Part shown: in pieces, positions 1 through 60,222 of the stretch
How the letters are laid out: the number at the start of each line of letters is the position of its first letter
Numbering within the stretch: position 1 is the first letter of the stretch
IMG/VR virus record: IMGVR_UViG_3300042898_005595
Span: 1 to 60,222 of that record
DNA: 60,222 bases
Origin: a virus
Lineage: Duplodnaviria > Caudoviricetes
Strand: one strand, 5' to 3'
Notes under the pieces: generated by a model
Seen by the model: only the letters and a program-made list of their open reading frames with translations
Told to the model about the DNA's origin: nothing
The model's database searches: none
Translations under genes and position numbers: made by a program

Positions 1-18
1 TGTACCATACTAGCTTCC
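1..18 (-). tRNA. 5' end of a probable further tRNA-like gene, cut by the window edge
   Basis: Minus strand reads GGAAGCTAGTATGGTACA, 10 nt after the preceding tRNA-like gene in the cluster; no anticodon visible. Confidence 0.3.
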
Positions 19-28
19 AATCAATATG

Positions 29-109
29 TCGGCGTGACTGGAATCGAACCAGCATTTTCACTTACCAATTACCCGTAGCAATCTTATCAGGATTGAGGGT
101 TACACGCCG
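29..109 (-). tRNA. Atypical tRNA-Ile(GAU)-like gene without a normal D arm
   Basis: Acceptor CGGCGTG/CACGCCG+A, anticodon arm CAATC-CTGATAA-GATTG, T arm GCTGG-TTCGATT-CCAGT; only 7 nt between acceptor and anticodon stems. Confidence 0.6.
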
Positions 110-824
110 TTTTCTCTTCAAAATGTGTTTCCTTATGACAATTAGAACATAATAAAATACACTTATCAACTTCATTTTTTAATCTTTCAAAAGACCAAGA
201 TTTACCTGAAATGGTGAAATCTTTTTCATTTGGATCCCTATGGTGAAATTCAAGAGCATCTATACATTTTTTATATCTACATCTTTCACACTCACCACCT
301 TTATATTCTACAAGTTCAATTTTCTTTCTCCTTCTCCATTCAACTACTCCTTTTACTAATTGTTTTTTTCTTTTTTGTGAAACAATATTCATAACAGAAT
401 CTCTCGAAACATTTAGTAGTTTGGCTACCTTTCTAGTACTTTTAACTTCTTTATATGTTTCTCTTATCTTTGATTTAGTATCATTTGATATTTCAGAAAA
501 TTTCCTATTCATTATTAGTTCATATTCTCTACATATTTTTCCTATTATTGATTTCGATAGTCCTGTTATTTTTTTAATTTCTTCATAAGTTTTTAATTCT
601 TTTCTTAGTTCAATTACTTCATCAATTTTATCTGTTTCTAGTAAAAAAGAATTTGATTTTTCTTGTCTCTTATTTTTTATTTTTAAATTATTTTTTATTT
701 TCTCGTCATTATTCTCGATTTTAGAACAGTGATAAGAAATTGTGGATTTAGAACAATTTAATTTTTTAGCAATTTCATTATAACTAAATCCAAGTTTTCT
801 GAGTTCTAATATTTCTTTTTTCAT
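87..824 (-). CDS. HNH homing endonuclease with N-terminal helix-turn-helix repeats
   Basis: HTH-like repeats (FSYNEIAKKLNCSKSTISYH); C-terminal CERC..LEFHHRDP..CILLCSNCHKETH. Confidence 0.85.
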   Translation of the reverse strand: MKKEILELRKLGFSYNEIAKKLNCSKSTISYHCSKIENNDEKIKNNLKIKNKRQEKSNSFLLETDKIDEVIELRKELKTYEEIKKITGLSKSIIGKICREYELIMNRKFSEISNDTKSKIRETYKEVKSTRKVAKLLNVSRDSVMNIVSQKRKKQLVKGVVEWRRRKKIELVEYKGGECERCRYKKCIDALEFHHRDPNEKDFTISGKSWSFERLKNEVDKCILLCSNCHKETHFEEKTACNPQS

Positions 825-868
825 TTTGATTAACTTATTTTGTTAATCATATATATTAAAAATCTTTG

Positions 869-939
869 CTCCCCAGGTAGGTTACGATCCTACTTCCTAC
901 GTGTTAACAGCACGTTGCTCGCCACTGAGCTTCTGAGGA
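869..939 (-). tRNA. tRNA-Asn(GUU)
   Basis: Acceptor TCCTCAG/CTGGGGA+G; anticodon arm ACGTG-CTGTTAA-CACGT. Confidence 0.9.
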
Positions 940-952
940 ATATTTCTGTTTG

Positions 953-1025
953 TAGCTCCTGCGGGATTCGAACCCACATTCTCGCTTTAGAAGAGCGATG
1001 TCCTGTCCAGTTGGACGAAGGAGCT
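953..1025 (-). tRNA. tRNA-Arg(UCU)
   Basis: Acceptor AGCTCCT/AGGAGCT; anticodon arm TCGCT-CTTCTAA-AGCGA; GGTTCGAATCC T arm. Confidence 0.92.
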
Positions 1026-1030
1026 TTTTG

Positions 1031-1119
1031 TACCTCAGGTCGGACTCGAACCGACAGTGTTTTCCACGAGGGTGCTAGTTTCTAAAACTAGTGCGTTTCA
1101 ACCGTTTCGCCACTGAGGC
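1031..1119 (-). tRNA. tRNA-Leu(UAG)
   Basis: Anticodon arm CTAGT-TTTAGAA-ACTAG, long variable arm, canonical T arm. Confidence 0.92.
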
Positions 1120-1158
1120 ATCTTGTACCATTTTTTAAAAGGTGGTACTTCCTTTTTG

Positions 1159-1233
1159 TACTCCCCATCGGATTCGAACCGATACCTGTACAGGGTTTAA
1201 GTCTGTTGCCTCTTCCAATTGGGCTACGGGACC
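1159..1233 (-). tRNA. tRNA-Leu(UAA) with short variable arm and acceptor mismatches
   Basis: Anticodon loop CTTAAAC, T arm ATCGG-TTCGAAT-CCGAT; acceptor GGTCCCG/GGGGAGT has two G-G mismatches. Confidence 0.75.
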
Positions 1234-1237
1234 ATAT

Positions 1238-1275
1238 AAAACAAAAAACCCGAACTTCTTTCGAGGTTCGGGTTT
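1238..1275 (-). terminator. Attenuator terminator of the Leu/Arg/Asn/Ile tRNA operon
   Basis: AAACCCGAACCTC-GAAA-GAAGTTCGGGTTT then TTTGTTTT, directly before tRNA-Leu(UAA). Confidence 0.85.
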
Positions 1276-1302
1276 ATATCTTATTTGGAGTTATTTACTT
1301 CA

Positions 1303-1410
1303 TCATGAGATAAATCCAAATTTTGCACAACCCGAACCAGCGGTTCTAATACATAACGTATTCACCACCATCGTGAGATTCAAATTGATATTTAGATTCA
1401 TTGTTTTCAT
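1303..1410 (-). CDS. Leader peptide (35 aa, Asn/Leu-rich) of a tRNA operon attenuator
   Basis: MKTMNLNINLNLTMVVNTLCIRTAGSGCAKFGFIS*; contains GGTTCGGGTT, fully complementary to the terminator 5' arm. Confidence 0.75.
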   Translation of the reverse strand: MKTMNLNINLNLTMVVNTLCIRTAGSGCAKFGFIS

Positions 1411-1457
1411 TATTTCTTATATATTAAAAAGTTTATGTTCCTTTTGATTTTGTTTTA

Positions 1458-1489
1458 CAAATATATGGTGTATTTTTTACACCACCAAA
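1458..1489 (-). promoter_or_regulatory. Bacteroidota-type primary sigma promoter
   Basis: TTTG-N20-TATATTTG matches the -33/-7 consensus TTTG/TAnnTTTG; a second TATATTTG lies at 1524-1531. Confidence 0.75.
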
Positions 1490-1548
1490 TTTATTTTATT
1501 ATTTTTCTGTTTTTATTGTATTACAAATATACAATAAAGTTTTTAAAG

Positions 1549-2316
1549 TTATAGAGATATATTATTACTCTTTAAAACTTCGGCTAGAACTTCAATAGAT
1601 TCTTCTACTCTATCGTATTGAAATATTCCATTACTATTTGGCTTTGGCCAGTAGTTTATTTTCCACTCATATCTTGGATAAACATTGACTACTCTACTTT
1701 CAATATTTTTGTATTTTAAATAGTAACTAAAAATATGATCATCATGCATCGCAATCATATCGTGAAGCTTATATCCATCGATGAACATATTTACCCAATT
1801 ATATAAATCCTCATAATTTAGAATATTTGCTGGGTAAAGAACTCCACGATATCCACCTAACAAATCAACAATATGATAGTCACCATTTATAAATTCACCA
1901 TGGACAAATTTATCATCTTTAATACCCATTATTCCATATACAGAGTCACTACCACACTTATCATGAATATTTTTCAAACATTCTATAGCAGTTGGGAATA
2001 ATCCATTATCATCATCAAATATTAATATTTGATCATCAGATTGTAAGTTATGTTCCTTTAGTGGAGTTAATAGTTTAAGACAAGGTCCTATATCCTGATC
2101 ATAAAAAACTATCCTATTCTCGATAGGATAGTTTTTTAATTTTTCAGATATTTTTTCAATATCAGATTCATCTATAGACTTATTGAGTCTAGGATAAAAT
2201 CTCGATATCGAAACATATAAAAAGTCTGGAATTATTGTACTTAATAATAATTCATCAAGTGTTTTGATGAAATCATCAGTTCTATCGGGTAAAGTAATAA
2301 CAGAAGAGATTATCAT
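1549..2316 (-). CDS. GT-A fold glycosyltransferase-like protein
   Basis: TLPDR start, DIGPCLKL, IFDDD motif, GGYRGVLYP, HDD. Confidence 0.65.
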   Translation of the reverse strand: MIISSVITLPDRTDDFIKTLDELLLSTIIPDFLYVSISRFYPRLNKSIDESDIEKISEKLKNYPIENRIVFYDQDIGPCLKLLTPLKEHNLQSDDQILIFDDDNGLFPTAIECLKNIHDKCGSDSVYGIMGIKDDKFVHGEFINGDYHIVDLLGGYRGVLYPANILNYEDLYNWVNMFIDGYKLHDMIAMHDDHIFSYYLKYKNIESRVVNVYPRYEWKINYWPKPNSNGIFQYDRVEESIEVLAEVLKSNNISL

Positions 2317-2738
2317 TAAACAACTTCTAAAATTTCAATATCAAATACTAATGTCTCACCAGCCAATGGATGATTCGCATCAACTAAGATATTAGAGTCA
2401 TTTATTTCCTTAACTATAAAAGGTACTTCTTGTCCGTTCTTTAGAGTACCTTTCAATGTTTGTCCAATCACAACATTATCAGGAGCCATATTTTTAGGAA
2501 CACTAAGAATCATCTCCTGATTTATCTCACCATATCCTCTTTCTGGATCAATCTGAACAGTTTTTTTCTCACCTGGAATCATACCCAAAACAGCTTCCTC
2601 AAATCCCTGAATTAATTGACCTTCTCCAACAACAAACTCAAGAGCTGTTCTATCATCACGATATGAGGTGTCAAAAATACTATCATTAGTATATTTACCA
2701 GTATAATGTACCTTTACTTTACTTCCGTTTTTAATCAT
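2316..2738 (-). CDS. FKBP-type peptidyl-prolyl isomerase, SlyD-like
   Basis: VKVHYTG..FDTS..GEGQLIQGFEEA..YG..VDANHPLAGETLVFDIEIL. Confidence 0.92.
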   Translation of the reverse strand: MIKNGSKVKVHYTGKYTNDSIFDTSYRDDRTALEFVVGEGQLIQGFEEAVLGMIPGEKKTVQIDPERGYGEINQEMILSVPKNMAPDNVVIGQTLKGTLKNGQEVPFIVKEINDSNILVDANHPLAGETLVFDIEILEVV

Positions 2739-2790
2739 TTCTAATATTTATTTTTAATTTTATTAAAAATAATAGAATAAGTTTAAAATC

Positions 2791-3096
2791 TTAATGTTCC
2801 TGATCATCCCATTCCGTATCATCAGTATATAAATCATCTATATACAAGGATATTTCTTGATATATTTTTTCAACTTGACTATAATCAAACCATCTTGTTT
2901 CAGATTCTAATTCTTGTAAAAATCTAACAAAACTATCTGTACCTGGTTTAAACATTTCAATAAGTTCCTCCTTTGAATGCTCTGGATATTTTAAATCAAT
3001 CCACTCATGGAATATCTCAAAAAGATCTTCTTCTTGTTCAGATGGCAATCCTTGATAATCTTCTTCAAAATCTTCGTACATTTTTAAATAGTTCAT
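2791..3096 (-). CDS. Acidic hypothetical protein with CTS-like N-terminus
   Basis: ORF starting MNYLKMYEDF; TATATA motif upstream. Confidence 0.6.
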   Translation of the reverse strand: MNYLKMYEDFEEDYQGLPSEQEEDLFEIFHEWIDLKYPEHSKEELIEMFKPGTDSFVRFLQELESETRWFDYSQVEKIYQEISLYIDDLYTDDTEWDDQEH

Positions 3097-3137
3097 TACA
3101 AAAAATAATTTTAATTATATATTAAAAATAATTTTAA

Positions 3138-3401
3138 TTAATCAAGATCAAAGATCATTTTATAATATTTTCTAATGTAGTTCGGAAGTTTACCATGTTT
3201 CTCCTCACACCTTTTAAAAAGATCAGCTTGTACAATTGCATTATATTGATCTAAATTATTTGAAAAGACTTTAGTTCGTATATCGATATGTGCATCTGCA
3301 CCATCTTCACCCTTATAAGCGTCTATCAAACTTTTATAAGAACCTGATATCTTTGCAGGTAATACATTATTAGACTCGTTAAACTTTTTTAAATGCTTCA
3401 T
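3138..3401 (-). CDS. Hypothetical protein with CTS-like N-terminus
   Basis: MKHLKKFNES. Confidence 0.6.
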   Translation of the reverse strand: MKHLKKFNESNNVLPAKISGSYKSLIDAYKGEDGADAHIDIRTKVFSNNLDQYNAIVQADLFKRCEEKHGKLPNYIRKYYKMIFDLD

Positions 3402-3469
3402 ATTTTGTAAATGATTTAATTATATATTAAAAAGTCTAATTAAAAATTTCATATTTTAATATATAATAT

Positions 3470-3952
3470 ATGAAATACTTAAAACTATTTGAATCATTTG
3501 ACATAGATGAAGACGCTGAACATCTTAAAGATTTATCTTTGGATTTAAAAGATGAAGGCGAATGGAGTATAACTATTCACACAAATGTTGAAAAGTATAA
3601 TGACGATGATTATTCTACAAGAGTTATTCTTGAACCATTAGATGAATTTGATTGGGATGGTCCGGGAGTTGCCGAGGGTAATACTAAAGGTGGTAAGATA
3701 AATGATACACTAATTCAATATCTGGAAGACATTGTAGAGTATATGGAGGATTATGATTATAAAATAATAGTTGTAGGTGATGGTGATAACCCTATAACGA
3801 TCAACAGCTCACATCATGAAATAAACATAGAAAATGTTGAAGAGTTTAAAAAATGGACACAAAGAGAATTAAAATATCAAAGAAGTGACATAATGACATT
3901 TGGATTTAAAGGTGATTTAATCATTATAGAATTCTATGAAAAAGATATATAA
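3470..3952 (+). CDS. Acidic hypothetical protein with CTS-like N-terminus
   Basis: MKYLKLFESF; AATATATA directly upstream. Confidence 0.65.
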   Translation: MKYLKLFESFDIDEDAEHLKDLSLDLKDEGEWSITIHTNVEKYNDDDYSTRVILEPLDEFDWDGPGVAEGNTKGGKINDTLIQYLEDIVEYMEDYDYKIIVVGDGDNPITINSSHHEINIENVEEFKKWTQRELKYQRSDIMTFGFKGDLIIIEFYEKDI

Positions 3953-3955
3953 CAT

Positions 3956-4822
3956 ATGAAAAAATTCTCTGAGTCACAGATTTCAATTTTTGAATCTCCA
4001 GAACCTCTCGACTTTGTATCACTATTTGAAAAGATGAAAAATCTTAAGTCTTGGCTTTACACGTCAACTGGTCTTGGTATGATGTCTATAATTGATGATA
4101 TATTCAAAGAATATAATTATGAAACATCATTAAATCAAAATCAAATTGATAAGTTTAATAGAGGTGTTGAATTATTGAAAAAAACCTCAATGCCATTAGA
4201 CCACATAAATTTACGACTATCTCAAAAATTACCAGGTGGCATACAAAGTAAAAAATTAGTTTTAGATGAGAATGGCGAATGGGATTATGTCAATAAATTA
4301 AATACAAATTATTTAGATTTATCTGATCTTTTAGTTGAATTAATAAAAAGAGGATGTGATAACAACTATGAAAAGGGTAAATTAGTATATGATTCAATTA
4401 TGAATAATCCCAAACAAGGATTGTTAGAAATAAAACCATACTTAAAAAGATTAATAGTACTTTACTTTATTGAAAAGGGGAAAGGATTGGATGATTTTAA
4501 AAAATTTACGGTATATTCAAAGAAAATGTCTAAGATAGGAGAAGTAGCTGAAGATTCAGTAACAGCCTTTTTACAATCTAAAGGATTTTTAATCGCACAC
4601 TCTGGTGGAAATGGAGATTTTATAGATATGGTTTTCGGTGTTGATTTGATAATTTTTTGTCATACTAATAAAAATCCAGATCTTGTTGGATACAAAAGCG
4701 TCCAGATAAAAAATAGGATTGATGATTGGTCTAAATTAAGTTACTATAAAGTTGATATAGTAGCAGAAACAAACCCAGTAAGGTTCTATAACCTTAAAGA
4801 TAAATCTATTTTAGATCTTTAA
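3956..4822 (+). CDS. Hypothetical protein, possible C-terminal PD-(D/E)xK nuclease fold
   Basis: GEVAE..DMVFGVDLII..SVQIK pattern. Confidence 0.45.
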   Translation: MKKFSESQISIFESPEPLDFVSLFEKMKNLKSWLYTSTGLGMMSIIDDIFKEYNYETSLNQNQIDKFNRGVELLKKTSMPLDHINLRLSQKLPGGIQSKKLVLDENGEWDYVNKLNTNYLDLSDLLVELIKRGCDNNYEKGKLVYDSIMNNPKQGLLEIKPYLKRLIVLYFIEKGKGLDDFKKFTVYSKKMSKIGEVAEDSVTAFLQSKGFLIAHSGGNGDFIDMVFGVDLIIFCHTNKNPDLVGYKSVQIKNRIDDWSKLSYYKVDIVAETNPVRFYNLKDKSILDL

Positions 4823-5405
4823 TTTGGATCATCTTTCTAACAACCGTTTTCAATCCCGGATTCACCAATAGTGCCTCTGGTACAATATTGTGACGAATAC
4901 GATTTCTTGAATAATCAACACAAGAATTAGATTCATCTTCAACAAATGGTACATTTTTATTCTGACACCATTTATAAAATACTGATTTTTCATTAAGTAA
5001 GAATGGTCGAATCACATTTCCTCTAGAATAAGGAATAACCGATTGAAATCCTCTAAGACAAGAGAATAAGTAAGTCTCTACACAATCATCTAAATGATGG
5101 CAAGTAATAATAGGAAAATCAAATTGTGAGAAAAATTCATATCTCAAATCACTCCAAATCTTTTCTTTGTTAGATTTAGGACTTAAATCAGTTCTTCCAA
5201 CAAATAATTTTAAGTTATGAGTTCTACAATATTTTGTAACTAATTCTTCGGCTTTATCTCCATTTTCTGTATTATGATTGAAGTATAGAATATTAGGATA
5301 ATATCCACCATTCAATAGAAAGTTAGCAATCGCCATTGAATCAACTCCACCAGAACAAGCAAGTCCGAATTCTCCTTTTGGAATATTACCTAAAACTTTA
5401 ATCAT
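4806..5405 (-). CDS. tilS: tRNA(Ile)-lysidine synthetase, catalytic domain only
   Basis: SGGVDS PP-loop, FNH, LRY, HHLDDCVET, IRPFL, DESN..RNRIRH; likely ATG at 5405 just after TATATTTG. Confidence 0.88.
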   Translation of the reverse strand: MIKVLGNIPKGEFGLACSGGVDSMAIANFLLNGGYYPNILYFNHNTENGDKAEELVTKYCRTHNLKLFVGRTDLSPKSNKEKIWSDLRYEFFSQFDFPIITCHHLDDCVETYLFSCLRGFQSVIPYSRGNVIRPFLLNEKSVFYKWCQNKNVPFVEDESNSCVDYSRNRIRHNIVPEALLVNPGLKTVVRKMIQIKDLK

Positions 5406-5450
5406 ATACAAATATAATCAAATTATTGTAAATTTCAAGATAATTAATTG

Positions 5451-5525
5451 TGGAGCGTAAGGGAATCGAACCCTGTTTTTCAGAACAACTTGCAAAGTTG
5501 TTTGGTCACGCCTGTACAACGCCCC
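5451..5525 (-). tRNA. tRNA-Ala(UGC) with atypical D region
   Basis: Acceptor GGGGCGT/ACGCTCC+A with G3:U70; anticodon arm ACAAC-TTTGCAA-GTTGT; TTCGATT T loop. Confidence 0.7.
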
Positions 5526-5534
5526 TTTATTTTG

Positions 5535-5608
5535 TGGAGAATATCGGATTTGAACCGATTACCTTTTGTATGCCATACAAACTCTCTAGCCAACTGAGCT
5601 AATTCCCC
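5535..5608 (-). tRNA. tRNA-Ala(GGC)
   Basis: Acceptor GGGGAAT/ATTCTCC with G3:U70; anticodon arm TTTGT-ATGGCAT-ACAAA. Confidence 0.88.
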
Positions 5609-5646
5609 TGGAGCCGGACCCTGGGACTAACAGGGAGTCCTCCGGC
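5609..5646 (-). ncRNA. 38-nt tRNA-minihelix-like element ending in UCCA
   Basis: GCCGGA-GGACT-CCCTG-TTAGTCC-CAGGG-TCCGGC-TCCA, abutting G1 of tRNA-Ala(GGC). Confidence 0.5.
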
Positions 5647-5649
5647 ATT

Positions 5650-6300
5650 TTAAATATCAACTTTTTTAATAACTCTTCCTTTTATCCATCCAATACTTAT
5701 ATAATCATTTAAATCATTTTTATTAATTTTTTTATTTCCGAATTCAATATGATATATCCAACAAGTTCCATATTGAGAATTTTTCTCACCTTTTTGACTT
5801 TTAGAATTTTTTTCACCAATCTTCTTTTTCGATTCTTCTTTATGACTCTTTCCTGTCCAATCAGGTGCCTTTAAAATTCCCAATTCTCTAAGATTTCTAT
5901 TCTGTATAACCATTCTTTCTTTATTTCTTTTTCTGAATTCTGGATTATTCCAATTAATTTTATTCATTGAAATAGCAGCTTTTTTATTTTTTTCCTTTCT
6001 TAGTACAATGTTAGAATTTATTGATTCAAAACAATCACCACCTACAATTATATTATACACATCAATTCTTTTTATAAAACTCTCATTAACTATTTTTTTC
6101 TCCATTTCGTATGCCTCATTCTCACTATCTAATATAAATAATATATCCTTTACAAAATTTTCAACTCCATATTTAATTATGGCTCTTCTAATATATTTTC
6201 CACTTCCCATATAACCATCATTTATATCAGTCGTTGAGTGTTTACCTATGTAAATTTTACCATTTAAGATATTTGTAATTTTATAAATTATATGCAACAT
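5650..6300 (-). CDS. GIY-YIG homing endonuclease (Seg-like) within the tRNA cluster
   Basis: IIYKITNILNGKIYIGKH..YMGSG..YN; NUMOD3-like GKSHKEESKKKIG. Confidence 0.9.
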   Translation of the reverse strand: MLHIIYKITNILNGKIYIGKHSTTDINDGYMGSGKYIRRAIIKYGVENFVKDILFILDSENEAYEMEKKIVNESFIKRIDVYNIIVGGDCFESINSNIVLRKEKNKKAAISMNKINWNNPEFRKRNKERMVIQNRNLRELGILKAPDWTGKSHKEESKKKIGEKNSKSQKGEKNSQYGTCWIYHIEFGNKKINKNDLNDYISIGWIKGRVIKKVDI

Positions 6301-6346
6301 AACAAGAACTATTTATTTTATATATTAAATAGTTCGAGTCCTGTTA
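6299..6346 (-). promoter_or_regulatory. Hairpin occluding the endonuclease start, with TATATA in the loop
   Basis: TAACAG..GAACTATTT-AATATATAAAAT-AAATAGTTC-TTGTTATG. Confidence 0.6.
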
Positions 6347-6354
6347 CTCACAAG

Positions 6355-6425
6355 AGCAAAATGTGGGAATCAAACCCCGTCCCCACATTGGAAGTGTGGT
6401 GCTTTATCATTAAGCTACATTTTGC
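6355..6425 (-). tRNA. tRNA-Gly(UCC), apparent 8-bp acceptor and 4-nt T stem
   Basis: GCAAAATG/CATTTTGC+T; anticodon arm CCACA-CTTCCAA-TGTGG. Confidence 0.75.
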
Positions 6426-6430
6426 TTATG

Positions 6431-6504
6431 TTGGTGAGGTGGGTAACGATCCCACTATCTTGTGTGTATAAGACACATGCTTCTACCGTCTAAGCTACTC
6501 ACCA
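6431..6504 (-). tRNA. tRNA-Ile(UAU)
   Basis: Acceptor TGGTGAG/CTCACCA; anticodon arm TGTGT-CTTATAC-ACACA; T loop ATCGTTA. Confidence 0.85.
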
Positions 6505-6541
6505 AAATAAAAAAACCCAGTCAATTTTCATCGACTGGGTT
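6505..6541 (-). terminator. Attenuator terminator of the Ile/Gly/Ala tRNA operon
   Basis: AACCCAGTCGAT-GAAA-ATTGACTGGGTT then TTTTTATTT. Confidence 0.88.
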
Positions 6542-6568
6542 AAGTTTTTTAGTTTTTAATATTATAAT

Positions 6569-6655
6569 TTAAAAACTTTTTGACATAACACAGTCATTGA
6601 CACCCGCTCCCGCGCCGCCTCCGATTATTGCTATTGTTATGTTTAAAGTTTTCAT
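6569..6655 (-). CDS. Leader peptide (28 aa, Ile/Gly/Ala-rich)
   Basis: MKTLNITIAIIGGGAGAGVNDCVMSKSF*; ATAx3, ATC, GGA GGC GGC GCG GGA GCG GGT. Confidence 0.85.
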   Translation of the reverse strand: MKTLNITIAIIGGGAGAGVNDCVMSKSF

Positions 6656-6716
6656 TTTATTCTATTTTTAATTATATTATTATATATTAGAAAAGTTTTC
6701 TTTCCTAAATTTTTTG

Positions 6717-6799
6717 TTGGAAGAGAGGGATTCGAACCCCCGTACTCCGAAGAGATTTGATTTACAGTCAAACGCATTTAGCCACTCTGCCACCTTCCA
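6717..6799 (-). tRNA. tRNA-Tyr(GUA)
   Basis: Anticodon arm TTTGA-CTGTAAA-TCAAA, long variable arm, GGTTCGAATCC. Confidence 0.92.
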
Positions 6800-6808
6800 A
6801 TATTTTTG

Positions 6809-6879
6809 TAGCCCGTAGGGGTAACGATCCCCTCTTTTTTGGTTGAAAACCAAGAGTCCTTCCTCTAGACGAACGGGCC
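6809..6879 (-). tRNA. tRNA-Glu(UUC)
   Basis: GGCCCGTTCGTCTAG..GGAC; anticodon loop TTTTCAA; T loop ATCGTTA. Confidence 0.88.
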
Positions 6880-6885
6880 AATTTG

Positions 6886-6959
6886 CACTCTTGACGGGAA
6901 TCGAACCCACATCTACATCGGTCTGAGAAACCGGAGTCCTACCGTTAGACGACAAGAGC
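6886..6959 (-). tRNA. tRNA-Glu(CUC)
   Basis: GCTCTTGTCGTCTAACGGTAGGAC; anticodon loop TTCTCAG; GGGTTCGATTCCC. Confidence 0.88.
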
Positions 6960-6965
6960 ATTTAG

Positions 6966-7036
6966 TGGGATAAGAGAGAATCGAACTCTCGTAGCTATGT
7001 TTTACAGACATTCTTGGTTGCCCTGACCTTTATCCC
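6966..7036 (-). tRNA. Atypical tRNA-Tyr(GUA) with short variable arm and odd D arm
   Basis: Acceptor GGGATAA/TTATCCC+A; ATGT-CTGTAAA-ACAT; GAGAG-TTCGATT-CTCTC. Confidence 0.7.
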
Positions 7037-7042
7037 AATTTG

Positions 7043-7116
7043 TACTCTTGACGGGAATCGAACCCGCATCTACATCTGTTTGAAAAACAGGAGTCCTACC
7101 GTTAGACGACAAGAGC
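7043..7116 (-). tRNA. tRNA-Glu(UUC)
   Basis: Near-duplicate of 6886-6959 with anticodon loop TTTTCAA. Confidence 0.88.
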
Positions 7117-7131
7117 ATTTACAATATATTT

Positions 7132-7168
7132 AAAACAAAAAACCCAGTCAATTTGATTTGACTGGGTT
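7132..7168 (-). terminator. Attenuator terminator of the Glu/Tyr tRNA operon
   Basis: AACCCAGTCAA-ATCAAA-TTGACTGGGTT then TTTTGTTTT. Confidence 0.88.
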
Positions 7169-7195
7169 ACTTGTGTTTTTAGTTAATATTTTATA

Positions 7196-7276
7196 TCAAC
7201 TTTTCACAGACATAGTATCTCCAGTCGCTGAGTGTTCTTCATACGCTTCATAATAATATGTTGTTACAGTTGTCAT
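7196..7276 (-). CDS. Leader peptide (26 aa, Tyr/Glu-rich)
   Basis: MTTVTTYYYEAYEEHSATGDTMSVKS*; TAT TAT TAT GAA GCG TAT GAA GAA. Confidence 0.85.
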   Translation of the reverse strand: MTTVTTYYYEAYEEHSATGDTMSVKS

Positions 7277-7311
7277 GATTTCTTTATTTTAAATTGTTCT
7301 ATTTTGTTTTA

Positions 7312-7342
7312 CAAATATACGGAGATTTTTTAAACCACCAAA
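7312..7342 (-). promoter_or_regulatory. Bacteroidota-type promoter driving the Tyr/Glu leader
   Basis: TTTG-N19-TATATTTG. Confidence 0.78.
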
Positions 7343-7361
7343 TATTTGTAAAACTTTTTTG

Positions 7362-7433
7362 TAGCGGGGGGTGGAATCGAACCACCGACCTTTAGGTTAT
7401 GAGCCTAACGAGCTGCCTCTGCTCTACCCCGCA
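7362..7433 (-). tRNA. tRNA-Met(CAU), initiator-like
   Basis: TGCGGGGTAGAGCAG..AGCTCG, anticodon arm TTAGG-CTCATAA-CCTAA, 1:72 mismatch; own TATATTTG at 7451-7458. Confidence 0.88.
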
Positions 7434-7538
7434 ATATTTAGTATATATTACAAATATACTTCTTTGTTTTAATTTTTTTAATATATAATTTTATAATTAA
7501 CTTTTTTTTATTATATTTGTAAAACAAACAACAGAACT

Positions 7539-7886
7539 ATGACAAATTTCCTATCAATAGATGAACGTAATCAAATTGAGAAAGCAAAGGCTGAAATTAA
7601 GTCAGAACTATCTCGATTAAGAAACAAAATTAATAATTTTGTAGGTATTGAAATATTTACTTTTATTCTAACACTTTCATATCTCAATAATCAATCTTTT
7701 CTATTTGATACCAATCCAATTGTTGCATGGTCAATCCTTACAGGATTAGTCCTATTTCAAGTTATTCTAGTAATGGCCACACGAGTGGCTCTATACAATT
7801 GGAATACTAACCAACGTGTATTAGAGATTTATGACATGTCAGACGAAGAGTTTGACAGAAAATTCAAAGAATTCTGTGAAAAATAA
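7539..7886 (+). CDS. Two-TM membrane protein
   Basis: Two hydrophobic segments; TATATTTG at 7512-7519. Confidence 0.7.
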   Translation: MTNFLSIDERNQIEKAKAEIKSELSRLRNKINNFVGIEIFTFILTLSYLNNQSFLFDTNPIVAWSILTGLVLFQVILVMATRVALYNWNTNQRVLEIYDMSDEEFDRKFKEFCEK

Positions 7887-7909
7887 AAAAGACCTTTTAG
7901 GTCTTTTTT
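7885..7909. terminator. Bidirectional intrinsic terminator
   Basis: AAAAAAGACCT-TTT-AGGTCTTTTTT between convergent genes. Confidence 0.8.
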
Positions 7910-7919
7910 ATTTTAATTT

Positions 7920-8345
7920 TTAATTAGTTGAATCAACTAAGATATCATCTTCATCGGGAAGATCAAAAACTTCTTCATCATCTTTATCAACTTCATTATA
8001 GAGATTTTTGATGAAGTTTGGTGCAGGAACTTTTGCTGTTTTAAAATCTACTAAACTTGGAACTGTTGTTCTAAAAGTAGATAAAAGATAAACTACACTC
8101 CAAACAAAATTTAAATCTTTTAAACATAGTAGAGAGAATACTACTGGAACTAAAATTGGAGAGAATGCTACTAGTCGAACTTGAGTTAGAGTGTTAAGGT
8201 TAGAAATATAAATCCTAACACAGTCAAGTCTCTTGATACGGATCTTATTAATTCTACTGAAAAGTAGAAGAGCAACAAGTATATGTGATAACTCGTGTAG
8301 AACAAGAGCGGGTAAACACCAGATATTTTTATAGAATTTAATCAT
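7920..8345 (-). CDS. Membrane protein with HExxH motif (zincin/M50-like)
   Basis: LVLHELSHILVA..VAFSP. Confidence 0.6.
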   Translation of the reverse strand: MIKFYKNIWCLPALVLHELSHILVALLLFSRINKIRIKRLDCVRIYISNLNTLTQVRLVAFSPILVPVVFSLLCLKDLNFVWSVVYLLSTFRTTVPSLVDFKTAKVPAPNFIKNLYNEVDKDDEEVFDLPDEDDILVDSTN

Positions 8346-8403
8346 GTCTATATGTTGTTTGTTTTACAAATATATGAAAAAAAATGATTAATAAAAAAAT
8401 TAT

Positions 8404-8826
8404 TTAGGTGTTTTGTAAAATTTTTAGGTCAATATCATCAAGAGAATCTCTACCATATTCATTAATTTTATCTAACACATCATCAGTATTTAAATTTTGA
8501 ATACGGATTTGATCAATACTCCATTTAAAAATTTCGTTGTACTTATAAACTCGATGTAGAAGAGGATCAACATCAATCATCTTAACAACTGATTGAGTGA
8601 TATCTGTATAAGAAAAAGAAACACCTTCAGAAACTAATTTTGAAATATATTCATTAGTTTTCTGAGGTGTTTCAGTTAAAAATATTATGTGTCTCTTTCC
8701 TTCTGTTGGAGTTAATCCCCAAGATTGAAAATCTCTTTGATCGATTTCACAATCTTTAGCAATCATTTCAAACTTAAAGACGACCAATCCAAGTGTGTTA
8801 GTGATTCTTTTATTTTCCGGAAGCAT
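8404..8826 (-). CDS. Hypothetical protein with C-terminal rhomboid-tail-like (DUF6576-like) motif
   Basis: DDVLDKINEYGRDSLDDIDLKIL. Confidence 0.55.
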   Translation of the reverse strand: MLPENKRITNTLGLVVFKFEMIAKDCEIDQRDFQSWGLTPTEGKRHIIFLTETPQKTNEYISKLVSEGVSFSYTDITQSVVKMIDVDPLLHRVYKYNEIFKWSIDQIRIQNLNTDDVLDKINEYGRDSLDDIDLKILQNT

Positions 8827-8901
8827 TTTGAATTTTTTATGGTCTAAATATATAAAAAAATTTATATAAAAACAAATTTTTTAAAATTATTAACCGTGTT
8901 G

Positions 8902-9324
8902 TTACGTTCCACTACCAAATCCATGAGGTTGTTTACCTTTAACAAACGAATCAATTACTTGGTAGATATATCTGTAAGCCTTTTTAATTTTTTCATCGGC
9001 CTCTTTGAAAAATTTTGGAGGCCCACCTAACATCGGTCCAGATGGATTTGCCCATCTATTAGATTCACCCATTTCAATCGCTTTTTTATAATCATCCATA
9101 GTTAAATCTGAAAGATCAACTATTCCGTCTATTTTCTTATCAGGGTTTCTAGCTTCCAAATCTATGTACTTCTTTGGTAATGGGTCAAGAGAATCCGGAA
9201 TTACACCAACTTTATCAGCCATCATTTTTTTTCTATTATCCTCATCCTGAAGATATTTGTATACAGGTGAGTCTAAAATTCCTTCGTTTATTTGAAAACT
9301 TTCAAATGTTTTTAAGTGTTTCAT
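8902..9324 (-). CDS. Hypothetical protein with CTS-like N-terminus
   Basis: MKHLKTFESFQINE. Confidence 0.65.
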   Translation of the reverse strand: MKHLKTFESFQINEGILDSPVYKYLQDEDNRKKMMADKVGVIPDSLDPLPKKYIDLEARNPDKKIDGIVDLSDLTMDDYKKAIEMGESNRWANPSGPMLGGPPKFFKEADEKIKKAYRYIYQVIDSFVKGKQPHGFGSGT

Positions 9325-9391
9325 AATTTTTTAAATTATTTTTTTATATTGTATATATTAGTTTTTTAAATCACTTTTTTATATATATGAT

Positions 9392-9868
9392 ATGAAACAT
9401 ATAAATAATTATAAGTTATTTCTTGAATCTAAATCTTATTCAAACTCTTTAATAAGGGATGATAATTTCTATGTTGATTATACATTTGAAGATGATTTAG
9501 GTAATAGATTTCTTGTTCAATTTAAAAATATAACGATAGGTAAAGGAAATTTAAGTAAAGAATATACAATGTCTTATTTTGTTTGGGATGATGATATACA
9601 AGATTGGTCAGTCTCAAAACTAGCAGAATCAAATCCTTGGAGGATTTTATCAACGGTATTAGGAGATATCACAAATGACTTCCTAAAAAGAAAATCATTT
9701 ATTTGTAATAAACTTCAATTTGAAGGATTAGCTAAGGAAAATGAAAAGGGATATATGACACAAAGAACAAAGATGTATCTAAGACATTTAGAAAATAACC
9801 CAATACCTAATTTTAGAATGAGTAATTACGGTAATAACACTATTACACTCACAAGAATTAATAAATAA
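9392..9868 (+). CDS. Hypothetical protein with CTS-like N-terminus, paralog of 39107-39643
   Basis: MKHINNYKLFLES; shared Y.F..D, NP..ILSTV..IT..FLK and R..Y motifs. Confidence 0.65.
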   Translation: MKHINNYKLFLESKSYSNSLIRDDNFYVDYTFEDDLGNRFLVQFKNITIGKGNLSKEYTMSYFVWDDDIQDWSVSKLAESNPWRILSTVLGDITNDFLKRKSFICNKLQFEGLAKENEKGYMTQRTKMYLRHLENNPIPNFRMSNYGNNTITLTRINK

Positions 9869-9871
9869 GTT

Positions 9872-10219
9872 ATGAACAGACCAGAGGTTAGAATAATACA
9901 AGACCAACAAGAAGAGATTAAACCAGCTGATATTTCACAAAATGAAGCTGAAATGCTTCTTGCTAGATATGGTTATGCATCACAACCACAATCTTACCAA
10001 CCTACTCAAAATAATGGATTAACATTTGAGGAAATGATAAGATTACAAGAACAAGAAAATCAACAAAGATTACAAGAACAAATGAAAAAAGTTAATGGTC
10101 CAAAACCATATACATTTGGTGGTAATTACGATACAAATACTGTGTATGGAACAGATGATGGATTCACTTTTAAAGTAAATATAGTAAGTGATATGCCACT
10201 ACCAAAAAGAGATTATTAA
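9872..10219 (+). CDS. Gln-rich hypothetical protein
   Basis: ORF track. Confidence 0.6.
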   Translation: MNRPEVRIIQDQQEEIKPADISQNEAEMLLARYGYASQPQSYQPTQNNGLTFEEMIRLQEQENQQRLQEQMKKVNGPKPYTFGGNYDTNTVYGTDDGFTFKVNIVSDMPLPKRDY

Positions 10220-10220
10220 T

Positions 10221-10910
10221 ATGAAACACATTAAATCATTTCAAAAACACAATGAAGAAATTAGTTTAAAAGGAGTCTTAGCAACAGGAGCCGTAATTGG
10301 TGGTCTTGCCACTGGAGGTGCTTATTTACATGATAAAAATATTGAACCTAAAGAGATTGTGCAATCAAACCATGTTGATATACCAAACTCTTTCCAATTA
10401 AAAAAGAAAATTCTTTCTATTGGAACAGATATGTATATCACAAATGATAATAGAGATAATTTTGGAAAAATAGAAGAAAGAGTCTTATCTTGGGGGAAAA
10501 CTTTCCAATACTATGATAATACTGGGAAGATATTATCAACTGCTAAACAAGAGGTATTCAGTTTTGGAACTAAAATTAATATCACTAATGAAAATGGTCA
10601 AAAAATTGGTTCAGTAGAACAGGAAATAATTGAGTCTATGTTTTCACTACACTCGATTTATAGTATAAAAGATGAAAATGATGAAGTAATTGCTACTTCA
10701 AAAAAACTAGACTTCTTCACATCATATGTTGATATTTTTGATGTATCAGGTAAATTTGTAGCAAATTTTGATCAGAGAGCATTTACAATAGCAGATAAAT
10801 GGAATTGTAAGATTGAATCAACACCAATTGATAAAAGACTAATAATATTCATACCATCTTTTGTATCATCAGCACAATCTGATAAAAGAGAAAAAGAAGG
10901 AAAAAAATAA
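10221..10910 (+). CDS. LURP-one/scramblase-like protein with N-terminal hydrophobic helix
   Basis: MKHIKSF start; repeated KKILSIG/ERVLSWG/QEVFSFG beta units. Confidence 0.6.
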   Translation: MKHIKSFQKHNEEISLKGVLATGAVIGGLATGGAYLHDKNIEPKEIVQSNHVDIPNSFQLKKKILSIGTDMYITNDNRDNFGKIEERVLSWGKTFQYYDNTGKILSTAKQEVFSFGTKINITNENGQKIGSVEQEIIESMFSLHSIYSIKDENDEVIATSKKLDFFTSYVDIFDVSGKFVANFDQRAFTIADKWNCKIESTPIDKRLIIFIPSFVSSAQSDKREKEGKK

Positions 10911-10912
10911 GA

Positions 10913-11392
10913 TTAATCTAAATGTCTCATATCTTTATGAGAAGCCTTTGGTTTATTATTATGTGTCCATAATCTGGTAAAAGGTGTTGTAAAGAAATCA
11001 TTATAAATTAATGTATCATCAATATGCAATGATATACCATGTTCTCTACAATATTCTCCTTTAGCCTTATCCCAAGCATCACCTGCAAATTTCTTTTGAA
11101 TTGTACCATCTGGAAATTTAATTTCACCAGTAGTTGGTGTGTCTATTTCAATTAGGTGATCATAAACTGAAAAATTATGAGTCCATTTAACCCCATAAGA
11201 ATTAATTAAATCTTCTAAATCTTGATTCCAAGATCCACCTGTGATGATATGAATTTCTCCACCATTTTTAATTACAGAATCAGTTAAGAATGCGAAAAAT
11301 TCAGGAAGAGCATCTATTACACCATGTAAGTCTAAACCAATTTTAAACTTTGAAGATGTTGGTTCTGTTAATTTTGAAAATTTACTTATCAT
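10913..11392 (-). CDS. HAD-superfamily-like protein
   Basis: IGLDLHGVI, IITG, K, LHIDD. Confidence 0.6.
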   Translation of the reverse strand: MISKFSKLTEPTSSKFKIGLDLHGVIDALPEFFAFLTDSVIKNGGEIHIITGGSWNQDLEDLINSYGVKWTHNFSVYDHLIEIDTPTTGEIKFPDGTIQKKFAGDAWDKAKGEYCREHGISLHIDDTLIYNDFFTTPFTRLWTHNNKPKASHKDMRHLD

Positions 11393-11408
11393 AAATTATA
11401 TATTAAGG

Positions 11409-11795
11409 TTAATAAACTAAATCTCTCCAATATGGATCTTCGACATGAACAACCAAAATACCTAGTTCTGAAATCATTTTAACTTCAATTTCTGAATTCT
11501 CAAAATGCTTGTTAATACCAAGAGATTTGATCGTATCAGATTTCCATTCTCTGTTTGTAAATATACAATTATTTTGGTTAATATTCAAATCTTTAGCTAA
11601 ATCCCAAACTTTTAAATGTTCATTTGTTAATCCAAGGTTTTTAAATTCTGGACCATACCTCTTTGTTATTATATAAATATCATGTCCTTGACTGATATAG
11701 TTAGAAGCAATTCTCTGGACCTCAACTTTTTGTTTATTAAAAGTTCCATCAAAATCATCTTCAAGAGTTCCATCAAAGTCAAAAGATATCCGCAT
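11409..11795 (-). CDS. HAD-superfamily hydrolase
   Basis: ISFDFDGTL, IITKR, WK. Confidence 0.7.
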   Translation of the reverse strand: MRISFDFDGTLEDDFDGTFNKQKVEVQRIASNYISQGHDIYIITKRYGPEFKNLGLTNEHLKVWDLAKDLNINQNNCIFTNREWKSDTIKSLGINKHFENSEIEVKMISELGILVVHVEDPYWRDLVY

Positions 11796-12259
11796 TATTT
11801 AATACTTAAAATTTCTAATTTCATTAATCCAGAAGGTACTTGAACATCAACAATTTCACCAACTTTTTTACCAATCAGTGCCATCCCAATAGGAGAATTG
11901 AAAGATATCTTACCATTTTTTGTATCAATCTCATTTTCAGAAACTAATTTCCAAACCTGAATCATATTCATTTTATGGTTTTTTATTTCAACAGTTGATA
12001 ACATATTTACACGATCTTGAGAAAGAGCACTTTCAGTTATTATCTCAGATGTTCTAATCTTTTCTTTTAATTGTGCAATTTTATTCATAACATTTGCATG
12101 ATATTCCTTAGCGGCATCATACTCAGCATTCTCAGATAAATCTCCTTTATCACGAGCTTCTTGGAGCATCTGTATCGCATTTCTATACTCAACAGATGTT
12201 AAATTTTCCAAATCATCTGTCATCATTTTATACCCAATTTTTGTTGTATAATTTTTCAT
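11795..12259 (-). CDS. greA: Transcription elongation factor GreA
   Basis: AR.KGDLSENAEYDAAKE, ISFNSPIGMALIGKKVGE. Confidence 0.92.
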   Translation of the reverse strand: MKNYTTKIGYKMMTDDLENLTSVEYRNAIQMLQEARDKGDLSENAEYDAAKEYHANVMNKIAQLKEKIRTSEIITESALSQDRVNMLSTVEIKNHKMNMIQVWKLVSENEIDTKNGKISFNSPIGMALIGKKVGEIVDVQVPSGLMKLEILSIK

Positions 12260-12308
12260 ATTTTTAAATATTTTTAATAGAAAGTTATATCTAAATTATT
12301 TGAAAAGT

Positions 12309-12923
12309 TTAATTTTCAAAAGTTTTTTTATAAACATCCTTAATAGCGTCAATGCCATCAATTGTTATCTCACGAGTTCCAATACCAGCAAAGTTTTGTG
12401 TTTTAATTTTTGGAGTATCATCAAGTTTAATAAAACTCATTGATGAATAAGACCATCTAAACCAAGACAATTTTAATTGATCAAATACATATATATCTTT
12501 ATTATGATTTACCCCCATTTGAACAGCATATCCAGTCCCACCATCAACTATTTGATATTTAGACTTTGAGTAAAATCCTTTGGGTGATTTCACACCAGGA
12601 TCAATAATATACCCAATAGCAAATATTTGAGTAGAATATTTTACTTGTGACCAGTTTCTAGCAAGTAAACTCATATACTTACTAATACCATATCTACACA
12701 AAACCTTATTAGCCTTAATGATTTCATCAACTCCTTGTTGATAATCTTCATCAGAAATCTCTACCTTATTTTTACCAGTATGGTAACTTGTCTTATATGA
12801 ATAAGCATTCGTTTTAACACCAAATGGTTCACCTAATTGGTCCCAATAAGTATCAGCTCCCAGAGCACCACCTGAATGACAAGTCACATTTGTCAAATCT
12901 ATTTTATCTATTTCAAAAATCAT
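12309..12923 (-). CDS. SLOG-superfamily-like protein
   Basis: HSGGALGAD..W, ARN, GGTGYAV, FAGIGTR. Confidence 0.55.
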   Translation of the reverse strand: MIFEIDKIDLTNVTCHSGGALGADTYWDQLGEPFGVKTNAYSYKTSYHTGKNKVEISDEDYQQGVDEIIKANKVLCRYGISKYMSLLARNWSQVKYSTQIFAIGYIIDPGVKSPKGFYSKSKYQIVDGGTGYAVQMGVNHNKDIYVFDQLKLSWFRWSYSSMSFIKLDDTPKIKTQNFAGIGTREITIDGIDAIKDVYKKTFEN

Positions 12924-13786
12924 AATTTTACTTTTAGATTATCAATTGCCCAAATAGCCTTTCTACCATTACTTTTAAAGTAAAGATCACGAATATCTAA
13001 TTCTTCACCGGTTATATACTCTTTAAATTTAATAAAAAACAAAGTACCATCAACTCCCATCATTTCTCGATGAACTAAATTCCCATCAATATCATAGAGA
13101 TTGTCAATTCTAAAATCCTCTACACGATCAATAGTAAAGATTTTTGTTTTATACTTATCATGATCTATTTCACCGTATATACTCTCAATCTCTTTAAAAT
13201 CTTTAAATGAAAAAATTACCTCATCATTCCTAACACCTTCGACTTGAAGTTTGTCTTGATATTTACGAACCATCTCTTGTATTAGATGCCTCTGAACTTT
13301 AATCAGTCTTTTTGGATTAACATTACCAAAAATAAATTGTCGAAGATATTTAGAATGTAAAAATACCTTAGGTAGATTAAATTTACTCAGAAAATCAATG
13401 TAATCATTACCCAATTCATTTATATGATCAGGATCATAGTGTTTAAGAGCAACCCAATTTGCACTCCTTAAGTCAATTGAGAGATACTTAATTTCTTCTA
13501 CATACTCAATTGACTTAGCAGTTGGATAGTCAATTAGGTTTTTATCATAACACAACTCATTATAAGCATTAGTGCCCTTAATAAAATCTATAATCTCCTG
13601 TGATTTATTTTTTCTAAATTCATACGCATCAGAAATTTCCATTTCCGACTCTTCATAAAGAGATAAGAAATGCTTAATGTCTTTATACTTTTGGGTCTTA
13701 GACATCTGATCGATATAATAATCTAAATGTTCTATTACCGGAACATTTAGATCAAATAACTTAACAAAACTTTTCGGGTCTTTCAT
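12920..13786 (-). CDS. Hypothetical protein, possible divergent polymerase-palm-like fold
   Basis: YLSIDLRSANW and RNDEVIF acidic motifs. Confidence 0.35.
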   Translation of the reverse strand: MKDPKSFVKLFDLNVPVIEHLDYYIDQMSKTQKYKDIKHFLSLYEESEMEISDAYEFRKNKSQEIIDFIKGTNAYNELCYDKNLIDYPTAKSIEYVEEIKYLSIDLRSANWVALKHYDPDHINELGNDYIDFLSKFNLPKVFLHSKYLRQFIFGNVNPKRLIKVQRHLIQEMVRKYQDKLQVEGVRNDEVIFSFKDFKEIESIYGEIDHDKYKTKIFTIDRVEDFRIDNLYDIDGNLVHREMMGVDGTLFFIKFKEYITGEELDIRDLYFKSNGRKAIWAIDNLKVKL

Positions 13787-14000
13787 CTAAAATACTGTTT
13801 ATCTTACTATCTCTTATTTTAGATAGTACATTGTTTATATCATCTTTAATATCTGAATTTTGTAAATGTTCTATCAAATCTGGAAGAATCTTCTTATTGT
13901 CGGAATGTTTAACTAATTCAATAAGAATAGATTCAATAAATTCATCGTAATCTAAATTGAGAAAGTTTGAAATATCTTCTTCCGCTATTGGTTTATACAT
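13761..14000 (-). CDS. Hypothetical protein
   Basis: ORF with C-terminal RDSKINSIL. Confidence 0.55.
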   Translation of the reverse strand: MYKPIAEEDISNFLNLDYDEFIESILIELVKHSDNKKILPDLIEHLQNSDIKDDINNVLSKIRDSKINSILDERPEKFC

Positions 14001-14473
14001 TTATAAATTCTTTTATCGTGGTTAAAAGCAAAATTATAGTTTGGTAGTTCATCACCAGTGATCCACTTAATATCTAATGTCTCACCTGGATCAACACTAG
14101 ATAAGTCATATTTTGGTTCAGTTTCAGAATCAATAGTGATTCTGAAGTGTATTGCGATATCTTGTTTCCAATTTACTCCAGGTTCGGTAACTAATTCATA
14201 AGGTGATTCTAAACCCGATACTTTATAAATTCTCAAGTCAATACCACTCTCTTCATAAATTTCTCTAACAGCACATTCTGATGCTGATTCACCCCAATCC
14301 AAATATCCACAAGGTGAGCACCACTTTGTAGGACAAGATACTTGTGGTCCTCTCTGTAAAACCAAAAATTTATCTCGCCACATTACAACCGCAACAATAG
14401 CAACAGATCGTGAAATCCAATGGATCTTACCACTTTCATCACGAATCATTTCATTTGGTTTATTATTGAACAT
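13985..14473 (-). CDS. Nudix hydrolase
   Basis: GYLDWGESASECAVREIYEESG Nudix box; AFNH. Confidence 0.9.
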   Translation of the reverse strand: MFNNKPNEMIRDESGKIHWISRSVAIVAVVMWRDKFLVLQRGPQVSCPTKWCSPCGYLDWGESASECAVREIYEESGIDLRIYKVSGLESPYELVTEPGVNWKQDIAIHFRITIDSETEPKYDLSSVDPGETLDIKWITGDELPNYNFAFNHDKRIYKCINQ

Positions 14474-14844
14474 AATTCTATAATTTACTTTCTAAAAATT
14501 ATTCTATCAATTTTAAGAAATGTGTTTTTAATAACACCAAATATAGTATTATTTCTCTTAATATCCAAAATTTGATCTATTTTATCTGATGCCTTATCCG
14601 TCAATATATTATCAGAATCAGATAAAATAGACTTCAACCTATCATAAGGTTTAAGTTTTAATTCATCATTTTCCATCATTGATATCAGTTGTTGAGAATT
14701 TAGCAGAATAAAAGTTCTTTTTAATAATAGAAACCAATTTGGACCTTTCTTCCTTTGATAAATTTGTATTAATAAAGAAAGAGTCTAATTCCTTAAGAAA
14801 ATCATCTGGTAGGTCAGATATAGTGTTCAATTCATTTACGTATT

Positions 14845-15060
14845 TCATAGTATATAATTAATTTCGTGATCAAATCTTTTTTTAATAATTTGTTGTAGGA
14901 TTTGACAATCCTCGTATCTTTCATACCTCTCAAGATAAATAAGAACCTTCTCTAAGAATTCTTGAGAATAAAATTTAATATTTTTATCATGATAGATACC
15001 AGACTTTAATCTTAAAAAGGTATCATTCATAATCAAATCATGTGACTTCAATCGTATCAT
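14845..15060 (-). CDS. Small protein with UVR-like motif
   Basis: ERYEDCQILQ. Confidence 0.45.
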   Translation of the reverse strand: MIRLKSHDLIMNDTFLRLKSGIYHDKNIKFYSQEFLEKVLIYLERYERYEDCQILQQIIKKRFDHEINYIL

Positions 15061-15620
15061 TTACTGCAATTTTTTAAAAATTCTTTTTCTTTTTCAGTTA
15101 AATTATCATAACCAACAATATTAATCTTATCTAAGACTTCATCTAAAGTAAGATTATCCTTTTTCACTTTCTTTTTGGGTTGGTTATTAGATGAAAGTCT
15201 CATATACGTCTGTCTATCAATAATATTATTTTGAAGATAAACCACATCATTAATCATTAAACTAAATCTAGACCATACTTTGGCATTTATTTTATCCAAT
15301 AAATCTTGATTCACAATCTCACTAGTATAAATACATTCAGCTCCCTTAAAAATAGAAATATCCTTCTTATCTATGAAAAGCATAACCTGTATTTCGCCTT
15401 CGAGAGGAATAATCGTGTCAATCTGTATTACATGATTGACACGATTATTAAAATTAGTTTCATCAGAATCTAAATTTTCTAAAACCTGAGAGAATACTTT
15501 AGTTTGAATCCTCTTTAATTTAATTTTATTAAAAAGTGAAATTAAATAAACTGAAAGAGTCGTCAGTAATATACCAACGAAAATACCAAATATCCAAAAA
15601 TAAAAGAATATTATCTGCAT
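15057..15620 (-). CDS. Membrane-anchored protein with rhomboid-tail-like (DUF6576-like) C-terminus
   Basis: N-terminal TM; LDEVLDKINIVGYDNLTEKEKEFL. Confidence 0.6.
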   Translation of the reverse strand: MQIIFFYFWIFGIFVGILLTTLSVYLISLFNKIKLKRIQTKVFSQVLENLDSDETNFNNRVNHVIQIDTIIPLEGEIQVMLFIDKKDISIFKGAECIYTSEIVNQDLLDKINAKVWSRFSLMINDVVYLQNNIIDRQTYMRLSSNNQPKKKVKKDNLTLDEVLDKINIVGYDNLTEKEKEFLKNCSK

Positions 15621-16804
15621 AAGTTATAAATTTCTTTTCTAATATTAATCAAAATTTGTTCCACAAGATTCATATCAACTTTATCCGGTAAAGTTGAGTT
15701 CTTATATAGAATATCAATTTCCTTGATTTCACTCTCAACATGATCAATCAAAGTTTGAAGATCTACCTTACCTTGACGAATATCGATCAACTCCTGAGCA
15801 TTTGGTCGTCTAACAACAATACCCTTACCCTCAGCAATTTCACGAGCCATATCCATCAATCTTCGACAGTGCATCATATTCTTACCATCGATCTTTTGGC
15901 CATGAGATTCAACATCAACCCATCTTTGTTCATTACGTTGATCTAACCAAGTTTGATAAGATTTATAATCATTACAATGTTGAGTATAACCATCTTTATT
16001 GTAAGTGATAATACAAATAGGAGTTTCACCTTTTGGAATAGAAGATAATCTTAATTGATTTGATTCGGCTGAGGTAGCACCTTCTCCAGTTTTAACCAAA
16101 CCTTTATAACCAAACCCCATAGATAGTTCTGATTCTTTTCTTAGATATTTTGCAGACTCTCTTACATTTTCAGGAACTGATTCACTAAAACACATGTGAG
16201 CAATTTCGTCAAAGTAAACAGCATAAATATCTCTAGCATTTGGAACATTGACAATCCCAATAAATTTTTCATCATATTGAAAATCTTCATTCCAAACTTT
16301 CCAAGGAATAGATTTTCCACCTTCAATAACGTAACAAAAGTCTAATACATCTTTACGAGTCACTTTATCCTTCTCCCAGTTTTGTTTTTTATTCTGGCCT
16401 TTTGCTTTACTAATTTGCTCTTTAGCGTAACCACCAAAAGAATTAGCACAAATTTTAGTCAATAGATTATCTTTGTTTTGGAGAATCTTATCAAACAAAG
16501 GATGTTTATAAACAACACAATCTTCTGGAGTATTAAGAAGTTCTAAAACAGTCGGATTATTTTTAGCAAGAAGTTCTAGGAATCTACGAAGTTCATAGAT
16601 TACAATATCATTTTTATCATCGTTGATTTGATCAACGTATGACATACCAAGAATAGAATCTAAGTTCTGTACAAAAACTCCAGAATAATCAGTATCGGAA
16701 GTTGGAATATTAGTTCCATAAGCATGAGAACCACGAATCACAAGGTAAAGTGGAATACTTCCTGGTGATTTAGATTCAATTAGCTGAATAAGTTCATTTT
16801 TCAT
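15611..16804 (-). CDS. Pol-beta-superfamily nucleotidyltransferase (RlaP/YcgL-like)
   Basis: GSHAYGTNIPTSDTDYSG, NNPTVLELL, DGKNMMHCRRL. Confidence 0.8.
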   Translation of the reverse strand: MKNELIQLIESKSPGSIPLYLVIRGSHAYGTNIPTSDTDYSGVFVQNLDSILGMSYVDQINDDKNDIVIYELRRFLELLAKNNPTVLELLNTPEDCVVYKHPLFDKILQNKDNLLTKICANSFGGYAKEQISKAKGQNKKQNWEKDKVTRKDVLDFCYVIEGGKSIPWKVWNEDFQYDEKFIGIVNVPNARDIYAVYFDEIAHMCFSESVPENVRESAKYLRKESELSMGFGYKGLVKTGEGATSAESNQLRLSSIPKGETPICIITYNKDGYTQHCNDYKSYQTWLDQRNEQRWVDVESHGQKIDGKNMMHCRRLMDMAREIAEGKGIVVRRPNAQELIDIRQGKVDLQTLIDHVESEIKEIDILYKNSTLPDKVDMNLVEQILINIRKEIYNLCR

Positions 16805-16933
16805 ATTTTACAAATATATGTAATTTTTATAAACAAATTATTTAATTATTATATAAATTTAAGATTTCTTTGTTTGAGTTAAAAATAAAGTGGTGGAACC
16901 CGGCGCATTACATTAAAAAGTCGGCCCTGATTT

Positions 16934-16960
16934 AAAAGACCTCGAAAGAGGTCTTTTTTT
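16934..16960. terminator. Intrinsic terminator
   Basis: AAAAGACCTC-GAAA-GAGGTCTTTTTTT. Confidence 0.8.
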
Positions 16961-17408
16961 ATTTCAAAACTACCCAATTTCTCAATATGATAAAAATCCA
17001 TAATATAGAGAATAACAAATTACTTATAATTGATAGATTAGGTCTAATGTCAAAAAAGTACAAAATAATTTGTATAAATAATAAAGAAATACCAACAACT
17101 ATTGTAATATTTTGAATTTTATCGAAATTTTTATGAACTAAATACTCACCTAATAAGTCAAAATAAAATTTTGGACGTGAATTAATCTGATAAATCCTAA
17201 GCTCACGAAAACAGGACTTACATCGCCAAACTTTATCTTCATTAGTTATTTCACTTGTATTGAAAGTCGAGCAACCGTGACAAATATAACCATCACGTTT
17301 CATTTTTAAACGACCTATAAGATGTTTTAATCCACCAGATCTTCGGACCTGAATAAAAGCGATTAAAATTAAAATAAGTGGAAATAAGCTAATAATAAAT
17401 GATATCAT
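16959..17408 (-). CDS. Membrane protein with zinc ribbon
   Basis: TM segments; CHGC..CKSC. Confidence 0.6.
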   Translation of the reverse strand: MISFIISLFPLILILIAFIQVRRSGGLKHLIGRLKMKRDGYICHGCSTFNTSEITNEDKVWRCKSCFRELRIYQINSRPKFYFDLLGEYLVHKNFDKIQNITIVVGISLLFIQIILYFFDIRPNLSIISNLLFSILWIFIILRNWVVLK

Positions 17409-17818
17409 TTTGATCTACTTTTAGAACATTCTGGGCCAAATCCACTTTCAATACTTTTAGGAACTGTTAATACTTTACCACATTTACCACATCTACCTTG
17501 ATGCCAAATTTCAATTAACGGAGAGAGTGTTCCAGTATTCAACTTGGAAAGAACGAAATCAAATACTTTCACACTTTGTGATGTATCATAAATCCTTGAC
17601 TTTTTAGAATGTCTGAAGACATTAGATTTAATAGATCCAATAAATTCAAACATATCTGGGTTGGTCAAAACACTTACAAAGTAAACATCGTCTAATTTAT
17701 GTTTTTTAACTTTGAACGTGAATCTGTTACCGGATTCAGCATTTAAGAGGGTGAATAAAGAGTTACCACCTAAAATAAAGTCGAGTGCTAATGTGTGATC
17801 AATTTTATTTGATTTCAT
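17405..17818 (-). CDS. DUF6011-like zinc-finger protein
   Basis: GRCGKCGKVLTVPKSIESGFGPEC; likely ATG at 17818 after TTTG-N19-TATTTTTG. Confidence 0.7.
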   Translation of the reverse strand: MKSNKIDHTLALDFILGGNSLFTLLNAESGNRFTFKVKKHKLDDVYFVSVLTNPDMFEFIGSIKSNVFRHSKKSRIYDTSQSVKVFDFVLSKLNTGTLSPLIEIWHQGRCGKCGKVLTVPKSIESGFGPECSKSRSK

Positions 17819-17863
17819 TTCACAAAAATACAAAAAAAGTTTTAAAAAACAAATATATAATGT

Positions 17864-18217
17864 ATGAAACACTTAAAAAAATTTGAAAACTTCAAAATCA
17901 ACGAATTCTTTGATTTTGAGAAAGAATTCGATATCGATGAGGATGTACTATCATATGTATTTGAAGACTTATTAACTAAATATACATATCTATCAGTAAA
18001 ACTAGTAGAGGTTGATAAAAGTAACTTCAAAGTAGAAATATATGATCAGAGTCCTGATACTAAAGATAATCTAGAAGACGAATATAACTTCCTTAAAAAA
18101 GAGGAAAATATGTATCAAATTAAAGGACACTTTGATGTTATGGACTTTAAGATAACCGATTTTAAATATGATAAAGGACGTAATAAAATTATATTTACAA
18201 TTAACAAAATTAGTTAA
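17864..18217 (+). CDS. Hypothetical protein with CTS-like N-terminus
   Basis: MKHLKKFENFKINE. Confidence 0.65.
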   Translation: MKHLKKFENFKINEFFDFEKEFDIDEDVLSYVFEDLLTKYTYLSVKLVEVDKSNFKVEIYDQSPDTKDNLEDEYNFLKKEENMYQIKGHFDVMDFKITDFKYDKGRNKIIFTINKIS

Positions 18218-18572
18218 TATCTACAATACCGTTTAAAATGTCTCTTACGGTTGCTGCCTCTTCGTATCTCTCAACAGATACACAGAGTTCTAATACTTTG
18301 TTTAAAACATCAATTTGACAATCATCTCTTATCAAATCAATAAAATTAGGATCATATTTGAATATTCTGTTTGCAGTAACATTCTTGGTCTTAGGTGATA
18401 TCCATTGCTCATCAATGATAATATCATCATCTTCATTTTGATAGACAACATATGATGCTTTAAGTCCGAACTTATCTATTATCGAATCAAAATAATCGTG
18501 GGAATCATCTCCAAATATATCCTCAAAATTCATTCTACTCATAAACTTATATATTAACTTATATTTCCACAT
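18210..18572 (-). CDS. Protein with C-terminal UVR (UvrB/C) motif
   Basis: ERYEEAATVRD. Confidence 0.55.
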   Translation of the reverse strand: MWKYKLIYKFMSRMNFEDIFGDDSHDYFDSIIDKFGLKASYVVYQNEDDDIIIDEQWISPKTKNVTANRIFKYDPNFIDLIRDDCQIDVLNKVLELCVSVERYEEAATVRDILNGIVDIN

Positions 18573-19261
18573 TTTAATATATGATATATTAAGACAGCAT
18601 CATTAATATCTTCATGTGGTTTCTGTATATCTTTAACAGATAAGACCTCTTCTCTAACTGATTTCAAATATTTGAACCACGGGTCTTCAATTTTATCATT
18701 CTCCATTATAGCCATTGCCATATCTCTTTTAGTGAATTTACCACCGGATAAACCTAACTTATTTCTATACTCATACTCAATTCTTTTAACCTTTTTACCA
18801 ACTTCTTTAACAATTGGTTCATAAGTTAATTTACAAGCCTCTAACTTTAGAGTAGATGGAGACATAACAATAATTCTTTCCGAAACACTATCAAACAACT
18901 TTTTTCTTAATAAAGTTGAAAAAGTAACTAAATCAACCAAATCACCAACAGTTGCTCCAAAATTATATCCTTCAATTCCTATTATTGATTCTTCATCAGG
19001 GTTAATTCTTTGTAAAATATCATCAATAATCATTTCAGTTATAGTATCATAATCTTTTAGTTTAGTCAATTCACCATCTGAATAATTATCAAAGTTCCTA
19101 TAATTAATATAACGGTAGGTACAATATTGTTCAGCAGACTTAAACCACTTAGACATTCCATTTTTTAACATAACTTTAGACTCTCTACAATAATTTAATA
19201 TTGTACCATTTACAACAACAGCGGTAGATATTAATGACGGATCAATTCCTATAAAATTCAC
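18554..19261 (-). CDS. RuvC-like Holliday junction resolvase
   Basis: FIGIDPS, IGIEGY, SPSTLK, DINDA. Confidence 0.7.
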   Translation of the reverse strand: MNFIGIDPSLISTAVVVNGTILNYCRESKVMLKNGMSKWFKSAEQYCTYRYINYRNFDNYSDGELTKLKDYDTITEMIIDDILQRINPDEESIIGIEGYNFGATVGDLVDLVTFSTLLRKKLFDSVSERIIVMSPSTLKLEACKLTYEPIVKEVGKKVKRIEYEYRNKLGLSGGKFTKRDMAMAIMENDKIEDPWFKYLKSVREEVLSVKDIQKPHEDINDAVLIYHILKCGNIS

Positions 19262-19326
19262 AAATTTTAAACATTTTTTTATTATATATCAAATAAACTA
19301 ACCTTAGTAGCGATTATATAATCCGT

Positions 19327-19854
19327 ATGAAGAAAAAAGCTTTGAAAAAGATAATTGAAAATAGTATTTCAAATTCATTAAATTATCGAAATGATAAATA
19401 TGATAAATATGAGGTAATGGCGGAAAAAAACTCATACAATGACTTTATATTTACAAGTTCAAGTGATGAAACAAAAAAAAGAAGCCGAAACCTTATCTAT
19501 AGAATAATATCTTTAAGAGATAAGTTAAATTTTAATATTAGTGATAATTCTATAAATATAAACTCAGAATTATCAAGACTTAAAAATAATCATAAGTCTG
19601 TATCAAGTCCAACTTCAATATATTCAGACGAATATTTTAGTTTAGAAATTATAAAAAATGTTGGATATCTACTATCATTTAATGAACAAAGACTTGGATT
19701 TAAAGATGAAAGTCTTTATGATGATACAATCGATCAAATTAGAACTACATTTGATAAATTGAATCAAGAAAATTTCCTTGAAATTTATTCAAAAATAATG
19801 AAAGATTCAGGTCTTGCTAGGAATTCAAATCTTGATGAGTTATTAGAGGACTAA
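19327..19854 (+). CDS. Hypothetical protein
   Basis: ORF track. Confidence 0.6.
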   Translation: MKKKALKKIIENSISNSLNYRNDKYDKYEVMAEKNSYNDFIFTSSSDETKKRSRNLIYRIISLRDKLNFNISDNSININSELSRLKNNHKSVSSPTSIYSDEYFSLEIIKNVGYLLSFNEQRLGFKDESLYDDTIDQIRTTFDKLNQENFLEIYSKIMKDSGLARNSNLDELLED

Positions 19855-21843
19855 TTACTTATCAATCTTTTTTAAATCCTCATGAGAATCAACGATCCAG
19901 TTACGAACACTGCCAAACTTCTCAATAACTTCTTTTAGACTAGAATCCCTTTTATTTCCTATTTTGTAGTTTTGCTCAGAGCAAGTTACTTTACCACTAT
20001 CGATATATCCCTGTAATCTATCCAGAACTTCCAATTTCTTAGAAGCCGGTTGTATCTTTTGAGTATGACCACACCATTTAATAACTTGTTCAAAACCTTC
20101 TGCATAAGTCCCACCCTTTCCTATGAAATATTCTAAAATATCCCAGTATTGATACTCTGCAGCATGTTTAGTATTCATCTGTCTCCGGTTATCACTATTA
20201 ACATCATAACCTTCTAACATTTTAACTAGATTTATCTTACCATTTTTAATAGCTGTTCTCATTGGCATATTATCATTAAAGTTAGGATCTAATCCATTAT
20301 CTAAACAGAATTTAACAGCATCTTCATCTTCAACTAAAGATTTAAATACCTGTGGAGTTATCTCAGCACCTTTACTAATTAAAAGTTTTAATATATCAAA
20401 TGATTTTACTTTATTAACAGTTGCTTCTTGTCTAGATCTTAAATTAGCAGAAGCACCATAATCTAATAGAAATTCAACTTTTTTAATATCATCATCAGAT
20501 ACTGCATTATCAAGAGCGGCACCATTACCAGCATTAACATCAGCACCATCCTCTACGATATACTTTTTAAGTTCTTCTATAGACAATCCTTTTTTAACCA
20601 CTTCTCTATTTGCTATAATTCTTCTTTTTTTCTCACTTATTTCCGCATCAGTCATTGGCTCTAAACCAGACCAAATAAATCCCTTTTCTAATCCTAATTC
20701 AGCTTCAAATTTATTAAAAATTCCCTGAAAAGTACTAGATGCACCAGCATCATTTTTCAAGTGACAAGCCCTAACTTGTTGTTTAGGTGCAATAGTAATA
20801 CCAATAATTGACTCATTATTAGATGGTGATAAGTTAAAGTTTAAAATTGAATATTGTTTATTAAAAACATCATCACCACCAACATAACTATTCCACTGTC
20901 CTAAATATTGAGCAATACACCAAGATGTATTTGAGAATAGGTCTTTACAAGCTGCAAATGATTTAACTTCCATTACCAATAGACCACCATCATCATACAT
21001 AACTTTTACACCATAATCTCCATACTTTTTATTACATTTATCAATTGCTTCATAAAATTTAACAACATCCGCATTTGACTCTGCCTTTAAGAAACTCTCA
21101 GCTCCCGCAGTTAATTCTCTAATTGTTTTATATCTTCCAATCTTATCGAAGAATCTTTTTTGAATAGTTCTTTGCTTTTCAAAATCTATTCTATTTGTAT
21201 CACTATCTTTACCTAAATCATCAAAAGCTCCTGCAATATCCATCAATTTATCTTTGAAGAATTTAGGAGAGTTAGCATAATCTCTTTTTAAATCTGAATT
21301 AAACTCATCTATAAATCTCTTCAACTTTCTATATCTTTTGATATCTTCTATATCATCAATAAGTTGTTCTGTGTTATTTGGAATATTTGCATCAATATAA
21401 TTAGAAATTGGTCTTCTTAATTTGTTAAGTAGATCACCATATGTTACTAAATCATCAAATATTCCTTTTAATTCAGTTATCTCTGTTCTTTCTTTAAAAT
21501 ATAAATATGTAAACATTTGAGCCCATCCTAATTTATCTCCTAAAAGATCTCTAATTTCTTGAAACTTAGGATGTCTTTCAACTTGTCTTAATTCATCTTC
21601 AGATAGTTTAATCTCACGAACTTTCTTTCTAGCCTCACCTTTTATTTCTTCAGGTAAATCATTAAAGTTTATTGAAACTCCATCTTTATCCAATAAAAAC
21701 ATTCCAGAAGGATCTGTTTTTGTAGGAGAAAGTTCTTTTACCGCTTTGTTTAGAATAAAAGTATCTTTTAATATCTTTTTAGCACCAGCGACATTTTCGT
21801 TGATTTTTAAATTATTATTAAATTCTGAATATCTAAATAACAT
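19855..21843 (-). CDS. Ankyrin-repeat protein with central PcfJ-like (TSWCIA) domain
   Basis: GADVNAGNGAAL..VEFLLDYGA..LLISKGA..NGLDPN repeats; NTSWCIA..WNSY. Confidence 0.7.
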   Translation of the reverse strand: MLFRYSEFNNNLKINENVAGAKKILKDTFILNKAVKELSPTKTDPSGMFLLDKDGVSINFNDLPEEIKGEARKKVREIKLSEDELRQVERHPKFQEIRDLLGDKLGWAQMFTYLYFKERTEITELKGIFDDLVTYGDLLNKLRRPISNYIDANIPNNTEQLIDDIEDIKRYRKLKRFIDEFNSDLKRDYANSPKFFKDKLMDIAGAFDDLGKDSDTNRIDFEKQRTIQKRFFDKIGRYKTIRELTAGAESFLKAESNADVVKFYEAIDKCNKKYGDYGVKVMYDDGGLLVMEVKSFAACKDLFSNTSWCIAQYLGQWNSYVGGDDVFNKQYSILNFNLSPSNNESIIGITIAPKQQVRACHLKNDAGASSTFQGIFNKFEAELGLEKGFIWSGLEPMTDAEISEKKRRIIANREVVKKGLSIEELKKYIVEDGADVNAGNGAALDNAVSDDDIKKVEFLLDYGASANLRSRQEATVNKVKSFDILKLLISKGAEITPQVFKSLVEDEDAVKFCLDNGLDPNFNDNMPMRTAIKNGKINLVKMLEGYDVNSDNRRQMNTKHAAEYQYWDILEYFIGKGGTYAEGFEQVIKWCGHTQKIQPASKKLEVLDRLQGYIDSGKVTCSEQNYKIGNKRDSSLKEVIEKFGSVRNWIVDSHEDLKKIDK

Positions 21844-21855
21844 ATTTCTATTTTT

Positions 21856-23283
21856 TTATTTATTAGGAAATCTTCTTTCTATTTCATCTCTGATTTCTGA
21901 TGCTCTTTCATATTCTTCTTTAGCTTCAGCATCTTTCAATTCACCCTGTAAATCCGATAAAGTTTTTTCACCTGAAACAGGAGCTTTAGCAACTTCCGCT
22001 TTAGTTGGACTTGACTTACTTTGTTGATATTTAAACTCTTGTTCAAGTGATGCAACAGAACTAGCAACAATAGGGAAAAATAAACTTTCAATATCATCTT
22101 TCTTATCTGCTAAAACACCATAAACAACTTTTAACATTTCTTTTGCATCATCCTTACCCATAGCAGCTAAGAATCCAAAAACATAAAAGAATAATTGTTC
22201 TTGAAAAGAAGCTAATTGATTTTCAGCATCTGATATCTCCTCTGCTCTACCATTAACTATATTTCTTGTTAAATTATCTATAATAATTTTAACTTTAGGA
22301 TGAGTGTTGATTACTTTTTCAAACTGTCCTTGCATTGATGGACCATATTTAAACTCTTGTGGCTCATCAAGTGTAGTATCAGTATTTTGTAATACTTGCT
22401 TAGCAATTTCTTCTGGTAGATGTTCTAAACTCATCTGAGTACATAGTTTATAAATACCTTTTAATGACTCGTGAATTAGAATACCTAAATCAACACCTCT
22501 TGCTTTAATTCTAACCTCAACCTCACTTAAAATATCTGATTCAGTTTCAGTCAAATCTACACCGTTTTCCAAGTCTTTAATTAACTTTTCAGCATCTTTT
22601 TGTGTTTCTTCTTCATCTTTCTTTTTTTCTTCAATCTCAATATCACAAGCTCCTTGAGCATTTGATTTAATTGCTCTTGAAATTTGTGCCTCTGATAAAG
22701 TAGCATCAAAAAATGCCATAACTTTAACTATATTATTCAAATTATCAATATATGATTGAGCTCTAGTTCCAAGAATTTCTTTGATACCATCCTTAAATAA
22801 AGGTAAATTCAACAATGCTTTAGAATTAAGACCTTTTCCTTGTTGAATAGTTCTTAATATTTTTCTCTTCATTATTTCATTTAAAACTCTCTCATCAACA
22901 ATATCTTCAATACTTTGTCTTGGCGGTGCCTCAGGTGTTCCAGACATCATTTGTCTAGCCTCATTACCTATTTTAAAATCCAAAGTAACATCATTTAATA
23001 ATGTACCAAACAATTGATAGAAAGCTTTTTCACACAGTTCAGATAATTCTGTTTCTTTACCACTTTGTAGTCTTTGAGAATCTTGAATAAATCTTGGGAA
23101 GTTTTGTAATAATCCCATGTTATTTCTTTCAAAATCTCTAACTTTATCTTGTTGTTCTCTATTAGTTTTATCCAACCAAGATGGTCCTTGAGTATCACCT
23201 TCACCAGGAATACCTATATTTCCTTTTAATGATGCCTCATTTACATCACTCATAAATTGTTTAAAGTTTTTAGAGATTCCCAT
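21856..23283 (-). CDS. Hypothetical protein with C-terminal UVR motif
   Basis: LIHESLKG; EEYERASEIRDEI. Confidence 0.6.
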   Translation of the reverse strand: MGISKNFKQFMSDVNEASLKGNIGIPGEGDTQGPSWLDKTNREQQDKVRDFERNNMGLLQNFPRFIQDSQRLQSGKETELSELCEKAFYQLFGTLLNDVTLDFKIGNEARQMMSGTPEAPPRQSIEDIVDERVLNEIMKRKILRTIQQGKGLNSKALLNLPLFKDGIKEILGTRAQSYIDNLNNIVKVMAFFDATLSEAQISRAIKSNAQGACDIEIEEKKKDEEETQKDAEKLIKDLENGVDLTETESDILSEVEVRIKARGVDLGILIHESLKGIYKLCTQMSLEHLPEEIAKQVLQNTDTTLDEPQEFKYGPSMQGQFEKVINTHPKVKIIIDNLTRNIVNGRAEEISDAENQLASFQEQLFFYVFGFLAAMGKDDAKEMLKVVYGVLADKKDDIESLFFPIVASSVASLEQEFKYQQSKSSPTKAEVAKAPVSGEKTLSDLQGELKDAEAKEEYERASEIRDEIERRFPNK

Positions 23284-23770
23284 ATTTACTTTCTATATTT
23301 TTTAACATTTCTTGACCTTCTGAAGTATCTTTTACTTTGTTTAATTCACTAAAAAACATATTCATAACCTCGTCAAATGTTCCCATTGGTTTTTCCTGTG
23401 TACCTGGACTAGGTTTTTGTGTTGGAATTGGTCTCCAAGGTCTTGGAGTTGTACCAGGTGTTGTAGTTGGAGGAGCTGTTACCGGAGCAGTTTCAACTTC
23501 ACCACCCATTCTAAATTCCTCATATGTCTTCATCATACCCATCGGTCTTTCTTTAGTACTTGGATCTGGTTTTTGTGTTGGAACCGGTCTCCAAGGTCTT
23601 GTTATAGGTTCCTTTGGCTTAACTGGTGGAGCAATAGTTACTTCTTCTGTATCTGTCGATGAACCATCTAAAGTAGCAAACCTATTTTCAATAGCACTCT
23701 TATAAACATCAGATAATTCCTTACTAACAGGCTTAGTACCAAAACTCTCAAACTTTTTTATATACTTCAT
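23270..23770 (-). CDS. Pro/Thr-rich protein with two internal repeats, each led by a CTS-like motif
   Basis: MKYIKKFESF..RPWRPVPTQKP..PMG and MKTYEEF..RPWRPIPTQKP..PMG. Confidence 0.7.
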   Translation of the reverse strand: MKYIKKFESFGTKPVSKELSDVYKSAIENRFATLDGSSTDTEEVTIAPPVKPKEPITRPWRPVPTQKPDPSTKERPMGMMKTYEEFRMGGEVETAPVTAPPTTTPGTTPRPWRPIPTQKPSPGTQEKPMGTFDEVMNMFFSELNKVKDTSEGQEMLKNIESKYGNL

Positions 23771-23819
23771 ATATAAGCGTTAAATTTTATTTATATATTA
23801 AATTTAGAAATACACATTT

Positions 23820-24308
23820 ATGAAAATATTACCTATAAAAACAAAGGAAGAATACTACACATATTCTAAATATTTAGATACTCTTTATGGAATAGAATTA
23901 GATGAAGAACAAACAAATGAGGTACTTGTTATTCAACAACTTCTGGAACACTACGAACAAAATAATTTATCAAAAGTTGGTGAAGAATTTGATACATCGG
24001 AAGATTTAGATTATATTTATGAACTAATACAAGGTGTCTCATCTTTAGAAAAATTTGGTTTATTAGAAAGAGTTTGCAAATTACAAGAAGAGTTAGGAGA
24101 ACTATCAGCAGAGGTACTAAAATCAATAGGATTTAAAAATTCAGATCTAACTCTTGATCAAATTAGGGAGAATATTTTACTAGAGTCAGTTGATTGTCTA
24201 ATAATGTCTCTAGATATTCTATCATATCAAGGTTTCTCTAGAAAAGAAATAGTGGATATGGCAAATAGTCAAATTGAAAAATGGATTTTAAACATAAAAA
24301 CAAAATAA
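23820..24308 (+). CDS. MazG-like NTP pyrophosphohydrolase with HigA-like N-terminus
   Basis: KLQEELGEL..LESVD; IKTKEEY..LLEHYE. Confidence 0.65.
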   Translation: MKILPIKTKEEYYTYSKYLDTLYGIELDEEQTNEVLVIQQLLEHYEQNNLSKVGEEFDTSEDLDYIYELIQGVSSLEKFGLLERVCKLQEELGELSAEVLKSIGFKNSDLTLDQIRENILLESVDCLIMSLDILSYQGFSRKEIVDMANSQIEKWILNIKTK

Positions 24309-24309
24309 A

Positions 24310-24741
24310 ATGAAAGCATACGTAATTTTACAAAGAGGGTTTGAATATAATGATGAAATATATTCCTCACAAGATAGTGGATGTGGATTTCCAAAAAAGA
24401 TATTCTACACAAAAGAAGGCGCTAAAGAAGAAGTGTTAAGATTAAATATTAATGAGATGAAATCATCTAATATAACAGATTATGCTTATGATGTAGAAGA
24501 TATTTGTGATGATGTAGAAGAACTAACAAATTTTTGTAAAAAGATGTTAGAAACATACGGACCAGTTCCTACAAGTGATAACATATGGGATAGAGCAGAT
24601 GAATATAGATTACATCCATCTGCAACAGATGAAGACTCAAAAAAATATATGAAAATAGTAGATCTTGATTTCTTTGAAATCGTAGAAACGGAAATAGATC
24701 AACAGGATTTAATCGACTCAAGAATAAAATCTATAATTTAA
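24310..24741 (+). CDS. Hypothetical protein
   Basis: ORF track. Confidence 0.6.
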   Translation: MKAYVILQRGFEYNDEIYSSQDSGCGFPKKIFYTKEGAKEEVLRLNINEMKSSNITDYAYDVEDICDDVEELTNFCKKMLETYGPVPTSDNIWDRADEYRLHPSATDEDSKKYMKIVDLDFFEIVETEIDQQDLIDSRIKSII

Positions 24742-24770
24742 AAAAAACCCACTTTTAAGTGGGTTTTTTT
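24740..24770 (+). terminator. Intrinsic terminator
   Basis: AAAAAAACCCACTT-TT-AAGTGGGTTTTTTT. Confidence 0.8.
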
Positions 24771-24781
24771 ATATATACATT

Positions 24782-25225
24782 ATGAAACGATTTACATCAA
24801 TATTAGAGTCTTCTGATAAATACTATAAAATTCTAGTTGAATTAGAATTAATATTAAAGGCTAATAACGAAGGAGAGGCTAGTTATCTATCAGATTCTAT
24901 AGTTAGTTCAATAAAAGGTCAATCCGACTTTAAAATTAAAAGTGTAGAAGAGGAAACTACCAATCTTCAAGCAAAATTTGAAAATATGAATACCAGCGAT
25001 TGGTCAGTCATAAATGGAAAACTACAAAAAATATTCACACTTGATGATTTCCAAAAAGCTATTTATTTTGTCAATAAAATTGCAAAGCTCGCTGAAGAAG
25101 AGAATCATCATCCTGAAATAAATATAGATCATAATACAGTAATTGTAAGATTATTCACAAAGGATCAAAATAAAGTATCAGAACTAGACGAGCAAATGTC
25201 TAATAAAATAAATAAATTATTATAA
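24782..25225 (+). CDS. Pterin-4a-carbinolamine dehydratase-domain protein
   Basis: W..L.K.F..DF..A..FVN.IA..AEEENHHPEI. Confidence 0.8.
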   Translation: MKRFTSILESSDKYYKILVELELILKANNEGEASYLSDSIVSSIKGQSDFKIKSVEEETTNLQAKFENMNTSDWSVINGKLQKIFTLDDFQKAIYFVNKIAKLAEEENHHPEINIDHNTVIVRLFTKDQNKVSELDEQMSNKINKLL

Positions 25226-25255
25226 TTTAATATATAAAAAAAATAAAAATCTATT

Positions 25256-25774
25256 ATGAAAAGATTTTCAACAGTACAAAAAGAATCTAAAGTTAGAAAA
25301 ATAAATGAGCAAGAATTAACTCTACCTCAAAATACAGAGATTACTAAACAAGAACAAACAGAACCTCAAGGACAGGAACAAGAACAAACTGGAGAATCTA
25401 CACCTGTTAAATTCTTTTCAAAGTTATTTGAAGCTAGACAAATGGCACACATTTTCCATTTACAAGTTAAAGCAGAAATGGGATCAGGTTGGGAACACGA
25501 CGCACTTAAAGATTTTTATGATGGTATTTTAGAATTTGCGGATGATTTGATAGAAACTTATCAAGGACAATATGGAATTGTCGAAGGATATGAGATTATT
25601 GATCCATCAGCAACTGGTCAAATGAAATCAATAGAATATATAAAACAAACTGTTGATTATATAAGATCTGAAAGAAAAGCAATTAAAGAAGAAGATACAC
25701 ATCTTCACAATGTAATTGATGAGATTATAGCTCTGTTTTATAAAACAATTTATAAATTAACTAACTTAAAGTAA
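25256..25774 (+). CDS. Ferritin/Dps-like protein (DUF5856-like)
   Basis: HIFHLQ..EHDALKDFYD..DDLIETYQG..DEI..YKLTNL. Confidence 0.7.
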   Translation: MKRFSTVQKESKVRKINEQELTLPQNTEITKQEQTEPQGQEQEQTGESTPVKFFSKLFEARQMAHIFHLQVKAEMGSGWEHDALKDFYDGILEFADDLIETYQGQYGIVEGYEIIDPSATGQMKSIEYIKQTVDYIRSERKAIKEEDTHLHNVIDEIIALFYKTIYKLTNLK

Positions 25775-25991
25775 CATTAAAATCCTCGATATTCTCGAGG
25801 ATTTTTTTTATCTTTTTAATTTTAGGATTTATCATTGTCTGTATGTTTGTGGAAGAATATCTACTTGAAATTGACATTGCAGGATTGAAATTAGATTCTA
25901 TAATTATTGCTGGTTTATCCACGATTATATATGGTACCCAAACATAACCCGGATTTAAATTGCTACCTTTTTTACCAATTAATTGACTCAT
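25761..25991 (-). CDS. Mini-protein resembling the C-terminal segment of T4-type major capsid protein
   Basis: PGYVWVPYI..NFNPAMSISSRYS, compared with recalled gp23 AGIYYAPYV..NFQPVMGFKTRYG. Confidence 0.6.
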   Translation of the reverse strand: MSQLIGKKGSNLNPGYVWVPYIIVDKPAIIIESNFNPAMSISSRYSSTNIQTMINPKIKKIKKILENIEDFNVTLS

Positions 25992-25994
25992 TAA

Positions 25995-26300
25995 TTAGTA
26001 TATGTATTTACGACCTGATTTGTTGTAATCTTCCAAAGATAAAATTATATTATCCAATTTATCATAAGCATCAATTAATGATCCTCTAACCAATTGTAAA
26101 TTTGAAACAGAATCATCTATTTGATCATTCTTTGACTTAGTTTTATTTTGAAAGTTACCCAACTCATTAATATATGAGTCAATATTTTCAACCTTCTGAT
26201 TCAAGAATGTCACCATCTGTTGTAAGTCTTCGATTATATCATTTGTTCTATCACCAGATATGTCGGGAATTTCATTTTCAAAAAACTTTTTAATTCTCAT
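25995..26300 (-). CDS. Coiled-coil protein with CTS-like N-terminus
   Basis: Likely start MRIKKFFENE at 26300. Confidence 0.6.
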   Translation of the reverse strand: MRIKKFFENEIPDISGDRTNDIIEDLQQMVTFLNQKVENIDSYINELGNFQNKTKSKNDQIDDSVSNLQLVRGSLIDAYDKLDNIILSLEDYNKSGRKYIY

Positions 26301-26316
26301 ATTTGAATTTACAATT

Positions 26317-26330
26317 TTAATATATATTAA
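26317..26330. promoter_or_regulatory. Palindromic late-promoter-like element between divergent genes
   Basis: TTAATATATATTAA; the AATATATA motif recurs before many genes. Confidence 0.55.
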
Positions 26331-26334
26331 GTAT

Positions 26335-27015
26335 ATGAAATCAAAAAACAAATTAATACTAGAATTCTCTGAATTTAATCTACAAAGAATGAGTCCAGAC
26401 TCAGCGAGAGCATCAGTACATGTTGATGATCCTAGCTTATCAATCAATGCCTTTGATAAACATGAAGATACTATTAGACAAGCAATGTCTCAAATTGGTC
26501 AAATAAGTAAGGCTCTTCAACACACAACATCATATAGATCTTTAAAATCTAAGATATCATTAAGTGAGCAAGATTTACAAGGTTTAACAATTATTAAAAT
26601 TGTTAAAGACATCGGTGTTAATTATGATATTTATATCAAATTTAAAATATCTGATGAAGAATATTGGGGAGTTATTAAGAGTATTAACTTTGAACCTGAA
26701 GTTAGATCCGAAGTATTCAAAGATGAAGAATTATTACAAACCAAAGAATGGAATATTAAGACTAAAGGTCTTATACTAAAATCAATAAAATCTTGGCTTA
26801 AACCACAGTTTGGTTTTTTTAAATTAATTAAAGATGAGATTCAATGTTTTTCAAGCATAAGTGGAAAACTTCTAATTCTACCAAAAGATTCTGTAATAGA
26901 AGTATTAAAATCCTACGATGATAAAATCATTTTTAAATTTAAAGATGATCAATACACAATAACTGGAGATAATTTCTTTTATTTTAACTGGTGGTTTGAA
27001 CCTGTCAAGGATTAA
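26335..27015 (+). CDS. Hypothetical protein
   Basis: Likely start MKSKNKLILEFSEFN. Confidence 0.6.
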   Translation: MKSKNKLILEFSEFNLQRMSPDSARASVHVDDPSLSINAFDKHEDTIRQAMSQIGQISKALQHTTSYRSLKSKISLSEQDLQGLTIIKIVKDIGVNYDIYIKFKISDEEYWGVIKSINFEPEVRSEVFKDEELLQTKEWNIKTKGLILKSIKSWLKPQFGFFKLIKDEIQCFSSISGKLLILPKDSVIEVLKSYDDKIIFKFKDDQYTITGDNFFYFNWWFEPVKD

Positions 27016-28547
27016 GAACCCACACCAGTATTAATTACAGCAGTGAAAGATACCGTAGAATGTCCAGATGTTAATTGAAATGCTTGTTTAAACTTAACAG
27101 TATTAGCAACTCCTACATCAAAATAACCAGAACCTATGGATCCGGCAGAACCACCTAAACTTCTCAACATAGCCAAACTAATACCACTAGTACCGGAAAA
27201 TGGAGGATCTGTTGAATTTTGACCTGTTATAACACCACTTGAATTAACAGCATAAGATGCAATTAGTTTATTTGTTTTAAATCCTTTAGGTGAAGGAAGA
27301 GCGGCAGTGAATGTCGCCTCTATACTGAAATAACAATTACTAGGAACTGTTATACTACCAACCTCTAGAGTACCAAATCCGGAAATAAAATTAGATTTTG
27401 TACCATATATAGTTCTGTATCCACCATTTGAATTTAATGTTGGAAAATCCACACCATTTGAACCAGAGTAAATAGTAAAAGTATTCCTATCTATTTTATG
27501 AAAGTAATTACCATTTGTAAAACCAAACAAAAATGAATTATTATTAGTTCTTGATTGAAATGTAGGATAACCAAATGAACTAACACCAACTAAAAACCCA
27601 TTAGCAGCTCCAGTACCAGTAATTGAGCCAGAAGTAAATTGTATATAAGATGCGACTCCACTTCCACTATCAAGATGTAACTTATTTTGTGGAACAATAA
27701 GTGAGCCTGCCGCTCCACCCAACAAAAGCCCAGTTGATGTTAATCTTGCTCTTTGTGTTCCTTGTATAGAAAATCCAATTTGATGAAAAGCTGGATGAAA
27801 AATACCTGTATTATCATCATTATACCAAGCTATATCAGGACCATTGTTGGCTGAGGCAGCGGCTGTTGAAAAAGTATTCTGTGATCTTAGAAATAAAGAA
27901 GTTGTAGGAACTGTAGTATTTCCACTTAAAATTAGATTTTTAAATAAATAAGCCCAACCTGTACCACTTTGAATTTGAAATGCAAGATTATCATCATTAC
28001 CTGAATTAATAGCTGGAATACCAACACCAGCACTCCTAGTAAGAAAGTCTATATTTCCAGAATCTGAAAATCTTATAGCACCAGAACCTACGCCTGGAGT
28101 AAAGGATTTGTTTGTTCCATCATTATAGAAATTGTAAGCAAGTAAAGTAGATGTTCCCTTATGTATAACAAAAGGTTGTGATAGTCCGGTATCTGAATTT
28201 ATCTGTAACACTGCTTGTGGAGAAGATGTATTGATACCAACATTTCCCTTATTAATACTTGAACCAACTGTATAATATATACCAGATGATGTAAGTCCGG
28301 TTGATGATGACCATCTGGTCATATAATTTGTTTGACCAGTACCATTGATATCAGCAACTACCCAATCACCCGATGGTGAAATATTTGGATTCCAAACATA
28401 TGTGATTCTATTGGATGTATCAAATACTCTTAATCCATCATATTTGAATTGTATAGCTCCTCTAGCGGTAGATCCACTAGCAACTATTCTAGAATCGATT
28501 GGTAATGCTACATTTACTTTAAATTGGTCTGCTATATTTATTGGCAT
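27012..28547 (-). CDS. Tail fiber-like structural protein
   Basis: Gly/Ser/Thr-rich; GNVGINTSSPQAVLQI, DDNTGIF..IGFS, PQNKLHL motifs. Confidence 0.7.
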   Translation of the reverse strand: MPINIADQFKVNVALPIDSRIVASGSTARGAIQFKYDGLRVFDTSNRITYVWNPNISPSGDWVVADINGTGQTNYMTRWSSSTGLTSSGIYYTVGSSINKGNVGINTSSPQAVLQINSDTGLSQPFVIHKGTSTLLAYNFYNDGTNKSFTPGVGSGAIRFSDSGNIDFLTRSAGVGIPAINSGNDDNLAFQIQSGTGWAYLFKNLILSGNTTVPTTSLFLRSQNTFSTAAASANNGPDIAWYNDDNTGIFHPAFHQIGFSIQGTQRARLTSTGLLLGGAAGSLIVPQNKLHLDSGSGVASYIQFTSGSITGTGAANGFLVGVSSFGYPTFQSRTNNNSFLFGFTNGNYFHKIDRNTFTIYSGSNGVDFPTLNSNGGYRTIYGTKSNFISGFGTLEVGSITVPSNCYFSIEATFTAALPSPKGFKTNKLIASYAVNSSGVITGQNSTDPPFSGTSGISLAMLRSLGGSAGSIGSGYFDVGVANTVKFKQAFQLTSGHSTVSFTAVINTGVGS

Positions 28548-28549
28548 AA

Positions 28550-30136
28550 TTAGAAATTAAATTTATAATCTTGAGAAGTTGGCATAGTTGATAACTGTGT
28601 CTTCTTATATATGTTATATGGATGGCTAAGCCATCTTCCAAATGGATCAGATATATCAACATTTTGAGAATATGTCCAAGAAGCTCCTACACCACTCAAA
28701 GATTCGGAAAATCCATTACCATCGAGAATTTCAGACAACAATCCATAGTGTGATGGATACATAAAATACAAATACTTAGGAGTAGTTGGATTCGAAAGAG
28801 GAATAGATTGACTACCATAGTTATTAATAATCTTATTATAATCAGTTCCGAAAAGTGTGTTCATATCTCCTGATGTTAAAGGATGATTAACTATATCAAA
28901 ACTATAAATATATGGATAAACAAACTCAATAGTTTGACTAGCTGTAAAAATATAGGTCCCATCACTTGGTACAACCGAGAAAGTAAATAAACCAGATTGA
29001 GTATTTCCACTGATAGCTGCAGAAGGTAAATTATAGGTATAACTTATATTATTACTAGTGATTAATCCTGGACCACTAAGTACTAAACCGGTTCCATCAT
29101 CAACTGCGAAGGCACCATTTGGTCGTTGAGCTCTTAAATACGTACTTGTAATATCATTTGTTCTCTTTATAACTGAGTAAGAAATATAAACGGGTGTATT
29201 ACTAATATGATTTCTTTCAAATGTTCTATTTTGAAACAATGTTGTTGGCGATGCTCCTGCCGCTGTTATATTCATTAATGCGAATGGTCCCAATGTAGGA
29301 TAAAGTATTTGATCGAAGAGTAATGAGAATGCAAGACTACTAAATGTTGTACCGACTGTTACACCACCAATACTTTGTACTATAGGATCTGGGTTTGTGT
29401 ATTCTAATTCGTGCCCATTTAGAGTAGTTGGAGATCCTAAAATTGTGGTTGTACTTCCTGTTGATCCTAACTGACCACCAAGACTCGTATAAGTTCTCAA
29501 CTCTAAGTAATTAGGAGAACCATTACCTCTCATAACCAAGAATAGGTCATTCCCATTAGAAGCTAAAGGTGATGCTATAGAAGCAGCAACTTGAGCAGTA
29601 GATGGCCAATATAAATCATTAATTACAACACTAGCTGAAGAACCACTTTCAATAGTTATTGTACCATAAGTTGCTGGATTTATTAAATTAAGTGATATAT
29701 AAGGATTACCACCAGAAACTTGAGTAGATTGAATATAAGGTGCAAATCCAAATAATGATGTATCAGTACCAGCCAAAATACTCATTTTAAAATCTTGAGG
29801 CGATGTTGGATCTGATTTGGTATTATAAAGAAAAATATCAGTATCACTAGTTAATAGTGATGATGACATTATATTAGAACCAGATATTTGTTTTTTACCA
29901 AAAAATATCTTTTTATCCTTTATCTCATCTCTTGAAAATCCAATGTGTTCAACACCATCTACAGTTACATATTTAAATACTGTACTTTCCCAAGCTGAGA
30001 AAACAGCATCACGAACATCACGAGGTGTAATTTCTTTAGCAGTATTATCTGGAAGTAATTGTAAAACATCTTGTAATGCCGTTTTATTCTGAGCATAATA
30101 TGTTGTTGCTGGATATTCACTAAATGTATAAGCCAT
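28550..30136 (-). CDS. Virion structural protein (tail-associated)
   Basis: LPDNTAKEITPRDVRDA start, Ser/Thr-rich beta content, YLYFMYP C-terminus. Confidence 0.6.
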   Translation of the reverse strand: MAYTFSEYPATTYYAQNKTALQDVLQLLPDNTAKEITPRDVRDAVFSAWESTVFKYVTVDGVEHIGFSRDEIKDKKIFFGKKQISGSNIMSSSLLTSDTDIFLYNTKSDPTSPQDFKMSILAGTDTSLFGFAPYIQSTQVSGGNPYISLNLINPATYGTITIESGSSASVVINDLYWPSTAQVAASIASPLASNGNDLFLVMRGNGSPNYLELRTYTSLGGQLGSTGSTTTILGSPTTLNGHELEYTNPDPIVQSIGGVTVGTTFSSLAFSLLFDQILYPTLGPFALMNITAAGASPTTLFQNRTFERNHISNTPVYISYSVIKRTNDITSTYLRAQRPNGAFAVDDGTGLVLSGPGLITSNNISYTYNLPSAAISGNTQSGLFTFSVVPSDGTYIFTASQTIEFVYPYIYSFDIVNHPLTSGDMNTLFGTDYNKIINNYGSQSIPLSNPTTPKYLYFMYPSHYGLLSEILDGNGFSESLSGVGASWTYSQNVDISDPFGRWLSHPYNIYKKTQLSTMPTSQDYKFNF

Positions 30137-30179
30137 TTAATTTAAAAAAGTTTTAAGTATATATAAACTTTTTATAATC

Positions 30180-30581
30180 TTATTCGAATAAAAAATCAAT
30201 TTTAATTAGATCCTTAATTTTAGCTGTTTTTAAGCCTAAATTTTCAAAAGATATTTTATCAAAAGGTATTTCATTTTCAATTTCATATAGATCACTCATC
30301 TCTTTAGAGAATTTATCAATATCTTTTAATAGAACAGTATCTGGAATATTCTGACCATTTTCATCCTTAGCTGATATTGGGTTACCATCCTCATCTATTT
30401 GTATCCATTTATTATAGATTTTTTTCTCTAACTTAAGTTTATCTTCAACTATTGGTGATATAAATTTAATAATTCTGGTCAATTTAAAAGCTGCTGAAGC
30501 ATCTATATCTTGGTCTAAAAGGTTATTAATAGATTCAAGAGATTCATTTGATAGTTGTGAGTTTTTTATTTTGAAAGACAT
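30180..30581 (-). CDS. Hypothetical tail-region protein (DUF1617-like)
   Basis: Helical AFKLTRIIK..DEDGNP pattern next to fiber genes. Confidence 0.45.
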   Translation of the reverse strand: MSFKIKNSQLSNESLESINNLLDQDIDASAAFKLTRIIKFISPIVEDKLKLEKKIYNKWIQIDEDGNPISAKDENGQNIPDTVLLKDIDKFSKEMSDLYEIENEIPFDKISFENLGLKTAKIKDLIKIDFLFE

Positions 30582-30597
30582 AAATTATTTTTTCTTT

Positions 30598-31299
30598 TTA
30601 TATATTATTTTCAATTCGTTGTTTGCAATTATCGATTCTAATCTTTGATATTTCATAATATTTCTCATCCCTCTCAACACAGATAAACCTTCTTTCAGTC
30701 TCAATACAAGCAATTGCAGTTGTTGATGTCCCAGCGAATGTATCTAAAACAATATCTTCTTTATTAGAATGTTTAACTATTAAATCTTTAATCAATCCAA
30801 GTGGTTTTTGAGTCGGATGTTCCAATCTCTCCTTGCCATGGCAAAGTGGATAATTATAAATCGCATTATCATATTCCGAATTAAAAATTGCATTTTTATC
30901 TTTAACAAATGTGAAAAAGTATTCAGAACAATTTGATAAATAATTAATTTTTGAATTAACAGGAACTGGATTATTCTTTAACCATTGCCCTACTCTTGGT
31001 TGCTTAAATTTATTCTTTGCTGCAAATTCTTTAATAATTGATGACTTCCAAATGTCATAAAATAGAACTAATGTTCCTCCTTTTCTCAAAACTCTATAAT
31101 ATTCTTTAAATAAAGTATCTAAATCTATTTCAGTGTCCCAATATCCGAAATCAATTGATATTTGATTAAATTTAGATAATTTACCAGAACTAAAACCAGA
31201 TTTTTTTGAAATATCGTAGGGTGGATCCGTAAGTATTAAGTCTATTGAATTATCTTCAATCTTACTTAAATAATTAAAACAATCATCAAAAACTAACAC
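30598..31299 (-). CDS. DNA N6-adenine/N4-cytosine methyltransferase (beta class)
   Basis: DLILTDPPY, HPTQKP, VLDTFAGTSTT. Confidence 0.9.
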   Translation of the reverse strand: MLVFDDCFNYLSKIEDNSIDLILTDPPYDISKKSGFSSGKLSKFNQISIDFGYWDTEIDLDTLFKEYYRVLRKGGTLVLFYDIWKSSIIKEFAAKNKFKQPRVGQWLKNNPVPVNSKINYLSNCSEYFFTFVKDKNAIFNSEYDNAIYNYPLCHGKERLEHPTQKPLGLIKDLIVKHSNKEDIVLDTFAGTSTTAIACIETERRFICVERDEKYYEISKIRIDNCKQRIENNI

Positions 31300-31334
31300 T
31301 TATATAACTTAATTTTAATTATATATACTCTAAC

Positions 31335-32462
31335 ATGAAACTTCTATTAGAATTTAAAGACTATAATGATTTATCTTTTGTAAAAGATAACGTTGAAGAT
31401 TCTATTCTATCAGAAATAGATGAATCTATTAATCCTGTAGTTCATCAGTCATTTATCACTATATCAGATGGTGAAGTAACTTGTAAAGACCTAAAAAGAA
31501 GTGAGTATAGTAGTACTGATTTTGATTTTAAGAGTTATTTAGTATCCTTTAATGAAAGAATGGAAGAGGAAAGTTTTGATAACATATCTCAAAGATTAGA
31601 ATCAATATTATCTATGGAATTTGATGATAAAATAAAGTGTATTGCTTTACAATCATTTCCAATAAATGAGTTTGTTATTTGCAGTGACAATGAATATCAG
31701 ATTTTAAAATGTATTTGTAATTTTGAATATTCTATAGAAGACGAGATATGGGAGATCAAAAATAATCCTTACACATCAGTTATAGATCTAACAACCGATG
31801 ACTTTAATAACTTCAAGAGTCTAACCATATGGATAAGAAAATATCTAAGCAAACTTGGAGTAAATTTAAAATTAAACAGAGAAAATATTGAATCTAATTA
31901 TTTAAATTATAAAATATCAACAAGTTTTTTCTTCAACAGCTCAAGAAATCTAAATGATAGATGGATACAAGATCTAGATTTAATCAAAACAGATGGTAAA
32001 AATAAAACTGATATAAATGTAAGAACTTGGATGAGAGATAATTTACCAATACATTATGATACTCTAAATAATCTCAAAAAGATTGGTGATAAAATAAATT
32101 CAATGAATTTACCATTTCAATTAGACCTAAATTCTGATCCTAATGTGGAGGCAAAAAGATTATTAGATATCATTCGTGAAAAAGTTTTTCCTATTTTCTC
32201 AAATAGTGAGACAGATGATATATCAAATCTATATAAACAATTTGAAAAATTAGAAGAACTTGGAATAGATGCTGAATGGACTCACGAAGGAAACTATTTT
32301 TATTTATTTGATATAAATTATAAAGGAAAACATTATATAGTACATACAAAATATGATGTTAAGAAAAAATTAGTAAAAATTGAAATAAAAGATAAAAATA
32401 TTGAGCAAGAAATACCAATAGAAGATTTTTGTGATACAATATTTCTACTTTTAAGTGAATAA
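31335..32462 (+). CDS. Hypothetical protein with CTS-like N-terminus
   Basis: MKLLLEFKDY. Confidence 0.6.
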   Translation: MKLLLEFKDYNDLSFVKDNVEDSILSEIDESINPVVHQSFITISDGEVTCKDLKRSEYSSTDFDFKSYLVSFNERMEEESFDNISQRLESILSMEFDDKIKCIALQSFPINEFVICSDNEYQILKCICNFEYSIEDEIWEIKNNPYTSVIDLTTDDFNNFKSLTIWIRKYLSKLGVNLKLNRENIESNYLNYKISTSFFFNSSRNLNDRWIQDLDLIKTDGKNKTDINVRTWMRDNLPIHYDTLNNLKKIGDKINSMNLPFQLDLNSDPNVEAKRLLDIIREKVFPIFSNSETDDISNLYKQFEKLEELGIDAEWTHEGNYFYLFDINYKGKHYIVHTKYDVKKKLVKIEIKDKNIEQEIPIEDFCDTIFLLLSE

Positions 32463-32478
32463 AAATTAATTAAAAACA

Positions 32479-33249
32479 ATGAGTTTAACTTCAATAATTA
32501 AGGGAATTTTAAATATCCAAAAAAAAATTGATCTTAAAACCCTACCATCACAGGGAATTTTCTATAATGATGGATTTGAAATCTACATAAAAAAGGCTAA
32601 TCTAGAAGATATAATCGAATACGAATACGATTATGATGAAGAACAACTTGGTTCAGTTATTAGTAAAATAAAAAAAATTGTAGAAAAAAACACTACTATC
32701 ACACCACCAAATACATATAATAGTGTTAAAAGTATTGATGTTATTTTTTTATTTCTTGAAATAGTAAAATTCACAAATAATAAACCAATAAATATTGCTT
32801 TTTTTAACGACCTATTAGCCAAAGAAGAGTATATAAAATTTGAATCTACTAACTTTAACTATTTCCAACTAGACGAGAAAATACTAGAGAAATACGATAG
32901 TAAAACAAAAGAATTTAATTTCGAAGGATTTAAATACTCAGTACCCAGTATAGGAGTTGAGAACTCACTAACACAATTTCTAATATCAAAATCATTATCC
33001 AAAGATTCGGAAGCTTATAATACATATTCATATGATTTTCTATACTTCTTAGGACATAAATCAATTTTAAACTTCGATGAGATTGAAAATCTTATTCAAA
33101 TTTTTAATCACGATATTGATGAACAAGACAGAAAAAAAATTGAAAAAATAGTAAAAAAACTATCAGTAATAGGTAAATACTCACTTAAAAAAGATTCACA
33201 GATTATTGATGTCACTGCTAAAATTAATTTATCTAATATTTGGAAATAA
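32479..33249 (+). CDS. Baseplate hub subunit-like protein (T4 gp26-like)
   Basis: LPSQGIFY, D..FLFL.I. Confidence 0.5.
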   Translation: MSLTSIIKGILNIQKKIDLKTLPSQGIFYNDGFEIYIKKANLEDIIEYEYDYDEEQLGSVISKIKKIVEKNTTITPPNTYNSVKSIDVIFLFLEIVKFTNNKPINIAFFNDLLAKEEYIKFESTNFNYFQLDEKILEKYDSKTKEFNFEGFKYSVPSIGVENSLTQFLISKSLSKDSEAYNTYSYDFLYFLGHKSILNFDEIENLIQIFNHDIDEQDRKKIEKIVKKLSVIGKYSLKKDSQIIDVTAKINLSNIWK

Positions 33250-33267
33250 TTTCTAAATATATAGATT

Positions 33268-34101
33268 ATGAATATACTTAATTGGCAATTATTTCTTGAA
33301 GAGATAGTTGGTAAAAAACCAATCTCAAATCTACAATCATACATCGAGGGTATGAACTATTCAATGAAGGATAAATTATTCTTCACCGATATAGTTGATT
33401 TTGATGTAGTAGTTGATTTTGGATGTGCTGATGGAACTTTTCTAGAAGAATTAGCTAGAATAAAACCTAATGTTAAATTAATCGGATACGATTTAGATGA
33501 TGAAATGTTATCTAAAGCTCAATCAAGACTAGGTAGAAAAGCATTATTTACTAATAACTGGTACGATGCGGTTAAATATACAAGTTCGTTTAAAAATCCA
33601 TTATTAAATCTAAGTTCAGTAATTCATGAGGTTTATTCTTATTCTAGACCAAATGTAATTTCACAATTTTGGAATTCTCAAGTATTTGGAGGTGATTTTA
33701 AATATATTACAATCCGTGATATGATACCTTCTCTAGAAATGGAAAAACAAGAAATCAATCACTTTAAAGATGATGTTAGAAAAGTTAGATCTAAAACTGA
33801 TAAATTTTATTTAGACTCATTTGAAAAAAAATGGGGAACTATTAATGACAATTATAGAACATTTGTACATTACTTGATGAAATATAGATTTACAGATAAC
33901 TGGGATAGAGAAGTTAATGAGAACTATCTTCCAGTTTCATTAGAAACTGTTAAGTCTAAAATTCCAGGAGATTATAAAATTGTTTATGAAGAAGACTTTT
34001 TATTACAGTTTTTAAAAGATCAAGTTAAAAAAGATTTTAATGTTGAATTGACACACTCTACTCATACTAAAATGATTCTTAAAAATAGAAAATTCAAATA
34101 A
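33268..34101 (+). CDS. SAM-dependent methyltransferase
   Basis: VVDFGCADG, GYDLD, SSVIHEVYSY. Confidence 0.8.
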   Translation: MNILNWQLFLEEIVGKKPISNLQSYIEGMNYSMKDKLFFTDIVDFDVVVDFGCADGTFLEELARIKPNVKLIGYDLDDEMLSKAQSRLGRKALFTNNWYDAVKYTSSFKNPLLNLSSVIHEVYSYSRPNVISQFWNSQVFGGDFKYITIRDMIPSLEMEKQEINHFKDDVRKVRSKTDKFYLDSFEKKWGTINDNYRTFVHYLMKYRFTDNWDREVNENYLPVSLETVKSKIPGDYKIVYEEDFLLQFLKDQVKKDFNVELTHSTHTKMILKNRKFK

Positions 34102-34110
34102 TGGTAAAAT

Positions 34111-34140
34111 AAAAAACCTCTAATTTCTTAGAGGTTTTTT
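34111..34140. terminator. Bidirectional terminator
   Basis: AAAAAACCTCTAA-TTTC-TTAGAGGTTTTT. Confidence 0.8.
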
Positions 34141-34144
34141 ATTT

Positions 34145-35593
34145 TTAAATTGATATTTCATCAATCATTTCATATAACTTATTCTTATCTGTCTCAAGCC
34201 ACTGCATAATATCAAAAACTTTATCAGAAAATCCAGCCAAAGCAAATACATTTTGTTCTGGAAGTTGCATTGTTCCAAGACCAGATAAATCCCAAGAATA
34301 AACATAAGGATTACAATTGAACTTCTTTTTGTAAAGATTAAATTCAGATGCTGGTGTTGTCTTACCTATCCAACCTTGCATATCTGATAAGATAATTACA
34401 CGATCATATTTCTTATTAGCCTTTAAGAAAATATCTTTAAAGTTTGTTCCACCACCAGAGAAACGGAATCCATTTCTAATAGTAATAATTGAATCCATCG
34501 GATTATATGCCTTGTAATTAGCACTTGTAGCAAATGTCATAACATCACAGTTATTAGCCTTAGCCAACATCGATCCAAATAAAGAAGCTATCTCAGATGG
34601 TCTTCCACTCATAGATCCTGATACATCAAGAACTACTAAAGTATCACCATCAAACTTAGGAACGTTAATTGCAGATATATCTAATGCTTGATGTAATGCA
34701 GTCATTACCATTCTGACATCGGATGATGAACCTAACTTAGAAATCTCTTCATAAGCAGTTGAAAATCTAAATGGAAGAATACGACTTGATTTAATCAACT
34801 TCTCATCAACTAACATATCACACGCAAGTCCAACAAATTGTGGTGCTTGATTAATGATATTTCTCAAGTTTCTAAGAAGTGCAAAATATCCGATCTTTTT
34901 TGTTGTAAGAAGCTCACCCCATGCATCTGATTTTAACTGTGATAATTCCTCACTATTAGATGCATCTTGACCAGCTTTAGATAATTTAGACTCCCAAGTA
35001 TCAGTTGATTTTAAATCACCTAAAACAAGTTTAGAAAGTGCTTCCTTATTTGAAGGAGTTGGAACAGGATGTACTAAATTAACAATGTCAATAAGCTTAA
35101 CTTCTTTATTTTCACTCTTATATTTAGCAAGTTGATAACTATCAAAACGATTAAAAGCTGAAGCAAATCCCTTTTTCAAAGAGTTTGGAAACTTTGGCTT
35201 GATCTTATCTGTTTTATTCTCAAGATAGTAGGACATAATTTCAGTCATATCATCAACACGAACAACTACTTTATCGTAAAAATCTTTTGACCATTCTTGT
35301 CCTGAAACTCTTGATGTTAATTCTCCAGCGAGTGCGTGTGTGATACTTCTCATACCAAACTTATCACGAGCAAATATTGCAGCCTTAGCAGCAAATTTAG
35401 GATCAACTTTATCTAAAATAGTTTTAAGTCTATCTAGTGTGACATTAGATGAACGATAAAATTGATCATCTACGAATGAGTTTAATAAAATAGAAATCAA
35501 TTCTAATTCATGTGATTGAGTGTAAGCCTGACCACCGGCTAAATTAGTGGTTAAAGTCTTTGGTTCTTTTAAAGTTAGGTTAAATTTTGACAT
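34145..35593 (-). CDS. Ro60/Rsr ortholog (TROVE + vWA domains)
   Basis: TNLAGGQAY, FDSYQLAKY, TWESKLS, ALLRNLRN, LPFRF, vWA DVSGSM..GGGT..ILSDMQ. Confidence 0.92.
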   Translation of the reverse strand: MSKFNLTLKEPKTLTTNLAGGQAYTQSHELELISILLNSFVDDQFYRSSNVTLDRLKTILDKVDPKFAAKAAIFARDKFGMRSITHALAGELTSRVSGQEWSKDFYDKVVVRVDDMTEIMSYYLENKTDKIKPKFPNSLKKGFASAFNRFDSYQLAKYKSENKEVKLIDIVNLVHPVPTPSNKEALSKLVLGDLKSTDTWESKLSKAGQDASNSEELSQLKSDAWGELLTTKKIGYFALLRNLRNIINQAPQFVGLACDMLVDEKLIKSSRILPFRFSTAYEEISKLGSSSDVRMVMTALHQALDISAINVPKFDGDTLVVLDVSGSMSGRPSEIASLFGSMLAKANNCDVMTFATSANYKAYNPMDSIITIRNGFRFSGGGTNFKDIFLKANKKYDRVIILSDMQGWIGKTTPASEFNLYKKKFNCNPYVYSWDLSGLGTMQLPEQNVFALAGFSDKVFDIMQWLETDKNKLYEMIDEISI

Positions 35594-35613
35594 AATTAAG
35601 TTTTTATTTTAAT

Positions 35614-35654
35614 AAAAAAGACCAGAAATAACTTTGTAGTTAAATCTGGCCTTT
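35614..35654 (-). terminator. Terminator between the ncRNAs and the Ro60 gene
   Basis: GGCCAGA-TTTAACT-ACAA-AGTTATT-TCTGGTC followed by TTTTTT. Confidence 0.7.
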
Positions 35655-35662
35655 TATATTAA

Positions 35663-35913
35663 TGTAACAAACAAGTAAATCTAGACTGAGGTGTCGTCCG
35701 GACCTCATCTCGAGGGCAGGGACCGATATTCTTTAGGATTTATATCTTATCCTACTCTTTTATTTACAAGAAGTGGTAAATTCTTGTGATCATTAAGTGA
35801 TCAAATCTATCCTTTTTTATTATTGTTTAACCAATAATCTGATTGCTTGGATTAGCTTTCAGTCTTTCGTATAGTTATCGAAGTAACTCAATCTATCGCT
35901 ATGTTTGTTTACA
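35663..35913 (-). ncRNA. Y-RNA-like ncRNA 2 (about 250 nt) with a multi-hairpin insert
   Basis: Ends pair (AACAAACA/TGTTTGTT; TAGATTGAG/CTCAGTCTA); GAGTTACTTCG shared with RNA 1; upstream of Ro60. Confidence 0.7.
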
Positions 35914-35927
35914 CTTATATTAATAGA

Positions 35928-35990
35928 CCAGAGATAATTTATTAAGAGTATTTTTTTCATTGCCGAAGTAACTCTCAAAATCACTACTGG
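35928..35990 (-). ncRNA. Y-RNA-like ncRNA 1 (about 63 nt)
   Basis: CCAG-TAGTGAT..GAGAGT-TACTTCG..ACTCTT..ATTATCT-CTGG bulged terminal stem. Confidence 0.65.
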
Positions 35991-36104
35991 ATTATTTCTA
36001 ATTGATTGTTTTTATTTTATATCCAAAAATTAAAAAGTTTAAATAATTTAAGATTAATGTTATATATGATGTTAGAAAATTAAAAAAATTCAAAGGTGGA
36101 TTTT

Positions 36105-37583
36105 TTATATAGCAGATGGTGGTCTTCTAATCCTTCTTAACTTAATACTAGAAAGTCCTTCCCAATTTTTAATCTCTTGATCCAGATTCACCAATTCCTC
36201 CTTTACTCTTTCTAATTCATTTTCCCTCTCATTTAATTCTTCTTCTCTAGATTCTAATTTACCAGATAAAGAATCTAAATCTTCTCTATCCTCTAATAGT
36301 TTCTTTTTAAAATTATTAAAATCTTTTCGGTCTCTTTTCAGATCTTGTGAATCATGTTCTATTTTATTTCTTTGTTCTTCGAGTTTAGATTTATACTCTT
36401 CTTCTTCTTTTAGAATTAACTCTCGATAATTTTCTGTTTTCTGTTGTAAATCTCTTTGTAGATCTTCCAATTCTAATCTTTTTCCTTCTAGTTCCAACTT
36501 TTCAGAATCAACATAGGATTCAAATCCCCTTTCTTTTGTTTGAAAATTTAAATTTATTTCTTCAGCCTTAATTCTAATTTGTTCATCCAAATCATTTATT
36601 TCCTTCTCTCTTTCACCGGCTTCCTTAAGCCGATCAGAAATTCTCTCTAATGATTTAGATTCACTTTCTTCAATTTTTCTTAATTTTGATTGAAATTCTT
36701 GTTCTAATTGATTGAATTCTTTCTCCCTCTCTTCAAAATTTTGAATTTTTGAATCAATTAATTTAACTTTTTCTAGCTTTTCCTTCTCTTTATTCTTATC
36801 TCCAAAAATAACATTGGCACCAACAACAAGTGATACGGCTAATGGGTCAAATACTAACATAAGAGCAATAATAAACCAGTTAATAACCTGATCCATCGAA
36901 CTACCTGTTAATTTAGCAATATATTTTAAAGGACCAACCTCTCCCGCTAAATCAGTATTGGTTTCTAAATCTAATTTCTTTAGGTCTATCTTTGTAATAG
37001 AGTCGTTTAGGGCAGTTTCCGTTAATAATATATCATCCCGTCTTTTTTGAGAAGATTTGAGTTGTTCCTCATAAACTTTTCTATTAGCCGAGGATGATGT
37101 GGTGATAATATTACCACTTTTATCTTTTGATTGAACAAAGTTATTTGAAACAGCTTTTGTCAATTCAGTAATATTTGAAGTAATTCGTTCTTTTTCAGAT
37201 CTTGCATCATTCAGTTGAGTTTGAAACATCTCACGTTTTACATCAAGAACTTTAACTTGTTTATCAATATTCTCAACTTTATTAGATGTTTCAGAATATG
37301 CTGATGAAAGGTATCCATAGATACCAGCAGATGTAATCATCATAAGAACAAATAGTGCAACGAAATAGTAGAACTTCAATGCTTTATTTAATCTACCCCA
37401 ATATTGATATAATAATGAAGCTAAAACTAATTTAGCAATCTCAAGTGATCCCATCATAATCATCACTTGCATACTAGCCCCAGAGAACATTTTCCCGAGT
37501 CCAGTAACTGAGTAGAATGCTGCTGATAATGAAACTGAAAGAGCTGAAAAAACTACTAAATAAGGTAATATCTTTTTTTCCAT
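36105..37583 (-). CDS. Multi-TM protein with long coiled coils
   Basis: SAAFYSVTGL..EIAKL..SAGIYGYLS, GPLKY, VFDPLAV; charged coiled-coil tail. Confidence 0.7.
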   Translation of the reverse strand: MEKKILPYLVVFSALSVSLSAAFYSVTGLGKMFSGASMQVMIMMGSLEIAKLVLASLLYQYWGRLNKALKFYYFVALFVLMMITSAGIYGYLSSAYSETSNKVENIDKQVKVLDVKREMFQTQLNDARSEKERITSNITELTKAVSNNFVQSKDKSGNIITTSSSANRKVYEEQLKSSQKRRDDILLTETALNDSITKIDLKKLDLETNTDLAGEVGPLKYIAKLTGSSMDQVINWFIIALMLVFDPLAVSLVVGANVIFGDKNKEKEKLEKVKLIDSKIQNFEEREKEFNQLEQEFQSKLRKIEESESKSLERISDRLKEAGEREKEINDLDEQIRIKAEEINLNFQTKERGFESYVDSEKLELEGKRLELEDLQRDLQQKTENYRELILKEEEEYKSKLEEQRNKIEHDSQDLKRDRKDFNNFKKKLLEDREDLDSLSGKLESREEELNERENELERVKEELVNLDQEIKNWEGLSSIKLRRIRRPPSAI

Positions 37584-37623
37584 TAGTTATATATTAAATT
37601 AGATTTTAGACTAACAATAAATA

Positions 37624-37659
37624 AAAAGTTTCAATTCTCTAATGAGAATTGAAACTTTA
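37624..37659 (-). terminator. Terminator after nrdB
   Basis: AAAGTTTCAATTCTC/GAGAATTGAAACTTT inverted repeat. Confidence 0.7.
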
Positions 37660-37679
37660 TAATATTAGATGTGTTTTAA

Positions 37680-38756
37680 TTAAAAGTCAAATTCATCGTA
37701 ACTTTCCTCATCAACATCTTGCTTATATGCACCGACTACATAAGTTTCAATTTCTGTTTCCTGTGGTGCATTTTGAACTGATGTAGATCCAGATGTCCAG
37801 TTATTAATCCAAGAAATTGGATTTTGAACTTTATCAAAAAGAGGCTCTAATCCAATAATCTTCATACGATTATTTGTTAACCACTTCATATATTGAGTTA
37901 GAATCTCAGCATTTAAACCAATCATTGAACCATCTTTAAATAGATACTCAGCCCACTCTAATTCTTCTTTAGCTGCGTCCTGATACATTTTAATTACTAG
38001 TGGCTCACATTCAGTTGCAATCTGTTGGAAACCTTCTGACCACTCTTCTTTTAAAGTCTTCAACAAGAATGACGTGAATCCCATATGTAGATTTTCATCA
38101 CGATTAATTAATGAAATAATCTTAGCATTTCCTTCCATTTTCTTATTCTGAGCAAAACAATATGAACAAGCAAATGAAACGTAGAATCTAATACCTTCAA
38201 GAATATTGATAGATACAAGAGTTAAGTATAATTTCTTTTTTCTATCATGCTCTGTATCACTATCAAGAGAATTAATTAATTCATCATAGTAATGTGTTAC
38301 AGAAGTTGTTCTTTTAACAATTTCCTCATCTTTTAATATATTATCTAACATCTCACTCGGATTAGAATAGATATTCTTAATAATATAAGTGTAAGAATAG
38401 GAGTGTATTGTTTCAAAAAATTCCCAAGTTTTTGAAAATAATTCTACTTCTTGATTTGAACAATCTGCTAATAGATTAGAAATACCACGACTTTGAACTG
38501 AATCCAAAAGAATTTGATATCCTAAATTTTTAGTAAAGATAAATTTCTCATGTTCTGTCAATGACTGAAAATCTGCCTTATCTTTTGACAAATTGATTTC
38601 CTCGGGTCTCCAGAAATAAGAGATATGTTGCTTAAACATATTAAAAATCTTCTCATATCTAAACTTATCATATCTCTGTAATGATAAGTCACCACCGAAG
38701 AATAGTGGCACTTTTGTAAAATCTAAATCTGTATTTAGGTTAATTATTGACTTCAT
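37680..38756 (-). CDS. nrdB: Ribonucleotide reductase class Ia beta subunit
   Basis: FWRPEE, LDSVQ, ETIHSYSY, EGIRFYVSF, RDENLH, APQETE. Confidence 0.96.
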   Translation of the reverse strand: MKSIINLNTDLDFTKVPLFFGGDLSLQRYDKFRYEKIFNMFKQHISYFWRPEEINLSKDKADFQSLTEHEKFIFTKNLGYQILLDSVQSRGISNLLADCSNQEVELFSKTWEFFETIHSYSYTYIIKNIYSNPSEMLDNILKDEEIVKRTTSVTHYYDELINSLDSDTEHDRKKKLYLTLVSINILEGIRFYVSFACSYCFAQNKKMEGNAKIISLINRDENLHMGFTSFLLKTLKEEWSEGFQQIATECEPLVIKMYQDAAKEELEWAEYLFKDGSMIGLNAEILTQYMKWLTNNRMKIIGLEPLFDKVQNPISWINNWTSGSTSVQNAPQETEIETYVVGAYKQDVDEESYDEFDF

Positions 38757-38781
38757 ATTTTATAATTTTGTTTTTATTATA

Positions 38782-39063
38782 TTAATTTTCCTCTTTAGGT
38801 TGTATTCTATTTAAAATTCTTTCTATTTTCTTAATCTTAGTAAATGGGCTTGGAAACCAATAATTATTTGGAAAAGGCGCCGGTGTTTGATATTGATTCC
38901 TTAATTGGTTTAAGTATTTTTCAGCTTCTTCTTTAGACAAATTACCAACAGGTATTTTATATACGATTCTATTGTTAGTTCTACTAATTGTCCAGTTATT
39001 TGGAGAAAGAGGATCAATTGGTTCCTCTTTCTTTTTAAATAAATTTTTAATCCAGTTTATCAT
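38782..39063 (-). CDS. Mini-protein resembling a T4-type portal protein segment
   Basis: RIVYKIPVGNLSKEEAEKYL..NYWFP, compared with recalled gp20 RRVWYVDTGNMP..KA..DYWL. Confidence 0.55.
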   Translation of the reverse strand: MINWIKNLFKKKEEPIDPLSPNNWTISRTNNRIVYKIPVGNLSKEEAEKYLNQLRNQYQTPAPFPNNYWFPSPFTKIKKIERILNRIQPKEEN

Positions 39064-39106
39064 GATATTTATATAAATTCTACTATTAATTGTTTATATA
39101 TAAAAC

Positions 39107-39643
39107 ATGAGACACTTGAAATACTTTGAAGAAATAGAACTAACAAATAGAAAAAATCCCTTTAATAAAATCAGTGACAATAGTTATGAATTTACAACTG
39201 ATGAATTAACTTATAAAGTCGATTTCATTCCATCTTTTACTAAAGAATATAAATCTTGTTGGTCTAGACAATATGATTTAAAAACTAACAGAGAAATCGG
39301 ATTCCACCAGTCAAATAAAAATCCATATAACATACTCTCAACGGTCACTGAAATTACCGAAAACTTTTTAAAAGAGAAAAATGTTGAAGTTTTGATAATA
39401 ATGCACACACTTATGGAGAATGAAAATTGTCCGATTGATAAACTAAATAAAAGATCTAGAATAAATTATCAATATTTAAAATCAATAGATGGATATCAAA
39501 TTAGATACTTTAATCAACCACTTTACTCAGGGGGCGGATCCGTATGTACAAATTGTATAATTTTTAAAACAGGTATTGATATAGATCCAATAATTGAAGT
39601 ATGGAACAAATTTAAACCACATTTTGAAGTGATTGTAGAATGA
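39107..39643 (+). CDS. Hypothetical protein with CTS-like N-terminus
   Basis: MRHLKYFEE; paralog of 9392-9868. Confidence 0.65.
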   Translation: MRHLKYFEEIELTNRKNPFNKISDNSYEFTTDELTYKVDFIPSFTKEYKSCWSRQYDLKTNREIGFHQSNKNPYNILSTVTEITENFLKEKNVEVLIIMHTLMENENCPIDKLNKRSRINYQYLKSIDGYQIRYFNQPLYSGGGSVCTNCIIFKTGIDIDPIIEVWNKFKPHFEVIVE

Positions 39644-40820
39644 AATCAATTGATTTTTCTATATTAGAATCAAAAACATCATCAGACCAGATCTCTAAAT
39701 ATTGAAATCCATTATCCAAGGCCAAATCTCTCTTTTTACAATCATATTTATACTTAGTATCAGCATCAATATCCTCGTTAAATAAACATCTCCAGTTTTT
39801 CCATTCTTCTTCTGTTAGACTATACTTTCTTGGATGAAATTTGGAACCATTATATTCTATAATAATCTTTAAATCATCCTTTAGTGTTGTAAAGTCATAA
39901 AAGTAATATCTTTTTTCACTCTTATCATATAGAAAATACTCTTTCTTATCAATTTTAGGATCACCATAATAAACACATATATTAGTCAAGTCTTTTATTC
40001 TTTCGTAAATAACTGAAAATATTTTCAATGATTCTTTAGAAACATTAGAATTGTTTTTATAACAATGTTCTTTCCAATACTCATAACTTAAATCATTAGA
40101 TTCTTCAATTGTATGTCCTAGCTTTTGATAATATTCTGAACAAAACATCGAAGACTCTTTTTTTATCTTAGATATAATCTCTTTAGCTTCTTTTTCAGTA
40201 TATCCTCTATTCAAATAATATTCAACTCTCCAAGGTGAGTTAGACCTATGATATTCTTGAATATATTCTTTTGACTTATTTTCTAGATGTTTTTTTGTAT
40301 GGCTAGATTGTAAATCACTTAATATTTTATATGAATCTGCCTCTGAATATCCATTTTCCATCCAATAGTTAATACTATATCTTGATTTATTTTTTTGTAA
40401 TTGTGAGTATTCTTTATATTTAATCTCTCCTTTTTCTTCACCATATCTTTTTATAAATTTATCCAAAGATAGTCCATATTTATTCCTATGTTCCTTATTA
40501 ATAAATCCAAATCTGAGTAAGTGATAATCATCCGACATTCTATCTTTTGGTTTTATTTGAACATAATTAACAAATTTTCTCAATCTATTTAAGTCAAATA
40601 ATTTATCATTAAAATTATTAGAATTAATAAATAAAATAAATGTTTCAATCTTGAAAAGATATTCCTTTAATAGTTTGATAAATTTTATTTTATTTTCAAT
40701 AAAATATTCAATTTTTAAAACCTTCTCCAAATCTCCTGAAAATGAATGAATATCATTACTCTTTATAAAAAGAATTAAGGACTTGCGACTATTAATATTT
40801 ATATCATTACATATAATCAT
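39612..40820 (-). CDS. Putative free-standing homing endonuclease (Vsr/PD-(D/E)xK-type C-terminus)
   Basis: YW..GY.E.EA repeats; FYDF..IIEYNGSKFH..D..K..A..GFQYLEIW; lies between nrdA and nrdB. Confidence 0.7.
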   Translation of the reverse strand: MIICNDININSRKSLILFIKSNDIHSFSGDLEKVLKIEYFIENKIKFIKLLKEYLFKIETFILFINSNNFNDKLFDLNRLRKFVNYVQIKPKDRMSDDYHLLRFGFINKEHRNKYGLSLDKFIKRYGEEKGEIKYKEYSQLQKNKSRYSINYWMENGYSEADSYKILSDLQSSHTKKHLENKSKEYIQEYHRSNSPWRVEYYLNRGYTEKEAKEIISKIKKESSMFCSEYYQKLGHTIEESNDLSYEYWKEHCYKNNSNVSKESLKIFSVIYERIKDLTNICVYYGDPKIDKKEYFLYDKSEKRYYFYDFTTLKDDLKIIIEYNGSKFHPRKYSLTEEEWKNWRCLFNEDIDADTKYKYDCKKRDLALDNGFQYLEIWSDDVFDSNIEKSIDFILQSLQNVV

Positions 40821-40860
40821 ATAATATATATTAGACAACCACAAGTCCCTATTTCACAAA

Positions 40861-43182
40861 TCAGATGGAGCAGGCACCACTAGCACAATCACCATCCATA
40901 CCCATTGAGTCTAGATCATCTGATTTTTTATCATCTGTATTAGCATAATACAATGTTTTCAACCCGTATTTGTATGCGTATAATACATCTTTAATAACAC
41001 CACCAATTGAAATACCATCTGATGAATATTGATAATAGTGATTTGCTGAAATTGATTGATCAATCCATTTTTGAATAACCGCACAAATGTTAGTATATCC
41101 ACGATTATCCGGCATTTCAAATGCCATTTCATATTTATTCTTCAATTTAATACACTCTGGTGCCACTTGTTTAACAAGTCCTGATTTAGATTTCTTAGTG
41201 ATGACAAGAGAACGAATTGGTTCAATACCATTAGTTGCATTTTGAACAACTGCTGAAGATTCTGCTGGCATTATAGCTGTTAATACAGAGTTTCTTAAAC
41301 CAAATTCTTCAATATCTTTTCTTAATGTAACCCAATCACAAGAGTAATCTCTTTTAACTAGTTCATCAACATTTTTGTTATAACGATCAATTGGCATAAT
41401 TCCTTTAGAATATGTAGTTTTATCATACCATTCACATTTTCCAAACTCTTGTGCCAATTTATTTGAAGCTTTCAATAAAGAATATTGAATATTCTCAAAT
41501 AACTCATCAACATAAAAAAGTGCTTCTTTATCAGAATATTTAATACCTTGTTTAGCTAACCAATAAGCAAAATTTGTAACACCAACACCAATTGATCGAC
41601 GCTTTAACATCTTTTTAGCTGCGTTAATTGGATAATCCTGATTTTCAACAACATATTCAAGAATTCTAACAATATATTCAGCAACTTTATGTAGTTCTGT
41701 CATAGATTTAATGTTTCCTAAATTGAAAGCCGCTAATGTACAAAGTGCAATTTCAGCATCTGAGTATTGTTCAGTTTCTGGTTTATTATCAATGTCATAA
41801 ATATTTTCAATCGGTGATGTTGGTAAAACAATTTCAACACATAGATTAGACATTTTCAATCTTTCGGTGAAAGGTGAGTTAGTATTAACATTATCTATGT
41901 TCATAACATACATACGTCCAGTACCAATTCTTTCTTGAGCGAAAGAGTTCATCAAGTCTCTTGCTTTAACAATCTTTTTAGGAATCTTTTTATCAGATTC
42001 ATATTTCATATAAAGTTCTTCAAATTGTGGAAGACCAAATACATCATAAAGTCCAGGAACATCAGAAGGTGAGAAAAGTGCAATATCACCATTTGAAATA
42101 AATCTATTATAAAATGTTTTCTCAAACTGAATACCATAATCCATGTGTCTCACACGGTTATCATCAGTTCCTTTGTTATTTTTCAATACAAGAACATCTT
42201 CAATTTCTTTATGCCACCAAGGGAAATAAAGAGTTGCTGATCCTTTACGAATACCACCTTGAGAACAAGAGTGTAATGTAGATTGGAACATCTTGAAGAA
42301 AGGAATAACACCAGTATGAACTACTTCACCGTTACGAACTTTAGATCCAAGAGCTCTAATTTGACCAGCATTAATACCAATACCAGCTCTTTTAGCAACA
42401 TATTGACCAATTGCAACATTACCGTGAAATATAGAATCTAATGAATCACCAACTTCAATCAAAGTACAACTTGAGAACTGACGATTTGGAGTTCTAATAC
42501 CAGCCATAATTGGTGTTGGTAGAGAAATCTTATGCTCAGAAATCATATCATATAACTCTTTTACAAAATCTATTCTTGTGGATTTATCATAGTCCGCAAA
42601 AACAGTCATCGCAATCATCATAAAGCAAAATTGTGGTGTCTCATATGATTTACCAGTACTTCTATCTTTAACAAGATATTTATCAATTAATTGTTGAAGA
42701 CCAGCATATGTTAAATCGTAATCTCTTTCGTGTTTGATGTAAGAATCATACTTAGCAATTTCTTCTTGAGTATATTTTTTTAATATTAATGAATCATAAA
42801 GATCTACTTTAATGTTTCTATTGATACATTCTAATAGAGATGGTAATTCTTTCTTCGTTTCAAAAACTTCTTTACGAAGTAAATAATTCAATAGGTTCGA
42901 AGCAACATATTGATAATTTGGATTTTTATCAGAAATCAAATCAACGGCCGATTGTACTAAAACTTTATGAATTTCACTAGTTTTAATATTTGGATAAAAT
43001 TGTAAGTGTGAGTTCATTGCCACATCAGAAGCAGATACTCCACTAATACCAGATGTTGCCCAAATGAGCACTTTATTTATTTTTTCTGCCTCGAATATTT
43101 CTGTTTGTCCGTTTCTTTTTCTTACAATTATTTCGTTGCTACGAGTTTGTTTTTTTGTTTCTTTAGATATAATATCTTCCAT
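40861..43182 (-). CDS. nrdA: Ribonucleotide reductase class Ia alpha subunit
   Basis: ATP cone, PTP, QFSSC, SNLCVEI, MPAESS, DQSIS, KTLYY, C-terminal CASGAC. Confidence 0.97.
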   Translation of the reverse strand: MEDIISKETKKQTRSNEIIVRKRNGQTEIFEAEKINKVLIWATSGISGVSASDVAMNSHLQFYPNIKTSEIHKVLVQSAVDLISDKNPNYQYVASNLLNYLLRKEVFETKKELPSLLECINRNIKVDLYDSLILKKYTQEEIAKYDSYIKHERDYDLTYAGLQQLIDKYLVKDRSTGKSYETPQFCFMMIAMTVFADYDKSTRIDFVKELYDMISEHKISLPTPIMAGIRTPNRQFSSCTLIEVGDSLDSIFHGNVAIGQYVAKRAGIGINAGQIRALGSKVRNGEVVHTGVIPFFKMFQSTLHSCSQGGIRKGSATLYFPWWHKEIEDVLVLKNNKGTDDNRVRHMDYGIQFEKTFYNRFISNGDIALFSPSDVPGLYDVFGLPQFEELYMKYESDKKIPKKIVKARDLMNSFAQERIGTGRMYVMNIDNVNTNSPFTERLKMSNLCVEIVLPTSPIENIYDIDNKPETEQYSDAEIALCTLAAFNLGNIKSMTELHKVAEYIVRILEYVVENQDYPINAAKKMLKRRSIGVGVTNFAYWLAKQGIKYSDKEALFYVDELFENIQYSLLKASNKLAQEFGKCEWYDKTTYSKGIMPIDRYNKNVDELVKRDYSCDWVTLRKDIEEFGLRNSVLTAIMPAESSAVVQNATNGIEPIRSLVITKKSKSGLVKQVAPECIKLKNKYEMAFEMPDNRGYTNICAVIQKWIDQSISANHYYQYSSDGISIGGVIKDVLYAYKYGLKTLYYANTDDKKSDDLDSMGMDGDCASGACSI

Positions 43183-43254
43183 AGGTGATTAATTTTTTAT
43201 TAGAGTTTTATATATTGATGATACTTAACTTTAAATTTCCTCTTTTTTGAAAAT

Positions 43255-44199
43255 TTAAAGAAAATCTATGTTGTTTAATTTATTTAAATTATATTTAAAT
43301 TTAGTATTGTTGAGTATCTTGGTAATAGAGGAAATATGAATTTCATAAGTATTTTCAAAAGAATCTATATCAAATGTTGAAATATGATAATATGTCTCCA
43401 TTACTACACCAGTAAATATTTTAGAGTTATCTAATAAATCGACATACTCAAACTCCACTTCTGTACCGATATGAATATTTCTATTAGTTATTTCTTTAGA
43501 GTTTGAATATTTTCCAATATGATCTTGTAATTCCATTATTATTAAATTTCTCCACTTATTATCAAGTAGTTTAAACATATTAAATAAATTATCGGAAAAA
43601 TAGATTGACAATTCATTGAATAACTCAACATTAGTAAATCCATCATCCTCTAAGTTAATTTTTAATAAATGATAATATTGGTTAAAATCAGATCTAGATG
43701 GTTTTCTTCGATTATTTAAAAAATTAATACTTGTTTTATCAAGTAAAACCTGATATACCTTTTCCTTAATATTCTTTGTCCTTATATATGATTCATTATC
43801 TTGAGACTCGGAATAAAAATGTGAAGATTTATCGACCTCAAATTTTTCATTAAAATACATTGATGTATAATCCTCATCATCTTCGGTGACTTTTTCTTCC
43901 TTTTTACCTTTAAAAATAGAATCATATTTCAATGAATGTTTTCCTTGAACTTTATGTTTAGATATAACCACCTCATCTTCTACAGCAGTATTTTCTTCTA
44001 TCTCTGGTTCTTCTTCCTCTGATATCTCTATTATTATATCAATATCATCAGAATCATCAGATATTAATGATTCACCAGAACCATCATTAGAGAACTCTGA
44101 CTCATCTTCGGTGACTTCTTCTTCAAAATTAGAACTATCTTCTAATTCTTCAAAATTTTCCAAATCGTCATCCTCCTCATGTTTTTTCTTTTTACTCAT
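43255..44199 (-). CDS. Acidic hypothetical protein
   Basis: Asp/Glu-rich N-terminal half. Confidence 0.65.
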   Translation of the reverse strand: MSKKKKHEEDDDLENFEELEDSSNFEEEVTEDESEFSNDGSGESLISDDSDDIDIIIEISEEEEPEIEENTAVEDEVVISKHKVQGKHSLKYDSIFKGKKEEKVTEDDEDYTSMYFNEKFEVDKSSHFYSESQDNESYIRTKNIKEKVYQVLLDKTSINFLNNRRKPSRSDFNQYYHLLKINLEDDGFTNVELFNELSIYFSDNLFNMFKLLDNKWRNLIIMELQDHIGKYSNSKEITNRNIHIGTEVEFEYVDLLDNSKIFTGVVMETYYHISTFDIDSFENTYEIHISSITKILNNTKFKYNLNKLNNIDFL

Positions 44200-44214
44200 A
44201 AGTATTTTATTTTT

Positions 44215-45543
44215 TTAAGAATCTAAAAACTGATCGTTCTCAAGTGTCAAATAAGTAGAGTTTAAAGTCAATTTTATCTGGCTTTTTAAAAAGTCACCGT
44301 CTCTTTGTTTTAAAAGTTTAAATCTATACATATTTAAACGTTTCATTTCTTCGGTTCTTATTATAGCAAAAAAAGTATCACTAGTTTCAGCAATCGCTTT
44401 ACTCTCAGGAACACTTTCTAATGTTATATCAGATGCATTCCAAGCATCCTTAGCAACTTGAACACCGGTAATAATTGGACATTTATATTTTGAACCCAAA
44501 GCTCTTAAACCCTCTGCTAAATGTTTACCCTTTGTATAAAGATTATCACTCGCACCCTTTGGAGCCGCTATCAATGTTATATAATCAACAATAATTAAAT
44601 CAAATTTAATTCCTTTTTTCTGTCCTATCTTTTGAATATAATTATCAAAATCATTTATATTGGTAGTCCCAGCTGCCCAAAATTTAGTGTAAATCTTACC
44701 AACCTTGTTAGTAAATAAATCTCCACCTTCTTTCATCGAACCAAGTGATTTAATCTTCTTACGAATTAATTCAGTATCCTTACTAACAGTATCATAATCA
44801 TTAATAGGAATTTTTAAACGCATTGCTCCCATTCTTTTAAGAACTTTACGCTCACTCATCTCAAGAGTCACATATAAAACATTATAACCCATATCAGCCG
44901 ACCTAACAGCAAAATTCTGCATCCATAATGATTTACCATTATTAGTTTCTGCCATTATACAATTAAAAGTACCAATATCCCAACCACCACCTAAAATGTG
45001 GTCGATTGTTTCAAATCCTGATTTAACTTTAAATCTTGAACTGTCTTGAATGTGCAATTCTGCTTCATCGAAATCAGAACCCATGTCATCATCATCAACA
45101 AAACTAGTAGAAGACATATCATCAACTATTGCTCTTATTCTATTAGCAGCTTCTATAGCTGTATCAAAATCAGATATATTATCGAAGTTTCTTGTTTCAT
45201 CAATAATATCTACTGTTCCAGTTTTAATTCGATTCGTTAAAACCCAAGCATTAAACTTAGGTTCAACAAAATTCTTTTCATCGTAGTCTTTTAAATTATC
45301 AGTAAGTAAAGATTTAAGAATTTCTTTTGTAATTATACCCTCCTTGTCTTCTAAGGCTACCATATCCAAGATTTGTCTTGGTGTAGGTATTTGAGCTTCT
45401 GAATTTTTGGTAATGTATTCTCGAATTATACCGAATACAAATTGAACTTCAGTGTTTCTAAAAAAATAGGGCCGTACAATTTCAAAATATTTCTTATTCT
45501 TTAAAATGTAATTAAAAAAGACCTTTTCTAGTGATGAGGTCAT
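44215..45543 (-). CDS. Replicative helicase, T4 gp41/DnaB-like
   Basis: AETNNGKS, YVTLEM, IIVDY, ES..IAETSD, LKQR. Confidence 0.9.
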   Translation of the reverse strand: MTSSLEKVFFNYILKNKKYFEIVRPYFFRNTEVQFVFGIIREYITKNSEAQIPTPRQILDMVALEDKEGIITKEILKSLLTDNLKDYDEKNFVEPKFNAWVLTNRIKTGTVDIIDETRNFDNISDFDTAIEAANRIRAIVDDMSSTSFVDDDDMGSDFDEAELHIQDSSRFKVKSGFETIDHILGGGWDIGTFNCIMAETNNGKSLWMQNFAVRSADMGYNVLYVTLEMSERKVLKRMGAMRLKIPINDYDTVSKDTELIRKKIKSLGSMKEGGDLFTNKVGKIYTKFWAAGTTNINDFDNYIQKIGQKKGIKFDLIIVDYITLIAAPKGASDNLYTKGKHLAEGLRALGSKYKCPIITGVQVAKDAWNASDITLESVPESKAIAETSDTFFAIIRTEEMKRLNMYRFKLLKQRDGDFLKSQIKLTLNSTYLTLENDQFLDS

Positions 45544-45603
45544 AATGTTTTAATATATTTTAATTTTATAGTTAAAAATATTTTATTGTTTGCTACTTTT
45601 TTC

Positions 45604-47934
45604 CTATTTTAGAAAAGTTAAAAAATTGTTATAGACTTCAATTGATTTTTCATTTTCATCTCTATATCTATCCATATTGTTTTCATCCAAAACAGATTTA
45701 ACAAGTGAGTCATATCTATCAACTTCCCTTCTAATAATATTTATACTTCTGGAAAAATTACCACCAACATCATTATATCTACCATAATTACAAATAAGTC
45801 CTTGAGTTCTAGTATTTGAATCGATCGAGTTTTGAGTTAAATATGATTCAAGTCGATATCTTGCATAATCTGAATCATTAAAAACAATATACCAATAGGA
45901 AAAATATAATATTGAATCTTTAAATGTTTTAATAAACTTTCTCAACTTATCTTTTAAAATATCATCACTATCTCTAGTATCTACAAAAACTTCTTTTTTA
46001 TCTAAATCCTCAAAGGTAAAATCTCGAGAAGAACCTCGGATGTCCGATAAAAATTGGTCTATCGATTCATCACTTAACACTTTTTCAATAACCAAATTAT
46101 CTTTATACAATTTTGATACAATACTATTAAAATAAGATGTATAAGATCCATATTCTTTAACACCATTGTACGAATCATTTATAGTTCTATAAGACCCAAC
46201 ATTATTTGAATATAAATAATCACCAATCTCTTTTAAATTTTTTAATAAAGGTTCAGGATTACATCCCTCAATAGACGCCGTGTATTTCTTAATTATATCA
46301 ACACTATACTTATAACACATTCTACTATATCCTTTATAGTAATCTTCATTTTGTATATAAACAACCGGTCTATCACCAATTTCAAAATTAAAATACTCTA
46401 ATGTTTCTTTAGTAGAATATTTTTTTCTACTAGTTTGTGTTTTATCATAAAAATTTAAAAATATAGGAAACTTTGTATATTTATCATCAATCCCCCATGA
46501 GTGATAATAAACACTTAAGGTGTCAAGTAAGTCATTAAATATCCTATCAGAGTGATTAAATTCATCACTATCTATCATATAGAGTGTGATATATTCATTA
46601 TCTAATCTATCTGTTTTTATAATATTATTTCCATTATAGGCGTCCCATAAACAAAACTTACTATTAATCCAATAGTCATTGAAGCCAATTTCAACGTTTA
46701 AATAGTTTGAATTATCTAATTTAGATCGTAAAAACTTTTTAGGATCAGAAGGTCGTCCATCTTTAACACCATCATAAACAGTGATTATATCATTAGAATC
46801 AACTAATCCAAATCCTTCTAGATTGACCGCATTATCTTTATCAATATAAGATTTATAATAATCTGAATAAATTGAATTATCTTTAAAAATCCAATTATCA
46901 TCATAACCTCTCACACAATCAGACTCTAAATAGTAATCATTAAGACTATTAACATAAATAGATTCTCTATTTGAAAGCCATCTTTGATAATGATCGGACC
47001 AATCATGATTAGGTACATTTGGATCACCTTCAGTATTTTGAATATGAAATTGTAATTTCGATCTATCCTCTATTGCATATGTTCCTAAAACACCATCTTC
47101 ATAGTCAAGAACAGATAGAGTATCCATATATGGATACTTATCAAACTTCCATTTTTTCAATTGTATTTTACTTTCCCTTGTTTTCCCCATAAAATGTGAC
47201 ATATAATCATCATCAGTTGCCTTTATAAAATCTTTATACCAATCATGAATCTTTTCAGCATCATTATCAAATCTTGTATAAATTCTATCTAAATAATAAC
47301 CATATTTATTAACACCTCCAATTAATTTCCAAAGTAAAGCTCTTCCAAGTAATCTATTTTTATCATCAACTAGAATTACTAATTGACAGACATCAGGATT
47401 TTCTGTGTAAATATTTAAAAAAGATTGAGTTTCTTCATATCTCATACAAGAACTATTCAATTGACCACCACCAGGTACATATTTATCTACATGATACCAA
47501 TCTCTAATATCCTCACCTGAAACTACATGAATACCTTCTCCAGTTTTTTTAAATAATTTATCCCAAGCATTTTTATAAGTATTAACAAATTTTTCAATTT
47601 GCGGATCGGTTACAGAAATACTATTAGTTGTTAAAATTTGTCTAACTGTTCTACCAATCTTAGCACTATTTGTAGCTCTATCAAATGGATCTTGACCCGC
47701 ATCAATAAATCTTTTTACTTGTGTATCATTTACAAATTTCATGTCATCATTTTTATCAGATGGCTTTAGATAATTAACATTAGTTTTAATATCTTTATCT
47801 ATCAATGATAATAACATTTTAGCGACAGGATCTTTATCAGAAATTGATCTAATTAATTCATCAAATTCTGGATTAACTTTTAAAATTGACTCTAAAAGTA
47901 AAAAAAAACTAAAATCGAAATATTTTTTAATCAT
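45604..47934 (-). CDS. Large SCM/RALLW/DRIY-family protein
   Basis: KIGR, NSSCMR, GRALLW, YLDRIY, YPYMDT. Confidence 0.65.
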   Translation of the reverse strand: MIKKYFDFSFFLLLESILKVNPEFDELIRSISDKDPVAKMLLSLIDKDIKTNVNYLKPSDKNDDMKFVNDTQVKRFIDAGQDPFDRATNSAKIGRTVRQILTTNSISVTDPQIEKFVNTYKNAWDKLFKKTGEGIHVVSGEDIRDWYHVDKYVPGGGQLNSSCMRYEETQSFLNIYTENPDVCQLVILVDDKNRLLGRALLWKLIGGVNKYGYYLDRIYTRFDNDAEKIHDWYKDFIKATDDDYMSHFMGKTRESKIQLKKWKFDKYPYMDTLSVLDYEDGVLGTYAIEDRSKLQFHIQNTEGDPNVPNHDWSDHYQRWLSNRESIYVNSLNDYYLESDCVRGYDDNWIFKDNSIYSDYYKSYIDKDNAVNLEGFGLVDSNDIITVYDGVKDGRPSDPKKFLRSKLDNSNYLNVEIGFNDYWINSKFCLWDAYNGNNIIKTDRLDNEYITLYMIDSDEFNHSDRIFNDLLDTLSVYYHSWGIDDKYTKFPIFLNFYDKTQTSRKKYSTKETLEYFNFEIGDRPVVYIQNEDYYKGYSRMCYKYSVDIIKKYTASIEGCNPEPLLKNLKEIGDYLYSNNVGSYRTINDSYNGVKEYGSYTSYFNSIVSKLYKDNLVIEKVLSDESIDQFLSDIRGSSRDFTFEDLDKKEVFVDTRDSDDILKDKLRKFIKTFKDSILYFSYWYIVFNDSDYARYRLESYLTQNSIDSNTRTQGLICNYGRYNDVGGNFSRSINIIRREVDRYDSLVKSVLDENNMDRYRDENEKSIEVYNNFLTFLK

Positions 47935-48779
47935 TGTTCTTTTATTAATTTATTACCACCTAAAGTTTCTTGATCAGTATCGGAATCAACTATATCATAA
48001 GATCTTACAGCCGTTGGGACATCTAATCCCTTTGTATTAAATCCAAATTTATTTTTAAATTTATTAACTAACCAATCAAATCCATATTTTGATAAAAATA
48101 TGGATATTCCTAGTACAATTGCTGATGTATTTCCTATAAGAGTATCCATAGTTATATCATATTTACCAATTATTGCACTTATACCATTCATAGCAGGTAT
48201 AAGAATACTGGTATATCCTAACATATCAATTAATCCATTAACAATATATGGTGTGTTTTTAAATAAATCTTTTAAAATTTTTCCTAAAAAATTAAAGCAT
48301 TCTGCCATTTTTTTAATTATACCATTTCCAATTCCTCTAAGTTTAAGTTCTTCTAAAATAGTTCTAGCATCTTGTTTAGTAACAACACTCTTAATCATTC
48401 CAGTACCACCACAATTTTTACAATCTTTAGATTTGATTTTACAGTCACAAGGAACTTCTGGATCACCTACATTATTTTTAGATTCTTCTAAATAAGTTAT
48501 TGTAAGTGCGGCGATAGAAACAAGTACAATATTTTCCATAGTTGGTTCTACTTTTAGAACACCATTTTTAATTAAACCTTCTACGATAGGATACATTGCT
48601 CTAACACCAACACCAAATGTAAATACCAATCCATAATTAAATCTTAAATCATTTGATAGTTTTTTCAAAATACCATCAATTTGAGGATCTTTGTCATCGG
48701 ATTCATTAATAATTGGATTTGCAATAAAATTGGCTAGATCTTCTGCCATTTGATATTGTTTATAACTCAAAACTTTCAT
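47931..48779 (-). CDS. Membrane protein with CxxCxGxG motif
   Basis: Hydrophobic helices; CKNCGGTG. Confidence 0.6.
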   Translation of the reverse strand: MKVLSYKQYQMAEDLANFIANPIINESDDKDPQIDGILKKLSNDLRFNYGLVFTFGVGVRAMYPIVEGLIKNGVLKVEPTMENIVLVSIAALTITYLEESKNNVGDPEVPCDCKIKSKDCKNCGGTGMIKSVVTKQDARTILEELKLRGIGNGIIKKMAECFNFLGKILKDLFKNTPYIVNGLIDMLGYTSILIPAMNGISAIIGKYDITMDTLIGNTSAIVLGISIFLSKYGFDWLVNKFKNKFGFNTKGLDVPTAVRSYDIVDSDTDQETLGGNKLIKEQ

Positions 48780-48789
48780 TAATTATATA

Positions 48790-49974
48790 TTAATTTTTAA
48801 TTTTAATCCAACCATCTTTTTCATTAAAAATGAATCCATTTTTAGGATCTTTTAAATAGTCTAATGAGAAAAAATCTTTCTCAGATGCAACATAATATCC
48901 CCTTCTTCTATATACCCAACCATTCTGGGTATTAGACCACTCATAATTATCTAAATCATCAGTTTCAATTCTTTGACCATCAACAGTATATTGTGGTATA
49001 ACTTCTAATGGTTCTCCATCTGTATCTGTAAGTACATAATATTTATTATTAAATGGTTCATTATTAGATAGAGTATTCTTTTGACCGTATATAAAAGTAT
49101 CCATATATGGAATATCTCTTACTTTTCCGGTAAATTCTTCTTTACTATATTCGTCAATACTAAACTTTAAACTTATTATCATTGGAAACCATGAAACTTT
49201 ACCATCTTTAACATATTCAACACTTGGACCACTCTTATTTTCATTTTTATAGATTATATTATTTGATTTAGCATAGTCTTTAAATTTAAAATAATCCGAA
49301 TCATTTATTACATAGATTCTATCCATAAATAAACCTTTATCAGTTTGCCAAATAAGTGATCTTCCAAAAATATGACCATCAGAATTTAATAAAACTAAAA
49401 GTTTTACCGGAACATATTGATAAAAATCAATTAAATGTAGTTCATCATTCATACAAGAATTCATAAGTGAATTAGAACTTGAACCATCATAATTATAATT
49501 TTTAGATTGATAACCGGAAATAATTTTATTTCCCTCCCAAATTTCAAAATTTAAAGAAGTTTCTTCTCTAATCGATTTATACTGATTAACAAAACTTTCA
49601 ATTTCTTGATCTGTAAATTCATCAAGAAATATTTTTTTTATAAATCTACCAACTCTAATATTTGTATTATTTTTAAAATAAATAGGAGTTTCATTCCTAA
49701 GTGGTCTGACTAGTGTAGATAGTTTAGGATAATCATATGTATTAAAGTGTTGTGATAGTTTAGTTGCTGTTGTAAAAGAAATAGTATCCACATCATCACC
49801 AACCATTATTAATGAAAAATCACTTGGTTCGGTATGTAAATTCAATAAAGCTACACATATAGGAGAATCTATTCTTTCTAGAATATTTTCAAAATCATAA
49901 GACATAATAAAAGGAACTTTTATAGTTTCTTTAACACTCTCTAAAATAAATTCAAAAAATTTAAATAATCTCAT
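48790..49974 (-). CDS. SCM/RSLIW/DRIY-family protein, paralog of 45604-47934
   Basis: RVGR, NSCMN, GRSLIW, FMDRIY, IPYMDT. Confidence 0.65.
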   Translation of the reverse strand: MRLFKFFEFILESVKETIKVPFIMSYDFENILERIDSPICVALLNLHTEPSDFSLIMVGDDVDTISFTTATKLSQHFNTYDYPKLSTLVRPLRNETPIYFKNNTNIRVGRFIKKIFLDEFTDQEIESFVNQYKSIREETSLNFEIWEGNKIISGYQSKNYNYDGSSSNSLMNSCMNDELHLIDFYQYVPVKLLVLLNSDGHIFGRSLIWQTDKGLFMDRIYVINDSDYFKFKDYAKSNNIIYKNENKSGPSVEYVKDGKVSWFPMIISLKFSIDEYSKEEFTGKVRDIPYMDTFIYGQKNTLSNNEPFNNKYYVLTDTDGEPLEVIPQYTVDGQRIETDDLDNYEWSNTQNGWVYRRRGYYVASEKDFFSLDYLKDPKNGFIFNEKDGWIKIKN

Positions 49975-50042
49975 CTTTTTATATATAAAATCAATAAATC
50001 GATTTATTTTTATTAATATATAAATAAAAATAAATCCATAAT

Positions 50043-50546
50043 ATGAGATTCATAAAAAAATTTGAAAACTTTTTCCTCACACCAGATGTTGAGTCAGACG
50101 AAGAAGAATATTTAAGAAATAAAAGAAATTCTATCATGAATCCAGAACCGGATAGTGAAGATACGGAATTAGACAGTATGCCAATGGGTGATGAAGATAC
50201 GGAATTAGACAGTATGCCAATGTCACATCACGATATGCCAATGGATGAAATGCCAGAAGAAGAATTTGAAGGAGAAGGTGAATATGAAGAAGATGAAGAA
50301 AACAACTTCAATAACAACCATATTATGAGCTTCGAAGCTAAAAATAATTCATATAAAAAAGCCAAAAGTAAATCTAAACCAGATTTCTTAGATTTAGATA
50401 AAGATGGTGATAAAAAAGAATCCATGAAAAAGGCAGCTAAAGATGCTAAATCTAAAGATGTTAAAAGTGATAAAAAAGGACTAACAGCAGCTCAAAAGAA
50501 ACTTCCAGCTGGTCTTCAAAAAGCAATTTTGGCTAAAAAGAAATAA
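50043..50546 (+). CDS. Acidic/basic low-complexity protein with CTS-like start and EF-hand-like motif
   Basis: MRFIKKFENF; PDFLDLDKDGDKKE. Confidence 0.7.
   Translation: MRFIKKFENFFLTPDVESDEEEYLRNKRNSIMNPEPDSEDTELDSMPMGDEDTELDSMPMSHHDMPMDEMPEEEFEGEGEYEEDEENNFNNNHIMSFEAKNNSYKKAKSKSKPDFLDLDKDGDKKESMKKAAKDAKSKDVKSDKKGLTAAQKKLPAGLQKAILAKKK
50156..50222 (+). repeat. In-frame direct repeat, 31 nt x2 at 36-nt period
   Basis: TGAAGATACGGAATTAGACAGTATGCCAATG twice (EDTELDSMPM). Confidence 0.9.
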
Positions 50547-50559
50547 TAAAAATAAAAAT

Positions 50560-50591
50560 AAAAAAAAACACACTAACTAGTGTGTTTTTTT
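50560..50591 (+). terminator. Intrinsic terminator
   Basis: AAAAAAACACACTA-AC-TAGTGTGTTTTTTT. Confidence 0.75.
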
Positions 50592-50607
50592 ATTTAATAT
50601 ATACCAT

Positions 50608-51333
50608 ATGAGAATAATTAAATTTAATGAGTCTTTATCAAAAGAAGAAATTGATGACATTCTTTTAGATCTTAAAGATGATGGTTACGAAATTGAATCA
50701 ACTATTTTTGGTGGATTTGTTAACATAACTGGTAAAATTCCATCTGTTGAAATAGATAGAATTAAATTTCTTAAAGATATTATTGATTTAAATACTAGAA
50801 TATCATCAATTGGATATGAGCCCATCAATGATATTTTACATGTTTATATGGGAAGGTTAAATGGGCAACCCTATTGTCAATTTATGTTAAAATTCAAAGA
50901 TAATGAGACATCAGCAAATAAAGATGTAAACTCATTTGAAGAGTTTAAAGAATATGTTGAAAAAGCATTAAGTCTCGAGTTCTATGAGTGGGACACAGAA
51001 GTGTATATTCCAGATTTAGAAAATAGACCTCGTTTAAAATTAGATATAAATAAAACCATTAGCTCATCAGGAAATATCCCAGCTGGATTTACAATAGGAT
51101 TTGAAAGAGGAAGTCTAAATGATATAGAAAATAGTATAGACAGAAAAGAACTATCAGAATTAGTAATGACTGATGATGAGTATTACTCTGTAAATTTATG
51201 GTCTGTTCCTGAAAGGGAAAAAGAAAATTATTCAGACCCAGAACTTATAAAAAGAGCCAGGTCTAAACAATTTAAATTTGATAAAAGAGGAATAGAAGCA
51301 GTAGAAAGATGCCTAAAAGCCTTTAAGCGTTAA
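50608..51333 (+). CDS. Hypothetical protein with CTS-like N-terminus
   Basis: MRIIKFNES..EIDDILLDLKD. Confidence 0.65.
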   Translation: MRIIKFNESLSKEEIDDILLDLKDDGYEIESTIFGGFVNITGKIPSVEIDRIKFLKDIIDLNTRISSIGYEPINDILHVYMGRLNGQPYCQFMLKFKDNETSANKDVNSFEEFKEYVEKALSLEFYEWDTEVYIPDLENRPRLKLDINKTISSSGNIPAGFTIGFERGSLNDIENSIDRKELSELVMTDDEYYSVNLWSVPEREKENYSDPELIKRARSKQFKFDKRGIEAVERCLKAFKR

Positions 51334-52990
51334 TTTTAACATTAACCCTTTTAATAGCCTCCTGAAACCAATTTGGGAAAAAGTGACCAGAATATTTTAA
51401 TAAATCTGAAAAAGATCCATCAATTATAATAGTATCAGCATAATCTTCATTTGATCTAACAGCTCTACCAGTCATTTGAATCAATCCAGAAACCGTTTTC
51501 CAAGTATACCAATCAGGATTCATTTTCTGTCTTAACTTATTTTTCTGAGAAGCCAAAGTTGGATAAGGAATTTTAGCGATTACTTGAAATCTTGCTTTAT
51601 CATCATCAAAACTAACACCGGTATCCATACTTGGAGAAACTATAACGGTTGGTTTTTCAGTAGCATAATGTTCCTGTAATACTAAATCCTTATTAGATGA
51701 ATCATGATAAACTAATCGTGGATTTCGAACATCACGAGACACCCAACTTGCTAACTCAAAGGAATTAGTATGTATAATTCCTTTCTTATCAGGATATTTA
51801 TTCAATATCTTCTGAATAAACGGTACATAATTCTTAAAGGTATCTTCTTTTGATTTATAAGACATCTTACCAAGTGGCATATAATAGATTGGTCGATTCT
51901 TAACTGGAAAAGGAGATTCAATTGAATAATAAACAGCCTTATCAACATCCAAACCATTCAATTGACAGAATAAACTCTTATCGAGAATAGTTCCAGACAT
52001 TAGAAAAACCATATCATATTTTGAAAAAACGTACTTATCAAGATAATCAAATGCCCAAATAGGCTCTAGTGATAATTCTTTTTGTTTAGTTTTTTCATTA
52101 TAGTTTGATTCTAATACCCAATTATCAGGATTAGCTTTATATTCATTTAAAAATATTTCAATTTTAGATTGATATTGTTGCAAATCAGTTATAACTTGCA
52201 TTAACTTAAAATCCGAGTTTTTACCTCCCAATACTTTATTAACAGAATTTTCTCTTTTAACAGATTTTGCACTTCTTTTCTCAGCACTTAAAGATCTTTC
52301 AACATCACCAATAGTTGTTCCAATTTCACCTTGTAACTCTTTAAGAAATTCAATATATCCACTAATACTACTAACACTCTTTAGATCCTTAATAATCTTA
52401 GATTCATTAGAAAATTTTAATTTTTTAACAACAGACTCAGTTATTTTAATTGTTATAAAATCTGACATCACATCATCAAAATCATGAGCTTCATCAACAA
52501 TTAACACATTACTGCCTCTAGCATCCATCATCTTAGTCATATATAACTGAAATAGAATATAAAGATAGAAATTGGTCAATGACATTCTACCAGAAACATA
52601 ACCATCTCTAGCTCCAGAGTGTGGACAAAACTCACAAGTTGTTTTATTTAATCTATTGAATTCATTGCCCTGAGCACATGAACAAGCATATTGAGCACAC
52701 TCATAGTTTTCTTTACCTTTTAAATCGTTTATAGATTCATATGTCTCAACATATTGATCTTGTAAAATTTTACTATTTGTAATGACATCAAACTTAGCAT
52801 TACCATTGACATTTTTTAAATACCAATCAGCAATCATCAATGCTAAATGGGATTTTCCGCTCCCGACTGGGAGGTTTAGAAGAAAGAATTTATTTTCTTT
52901 ATTCTTTTTATATTCTGCATCGATAAAATCAATACATTCTTGTTGCTCTTTACGAGGTTGATATTTGAGTAAATCTTTTTTAAGTGACAT
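51323..52990 (-). CDS. DinG/Rad3-like superfamily 2 helicase
   Basis: PRKEQ, LPVGSGKS, Cys cluster, DEAH, MSGT, KIPYP, QMTGRAVR. Confidence 0.85.
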   Translation of the reverse strand: MSLKKDLLKYQPRKEQQECIDFIDAEYKKNKENKFFLLNLPVGSGKSHLALMIADWYLKNVNGNAKFDVITNSKILQDQYVETYESINDLKGKENYECAQYACSCAQGNEFNRLNKTTCEFCPHSGARDGYVSGRMSLTNFYLYILFQLYMTKMMDARGSNVLIVDEAHDFDDVMSDFITIKITESVVKKLKFSNESKIIKDLKSVSSISGYIEFLKELQGEIGTTIGDVERSLSAEKRSAKSVKRENSVNKVLGGKNSDFKLMQVITDLQQYQSKIEIFLNEYKANPDNWVLESNYNEKTKQKELSLEPIWAFDYLDKYVFSKYDMVFLMSGTILDKSLFCQLNGLDVDKAVYYSIESPFPVKNRPIYYMPLGKMSYKSKEDTFKNYVPFIQKILNKYPDKKGIIHTNSFELASWVSRDVRNPRLVYHDSSNKDLVLQEHYATEKPTVIVSPSMDTGVSFDDDKARFQVIAKIPYPTLASQKNKLRQKMNPDWYTWKTVSGLIQMTGRAVRSNEDYADTIIIDGSFSDLLKYSGHFFPNWFQEAIKRVNVKINA

Positions 52991-53013
52991 AATTGTTATA
53001 GGGTATTTTATAA

Positions 53014-54018
53014 TTATAGTTCTAATATTCTCTTTTCAAAAAATTGTGGATAATGTTTTTTTCGAAATGTATAAAATTCACCATCATTCTCACCAACAGC
53101 TGAAGTTTTATTTCTTTTTACTAATTTGTACTTCATATTATCTAACTCAAATTCATCATTAATTTTAAAAATGAATGAATTTTTCAATTCCAAACTTTCT
53201 TGATTTTTAAATTTAAAGATATATTTTCTTGGTTTTTTTATTACTCCTCTACAACATTTGCCAATTATTGATTCAGAACATCCTGTTTCAATAGCAGCAT
53301 CTTTTATTGAGAAAAATTCTTTAATAAACTCACCATCAAGGTTAAATTGTAAAACCGATTTAGAATTTAATTCTTTTGATAATTGTGTCATTTTATCTTG
53401 ATCGACACCAGCATTTCTCCTTTCTCTAATCTTTTGTATAGTCTCCTCGTTATGTTTTTTACCCCACATTGGATGATTCGTTCCAGAAACTCTAAGTGAG
53501 TGTTCTTCCTTTACTTCTTCTGTATGATTTTTTCCGAAAAATGGATTATTTTCTCCTTGATTGATTTTTTTTATATGTTCTCTTTGCTCTTGTGTCATAG
53601 GATTTACAGAATATGCTATAATTTTTTGAGACTTTTTTGTCTCAGATATTTTTCTCTTAGTTTCATCACTATGTGGAGATGTAAGTCTTCCATCTCCACC
53701 ATCAGTCTGATTGACTAAAGGACCCACTTTTAAATCTCTTCGTCCTATTTTTTTTATTACTTCAATCTCCTTCTCTAAAGCCACGTCATTTTCTAAATTT
53801 TCAAATAATTTTATTTTTAGAATCTCGCCTCCAGATTTTTTAATCTTTTTAATTTTATTAACTTTGAATGGACTCTCTCTATCTAGAGATGAAGTTGTGA
53901 TTCTATCACCAGTTCCTTTTCCAATATAAAACGGTTCATAATCAAAATTTAAATCACCATAATTAAAATCACCAGGCTTTGATTTATCAAGAAAGGCATA
54001 AACATAATATTTTTTCAT
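53014..54018 (-). CDS. GIY-YIG homing endonuclease with NUMOD3/NUMOD1-like repeats
   Basis: YYVY..PFYIGKG..R; HSDETKRKIS repeats; VLQFNLDGEFIKEF. Confidence 0.88.
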   Translation of the reverse strand: MKKYYVYAFLDKSKPGDFNYGDLNFDYEPFYIGKGTGDRITTSSLDRESPFKVNKIKKIKKSGGEILKIKLFENLENDVALEKEIEVIKKIGRRDLKVGPLVNQTDGGDGRLTSPHSDETKRKISETKKSQKIIAYSVNPMTQEQREHIKKINQGENNPFFGKNHTEEVKEEHSLRVSGTNHPMWGKKHNEETIQKIRERRNAGVDQDKMTQLSKELNSKSVLQFNLDGEFIKEFFSIKDAAIETGCSESIIGKCCRGVIKKPRKYIFKFKNQESLELKNSFIFKINDEFELDNMKYKLVKRNKTSAVGENDGEFYTFRKKHYPQFFEKRILEL

Positions 54019-54063
54019 ATTCGATTTTTTATTTTATATATAAAAATACTTTATCTCCCTATG

Positions 54064-55605
54064 TCATAATTCCGATTCTAATTGTTTAATTTCATCCATG
54101 ACTGCTTTATATTCTTCTTTCTTCTGCATCATGATTTTTTTATTTGTTTTACGATCTAGATAAACATCTTCAATCATCCTTAGAGTTGGTGACAATCTTT
54201 TTTCAAAAACCACACCATTTATACAAACAACATGTTTATCCAAATCAATCTTTATTCTTTGATTACCATTAAAACAATAATCATCCTCTTCTTCTGTTTT
54301 AACACCAATGAATGTTTCTGGAGCAATATAAAACTGCAACATCGTTGTTGGATATAAACTTGCGAAGTCATAAATTACGCACCATTTATTCATACCAACA
54401 ATTGGATCTTTAACCCACCCACCTGCAATTCCAGATTCTCCACCACGAACAGCATTTTCATCTTTAAACAAAATGATATTCTCCATATCACGGAATCTAT
54501 TTCTCAATACACCCTCTGTAATAGCAAGTGATCCAAGAGCATTATTCATCTGAGAAACAATATCAACTACTCTAATTTTAGCAAGAGCTGAAATAGCAAA
54601 AATAATAGAGATATAATTTCTGGCTTCGTGTATCTTTTGAACCAGAACGGAGTCAACCGCGTTATAATACATAAAAGTTTCAAAATCTTCTTCATAGAGT
54701 TTTTGGAGCGAACCGGTATATTTAATTTTATCCACACCAACCAACTTATTAGAAACAAAGTCTAATGAAGAGCTTTCTTTAACTTTAATTGAAGTATCAC
54801 ATATCTCATATAATTGCATGTAGTCAAATATCATTCTATGAGCGGGTACTTCATATTCAGTAGACCAAACTTTATTTAATCTTTTAGTAAATGATGAAGC
54901 AGCTGGATCAATTTTAATTTGCTTACCATTAATCCATTTGCTTAATTTTCTAGAACGATTTACAAGATATAACCAGTCATAGTTTAGAAAGTTCCAACCA
55001 GTAATAAGCGGCATCTTCGGAACCATTTTATTAAAAAAGTTGTACAACATATCAAATTCATCCTCATATTTAATGTATTTGAATTTATATTCAACTTTTG
55101 ATTTTTCAAAATATTTATTCGTATTATCTAAAATTCGATCCTGCATATCTTGTGGCATATCTTTCAATCCCAAAAGAATTATCTTATCATCATAAACAAC
55201 AGATATAGATAAAACTTGAGTAGAAGCCCCTTCTTTTTTAACTGAACCATCAGCATTCAATATATCGGCAGCTTCTGGAAATCCATCTACGATTTCAGTC
55301 TCAATATCTACAAAGAATATTTTAGGTAAGTTAAATTCAAAAATCTCATCTCTTTCTTTTTCAGGAAGAGCATCTAAGAACTCATAAACCGCATATCTAT
55401 CAGGGTGATTTACATCAATCTGTTTAACATGTTTATTATCCCAAGATTTATAATCTGGATGTCTTTGAGGGTCATTTTCTTCACAAGTAACATACTTTAG
55501 TGGATTTTCCCAATCATAATATTTTAATTTAATTTCGCCGGTTTTATCAACGTAACTTACAACTAATTTCTTCGTATTTACCAAATATTGAGTATCTATC
55601 AGCAC
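54064..55605 (-). CDS. Family B DNA polymerase, N-terminal part (exonuclease plus palm region II)
   Basis: DIET, TGWNF..YD, SLD, YN..D, GGWV..P, YDFASLYP; stops before KxxxNSxYG and YGDTDS. Confidence 0.88.
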   Translation of the reverse strand: MLIDTQYLVNTKKLVVSYVDKTGEIKLKYYDWENPLKYVTCEENDPQRHPDYKSWDNKHVKQIDVNHPDRYAVYEFLDALPEKERDEIFEFNLPKIFFVDIETEIVDGFPEAADILNADGSVKKEGASTQVLSISVVYDDKIILLGLKDMPQDMQDRILDNTNKYFEKSKVEYKFKYIKYEDEFDMLYNFFNKMVPKMPLITGWNFLNYDWLYLVNRSRKLSKWINGKQIKIDPAASSFTKRLNKVWSTEYEVPAHRMIFDYMQLYEICDTSIKVKESSSLDFVSNKLVGVDKIKYTGSLQKLYEEDFETFMYYNAVDSVLVQKIHEARNYISIIFAISALAKIRVVDIVSQMNNALGSLAITEGVLRNRFRDMENIILFKDENAVRGGESGIAGGWVKDPIVGMNKWCVIYDFASLYPTTMLQFYIAPETFIGVKTEEEDDYCFNGNQRIKIDLDKHVVCINGVVFEKRLSPTLRMIEDVYLDRKTNKKIMMQKKEEYKAVMDEIKQLESEL

Positions 55606-55647
55606 TATTTTTAATTATTTTTTTATATACTTTTTTATATATATCTC

Positions 55648-56055
55648 ATGTATATTATTTCAAAATTTGAAAGTTTTTCTAACCAACCAGATATAGAAGA
55701 AATAAAAGATATTTTTCTAGAACTGGTTGATAAATGGGATATGGTATTTGAAGGTGATTCTGGTGCTATTGGATATAAATTTATAGAAAAGAATGATATA
55801 CTATCTTTTCATAAATTTATAATGTTAGGTAAAGAAATAAAAAATATAGAACAAGTTTATTTAGTAATATACATTGATTTGACTGGACTTAATGATTTCT
55901 ATAAAACTGTATATGATTTTAATAAAGATTGTGAGGATTTATTAAAAAGATTTCAGTCCGAATTTAATTGCGAATTATTAACAGCATATGGAAATGAGTA
56001 TTTACAATCTAAAGGTATACCGACATCAAGGTTTATATTCGTTTTTAGTAATTAA
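55648..56055 (+). CDS. Hypothetical protein with CTS-like N-terminus
   Basis: ISKFESF..EIKDIFLEL. Confidence 0.6.
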   Translation: MYIISKFESFSNQPDIEEIKDIFLELVDKWDMVFEGDSGAIGYKFIEKNDILSFHKFIMLGKEIKNIEQVYLVIYIDLTGLNDFYKTVYDFNKDCEDLLKRFQSEFNCELLTAYGNEYLQSKGIPTSRFIFVFSN

Positions 56056-56262
56056 AAATCAAAAAATTGAAAGTTTTTCCATTCTTTCCAATTGTCAAAG
56101 TCATTTAATTTTACCAACTCGTCTTCAATTTCAGAAATCAATTGGTCTCTTCTTTTCTTATAACTTTCAATTGATACATCACTTGAATTTTTCAGTTCAA
56201 TTAATTTAATAGTTTCTTTAAGTTCTTTTATTTTAAATTGTATCATAAAATTTTATTTATTT

Positions 56263-56757
56263 TTAAAAATCACAATCAATATAATTCATGACCTCTAATG
56301 TTCTTTTATTAGTAAAAGTCATATCATCTCTATGATATACCTGTTCTTGATAATGCACAGATCCCTTAAATAAAGTTCTAATAAATGGTATACTCTCACC
56401 AATCTTTATATCTTCTTCATTAACCATTAAGCATAAAACCTTTTTATCATCTTCTGTTAACATCTGAATCTCTGTATAATCTTCGGCATCCTTAAAAGAA
56501 TTTTGCTTACCAAAACATATAAATGTGGTATTTAATTCTTCACCAGATTTATACTTTATAACAAATTCGTCACCATCTTTTATATTAGAAATCTCCTCTT
56601 TTAAATAGAGGCGAATCCAAATATAAACCATTTGTTTTTCAACTTCCGACATTGTTGGTGTCTGACTAACATCATCCGATAAATCATCAGTATCAATACT
56701 CTTAATTTGCTCAACCAATTGGTCGTAAATTGAATATTCTATTTCATCTTCACTCAT
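56263..56757 (-). CDS. Hypothetical protein
   Basis: ORF track. Confidence 0.6.
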   Translation of the reverse strand: MSEDEIEYSIYDQLVEQIKSIDTDDLSDDVSQTPTMSEVEKQMVYIWIRLYLKEEISNIKDGDEFVIKYKSGEELNTTFICFGKQNSFKDAEDYTEIQMLTEDDKKVLCLMVNEEDIKIGESIPFIRTLFKGSVHYQEQVYHRDDMTFTNKRTLEVMNYIDCDF

Positions 56758-56782
56758 ATTATTTAATTATTTTTTAATGTTT

Positions 56783-58075
56783 TTAATTACTTAAAGGGGC
56801 TTTAATTGTTGGATGTGATTGGTAGTTTTCTAATTGAAAATCAATATTATCTAAATGACCGATCATTGATATATCTTCTGATAGTGATTTATAAAAATCA
56901 TCAGTTTTCATATGTTTTAATGTTGGCAATGGAAAAGGAATTCTGGATTTCAAAGGAATTTCGCTCTTATTCAATCTAACCATTTGAATCTCAGGAGGAA
57001 GAGAGTCAAAATCTTCTACTACATCTCTATTTGGCTTAGAATTATGAAACCACCAATCAATTCTTTCTTGATGTGTGAGGTCTACACCAATCTGTTCTTT
57101 TGCTTGTTCAATGTGATTCAAATATAAATGAACATCACCTAAATTACCAATCAATTCATCTGGAATCATATTAACTTCTTTAGCTAATATTTCTAATAAC
57201 AATCCATAAGAAGCAATATTGAAAGGAATTCCCAAAAATAAATCACATGATCTTTGATTCCACATTAGAGAGATTGCTCTGGTTGGTATGTTTTTTTCAT
57301 CTAACACCTCTTTTATTCTATCAGTACCTAAACTTTGCCAATTTACAAACTGAGTATGTTTATCTTCCTCAATCAAATTATATCGTTCTTCCAAACTCAA
57401 CTCTCTTGTATAAACTTGAAATCCATAATGACAAGGTGGCAAAACCATCTCATCAATTTCACCTACATTCCAAGCATTAACCATTAATCGTCTTGAGTCT
57501 GGATTTGTTTTAAGTTCGGAGATTAGGTTTGCGATTTGGTCTATTTGATTCCAAGTAATAATTCTTGTTCCGTTTTCATCCTTTTCACCAATCTTGCCAT
57601 CTTGACCTCTCCATTTTCTCCATTGCTTACCATAAATTGGACCTAAATCACCCCATCTCTCAGCAAAAACATTATTAGTTCTAATTGTATTGATAAATTC
57701 TTCCATAGTATATGCTCTATTAGAAGAACCATTTATTCCATTAATAACAACATCCTCTTTTACATTATCTCTATTAGAAAAAGAATCTCTATTCTTTAAA
57801 TATGATTTATATGCATCACCATCCCAAATATGACAATTATTTTGAACCAAGCTTTGAATATTAGTATCACCACGTAAGAACCATAGTAATTCAGTTATAA
57901 CACCCTTCATATACATTTTCTTAGTAGTAAGTAAAGGAAATCCTTCTGACATTTTATGTCTAATTTGGCGACCAAATACTGAAATTGTTCCAGTTCCAGT
58001 TCTATCTTTTTTTTCAACACCATTATCAAGAATATCTTGAAGCAGTGAGGTATATGTTTTATCTAGGTTGTTCAT
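56783..58075 (-). CDS. thyA: Thymidylate synthase with insertions
   Basis: DRTGTGT, FPLLTTK, ELLWFL, LGPIYGKQWR, SRR, LPPCH, QRSCD, PFNIASY, HLY.NH. Confidence 0.95.
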   Translation of the reverse strand: MNNLDKTYTSLLQDILDNGVEKKDRTGTGTISVFGRQIRHKMSEGFPLLTTKKMYMKGVITELLWFLRGDTNIQSLVQNNCHIWDGDAYKSYLKNRDSFSNRDNVKEDVVINGINGSSNRAYTMEEFINTIRTNNVFAERWGDLGPIYGKQWRKWRGQDGKIGEKDENGTRIITWNQIDQIANLISELKTNPDSRRLMVNAWNVGEIDEMVLPPCHYGFQVYTRELSLEERYNLIEEDKHTQFVNWQSLGTDRIKEVLDEKNIPTRAISLMWNQRSCDLFLGIPFNIASYGLLLEILAKEVNMIPDELIGNLGDVHLYLNHIEQAKEQIGVDLTHQERIDWWFHNSKPNRDVVEDFDSLPPEIQMVRLNKSEIPLKSRIPFPLPTLKHMKTDDFYKSLSEDISMIGHLDNIDFQLENYQSHPTIKAPLSN

Positions 58076-58268
58076 TAAATTTATTTATTTTTTCTAATAT
58101 TTTATTAATTTTATCCTTTTTGAAATCACTGAATAAATTCTTCATAATCTCAGCGTCTATTGATTTAGCCAATTCTTCGGATAACATTGAAGTCAATTCA
58201 CTCTCTGCATCTATTCCATAATGATCTGAGATATTCTTCACATCGTTTTTAGTAATTTGTCCCTTCAT
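58059..58268 (-). CDS. Mini-protein resembling a central segment of T4-type major capsid protein
   Basis: YGIDAESELTSMLSEELAKSIDAEI, compared with recalled gp23 HGMDADAELSGILATEIMLEINRE. Confidence 0.62.
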   Translation of the reverse strand: MKGQITKNDVKNISDHYGIDAESELTSMLSEELAKSIDAEIMKNLFSDFKKDKINKILEKINKFNEQPR

Positions 58269-58741
58269 TTAGAAACCTTTTTTTCTGAATTTGAAATTTT
58301 AATCTCCTTTTCGAGTTCATCAGGATGTAGAAGACCTCTACCATATTTTTTAAATCTATCAGAGTATCTCACTTTGACATTATCCGAAATTGGAATTGGA
58401 GATCCTTCTTCATCAATTTTTACAAATACAATTTTAGTTGAACACACTATATCTTGTTTACCAGTATGTACATTATGTTTTCTAGCCTCAAGATTTAGAG
58501 TGACCGAAGTATTTCCAAATTTGTCAACTGAAGCGTAAATCTTTATAAGATTTCCAACCTTGACTGGACTTAGAAAAATAACTTCTTCAATTTTTTTTGT
58601 GACCATTTTTGCCGAATCACATATTTGACAAGCATAAGCTGCCGCTGCTTCATCTATAAACGATAGCATGTGACCACCGAATAGTGAATCATTCACACCA
58701 ATATCAAGAACCATACATATTCTAGTCGTTACCAATTCCAT
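58265..58741 (-). CDS. Acyl-CoA thioesterase (HotDog fold)
   Basis: LFGG.ML..IDEAAA, VT, F..PV..G, GNTS, FVKID. Confidence 0.88.
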   Translation of the reverse strand: MELVTTRICMVLDIGVNDSLFGGHMLSFIDEAAAAYACQICDSAKMVTKKIEEVIFLSPVKVGNLIKIYASVDKFGNTSVTLNLEARKHNVHTGKQDIVCSTKIVFVKIDEEGSPIPISDNVKVRYSDRFKKYGRGLLHPDELEKEIKISNSEKKVSK

Positions 58742-59489
58742 TTTCTAATTCCTCCCAAACCCATTTATATGTTTTTTTATTAATTATTTCGGAAATACAA
58801 CTTATAGACAAGTCAAACATTTTACTCAACTCTGAATAGCTTTTTTGACGTGTTCTTGATAAATTGAATATCATTAACACTTGATCTTTCGTAAGAGAAG
58901 CATTGTATTTAGACAACTTATCTCTTTTTTCACGAGTAATAGAAGGATCTTTACTCTCAACGTTTGTTCTTCTCAAGTTATTTTTGTGATCCTCTGTAAA
59001 CTCACGTCCTATAAGAGCGTTTCTTATTTTCAATTTTGTCTCGTCACTATGATTTCTTCCCATATTAGGAGATATATTATTTATATAAAAAAGTTTTAAT
59101 CCTTGACTTATTCCAGCTTTATTTTTATCACTCAAAGGAATACCTTTATTGATACCCTTCTTACCTTGACTTATGTTTTTTTTCCATTCTTCGATTTGAC
59201 TCTTACTCAAGAATTCTCTGATATCACCACCCTGACCACCTTCTCTTAGATTGTAAAAATTTCGACTATTTACCGCGTCAAAAAATTCGATCCAATATTT
59301 TTCAGCGATAAGTAGCTCTTCTTTTGTACTACAAATCTGCAAAATTTCCTTTTTGAAGTTATCTCGACCATATTTTTTTATTGCCTTCTTTATAAAAACA
59401 CCAGACCCTAAATAATTTGGACAATTTAAAGAATCCATACCAATATATTTTTTATTATTCAACAAATTTGTGACTAAATAAATTACCAT
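58722..59489 (-). CDS. GIY-YIG homing endonuclease
   Basis: IYLVTNLLNNKKYIG..YLGSG..FYNL..GG; HSDETKLKI; C-terminal HTH. Confidence 0.9.
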   Translation of the reverse strand: MVIYLVTNLLNNKKYIGMDSLNCPNYLGSGVFIKKAIKKYGRDNFKKEILQICSTKEELLIAEKYWIEFFDAVNSRNFYNLREGGQGGDIREFLSKSQIEEWKKNISQGKKGINKGIPLSDKNKAGISQGLKLFYINNISPNMGRNHSDETKLKIRNALIGREFTEDHKNNLRRTNVESKDPSITREKRDKLSKYNASLTKDQVLMIFNLSRTRQKSYSELSKMFDLSISCISEIINKKTYKWVWEELENGIGND

Positions 59490-59527
59490 AATCTAAATTT
59501 TTTATTATATATAAAAAAATTTAGATT
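59490..59527 (-). promoter_or_regulatory. 14-bp hairpin abutting the endonuclease ATG, with TATATA in the loop
   Basis: AATCTAAATTTTTT-TATATATAAT-AAAAAATTTAGATT-ATG. Confidence 0.7.
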
Positions 59528-59543
59528 TCCCCCGAACAGGTTA

Positions 59544-60221
59544 TTAACTCCATACTAATTGTTTAATTTTATATGGACACTCATTAGCCCATTTCTCACT
59601 AAACCAGAATGTTCTTCCGGTTTTATCAACACATGAAATACCTTTTTGATAAAAAACCCATTTATGAAACTCTTCAGAACTTAAACTTGGATTAGGATTT
59701 TGCCAATCTCTTAATTGACCTCCATTTAAAGTATAAGATTTCTCAATAACTTCACGACACATATCAAAAATATTTGGATTATCATTAATAATATCACGAG
59801 CCGATTCAAATGGATTAACATCTAAATAATAAAGAATTGTACTTCTAATGTAATTACCAACACCATCAAAATATCTTTGATCTAAAAGAACTTCACAAAT
59901 AGGTTTATCAAATATCTTAGTGTTTATATTTGAAATGACATTATCTTTGAACTTATCAAAATCTTTAACAATATCAAATCCTCTTTTTGTGTTAAATCCA
60001 CCTATTTTATATTTTGGACCCATATATCCACCATATAAAAGTAAGCTCATCCCATCATCTCTATCAAGACGCATACGAGTAAATTTAGTATCTGACCAAG
60101 ATTGTGTCGGAACTAATTTCCAATTACCACTCATACCCATGAATACCGAAATATTCATAGTATCTTGTGAATTAATAAAATTTAATTGAAGTTGTTTTCC
60201 ATAGAAATCAGCGGAAACAAC
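59544..60221 (-). CDS. Fpg/Nei-family DNA glycosylase, 5' end beyond the window
   Basis: Frame is open to the edge (GKQL..MGMSG); H2TH LLDQRYFDGVGNYIRSTILY; GRTFW. Confidence 0.85.
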   Translation of the reverse strand, partial: VVSADFYGKQLQLNFINSQDTMNISVFMGMSGNWKLVPTQSWSDTKFTRMRLDRDDGMSLLLYGGYMGPKYKIGGFNTKRGFDIVKDFDKFKDNVISNINTKIFDKPICEVLLDQRYFDGVGNYIRSTILYYLDVNPFESARDIINDNPNIFDMCREVIEKSYTLNGGQLRDWQNPNPSLSSEEFHKWVFYQKGISCVDKTGRTFWFSEKWANECPYKIKQLVWS

Positions 60222-60222
60222 A

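Follow-up and report, generated by a model that had tools for sequence, protein, structure and literature searches.

A probable leader-peptide attenuator upstream of a tRNA operon in a lineage of huge phages

Organization of the tRNA locus

The window analysed here is the whole 60,222-nucleotide stretch of IMG/VR record IMGVR_UViG_3300042898_005595 (Caudoviricetes), whose left end carries an array of tRNA genes on the minus strand. ARAGORN called tRNA-Leu(UAA) (1158-1233), tRNA-Leu(UAG) (1030-1119), tRNA-Arg(UCU) (952-1025) and tRNA-Asn(GUU) (868-939), the same four genes that a preliminary description of this DNA had named; the Asn gene was absent from the Rfam list at gathering level. The Ile(GAU)-like gene of that description corresponds to a tRNA-like element with a GAU (Ile) anticodon loop at 29-109 (minus strand), which matched the Rfam tRNA model with 30.2 bits (gathering score 29). 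This element has almost no D arm, carries a 22-nt insertion in the variable region and was not called by ARAGORN.

The array is interrupted by an inserted segment (114-864, minus strand) with an HTH-HNH homing-endonuclease gene (ORF 824-87), identified from its Pfam HTH domains together with a weak match to HNH. The insert is absent from close relatives, since blastn joins window position 865 directly to 113 in the loci L038, L050, L080 and L029, and in relatives without the HNH gene the tRNA-like element is 97-100% identical. The clustering of tRNA genes interspersed with homing endonuclease genes resembles the tRNA arrays of T4, T5 and huge phages.

Positions 1-26 (minus strand) contain the start of another tRNA-Asn(GUU), truncated where the record stops. 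It was recognized by identity with L080, where the stretch 2717-2828 is 100% identical to window positions 112-1 and ARAGORN places a tRNA-Asn(GUU) at 2806-2879. It had been suggested that some Val, Thr, Met or Cys tRNAs might lie beyond position 1, where the record ends, and such genes were indeed found in relatives with an identical leader peptide, which is encoded by six metagenome contigs. The inspected arrays behind this peptide continue with various of Asn, Cys, Val, Ile, Thr and Met tRNAs, and that of L038 goes on with Asn, Cys, Val, Ile, Leu, Thr, Val, Thr and Met tRNAs.

The elements upstream of the array follow one another on the minus strand as a promoter-like site, a short ORF, a terminator and the tRNA genes, with no space for another promoter. 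The upstream gene ends at 1549, and between it and the short ORF a pattern match located the promoter-like site (1458-1489, minus strand), composed of a TTTG box, a 20-nt spacer and a TAnnTTTG box. We take this consensus to be of the Bacteroidota type, and the host may belong to that group. A 91%-identical copy of the site is located before the third tRNA unit of the window, at 7301-7343, and similar promoter-like elements precede the orthologous leaders. Over the whole window the pattern occurred 7 times against 3.55 expected, a number reached by 6 of 100 shuffles and thus not significant, so that the motif was dropped as a genome-wide signal and kept just as a local feature conserved before leaders.

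The leader ORF and its codons

The short ORF (1303-1410, minus strand; stop 1305-1303), defined by the ORF listing and a codon tally, comprises 35 codons followed by a TGA stop. The tally of in-frame codons reproduced the list given in the preliminary description: AAT occurs five times (codons 5, 7, 9, 11 and 17), leucine is written with four different codons (CTA, TTG, CTC and TTA), AGA occurs once, ATC twice and ATT once, and there are Met, Val, Thr and Cys codons as well. Before the ORF we see no obvious Shine-Dalgarno site, and Bacteroidota genes usually have none. The ORF is presumably translated; in its orthologues the alignment gaps upstream of region 2 (described below) are multiples of three, indicating a coding constraint on the leader.

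The regulatory codons are concentrated in codons 5-12 (region 1; 1377-1399, minus strand, delimited by minimum-energy folds), where Asn codons alternate with Leu or Ile codons. All eight specify amino acids (Asn, Leu and Ile) with a tRNA or tRNA-like gene in the same operon, Ile being counted through the GAU element at 109-29. Over the whole peptide, 23 of the 34 residues after Met1 fall within the tRNA set of the full L038 array, for an expected fraction of 0.41, and the leader's own tRNA set ranked first of 14. Contrary to the preliminary description, the codon match is not looser here than in the other two units.

Terminator, antiterminator and alternative folds

Directly before the first tRNA gene there is an intrinsic terminator (1238-1275, minus strand), found with a terminator scan, by folding and in relatives. 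Its hairpin (1275-1246) has a folding energy of about -16 kcal/mol and is followed by a U-tract that extends to 1238; the terminator and the first tRNA are 12 nt apart. Positions 1-8000 contain three strong minus-strand terminators, this one included, each of them directly before tRNA genes. In an alignment of 20 representative relatives, 100% of the cells of the terminator stem were paired, with compensatory changes and a covariation score of 0.443 against 0.089 in shuffled alignments.

The 5' arm of this terminator belongs to a segment (region 3; 1263-1289, minus strand, defined from sequence and folds) that can also pair with a segment of the leader (region 2; 1312-1339, minus strand, defined from sequence, duplex statistics, folds and covariation). 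The core of region 2, the 10 nt at 1338-1329, is exactly complementary to the terminator arm at 1274-1265, and the inner strands of the two regions, the 7 nt at 1321-1315 and 1289-1283, are also an exact match. Both the 10-nt pairing and its 7-nt extension had been proposed in the preliminary description, and the antiterminator pairing is now backed by shuffle statistics and covariation. The duplex between the leader and the terminator 5' arm has an energy of -18.6 kcal/mol (z = -5.8), equalled by none of 500 dinucleotide shuffles of the leader, and for the whole leader (1410-1243) the folding energy is -43.1 kcal/mol (z = -3.5), a value equalled by 2 of 200 shuffles.

Folding of the window leader gave three alternative helices of the trp type (1:2, 2:3 and 3:4, region 4 being the terminator 3' arm). 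The folds computed for successive parts of the leader were -26.2 kcal/mol from ORF start to stop, -26.3 kcal/mol from region 2 to the 5' arm and -15.9 kcal/mol for the terminator, which we regard as similar strengths. In all 12 orthologues folded, the complete leader gave the 1:2 helix together with the terminator, and when the terminator 3' arm was left out, 10-13 nt of the 5' arm paired with region 2, again in 12 of 12.

In the minimum-energy fold of the window, the Asn/Leu/Ile codon stretch of region 1 is paired with region 2. Energy models thus predict a 1:2 pairing that would act as an anti-antiterminator over the regulatory codons. This duplex has an energy of -19.3 kcal/mol in the window, with 4 of 300 shuffles as good; among the 12 orthologues, 0-9 of 300 shuffles were as good in six and 16-39 of 300 in the other six, a clear advantage over shuffles in the former and a weak one in the latter. 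In the preliminary description this place had been given to a small protector hairpin (5 bp with a 3-nt loop, at ~1346-1334). The letters that it needs are present, but it is absent from the minimum-energy and centroid folds and has no counterpart in the orthologues, and it was replaced by the 1:2 pairing.

The predicted 1:2 helix encloses an apical hairpin (1339-1369, minus strand) that appeared in the folds of 12 orthologues and is conserved at the DNA level. Its sequence is common to the window and to the phage genomes LR745206 and LR756502, whose retrieval did not depend on a hairpin-based pattern. The set of ~100 orthologues was gathered with a pattern derived from the central hairpin, so that conservation of the hairpin among them is uninformative. 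The hairpin may serve as a pause hairpin for RNA polymerase.

Covariation of region 2 with the terminator arm

Among ~100 related loci, 55 distinct combinations of region 2 and terminator 5' arm were found, and region 2 changes together with the terminator stem. Mean duplex energy over the 55 combinations was -17.1 kcal/mol for matched partners and -11.7 kcal/mol for partners of different types, while the two main stem types paired against each other gave about -7 to -10 kcal/mol.

In the 20-sequence alignment, 86.1% of the antiterminator cells were paired, and four of the nine pairs had changed on both sides. The covariation score of the antiterminator was 0.165 against 0.081 in shuffled alignments, a value reached by 0 of 500 shuffles (counts that overstate independence, as the orthologues are kin), and it dropped when the partners were slid along each other. 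The unpaired cells came mostly from five rows, including that of the window, in which region 2 is shifted by 3 nt, and from L017, in which it is shifted by 1 nt; once the shift was allowed, the register-shifted rows paired fully at three variable pairs. This alignment (A2) was scored with two structure strings for that reason. A first MAFFT alignment (A1) had its gaps misplaced at region 2 for the window and L017, and was not used for pair counts.

When the antiterminator was evaluated in 17 units, at most 13 of 500 shuffles were as good in seven of them, 26-40 in three and 71-240 in seven, and it was much weaker outside the Asn/Leu class.

Leaders before tRNA arrays in related phages

The closest named relatives of the window are LR745206, LR756502, LR756504 and LR756501, records of the kind reported in the huge-phage study of Al-Shayeb et al. 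2020 (PMC7162821), whose main text contains the strings 'terminator', 'attenuat' and 'leader' 0 times and describes no control of the arrays by leader peptides.

An equivalent leader ORF was present at 121 of 121 terminators before tRNAs in the related loci, against 734 of 3000 random positions (24%), and the units all show an ATG and an open frame whose stop lies 16-33 nt ahead of the terminator. In the closest relatives of the window there are seven arrays under putative leader control, and jointly they serve all 20 amino acids.

Such an arrangement could also be explained by a plain terminator or insulator for transcription from upstream, next to a small ORF arisen by chance and with tRNAs made by constitutive read-through or processing: phage genomes are full of terminators, short ORFs are numerous in AT-rich DNA, as the random positions show, and the promoter pattern is not enriched over the window. 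We consider this account extremely improbable, because the upstream gene has already ended and a promoter-like site stands before the leader, and because a leader ORF at every terminator, a composition that tracks the tRNA sets and a region 2 that covaries with the terminator arm are not expected by chance.

The link between leader codons and downstream tRNAs was evaluated at several levels. In 13 of the first 17 units, drawn from three phages, the highest score went to the unit's own class, and one of 5040 class permutations reached the observed sum. For 77 distinct leaders, 0 of 5000 shuffled pairings reached the observed leader-tRNA match; the share of residues within the downstream tRNA set was 58.9% for codons 2-22 and 27.6% for the later codons. 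Over 14 groupings of tRNAs, the own set came first in 12, and 0 of 200,000 re-pairings reached the observed sum. In one of the two groupings without their own set in first place, the leader carries codons for tRNAs behind the next downstream attenuator, and we believe that the same holds for the other. Most classes match at the anticodon level, with for instance 12 of 13, 28 of 29 and 7 of 7 amino-acid-matched codons readable by the anticodons of the array. Shared ancestry within one lineage could be proposed as the source of this match; the distant huge phages LR756501 and LR756504 argue against it, since their tRNAs are grouped differently and their leaders follow those groupings.

The match is also frame-specific: in the 77 leaders, 48.0% of the in-frame residues were in the downstream tRNA set, and the other two frames gave 37.5% and 21.0%. 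This frame dependence bears on a translation-independent switch resembling a T-box, in which leader triplets would bind tRNA anticodons directly and so decide between terminator and antiterminator. As such a switch would need, both alternative structures exist and many leader triplets are complementary to downstream anticodons; a direct contact does not account for the preference for one frame, for the ATG, open frame and stop of every unit or for length differences in multiples of three, and we judge it very unlikely. Moreover, no T-box match at gathering level was found in the whole window, and within 1234-1500 neither a T-box nor any other riboswitch family was matched at E values up to 10.

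Leaders of this family are common in lake-water metagenomes, in which 93 matches to the leader pattern were found, ~90 of them true leaders. DNA of the stretch is present in sequencing runs of at least 10 studies, and six metatranscriptome runs contain small shares, 0.04-0.12, of its sampled words, which do not count as evidence of expression.

Several searches gave negative results. A strict terminator scan (stems of 7 bp or more with no more than one mismatch, up to 140 nt from a tRNA), by which weaker or more distant attenuators would be missed, detected nothing in two tRNA-rich regions of the Prevotella phage Lak-A2 (L153 and L154) and nothing at four LR756501/LR756504 arrays (L144, L145, L146 and L152). 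The loci L011 and L012 contain no tRNA. In the single Flavobacteriaceae genome included (G001, Aquimarina mytili), an upstream hairpin was found at six of 20 tRNA loci and a leader ORF enriched in the amino acids of the array at none. When IMG/VR was scanned for the exact 21 nt at the leader start, one match (L005) was obtained, with no tRNA and in an unrelated coding context, and it was attributed to chance. The same applies to the 8 matches of the leader pattern in genome contigs (seven from Aquimarina and one from an Eubacteriales MAG), all inside long ORFs, which therefore have no bearing on the host.

Discussion

The attenuator reading of the preliminary description is supported by the shuffle statistics of the antiterminator, by its covariation and by the correspondence of leader codons with the tRNAs downstream. 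The elements before the tRNA operon very probably constitute a ribosome-mediated (leader-peptide) transcription attenuator, as far as this can be read from sequence, and the phage would probably make these tRNAs only when decoding of the leader codons is slow.

The proposed mechanism would operate as follows. Transcription would start around the promoter-like site, and a host ribosome would translate the 35-codon leader. With plentiful aminoacyl-tRNAs for Asn, Leu and Ile, and then for Thr, Met, Val, Cys and Arg, the ribosome would pass region 2 and reach the stop codon, where it would cover the inner strand of region 2; region 3 would then be free to pair with region 4, and the terminator thus formed would halt RNA polymerase just before the first tRNA. 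If no ribosome were present, region 1 would hold region 2, with termination again as the outcome. With slow decoding, the ribosome would stall on region 1 and region 2 would pair with region 3 (10 + 7 bp), which would block the terminator and allow transcription of the tRNA array, an array that in close relatives includes precisely the tRNAs for those codons. As the array supplies the tRNAs for the sensed codons, its output would feed back on the signal, giving a demand-controlled tRNA supply. Both the stalling and the direction of control are deduced here from the DNA.

The layout corresponds in several respects to the enterobacterial attenuators trpL, hisL, leuL, pheL, thrL and ilvL: a promoter-proximal short ORF rich in regulatory codons, three alternative helices (predicted ones in the present case), an intrinsic terminator just before the controlled genes, and a stop codon sited so that a terminating ribosome would block the antiterminator. 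The thrL and ilvL leaders sense several amino acids at once, as the leader described here would. Unlike those attenuators, the present one is phage-borne and up to eight amino acids would be read in one leader. Classical attenuation concerns genes for amino-acid biosynthesis or aminoacyl-tRNA synthetases, whereas here the controlled genes are tRNA genes, so that the product would act directly on the sensed step. The Rfam leader models remained below gathering level (Thr_leader RF00506, 19.9 against 55 bits; Trp_leader RF00513, 13.5 against 41 bits).

Attenuation of a gene for the translation apparatus is known from the pheM leader of E. coli pheST (phenylalanyl-tRNA synthetase), which responds to the level of charged tRNA; it differs from the leader in the window in that it controls a synthetase, senses a single amino acid and is chromosomal. 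T-boxes likewise tie tRNA status to genes serving the same codon family through a choice between terminator and antiterminator, but they bind uncharged tRNA directly and without an ORF, whereas the unit described here has an ORF and an in-frame match. Full-text literature searches returned no account of tRNA genes controlled by leader-peptide attenuation, and its textbook form acting on such genes is, to our knowledge, without an earlier case.

A related question is which shortage the device would report. A stalled ribosome reports low charged tRNA, as in the trp and his attenuators, and a shortage of tRNA and one of amino acid would be indistinguishable to it. The same attenuator hardware could therefore have amino-acid starvation or general translation capacity as its signal, which would act through the same step, and sequence comparisons do not separate the two. 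We regard this as unlikely, because extra tRNA would be of no help in an amino-acid shortage and selection for a codon-exact match of the array would be hard to explain, and because a sensor of general capacity would have no need for 14 different leader compositions.

The attenuator reading, with tRNA supply as its signal, suggests more tentatively that in huge phages of this lineage the entire tRNA complement is organized as a few sensors of codon demand, a virus-borne decoding homeostat in which an array would be turned on only if its own codon family were decoded too slowly in the infected cell. This generalization is possible, though we consider it less likely than not. If each array stands behind a sensor composed of the codons it decodes, the tRNA output of the phage would be set by decoding demand instead of being constitutive, which bears on the reasons for which phages carry tRNAs and on the timing of their use. 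The regulatory logic could be read straight from the DNA, and the model is directly testable. Such leaders could also be used to annotate which tRNAs share one transcription unit in uncultured huge phages, and could provide synthetic biology with compact natural sensors of specific tRNA availability. For the phages themselves, if the model is true, one phage could adjust to hosts with different tRNA pools, and could give an array-by-array answer to the loss of host tRNAs in infection, be it by host shut-off or by tRNA-cleaving defence nucleases, so that the arrays would amount to an inducible counter-defence with built-in negative feedback.

The Asn/Leu unit has the anatomy of an attenuator

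The tRNA array that runs off the left end of the window is preceded by a leader ORF (1410-1303, minus strand) in which AAT occurs five times and Leu is encoded by four different codons, alongside AGA, ATC and ATT. A terminator hairpin with a U-tract (1275-1246, minus strand) ends 12 nt before tRNA-Leu(UAA), which leaves too little room for a separate tRNA promoter. Within the leader, the 10-nt segment 1338-1329 is exactly complementary to 1274-1265, and this antiterminator helix is lengthened by pairing of 1321-1315 with 1289-1283. The elements named in the preliminary description were all located where it had placed them. The complementarity between leader and terminator arm (-18.6 kcal/mol, z = -5.8) was matched by none of 500 dinucleotide shuffles, far beyond chance expectation. 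Taken from its sequence and the comparisons below, the Asn/Leu unit is very probably a ribosome-mediated attenuator.

The full fold of the leader (1410-1243; -43.1 kcal/mol, z = -3.5) consists of a long helix between region 1, the early leader codons (1399-1377), and region 2, the antiterminator strand (1339-1312), capped by a small hairpin (1369-1339), together with the separately formed terminator. When the 3' arm of the terminator (region 4) is omitted, region 2 pairs with the 5' arm (region 3), using 12 of its 13 nucleotides. These competing folds differ little in strength, and as modeled they form the 1:2 / 2:3 / 3:4 arrangement of the trp type. The leader stop codon (1305-1303) is situated between regions 2 and 3, so that a ribosome terminating there would mask the inner strand of region 2. 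A 5-bp protector hairpin had also been proposed, which is absent from both the minimum-energy and the centroid structures and has no equivalent in relatives.

Terminator and antiterminator show covariation

Orthologues were sought with a pattern taken from the central hairpin, which may have a role in pausing. This pattern was scanned against IMG/VR, where it was found at 9 loci, and against metagenome contigs, where it was found in 93 stretches. Three of the latter were rejected as chance matches inside long ORFs, and seven stop short of the terminator; wherever the contig runs on, the remaining ones have the leader, the terminator and an Asn/Leu-type array. Region 2 and the terminator arm occur in 55 distinct combinations; the stem has at least five different sequences, and each comes with a region 2 that matches it. 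Duplexes between region 2 and the arm average -17.1 kcal/mol when matched and -11.7 across types, and combining the two main stem types gives only some -7 to -10.

Formal pair counts were made on a MAFFT alignment of 20 representatives. In the terminator, 100% of the cells are paired and four of nine pairs changed on both sides, with a covariation score of 0.443 (0.089 when shuffled; reached in 0/500 shuffles). The antiterminator has 86.1% of its cells paired, four of nine pairs likewise changed on both sides, and a score of 0.165 (0.081 when shuffled; also 0/500), and every slid register scores below the true one. Its unpaired cells come mostly from five rows with region 2 offset by 3 nt, plus one orthologue (L017) with a 1-nt offset. 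Once the offset is allowed for, these rows pair fully at the three variable pairs, with two pairs changed on both sides. The peptide encoded by region 2 varies freely while complementarity stays, indicating that the constraint there is on the RNA.

Leader codons correspond to the downstream tRNAs

Two further units occur on the minus strand of the window. The leader ORF at 7276-7196 (terminator 7168-7141) is rich in Tyr and Glu and precedes tRNAs for Glu, a Tyr-like tRNA, Glu, Glu and Tyr; the leader ORF at 6655-6569 (terminator 6541-6514) is rich in Ile, Gly and Ala and precedes Ile(UAU), Gly, Ala and Ala. The second of these lies directly behind the first array and has no promoter-like site of its own, so the window attenuators seem to operate in series. 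Neither of the two antiterminators is as strong as the one at 1338-1329: shuffles do as well in 6/500 cases for the Tyr/Glu unit and in 83/500 for the Ile/Gly/Ala unit. The Tyr-like tRNA (GUA anticodon, 71 nt; 6966-7036, minus strand) was missed by ARAGORN, scores 32.8 bits with Rfam and lacks the long variable arm usual in bacterial tRNA-Tyr.

Fourteen more units were found in stretches of 50 kb or less from the uncultured huge phages LR745206 and LR756502. Units fall into seven classes, namely Glu/Tyr; Ile/Gly/Ala; Asn/Leu with Val, Ile, Thr, Met and Arg; Pro/Asp; Gln; His/Phe/Lys(/Trp); and Arg/Ser. Once a Cys tRNA of other relatives is added, these classes account for all 20 amino acids. 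Binomial enrichment is highest for the own class in 13 of the 17 units of the window and these two phages, and among 5040 class permutations the observed sum is attained by the true assignment alone.

With all loci pooled, 121 terminators stand no more than 140 nt ahead of a tRNA, and every one of them follows an ATG ORF of 12-60 codons whose end is 0-60 nt away, compared with 734 of 3000 random positions having a comparable ORF. Among 77 distinct leaders, 48.0% of the in-frame residues are amino acids of the following tRNAs (37.5% and 21.0% in the other two frames), a count reached by none of 5000 shuffled pairings. This share is higher in codons 2-22 (58.9%) than beyond them (27.6%), where the sequence is constrained by the RNA strands of regions 2 and 3.

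In the more distant huge phages LR756501 and LR756504 the tRNAs are arranged otherwise, and the leaders match those groupings, which include Arg/Thr/Val/Ala/Gly/Pro, Arg/Ile/Met, Glu/Ala/Ile/Val/Gly, Tyr/Gln/Lys and Trp/His/Phe/Lys/Ser arrays (leader-controlled arrays in L147-L151). The own tRNA set ranked first in 12 of 14 groupings, and none of 200,000 random re-pairings reached the observed sum. In one of the two exceptions the leader has codons read by tRNAs located past the next downstream attenuator, and we suspect the same of the other. We regard this re-sorting of tRNAs along with leader content as the best single piece of evidence that leaders are read as codons.

A strict terminator scan (stem of at least 7 bp, at most one mismatch, within 140 nt of a tRNA) found no terminator at four arrays of LR756501 and LR756504 (L144, L145, L146 and L152) or in either tRNA-rich region of Prevotella phage Lak-A2 (L153 and L154), indicating that the device is uneven among huge phages or only partly detected. 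No counterpart was found at 20 tRNA loci of one Flavobacteriaceae genome.

In relatives the array continues beyond the window edge

The window comprises the whole of an IMG/VR virus record (60,222 bases, estimated to be 23% complete), which ends at position 1. Exactly the same leader peptide is encoded by six metagenome contigs, and in the four aligned by blastn the leader DNA is 90-96% identical to the window. In one of them (L038) the array order is Leu, Leu, Arg, Asn, Asn, Cys, Val, Ile, Leu, Thr, Val, Thr, Met, so that the Val, Thr, Met and Cys tRNAs predicted to lie in the same operon are all present further down. Window positions 113-27 are 100% identical to the stretch just after the first Asn tRNA in the same-peptide contigs, and 26-1 are the start of the second Asn tRNA. 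Of the 34 leader residues, 23 belong to the tRNA set of the full array (expected fraction 0.41), and codons 5-12 all (8/8) specify Asn, Leu or Ile.

An HTH-HNH homing-endonuclease gene insertion (864-114, 751 bases, minus strand) separates the Asn tRNA from a tRNA-like element. Close relatives lack it and their flanks meet exactly at its site, so this is an insertion peculiar to the window record. The last 27 nt and the stop codon of the HNH ORF reach into the conserved tRNA-like element (29-109, minus strand; GAU anticodon loop), which is detected by Rfam only (30.2 bits). This element nearly lacks a D arm, carries an additional stretch of 22 nt and has 97-100% identity to its copies in relatives. 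It could be a working Ile tRNA, a decayed tRNA or a processing signal.

Genomic context

The window is AT-rich, and its closest named relatives (LR745206, LR756502, LR756504 and LR756501) are huge phages, uncultured and 634-735 kb in size. ARAGORN found 13 tRNAs and the Rfam model two more, all of them minus-strand genes in the first 7.5 kb. Just upstream of the promoter-like site of the Asn/Leu leader are a 255-residue ORF without Pfam match (1549-2316, minus strand) and an FKBP-type peptidyl-prolyl isomerase gene (2316-2738, minus strand). The promoter-like region is similar to intergenic DNA in Flavobacterium phages and matches the TTTG / TAnnTTTG type, which we take to be typical of Bacteroidota; a Bacteroidota host is inferred from such sequence features.

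Two homing-endonuclease genes are scattered among the tRNAs, the HTH-HNH gene and a GIY-YIG/NUMOD3 gene between the Gly and Ala tRNAs of the Ile/Gly/Ala array (5650-6300, minus strand). Just downstream of the Ala tRNAs is a PP-loop ATPase gene (4806-5411, minus strand; PF01171, E 1e-30), of the family of tRNA(Ile)-lysidine synthase, and our guess is that it is tied to an Ile-decoding CAU tRNA. A tRNA-Met(CAU) (7361-7433, minus strand) directly follows a promoter-like motif, and neither a leader ORF nor a terminator separates the two; its escape from attenuator control would make sense for an initiator tRNA. In LR745206 this tRNA is placed as in the window, and a CAU tRNA is found within the Ile/Gly array. 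Arrays of six relatives' stretches (L006, at about 47364-47437, L015, L017, L028, L057 and L070) contain several tRNAs with four- or two-base anticodon loops, reported as '???' by ARAGORN, which could be odd tRNAs, pseudogenes or miscalls.

Relation to known attenuators and proposed mechanism

The Asn/Leu unit has the same hardware as the trp, his, leu, thr and ilv leaders, but it controls tRNA genes, which lie outside the scope of those classical systems. Rfam leader models scored far below threshold on this unit, and Rfam models detected no T-box. No description of leader-peptide attenuation of tRNA genes was found in the full-text literature searched, in which subscription journals are thinly covered, and words beginning with 'terminator', 'attenuat' or 'leader' are absent from the main text of the huge-phage paper PMC7162821.

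In the proposed mechanism the leader would be translated, and slow decoding of the regulatory codons would stall the ribosome on region 1. Region 2 would then be free to block the terminator, and the tRNA array would be transcribed, whereas rapid decoding, or absence of translation, would lead to termination. Since the codons being sensed are the ones its tRNA products read, the circuit would be a direct negative feedback on decoding capacity.

Follow-up and report, generated by a model that had tools for sequence, protein, structure and literature searches.

Three leader-terminator-tRNA units on the minus strand

The window (i.e., the whole 60,222-nucleotide stretch of phage DNA analysed here) carries the same arrangement three times on its minus strand: a short ORF (26, 28 or 35 codons), a strong hairpin followed by a T-run, and a tRNA cluster. 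All ORFs, terminators and tRNAs of these units, which had been described in a first-pass annotation of this DNA, could be located, and the coordinates below refer to the minus strand. The spacing is regular, with 27 nt from stop codon to stem start in all three units and 9-19 nt from the T-run to the first tRNA. We set the boundaries of the tRNA arrays ourselves, and part of the tRNA calls come from relaxed ARAGORN settings.

Leader ORF 1 (7276..7196) encodes a 26-aa peptide, MTTVTTYYYEAYEEHSATGDTMSVKS, which contains four Tyr and three Glu and for which homologues were found. Terminator 1 (stem 7168..7141; 7168..7135 with its T-run) has 11 bp, a 6-nt loop and a folding energy of -15.9 kcal/mol, and is followed by TTTTGTTTT. 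Behind it, cluster 1 (7116..6716) comprises five tRNAs: Glu(ttc) at 7116-7042, Tyr(gta) at 7036-6965 (detected only by Rfam, at 32.8 bits, and relaxed ARAGORN), Glu(ctc) at 6959-6885, Glu(ttc) at 6879-6808 and Tyr(gta) at 6799-6716. Leader ORF 2 (6655..6569; 28 aa, MKTLNITIAIIGGGAGAGVNDCVMSKSF, homologues aligned) contains four Ile, five Gly and three Ala, and terminator 2 (stem 6541..6514; 6541..6507 with its T-run) has 12 bp, a 4-nt loop and an energy of -17.7 kcal/mol, followed by TTTTTATTT. Cluster 2 (6504..5450) holds Ile(tat) at 6504-6430, Gly(tcc) at 6425-6354, a GIY-YIG endonuclease gene at 6300-5650, Ala(ggc) at 5608-5534 and Ala(tgc) at 5525-5450, the last detected by ARAGORN alone; we assume that one transcript spans the endonuclease gene and includes the Ala tRNAs. 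Leader ORF 3 (1410..1303; 35 aa, MKTMNLNINLNLTMVVNTLCIRTAGSGCAKFGFIS, homologues aligned) contains five Asn, four Leu and one Arg codon, AGA. Its terminator (stem 1275..1246; 1275..1240 with its T-run; -15.9 kcal/mol, then TTTGTTTTA) precedes cluster 3 (1233..868), with Leu(taa) at 1233-1158, Leu(tag) at 1119-1030, Arg(tct) at 1025-952 and Asn(gtt) at 939-868.

A promoter motif had been proposed before each leader, a claim that held for leaders 1 and 3 but not for leader 2. Upstream of leader 1 lies TTTGGTGGT..TATATTTG (7342..7312), and upstream of leader 3 TTTGGTGGTG..TATATTTG (1489..1458), whose spacer contains an inverted repeat. Both fit the pattern TTTG-N18-21-TAnnTTTG, which we take to be the Bacteroidetes-type promoter consensus and which matches the window 6 times against 3.2 expected. 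The 7342-7312 site has its extended sequence in common with the 1489-1458 site, and the same sequence occurs ahead of leaders in L003-L006. A scan of the window for this pattern found none upstream of leader 2, where the sole promoter-like motif is TCTAATATATA (6691-6681, 26 nt upstream of the leader). We regard this motif as a candidate phage promoter because it is one mismatch away from TTTAATATATA, which recurs upstream of genes: allowing at most one mismatch, TTTAATATATA has 42 matches in the window against 18.5 expected, a count reached in 0 of 100 shuffles. A sigma-70-like match, TTGACT-17-TATATT, overlaps terminator 1 at 7151-7123 and could drive terminator-independent transcription, if that consensus is the host's.

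Leader composition follows the downstream tRNAs

In each leader, a run of codons spells the amino acids of the tRNAs that follow: YYYEAYEE precedes the Glu/Tyr cluster, ITIAIIGGGAGAG the Ile/Gly/Ala cluster and NLNINLNL...R the Leu/Leu/Arg/Asn cluster. The best 8-codon stretches of leaders 1, 2 and 3 contain 7/8, 8/8 and 7/8 cognate residues (leader 2 also reaches 12/13), scores matched by only 1, 1 and 3 of the 357 small ATG ORFs of the window, the leader itself counted. The true pairing of leaders with clusters is the best of the 6 assignments possible in the window, and whole-peptide binomial tests are modest singly (P = 0.02, 0.001 and 0.09). The earlier claim that leader codons are enriched for the downstream tRNAs was thus borne out by amino acid but not by codon choice: codons readable by downstream anticodons number 7/7, 8/12 and 9/10, as against 7.0, 6.5 and 9.0 expected from synonymous usage in the window, i.e., no gain at the codon level in these three leaders. 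Under simple wobble rules, the codons ATC, GGC (twice), GGT and CTC have no reading anticodon downstream, and leader 1 contains six Thr codons, with no Thr tRNA found downstream of it.

The same design, serving seven or more tRNA sets, occurs in IMG/VR contigs and in two huge phages with genomes of 634 and 642 kb. LR745206.1 and LR756502.1 each contain seven leader classes, namely His/Phe/Trp/Lys, Ser/Arg(acg), Glu/Tyr, Ile/Gly/Ala, Asn/Leu/Arg(tct)/Val/Thr/Ile, Pro/Asp and Gln; in LR745206.1, the arrays headed by a leader hold 55 of the 61 Rfam tRNA matches. In both genomes the true pairing of leaders with arrays ranks best among 5040 assignments. Where the tRNA content of IMG/VR contigs differs, leader content shifts accordingly, as seen in the leaders of a Lys/Tyr array (MKTVNAYYKQYYYK...), a Pro/Gln/Tyr/Thr array (MTTITTYTGKQYPQGKQTPTG...), a merged Tyr/Glu/Ile/Gly/Ala array (...IINIEAIGYAYEAG...) and a merged Gln/Pro/Asp array (...AQVNPQPQDQD...).

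For a pooled analysis we assembled 45 unique leaders: 28 from 33 IMG/VR junctions, obtained with a pipeline requiring an ORF, and 17 from the window and the two relatives, read by eye. Their match to the downstream tRNAs gave a summed z of 146.5, as compared with 2.7 +/- 10.6 for shuffled pairings, and was reached in none of 20,000 shuffles; as the set includes homologues, which are not independent cases, pooled P values of this kind overstate the number of evolutionary events. For all 20 amino acids, the residue is commoner in leaders whose array has the matching tRNA. The covariation expected in relatives is thus present, and for some residues it extends to the codon. Arg is CGN in 5/5 cases in Ser/Arg(acg) leaders and AGA in 4/4 in Asn/Leu leaders (3 of these 4 upstream of a detected Arg(tct)), and Ile is ATA in 9 of the 12 codons of Ile(tat) leaders. 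The Ser/Arg leaders of the relatives also contain seven AGT Ser codons, and no Ser(gct) was detected there.

The signal is specific to one reading frame. Across the 45 leaders, cognate residues number 461, 196 and 158 in frames 0, +1 and +2, out of 1234 each, and the ORF frame scores best in 44. An ATG-to-stop frame is present in all 45 (the 28 from IMG/VR having been pre-selected for an ORF), and the gaps within the ORF part of homologue alignment A1 are all 3 or 6 nt. From these sequence features we infer that the leaders are probably translated.

Alternative pairing and ribosome position

We further examined the complementarity, noted previously, between the 3' part of each leader and the 5' arm of its terminator. 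Leader 3 shows it clearly, leader 1 to a moderate degree and leader 2 weakly. In leader 3, the antiterminator strand (1338..1328, ORF nt 73-83, GGTTCGGGTTG) nearly repeats the sequence of the terminator 3' arm, is complementary to the 5' arm over 10-11 nt (-14.1 kcal/mol), and was equalled in 0 of 300 dinucleotide shuffles. The candidate strand of leader 1 (7227..7220, ORF nt 50-57, CGACTGGA; -11.0 kcal/mol) pairs with the 5' arm in the minimum-free-energy structure computed without the terminator 3' arm, and 5 of 300 shuffles did as well. For leader 2, the candidate (6596..6586, ORF nt 60-70, TGACTGTGTTA; -8.9 kcal/mol) occupies the position of region 2 of its homologues and was equalled in 63 of 300 shuffles; alternatively, the Gly/Ala codon run (ORF nt 38-48) pairs with the arm at -10.2 kcal/mol.

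Among the 17 leaders of the window and the two relatives, 7 had at most 6 of 300 shuffles as good, while the other 10 were not significant singly. Terminator 5' arms prefer their own leader (mean z -0.99; none of 20,000 permutations as low). Among homologues of the Asn/Leu class, changes in the stem core are accompanied by changes in the ORF segment (GTTCGGG, CTGAGGG and CTAGGGG types). For 44 of the 45 leaders, the model predicts that 5' arm pairing falls once the ribosomal A-site is past a certain codon. Cognate residues make up 366 of the 725 positions before this codon and 89 of the 480 after it, leaders pooled (7/13 vs 0/12, 10/15 vs 2/12 and 10/21 vs 0/13 in the three window leaders). 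In this model, the cognate codons are placed so that stalling on them would not obstruct the antiterminator.

Terminators 1 and 2 dominate equilibrium folding at any ribosome position (P = 0.96 and 0.99), so any switch there must be kinetic. In a masking model, the antiterminator becomes free again when the ribosome is on the stop codon in 19 of 44 leaders, all three window leaders included; termination after full translation would then need an unmodelled factor, be it timing, a queue of ribosomes or steric exclusion by a ribosome positioned within the loop. When no ribosome is present, the antiterminator is predicted to form in the window leaders, with probabilities of 0.72, 0.44 and 0.90, and the predicted default is read-through in 35 of 44 leaders, unlike in trp.

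Probable attenuation of phage tRNA operons and its alternatives

We consider it likely, on sequence grounds, that ribosome-mediated (leader-peptide) transcription attenuation gates these phage tRNA operons, as first proposed. Every expectation of this reading that could be tested at the sequence level agreed with it: the pairing of leaders with arrays, the frame, the indels, the preference for the own arm and the placement of codons. The sequences show the anatomy of the units, their leader-tRNA covariation, the restriction of the signal to the ORF frame and an alternative pairing that is specific to each leader's own arm. Transcription would start upstream of the short ORF and could enter the tRNA genes only by getting past a strong intrinsic terminator, while a ribosome on the nascent leader would meet a codon run for the amino acids of the tRNAs just downstream. 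If decoding is slow, the ribosome would stall upstream of the ORF 3' segment, which nearly matches the terminator 3' arm in sequence, leaving it free to pair with the emerging 5' arm and thereby allow read-through into the tRNA genes; if decoding is fast, ribosomes would run over or queue on this segment, the terminator would form and transcription would end. This direction of the switch, with its kinetics, is what we propose. The outcome would be a negative feedback for each operon, between the decoding capacity for a codon set and the synthesis of the tRNAs that read it. Given leaders spelled in cognate codons before a switchable stop, production of a tRNA set is probably confined to times when its codons are read slowly. 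Possible triggers are a phage codon usage ill-matched to the host tRNA pool, tRNAs being lost or cleaved, and limiting amino acids. Host anticodon nucleases, also proposed as the trigger, are not supported by the data here: the leaders of the relatives cover nearly all amino acids, a breadth more in keeping with a general supply-and-demand control.

The same switch might instead report amino-acid starvation or general translation stress, with uncharged tRNA causing the stalls and read-through serving another end, e.g., the timing of the infection programme. A leader-peptide attenuator is blind to this difference; those of trp and his cannot tell whether the tRNA itself or only its charged form is short. 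The coverage of nearly all amino acids also indicates a system not aimed at a single tRNA species. However, extra tRNA gives no relief from amino-acid starvation, an operon product that shortens stalls at its own leader's codons is the signature of tRNA-supply feedback, and the use of Arg CGN vs AGA and of Ile ATA tracks anticodons beyond the amino acid, making the starvation reading unlikely. The reverse logic, in which efficient leader translation causes read-through and stalling causes termination (as positive feedback or a translation check), would accord with the antiterminator being freed at the stop codon in 19/44 leaders in the masking model, and with leader 2, where stalling at the final cognate codons (A16, G17) would place the ribosome over the pairing partner. 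Yet the cognate codons lie upstream of the antiterminator-blocking point in 44/45 leaders, and positive feedback could not start without tRNAs; we thus hold this logic to be very improbable.

Still less probable is that the leader RNA senses tRNA directly and without translation, its codon run serving as specifier triplets, even though T-box leaders likewise join a codon-like specifier to a choice between terminator and antiterminator. No Rfam cis-regulatory family, T-box included, matched the window at E <= 1; all 45 leaders, of which 28 were collected by requiring an ORF, have an ATG-to-stop frame, with a frame-specific signal and frame-keeping indels, and a single specifier does not take the form of 7-13 codons in a row for two to seven different amino acids. 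That there is no regulation at all, with hairpins acting as constitutive terminators that leak or as signals for processing, and with ORFs that are small genes or chance frames, would suit the antiterminator statistics, weak singly in 10/17 leaders, and the modest single-leader binomial tests. We give this the least credence, as it leaves unexplained why leader composition tracks the tRNA set, through seven or more classes with merged and split variants, and why the ORF 3' part tracks its own terminator stem.

The attenuation favoured here resembles that of enterobacterial operons, where leaders may be multivalent (thrL senses Thr and Ile, and the ilvGMEDA leader Ile, Leu and Val) and where hisL, trpL, pheL and leuL are further examples. 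The general mechanism is described in PMC1183508. Common to both, on this reading, are a short translated ORF, a regulatory codon run for one or several amino acids, an intrinsic terminator before the regulated genes whose 5' arm pairs alternatively with a segment near the ORF 3' end, and read-through favoured by upstream stalling. In contrast to the enterobacterial elements, the present ones are phage-borne, sense up to seven amino acids in one leader, place the antiterminator strand inside the ORF (mostly 10-35 nt before the stop) and are predicted to default to read-through without ribosomes (35/44). Moreover, they would regulate tRNAs rather than biosynthetic enzymes, so that the product acts directly on the sensor. 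The phage leaders gave no sequence or Rfam match to enterobacterial amino-acid leaders, and our literature search found no published account of trp-operon-style leader-peptide control of tRNA genes.

Aminoacyl-tRNA synthetase genes are also under leader-peptide attenuation, as in pheM-pheST of E. coli. In bacilli, according to PMC2965389, a His-codon leader upstream of hisS paralogues acts in this way. These systems likewise control a translation component that serves the sensed codons, but their targets are proteins for charging, for one amino acid each, whereas in the phage whole sets of tRNA genes are the targets. T-boxes have a conserved fold that binds uncharged tRNA directly, and they work without translation. 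This riboswitch class, named in PMC2965389, is similar in sensing the state of a specific tRNA and in choosing between terminator and antiterminator, and differs from the phage leaders, whose signal is frame-specific and which gave no T-box match. The trn operon of Anabaena PCC 7120 is, according to PMC8421152 and PMC10272220, a silent tRNA array induced under translational stress, with transcription controlled by the protein repressor TrcR (PMC10272220). It too is an accessory tRNA array turned on when translation is impaired; its control, however, is global instead of being fitted to individual codons, and the array belongs to a cell, not to a virus.

Upstream of the tRNA genes of phage T4, we know of no leader-peptide attenuator. 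The T4 cluster is similar in that it also contains a GIY-YIG homing endonuclease gene, segB; the endonuclease region of cluster 2 (6300-5650) aligns with segB across 268 nt at a nucleotide identity of about 70%.

Short ORFs, terminators and promoter-like sites ahead of three tRNA clusters

A leader-peptide attenuator calls for an ORF, complete with start and stop codons, that separates the promoter from its target genes; a stretch of regulatory codons that correspond to the products of the operon; a terminator with no promoter after it; and a mutually exclusive antiterminator that makes use of the terminator's 5' arm. The regulatory codons should moreover be located such that stalling there is favourable to the antiterminator, and completion of the leader to the terminator. 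The first-pass annotation had read three minus-strand tRNA clusters of the window in this way, and the three short ORFs that it proposed were found exactly where it placed them: L1 (26 codons; 7276..7196; MTTVTTYYYEAYEEHSATGDTMSVKS), L2 (28 codons; 6655..6569; MKTLNITIAIIGGGAGAGVNDCVMSKSF) and L3 (35 codons; 1410..1303; MKTMNLNINLNLTMVVNTLCIRTAGSGCAKFGFIS), all on the minus strand. Each has a start and a stop codon and lies ahead of its tRNA genes, separated from them by the GC hairpin and U-tract of the original description. The distance from stop codon to hairpin is 27 nt in every case, the stems comprise 11-12 uninterrupted pairs in L1 and L2 and 10 pairs plus two across a bulge in L3, and the predicted energies are -15.9, -17.7 and -15.9 kcal/mol (L1, L2 and L3), with a T-run behind each. 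Since the first tRNA begins only 9-19 nt past the T-run, transcripts initiated upstream must cross the terminator. A caveat to this arrangement, in which no promoter follows the terminator, is a sigma-70-like match (TTGACT, 17 nt, TATATT; 10/12; 7123-7151, minus) that overlaps terminator 1 at its 3' arm and stops just short of tRNA-Glu; it is probably due to chance, as it is not conserved in relatives, where the stems differ.

The proposed promoter motif held for L1 and L3, which are preceded by matches to TTTG..TAnnTTTG, which we take to be the Bacteroidetes promoter consensus, and failed for L2, where only TCTAATATATA was found upstream. The perfect form of the latter, TTTAATATATA, occurs 42 times in the window when up to one mismatch is allowed (18.5 expected), 5-26 nt upstream of many start codons (for example at 850-860, 1418-1428, 3116-3126, 3421-3431 and 6319-6329 on the minus strand and at 3455-3465 on the plus strand), and it also precedes many leaders of relatives, there lengthened to TTTAATATATAAGAAATAATGA. 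It is thus a candidate phage-specific promoter, and leaders may therefore have two promoters. In the spacer of the TTTG..TAnnTTTG sites upstream of leaders, an inverted repeat of the GGTG..CACC type is frequent (at 1465-1485, minus, where it was listed as a hairpin, and likewise in the promoters of loci L003-L006), possibly serving as an operator for a further layer of control.

Leader codons and tRNA content in the window and its relatives

All tRNA genes of the window (60,222 bp of an uncultured phage; 28.7% G+C; the sole contig of its assembly) lie on the minus strand within the first 7.5 kb. ARAGORN called 13 and Rfam 14 above the gathering score, with 12 common to both; 7036-6966 and 109-29 were found by Rfam only and Ala(tgc), 5525-5450, by ARAGORN only, and a relaxed ARAGORN run identified 7036-6965 as tRNA-Tyr(gta). 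On the minus strand, L1 is followed by Glu, Tyr, Glu, Glu and Tyr; L2 by Ile(tat), Gly(tcc), a GIY-YIG endonuclease gene, Ala(ggc) and Ala(tgc); and L3 by Leu(taa), Leu(tag), Arg(tct) and Asn(gtt).

To compare the leaders with other short ORFs, we scored all 357 ATG ORFs of 15-60 codons on both strands of the window by their best 8-codon stretch of each cluster's amino acids. L1 reached 7/8 for Glu/Tyr, L2 8/8 for Ile/Gly/Ala and L3 7/8 for Asn/Leu/Arg, scores attained by 1, 1 and 3 of the 357 ORFs, respectively, the leader included. Binomial tests on whole peptides were weaker (P = 0.02, 0.001 and 0.09 for L1, L2 and L3) because the signal is a local run. Leaders paired with the wrong clusters gave low or negative scores, and the true pairing was the best of the 6 possible in the window.

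A blastn search of a phage collection retrieved two uncultured phage genomes, LR745206.1 (634,780 bp) and LR756502.1 (642,428 bp), both with syntenic Glu/Tyr and Ile/Gly/Ala leaders. Each genome carries seven leader classes with a terminator and a tRNA array behind every one: these two, His/Phe/Trp/Lys (MTTNSTHKNFSKSHKWFSNQSF...), Ser/Arg(acg) (MKTINNTSKSSSRSSSMSEIRLYS), Asn/Leu/Arg(tct)/Val/Thr/Ile (MTTMNLNMTMNLTLNVVNITLCNIR...), Pro/Asp (...APVNPQPQDQDP...) and Gln (MTTTQQIQQQQINQTD). In both genomes, none of the other 5040 possible assignments of leaders to arrays scores as well as the true one. In LR745206.1, 55 of 61 Rfam tRNA hits fall in leader-headed arrays, and the other six include a leaderless tRNA-Met.

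Three pattern scans of IMG/VR yielded at least 240 loci, mostly from unrelated phages among the matches listed for two of the scans; among the 240 matches listed, 41 loci had at least two tRNAs. A fixed junction pipeline, which asked for the start of a tRNA array, a terminator within 110 nt and an ATG ORF with its end close to that terminator, gave 41 candidate ORFs and 33 junctions among these matches, and for each of the 33 the longest ORF was used, with L044 kept though doubtful. The informative cases are those whose arrays differ in composition: Lys, Lys, Tyr behind MKTVNAYYKQYYYK..., Pro, Gln, Tyr, Thr behind MTTITTYTGKQYPQGKQTPTG..., and Glu, Tyr, Gly, Gly behind MKMITTYYYEAEGS..., as well as two merged arrays, Tyr, Glu, Ile, Gly, Ala behind MRTIINIEAIGYAYEAG... 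and Gln, Pro, Asp behind ...AQVNPQPQDQD.... In L030, a locus on a 135-kb contig and the window's nearest relative among the matches listed, the L3 homologue has three additional in-frame codons (Thr, Asn, Asn), and the array holds a second Asn and a Thr tRNA, both absent from that of the window.

For 45 unique leaders, enrichment in the amino acids of the own array summed to 146.5, against 2.7 +/- 10.6 (maximum 51.9) after shuffling of the pairing, and none of 20,000 shuffles reached it; as the leaders are akin to one another, fewer independent events underlie such P values than they suggest. All 20 amino acids were commoner in leaders whose array has the matching tRNA. The covariation of leader composition with downstream tRNAs that the attenuator reading predicts is present in relatives, and its independent part lies in the merged, split and altered arrays.

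The claim that the enriched codons are those read by the downstream tRNAs stands at the amino-acid level and in part at the codon level. Under simple wobble rules, 168 of 186 codons for cognate amino acids are readable downstream, against 155.9 expected from synonymous usage, a small excess that is informative only for Arg and Ile. Arg is encoded by CGN in 5/5 codons where Arg(acg) follows and by AGA in 4/4 codons of the Asn/Leu-class leaders, three of which are followed by Arg(tct), and ATA predominates among the Ile codons of leaders followed by Ile(tat). In the window, ATC, GGC (twice), GGT and CTC are left unread by the downstream anticodons, and relatives have seven AGT Ser codons with no Ser(gct) detected behind them, a tRNA present in one IMG/VR relative. 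L1 moreover contains six Thr codons and has no Thr tRNA in its array; part of this excess reflects a shared N-terminal feature, as many leaders start with MTT or MKT.

Probable translation of the leaders and predicted alternative pairing of the terminator arm

An array-specific leader could in principle be decoded by a ribosome or act as an RNA that binds tRNA directly, as a T-box does. In the ORF frame, 461 of 1234 residues are cognate, against 196 and 158 of 1234 in the other two frames, and the ORF frame is the best in 44 of 45 leaders. In an alignment of seven Asn/Leu-class leaders, all gaps within the ORF part are 3 or 6 nt long. A cmscan of positions 1-8500 (E <= 1) matched neither the T-box nor any Rfam leader family (Thr, Trp, His, Leu and similar), the phage leaders belonging to none of the latter, and otherwise returned tRNAs and weak unrelated hits under the gathering scores. 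The frame-specific signal, the frame-keeping gaps and the lack of an Rfam leader or T-box match together argue for translation of the leaders and against a direct tRNA-binding RNA. Strain variants were also observed: the L3 ORF (1358-1377) of a single DNA contig from run X4 has gained 3 nt and shows a +1/-1 pair with 5 nt between, so that the frame is kept, and in one contig of each of four DNA runs the loop of terminator 1 (7152) has lost 2 nt. These variants are L030-like and consistent with coding constraint.

When the transcript is folded without the terminator's 3' arm, the 5' arm mostly finds its partner within the final third of the ORF. The complementarity claimed for all three leaders is clear in L3, where GGTTCGGGTTG pairs with AAACCCGAAC at -14.1 kcal/mol and 0/300 dinucleotide shuffles do as well, moderate in L1 (5/300) and weak in L2 (63/300; the segment at the homologous position gives -8.9 kcal/mol), for which we therefore claim no antiterminator on its own. 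Tested singly, 7 of 17 leaders had at most 6/300 shuffles as good and the pairing was not significant in the other 10. As a family, the leaders do show the mutually exclusive pairing: in a comparison of 45 leaders, 5' arms were predicted to pair more strongly with their own upstream region than with the upstream regions of others (mean column-normalised z of -0.99; none of 20,000 permutations was as low). The stem core of the Asn/Leu class, furthermore, exists in three versions (GTTCGGG, CTGAGGG and CTAGGGG), and the ORF segment bears the matching version each time, which at the level of sequence is a coordinated change of three strands. Arms and ORF segments were compared sequence by sequence, because counting pairs in MAFFT alignments had to be abandoned: the arms of the window and L030 were out of register in the Asn/Leu-class alignment (A1), and the ORF part of another leader alignment (A3) was poorly aligned. 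In A3 and in the alignment of L2 homologues (A2), two short motifs recur in leaders from more than one class, AACATA around codons 5-6 and TATGT towards the end of the ORF; the two pair with each other in the full-length minimum free energy structure of L2, possibly as an anti-antiterminator helix that is too conserved for a covariation test.

Equilibrium folding with ribosome masks was rejected as a model of the switch, as the terminators of L1 and L2 win at every ribosome position; in the window only L3 switches at equilibrium, with a terminator probability of 0.01-0.08 while the A-site is at N8-L11 and of 1.00 on T22-F30. As L1 and L2 show no equilibrium switch, we used a co-transcriptional proxy instead, in which the transcript stops short of the 3' arm and a 28-nt stretch centred on the A-site region is masked. 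Here the probability that the 5' arm is paired upstream is 0.72 in L1 with the A-site up to E13 and ~0.38 thereafter, 0.73-0.83 in L2 up to A14 and then 0.10 and 0.08, and 0.90 in L3 up to I20 and then 0.02-0.47. Such a drop occurred in 44 of 45 leaders. Of the positions ahead of the drop, 366 of 725 are cognate residues, compared with 89 of 480 beyond it. The regulatory codons thus occupy positions at which stalling would leave the antiterminator free, and the predicted direction of control is that slow decoding leads to read-through.

Once the ribosome has reached the stop codon, the masking model predicts a free antiterminator again in 19 of 44 leaders, including L1, L2 and L3, and a blocked one in 25; with no ribosome, it is free in 35 of 44. 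Termination after smooth translation hence needs a factor outside the masking, which could be the bulk of the ribosome inside the antiterminator loop, a second ribosome queued ~30 nt behind and covering the antiterminator segment, or timing relative to the polymerase.

Taken together, these findings support the leader-peptide attenuator reading of the first-pass annotation, the structural elements that sequence can reveal being present across the family, and from sequence comparison we consider it probable that ribosome-mediated attenuation gates the tRNA operons.

Known attenuators, implications and adjoining genes

In their working, the phage leaders would resemble the multivalent leader-peptide attenuators of amino-acid operons. 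Leader peptides also precede synthetase genes, pheST being one case. Another, according to the available text of PMC2965389, is found ahead of hisS paralogues. The nearest printed example of an inducible accessory tRNA array, going by the accessible parts of PMC10272220 and PMC8421152, is the Anabaena trn operon, which differs in being controlled by a protein, the repressor TrcR (PMC10272220). The first-pass annotation knew of no description of leader-peptide attenuation of phage tRNA genes, and indeed no account of such attenuation of tRNA genes was found in the searchable full-text literature (about 1.7 million PMC articles and subscription-only journals lay outside its reach); the accessible main text of Al-Shayeb et al. 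2020 on huge phages (PMC7162821) contains neither 'leader' nor 'attenuat'. An apparent precedent, 'lysQ' in PMC4833913, proved to be a permease gene.

Huge phages of Bacteroidetes-type hosts are likely to regulate their tRNA supply by a feedback that is modular and resolved to the level of codons. In this reading, nearly every tRNA operon has as its gate a translated test ORF composed of the codons that its tRNAs read, and such ORFs would acquire and shed codons in frame, in step with the gain, loss, merging or splitting of tRNA genes. In most discussions, phage tRNAs figure only as a means of compensating for codon usage or replacing cleaved host tRNAs. If this reading is true, leader-peptide attenuation would be seen here for the first time in the control of tRNA genes, and attenuation would reach beyond amino-acid metabolism into the decoding machinery. 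A phage would then match tRNA output to its own codon demand, and could possibly refill tRNAs destroyed by host defences. A ribosome-read sensor per tRNA operon would render tRNA supply self-adjusting, codon set by codon set, and turn the timing and amount of phage-made tRNAs into a testable question. For annotation, the leader peptide would predict the content of the tRNA array, including tRNAs missed by gene finders, and for synthetic biology the leaders could serve as short sensors for the decoding speed of chosen codons.

Several minus-strand genes adjoin these operons. The GIY-YIG homing endonuclease gene inside cluster 2 (5650-6300) shares ~70% nucleotide identity over 268 nt with segB of phage T4 and relatives, which in T4 is likewise located in the tRNA region. 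Directly after the Ala tRNAs starts a gene for a 201-aa PP-loop ATPase (4806-5411; Pfam ATP_bind_3, E 1e-30), a member of the TilS/MesJ-type family and a candidate tRNA-modifying enzyme. A gene for an FKBP-type peptidyl-prolyl isomerase (2316-2738; Pfam FKBP_C, E 1e-21) lies between the tRNA operons, and a 245-aa ORF with HNH-like Cys/His motifs, recognized by eye (87-824), comes after cluster 3.

A further tRNA, tRNA(cat) (7361-7433, minus), has a promoter-like site directly upstream and neither leader nor terminator; in LR745206.1 a leaderless Met/CAT tRNA, with a promoter, is also found ahead of the Glu/Tyr leader. By eye, the anticodon stem of the window's tRNA(cat) lacks the three G-C pairs of initiators, so that an elongator Met tRNA or an Ile tRNA of the lysidine type is possible. 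Lastly, a weak tRNA match (29-109, minus; Rfam 30.2 bits) is overlapped by the 245-aa ORF and has an unusually long insert after an anticodon loop resembling GAT; the relaxed ARAGORN call at this site differs and includes an intron.

What the first reader, a model, noticed from the sequence alone, without database searches (positions are those of the whole stretch)
5451..6655. Ile/Gly/Ala attenuator with AUA codons ahead of tRNA-Ile(UAU)
Leader 6655-6569 has ATA x3, ATC, GCA, then GGA GGC GGC GCG GGA GCG GGT, which is strikingly GC-rich for this genome. Downstream are Ile(UAU), Gly(UCC), Ala(GGC) and Ala(UGC). The match extends to the isoacceptor (AUA/UAU, GGA/UCC, GCA-GCG/UGC). Antiterminator pairing: GACTGTGTTA/TAACCCAGTC (9 of 10) plus AGTTTTTAA/TTAAAAACT. 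The terminator stem is nearly the same as in the Tyr/Glu unit, suggesting a duplicated cassette whose sensor codons were reprogrammed.
Basis: partly seen in the sequence, partly recalled or inferred. Interest (0 to 1): 0.9.

Follow-up and report, generated by a model that had tools for sequence, protein, structure and literature searches.

The report
Leader-peptide attenuator gating phage tRNAs
In front of its Ile, Gly and Ala tRNA genes this uncultured phage carries a 28-codon test gene written mostly in Ile, Gly and Ala codons and wired to a transcription stop signal, so it probably makes these tRNAs only when ribosomes read those codons slowly, a control I found in no paper.

Summary
On the minus strand a 28-codon ATG ORF (6655-6569) has 12 of 13 consecutive codons for Ile, Gly or Ala. 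A strong intrinsic terminator (6541-6514 plus a T run) follows 27 nt later and ends 2 nt before tRNA-Ile(UAU). Gly(UCC), a GIY-YIG homing-endonuclease gene, Ala(GGC) and Ala(UGC) come next.

The window holds two sister units: a Tyr/Glu leader before Glu/Tyr tRNAs, and an Asn/Leu/Arg leader before Leu/Arg/Asn tRNAs. Two 635-642 kb megaphages and many IMG/VR contigs carry the same cassette with other pairings (Gln; Pro/Asp; His/Phe/Lys/Trp; Arg/Ser; Lys/Tyr; Pro/Gln/Lys/Tyr/Thr/Gly; Cys/Asp/Glu/Tyr). Leader composition tracks the downstream tRNAs: 438 of 1236 residues against 193±18 in permutations, 0 of 20000 as high.

For this unit alone it is no better than shuffled sequence; across the family it is enriched. 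Only 8 of 12 sensor codons fit this unit's own anticodons.

Best reading: a classical ribosome-mediated attenuator that controls tRNA genes. No expression data exist, and the direction of the response is inferred. Eight literature searches found no description. This scan has already reported the same device on other genomes.

The parts
6681..6696 (-). Promoter-like phage motif (variant copy) about 25 nt upstream of the leader start codon
   Evidence: Read directly. The exact form of this motif occurs 21 times in the window against 1.4 expected, but this copy differs by an inserted base and is not among the 21. The ortholog in L022 carries the exact form at the same place. Promoter function is inferred.
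6569..6655 (-). Leader ORF, 28 codons plus stop
   Evidence: An intact ATG ORF of 23-28 codons sits at the same place in 10 of 10 aligned orthologs, at 71% mean column identity.
6602..6640 (-). Sensor codons 6-18: 4 Ile (ATA x3, ATC), 5 Gly (GGA x2, GGC x2, GGT), 3 Ala (GCA, GCG x2) and 1 Thr
   Evidence: GGC makes up 2.3% of Gly codons and GCG 6.0% of Ala codons in the window's long ORFs. This is the only 21-mer in the window with 18 or more G+C.
6635..6642 (-). Segment 1 (protector strand). It pairs with 6590-6583 in the full-length minimum-energy fold.
   Evidence: Its 5-mer occurs at ORF positions 12-18 in 29 of 45 units. The reverse complement occurs near the ORF end in 19 of 45.
6583..6595 (-). 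Segment 2 (upstream strand of the antiterminator), inside codons 21-25
   Evidence: it pairs with 6545-6533 when the 3' arm is absent and the ribosome sits at codons 6-14. It is masked when the ribosome sits at codon 18. With a ribosome at the stop codon the inner helper hairpin is masked and the fold energy rises from -24.0 to -13.4 kcal/mol.
6551..6577 (-). 9-bp helper hairpin inside the antiterminator. Its 5' strand contains the stop codon.
6533..6545 (-). Segment 3: partner of segment 2, overlapping the terminator's 5' arm
   Evidence: In 10 orthologs 79.8% of cells pair, against 21-39% when the partner is slid. One column (64/128) changes on both sides in 2 sequences.
6507..6541 (-). Intrinsic terminator: 12-bp stem (6541-6530 with 6525-6514), 4-nt loop, T run 6513-6507
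   Evidence: hairpin alone -17.7 kcal/mol. 93.6% of cells pair in 10 orthologs. The T run ends 2 nt before tRNA-Ile.
6430..6504 (-). tRNA-Ile(UAU)
   Evidence: Rfam tRNA 56.6 bits.
6354..6425 (-). tRNA-Gly(UCC)
   Evidence: Rfam tRNA 50.3 bits.
5650..6300 (-). GIY-YIG homing-endonuclease gene (segB-like) that splits the tRNA block. It has its own promoter-like motif at 6329-6319.
   Evidence: Pfam GIY-YIG, 24.4 bits. About 70% DNA identity to T4 segB. Motif. The gene is absent from the closest relative, L022.
5534..5608 (-). tRNA-Ala(GGC)
   Evidence: Rfam tRNA 57.7 bits.
5450..5525 (-). Non-canonical tRNA-Ala(UGC)-like gene
   Evidence: ARAGORN only. Rfam's tRNA model does not report it.
7141..7276 (-). 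Sister unit U1: 26-codon Tyr/Glu-rich leader (7276-7196) and terminator (7168-7141), ahead of Glu, a Tyr-like gene, Glu, Glu and Tyr tRNAs (7116-6716)
1246..1410 (-). Sister unit U3: 35-codon Asn/Leu/Arg-containing leader (1410-1303) and terminator (1275-1246), ahead of Leu(UAA), Leu(UAG), Arg(UCU) and Asn(GUU)
   Evidence: The duplex between the antiterminator strand and the terminator arm is -14.1 kcal/mol; 1 of 200 shuffles does as well.

Best explanation
This is a ribosome-mediated (leader-peptide) transcription attenuator that controls tRNA genes rather than amino-acid biosynthesis genes.

Transcription enters from the upstream tRNA unit, or from a phage promoter-like motif at 6696-6681. 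A ribosome then translates the 28-codon leader.

If charged tRNAs for its Ile, Gly and Ala codons are plentiful, the ribosome runs through segment 2 (6595-6583) to the stop codon while RNA polymerase makes segments 3 and 4. The terminator (6541-6514) forms, and transcription stops 2 nt before tRNA-Ile.

If decoding is slow, the ribosome stalls within codons 6-14. Segment 2 stays free and pairs with the terminator's 5' arm. Polymerase then reads into Ile(UAU), Gly(UCC) and beyond. The new tRNAs speed up decoding and shut the gate again, which makes a negative feedback loop.

Shown here: the anatomy, its conservation, and the match between leaders and tRNAs. Inferred: that the leader is translated, that the terminator works, and which way the response goes.
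For: (1) Anatomy of this unit: ORF, sensor run, terminator, and no room for a promoter before the first tRNA.

(2) Three units in this window each match their own tRNA block. The true assignment scores 29 matching residues; the other five assignments score 6-18.

(3) Relatives. I scanned the window, four stretches of two megaphages and 109 IMG/VR stretches that were fetched by the terminator pattern, not by leader content. In these, 50 of 52 terminator-to-tRNA junctions carry a small ATG ORF. In 45 non-redundant leaders, 438 of 1236 residues belong to the unit's own tRNA set, against 193±18 after permuting the sets (0 of 20000 as high). With one representative of each of 10 unit types the figures are 98 of 267 against 39±9 (0 of 100000).

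(4) Codon level. 378 of 429 in-set residues use codons readable by the unit's anticodons, against 335±6 expected from genome codon usage. For example, CGN codons go with Arg(ACG/GCG/TCG), AGA with Arg(UCU), and ATA with Ile(UAU).

(5) Structure. The antiterminator forms in the pre-3'-arm fold with a ribosome at codons 6-14. It is lost with a ribosome at codon 18 and weakened with one at the stop codon. Across the family, complementarity to the terminator's 5' arm is enriched: mean z is -1.9 and -1.3, and 44% and 36% of units fall in the 5% tail.

(6) Geometry is tight. The spacing from stop codon to terminator has a median of 24 nt, IQR 21-26, range 16-33. The spacing from terminator to first tRNA has a median of 16 nt.

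(7) A protector 5-mer and its complement recur far above expectation (29 and 19 of 45 units).
Against: - No RNA or ribosome data exist for this sequence.
- This unit's antiterminator is no stronger than shuffled controls (36 of 200; 32 of 150).
- At equilibrium the full-length RNA always folds into the terminator, so kinetic control must be assumed.
- Without a ribosome, the pre-3'-arm fold gives the antiterminator rather than the protector. An untranslated leader might therefore read through.
- A stall at the last sensor codon masks segment 2.
- Four of 12 sensor codons (GGC x2, GGT, ATC) have no matching anticodon in this unit, and Ala(GGC) has no matching codon in the leader. ARAGORN and Rfam call no Gly(GCC) tRNA in the window.
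- The Ala tRNAs lie behind a homing-endonuclease gene with its own promoter-like motif, so they may escape the gate.
- Units in different phages are related by descent, so the permutation counts overstate the number of independent events.
- Covariation in the 10 orthologs is thin: one column, two sequences.
- A 16-33 nt spacing lies where, in E. coli, a ribosome at the stop codon can still partly suppress a terminator (PMC4824070, sections 9-10 read). The sign of the response is therefore not settled.
Confidence: 0.72

Rival explanations
1. Reversed logic, of the pyrBI type. A ribosome that keeps pace with polymerase and reaches the stop codon 27 nt before the hairpin hinders terminator folding. 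The tRNAs would then be made when decoding is fast and cut off when it is slow. The codon-matched leader would be a licence rather than a shortage sensor.
For: The spacing from stop codon to terminator is short and tightly held: median 24 nt, range 16-33, in 45 units. In E. coli a terminator's efficiency rose gradually with distance from the stop codon. It ran from 0.12 to 0.8 at 17-18 bp and reached its maximum beyond 30 bp (PMC4824070, section 9 read). This unit's antiterminator is not individually significant.
Against: The ORFs never run into the hairpin; the minimum spacing is 16 nt. Complementarity between the ORF's 3' part and the terminator's 5' arm is enriched across the family, and this model does not need it. 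Positive feedback on tRNA supply makes little regulatory sense (inference).
Confidence: 0.1
2. The hairpin is only the terminator or a processing signal of the upstream Glu/Tyr tRNA unit. The small ORF is a chance or vestigial frame, for example a remnant of a glycine-rich dinucleotide-binding N-terminus. The Ile, Gly and Ala tRNAs would be expressed constitutively by leaky read-through.
For: The Gly/Ala-rich core looks superficially like a GxGxxG motif (my reading). An ORF of 27 codons stays open by chance roughly 1 time in 10 at this base composition (my estimate). No expression data exist.
Against: The same architecture recurs with quite different leader compositions that follow the tRNAs. 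50 of 52 terminator-to-tRNA junctions carry an ORF. Ten of 10 orthologs keep a 23-28 codon ORF while the glycine pattern varies. The upstream unit has its own identical-armed terminator placed before, not after, its tRNAs.
Confidence: 0.05
3. The small ORFs encode functional micropeptides, for example membrane-active or regulatory peptides. Their composition would be set by peptide function, and they would lie beside tRNA genes for other reasons.
For: The N-terminal residues and some C-terminal residues are conserved among orthologs.
Against: Peptide chemistry differs completely between unit types (poly-Gln, Tyr/Glu, Arg/Ser, hydrophobic Ile/Gly/Ala), yet it always mirrors the downstream tRNAs. 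The conserved ends coincide with RNA-level elements: the protector 5-mer and segment 2. Codon choice departs from genome usage towards the unit's anticodons.
Confidence: 0.03

Closest known systems
Multivalent leader-peptide attenuators of enterobacterial amino-acid operons (thrL for Thr and Ile; ilvL and ivbL for Ile, Leu and Val; also trpL, hisL, leuL, pheL). Recalled from textbook knowledge.
   Same: A short leader ORF with clustered codons for more than one amino acid. An intrinsic terminator. A competing antiterminator whose upstream strand lies near the ORF end. A protector pairing that involves the sensor region.
   Different: The regulated genes are tRNA genes of a phage, not biosynthetic enzymes. 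What is replenished is the decoder itself. Codon choice tracks particular anticodons. There is no sequence or structure match to any Rfam family other than tRNA at E<=1 that would indicate a leader family.
pheM leader attenuator of the E. coli pheST (phenylalanyl-tRNA synthetase) operon (recalled)
   Same: Leader-peptide attenuation is applied to a gene of the translation apparatus. It is sensed through the decoding of the cognate codons.
   Different: The target there is a synthetase and a single amino acid. Here the targets are the tRNAs themselves, in multi-amino-acid blocks, and the cassette family is reprogrammed from block to block.
T-box riboswitches (recalled)
   Same: They tune genes of aminoacylation and supply to the state of a specific tRNA, through a terminator/antiterminator choice.
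   Different: A T-box binds uncharged tRNA directly and has no leader ORF. No T-box match was reported in 1-12000 at E<=1.
The phage T4 tRNA gene region with segB
   Same: A phage tRNA cluster invaded by a GIY-YIG homing endonuclease. The window's gene is about 70% identical to segB over 268 nt.
   Different: As far as I recall, no codon-matched leader ORF or attenuator is described for T4's tRNA region. I did not examine T4 here.

Membership tests
Ribosome-mediated (leader-peptide) transcription attenuators | Short ORF in the 5' leader with clustered codons for the sensed amino acids | tested here: met
   28-codon ATG ORF. Twelve of 13 consecutive codons are Ile, Gly or Ala. Translation itself is not shown.
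Ribosome-mediated (leader-peptide) transcription attenuators | Intrinsic terminator between the leader ORF and the regulated genes, with no promoter after it | tested here: met
   12-bp stem plus T run at 6541-6507, ending 2 nt before tRNA-Ile. The hairpin alone folds at -17.7 kcal/mol.
Ribosome-mediated (leader-peptide) transcription attenuators | A mutually exclusive antiterminator that uses the terminator's 5' arm, is freed by a ribosome stalled at the sensor codons, and is masked by one that finishes the ORF | tested here: inconclusive
   It forms in constrained folds as required. 79.8% of cells pair in 10 orthologs. For this unit it is not better than shuffles (36 of 200; 32 of 150). It is enriched over the 45-unit family.
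Ribosome-mediated (leader-peptide) transcription attenuators | Protector (1:2) pairing that involves the sensor region | tested here: met
   An 8-bp pairing of 6642-6635 with 6590-6583 appears in the full-length fold. The motif pair recurs in 16 of 45 units. These positions do not vary, so there is no covariation.
Ribosome-mediated (leader-peptide) transcription attenuators | Regulated genes are amino-acid biosynthesis or synthetase genes | tested here: not met
   The downstream genes are tRNAs and a homing endonuclease.
Ribosome-mediated (leader-peptide) transcription attenuators | Read-through responds to the supply of charged cognate tRNA | not testable with these tools
   No RNA holder is listed for this sequence.
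Rfam leader families (Trp, His, Leu and Thr leaders; names recalled) | Match to the covariance model | tested here: not met
   cmscan of 1-12000 at E<=1 lists tRNAs and a few sub-threshold matches to unrelated sRNA families. No leader family appears.
T-box riboswitch | Specifier loop and T-box sequence (match to the Rfam model) | tested here: not met
   No T-box match.
pyrBI-type ribosome-proximity attenuator | Leader ORF that runs into or through the terminator hairpin | tested here: not met
   The stop codon ends 27 nt before the 5' arm in this unit, and 16-33 nt before it in 45 units.
Phage tRNA-gating attenuator cassettes (a class seen so far only in this scan) | Small ORF whose composition matches the tRNA block behind it, about 24 nt before a terminator that abuts the first tRNA | tested here: met
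   Orthologs of this unit are in L003, L005, L016, L020, L022, L028, L047, L062, L065 and L089.

The most novel reading that the evidence does not exclude
These cassettes are a modular, reprogrammable family of tRNA-supply sensors. Each block of phage tRNA genes would be transcribed on demand, when the infected cell's pool of exactly those charged isoacceptors falls. The fall could come from the phage's own codon demand, from host shut-off, or from host anticodon-nuclease defences. This would be the first transcriptional feedback loop described for tRNA genes, and it would double as a counter-defence device. New specificities would arise by rewriting a dozen codons whenever tRNA genes are shuffled between blocks.
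Probability: 0.4. Interest if true: 0.92.

Novelty: new variant of a known kind. Interest (0 to 1): 0.85.

Why it matters
Why large phages carry dozens of tRNA genes, and how they express them, is an open question. A codon-matched attenuator would mean that tRNA supply is measured by the ribosome and corrected at the level of transcription, block by block and partly isoacceptor by isoacceptor. That extends a textbook mechanism to a new class of target. It gives a direct sequence read-out of which codons a phage treats as limiting. It predicts a response to tRNA-cleaving host defences. It also offers compact, programmable sensors of decoding speed for synthetic biology. All of this can be tested with a reporter fusion and defined tRNA pools.

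Tried and rejected
Rfam: the scan of 1-12000 at E<=1 and of the whole window at gathering thresholds found no known leader, T-box or other cis-regulatory family. It found only tRNAs and sub-threshold chance matches over 6509-6642.

Expression: one search for sequencing runs listed no RNA holder. All 21 listed runs were DNA, and I did not lay any reads. This says nothing about expression either way.

Own genome: the assembly is the 60-kb window only, so no further units could be sought in it.

Dinucleotide-binding remnant idea for the Gly/Ala core: rejected, because orthologs do not keep a fixed glycine pattern.

Host-type promoter consensus, recalled for Bacteroidota: 7 matches against 3.55±1.92 expected, and 6 of 100 shuffles reach 7. 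It is not significant over the whole window. Only the two near-identical copies upstream of the Tyr/Glu and Asn/Leu/Arg units are suggestive.

Literature: eight full-text searches on combinations of leader peptide, attenuation or attenuator, tRNA genes/operon/array, phage or megaphage, and the two accession numbers. I saw search listings and abstract starts only, and none describes attenuation of tRNA genes. For PMC9723777 I read the passages that hold the search terms. It places the two megaphages but says nothing on tRNA control. For PMC4824070 I read the outline and sections 9 and 10. Subscription-only papers are outside the library.

Protein searches, structure prediction and complex prediction were not used, since the question is about RNA.
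Full report
**What is there.** All features lie on the minus strand. ARAGORN finds 13 tRNA genes in three groups. The finding's ORF is a 28-codon ATG frame at 6655-6569. Its codons 6-18 read ATA, ACA, ATA, GCA, ATA, ATC, GGA, GGC, GGC, GCG, GGA, GCG, GGT. That is 12 of 13 for Ile, Gly or Ala.

The stop codon ends 27 nt before a 12-bp hairpin at 6541-6514, which is followed by a T run. The T run ends 2 nt before tRNA-Ile(UAU) at 6504-6430. tRNA-Gly(UCC) follows at 6425-6354. Next comes a 216-aa GIY-YIG gene at 6300-5650, which is about 70% identical in DNA to T4 segB. After it lie tRNA-Ala(GGC) and a non-canonical Ala(UGC)-like gene that only ARAGORN calls.

The window is 28.7% G+C. The sensor core has 18 G+C in 21 bases, the only such place in 60 kb. 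GGC makes up 2.3% of Gly codons in the window's long ORFs, and GCG makes up 6.0% of Ala codons. So the leader's codon choice is far from the genome's habit.

**Sister units in the window.** There are two.
- U1: a 26-codon leader at 7276-7196 has four TAT and three GAA codons within eight. It precedes a terminator with the same 9-nt arms. That arm pattern has exactly 2 matches in the window against 0.00 expected. Glu, Glu, Glu and Tyr tRNAs follow, plus a Tyr-like gene seen only by Rfam.
- U3: a 35-codon leader at 1410-1303 has five AAT, four Leu codons and AGA. It precedes a terminator and then Leu(UAA), Leu(UAG), Arg(UCU) and Asn(GUU).

With the three leaders and three tRNA sets, the true assignment scores 29 matching residues. 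The other five assignments score 6-18.

**Relatives.** The nearest records in the phage collection are two unannotated megaphages, LR756502.1 (642 kb) and LR745206.1 (635 kb). They carry 50 and 61 tRNA matches. Both have orthologs of the Tyr/Glu and Ile/Gly/Ala units. They also have further units: Gln-run leaders before Gln tRNAs, Pro/Asp before Pro and Asp, His/Phe/Lys(/Trp) before those tRNAs, Arg/Ser before Arg and Ser, and Asn/Leu/Thr/Val/Ile before those.

A scan of IMG/VR with the terminator pattern alone returned 109 stretches. I applied a fixed rule that ignores composition:
- a terminator within 120 nt upstream of a tRNA;
- an ATG ORF of 8-60 aa ending 15 nt inside to 80 nt before that terminator;
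- the longest such ORF is kept.

The rule was run on the window, four megaphage stretches and the 109 IMG/VR stretches. Of 208 tRNA junctions, 52 had a terminator, and 50 of those had an ORF. This gave 45 non-redundant leaders. New types appear among them, including Lys/Tyr, Pro/Gln/Lys/Tyr/Thr/Gly and Cys/Asp/Glu/Tyr, each before the matching tRNAs.

**Statistics.**
- 438 of 1236 leader residues belong to the unit's own tRNA set. Permuting the sets among units gives 193±18, with 0 of 20000 permutations as high.
- With one representative per unit type (10 types), the figures are 98 of 267 against 39±9, with 0 of 100000 as high.
- At codon level, 378 of 429 in-set residues use codons readable by the unit's anticodons, against 335±6 expected from genome usage.

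Related phages share units by descent, so these are not counts of independent events. The variety of unit types is the stronger argument.

**This unit against its own tRNAs.** Eight of 12 sensor codons fit: ATA x3, GGA x2, GCA and GCG x2. GGC x2, GGT and ATC do not, and nothing in the leader is read by Ala(GGC).

Relatives carry a Gly(GCC) gene in this unit: L003, L005, L020 and L065 and L022. ARAGORN and Rfam call none in the window, and the homing-endonuclease gene sits at about that place. The closest relative, L022, has no endonuclease gene and a contiguous block. The Gly(GCC) gene may therefore have been lost here while the leader kept GGC. That is an inference.

In L047, L089, L020 and L022 the first gene after the terminator is a non-canonical tRNA-like gene that ARAGORN misses. 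By my reading, its anticodon loop carries TAT. Rfam reports one of the three that were searched.

**Structure.**
- The pairing persists with a ribosome at codons 6-14.
- It is lost with a ribosome at codon 18.
- With a ribosome at the stop codon the helper hairpin is masked and the energy rises from -24.0 to -13.4 kcal/mol.
- The full-length RNA always prefers the terminator (-17.7 kcal/mol for the hairpin alone), so control must be kinetic, as in known attenuators.
- The full-length fold also pairs 6642-6635, at the first Ile codons, with 6590-6583. This is a protector of the 1:2 type.

The protector's 5-mer lies at ORF positions 12-18 in 29 of 45 units. Its complement lies near the ORF end in 19 of 45 units. 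About 2 and 3 units would be expected by chance.

Shuffle controls are mixed. For this unit, 36 of 200 and 32 of 150 shuffles do as well. Over the 45 units the mean z is -1.9 and -1.3, and 44% and 36% of units fall in the 5% tail.

In 10 orthologs the antiterminator pairs in 79.8% of cells, against 21-39% when slid, and the terminator in 93.6%. One position of the shared arm changes together with both its partners in two sequences. That is thin evidence.

**Geometry.** The spacing from stop codon to terminator has a median of 24 nt, IQR 21-26 and range 16-33. The spacing from terminator to first tRNA has a median of 16 nt.

**Mechanism and rivals.** The best reading is classical attenuation, in which slow decoding leads to read-through. 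The main rival reverses the sign. In E. coli, a ribosome at a stop codon can still suppress a terminator about 17-18 bp away, and full efficiency needs more than 30 bp (PMC4824070, sections 9-10). The family-wide complementarity to the 5' arm, and the fact that no ORF reaches the hairpin, argue for the classical sign. Only an experiment can settle it. Chance ORFs and functional micropeptides are excluded by the way composition follows the tRNAs across unit types.

**Known or new.** The mechanism is that of thrL and ilvL-type multivalent attenuators, and the pheM-pheST case is the nearest in logic (both recalled). The target, tRNA genes, is new as far as eight literature searches show.

This scan has already reported the same device on other genomes, including an Ile/Gly/Ala unit. 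I reached my reading before I saw those notes, and they are not independent evidence.

Noticed in passing
window 4806-5411 (-): The 201-aa ORF directly after the Ala tRNAs matches the N-terminal domain of tRNA lysidine synthetase TilS (TIGR02432, 112 bits against a cut-off of 93.6; Pfam PP-loop). It lacks the rest of a full-length TilS. So a phage enzyme for AUA decoding sits beside a tRNA-Ile(UAU) and an AUA-rich leader.
   Followed up: partly
window 5650-6300 (-); L003 20512-20805; L022 5960-6340: A GIY-YIG (segB-like) homing-endonuclease gene splits the Ile/Gly/Ala block. It is also present in LR756502.1 but absent from the closest relative, L022. ARAGORN and Rfam call no Gly(GCC) tRNA in the window, whereas relatives have one in this unit, and the leader still has two GGC codons.
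   Followed up: partly
window 6966-7036 (-), 5450-5525 (-); L047 9803-9883 (-); L089 6560-6650; L020 365-450 (-); L022 5808-5890: Non-canonical tRNA-like genes. A Tyr-like gene is seen only by Rfam (32.8 bits). An Ala(UGC)-like gene is seen only by ARAGORN. In relatives there are Ile(UAU)-like genes without a normal D arm and with a long extra region, placed first after the terminator.
   Followed up: partly
window 5609-5646 (-); L022 6138-6175: A GC-rich 38-nt hairpin just before tRNA-Ala(GGC) recurs almost unchanged in L022. It is the only other place in the window with 16-17 G+C in 21 bases.
   Followed up: no
window, 21 sites (e.g. 850-860, 1418-1428, 6319-6329, all -): An 11-nt AT-rich motif occurs 21 times against 1.4 expected. 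It usually lies 10-30 nt before a start codon, including those of the U3 leader and the homing-endonuclease gene. It is a candidate phage promoter.
   Followed up: partly
window 1458-1489 (-) and 7312-7342 (-): Near-identical 31-32-nt elements lie upstream of the Asn/Leu/Arg and Tyr/Glu leaders. They fit the -33/-7 promoter consensus that I recall for Bacteroidota, which hints at the host phylum and at early transcription by the host polymerase.
   Followed up: no
window 6602-6622 (-) and alignment A1 columns 40-47: The GC-rich core of the leader is conserved at the nucleotide level, third codon positions included, across 10 orthologs. It uses codons that are rare in the genome. This could be selection for slowly read codons or for a pause structure; I cannot tell which.
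   Followed up: no
window 29-109 (-) and 87-824 (-): A weak tRNA-like match (Rfam 30.2 bits) overlaps the end of a 245-aa ORF that has helix-turn-helix and weak HNH matches.
   Followed up: no
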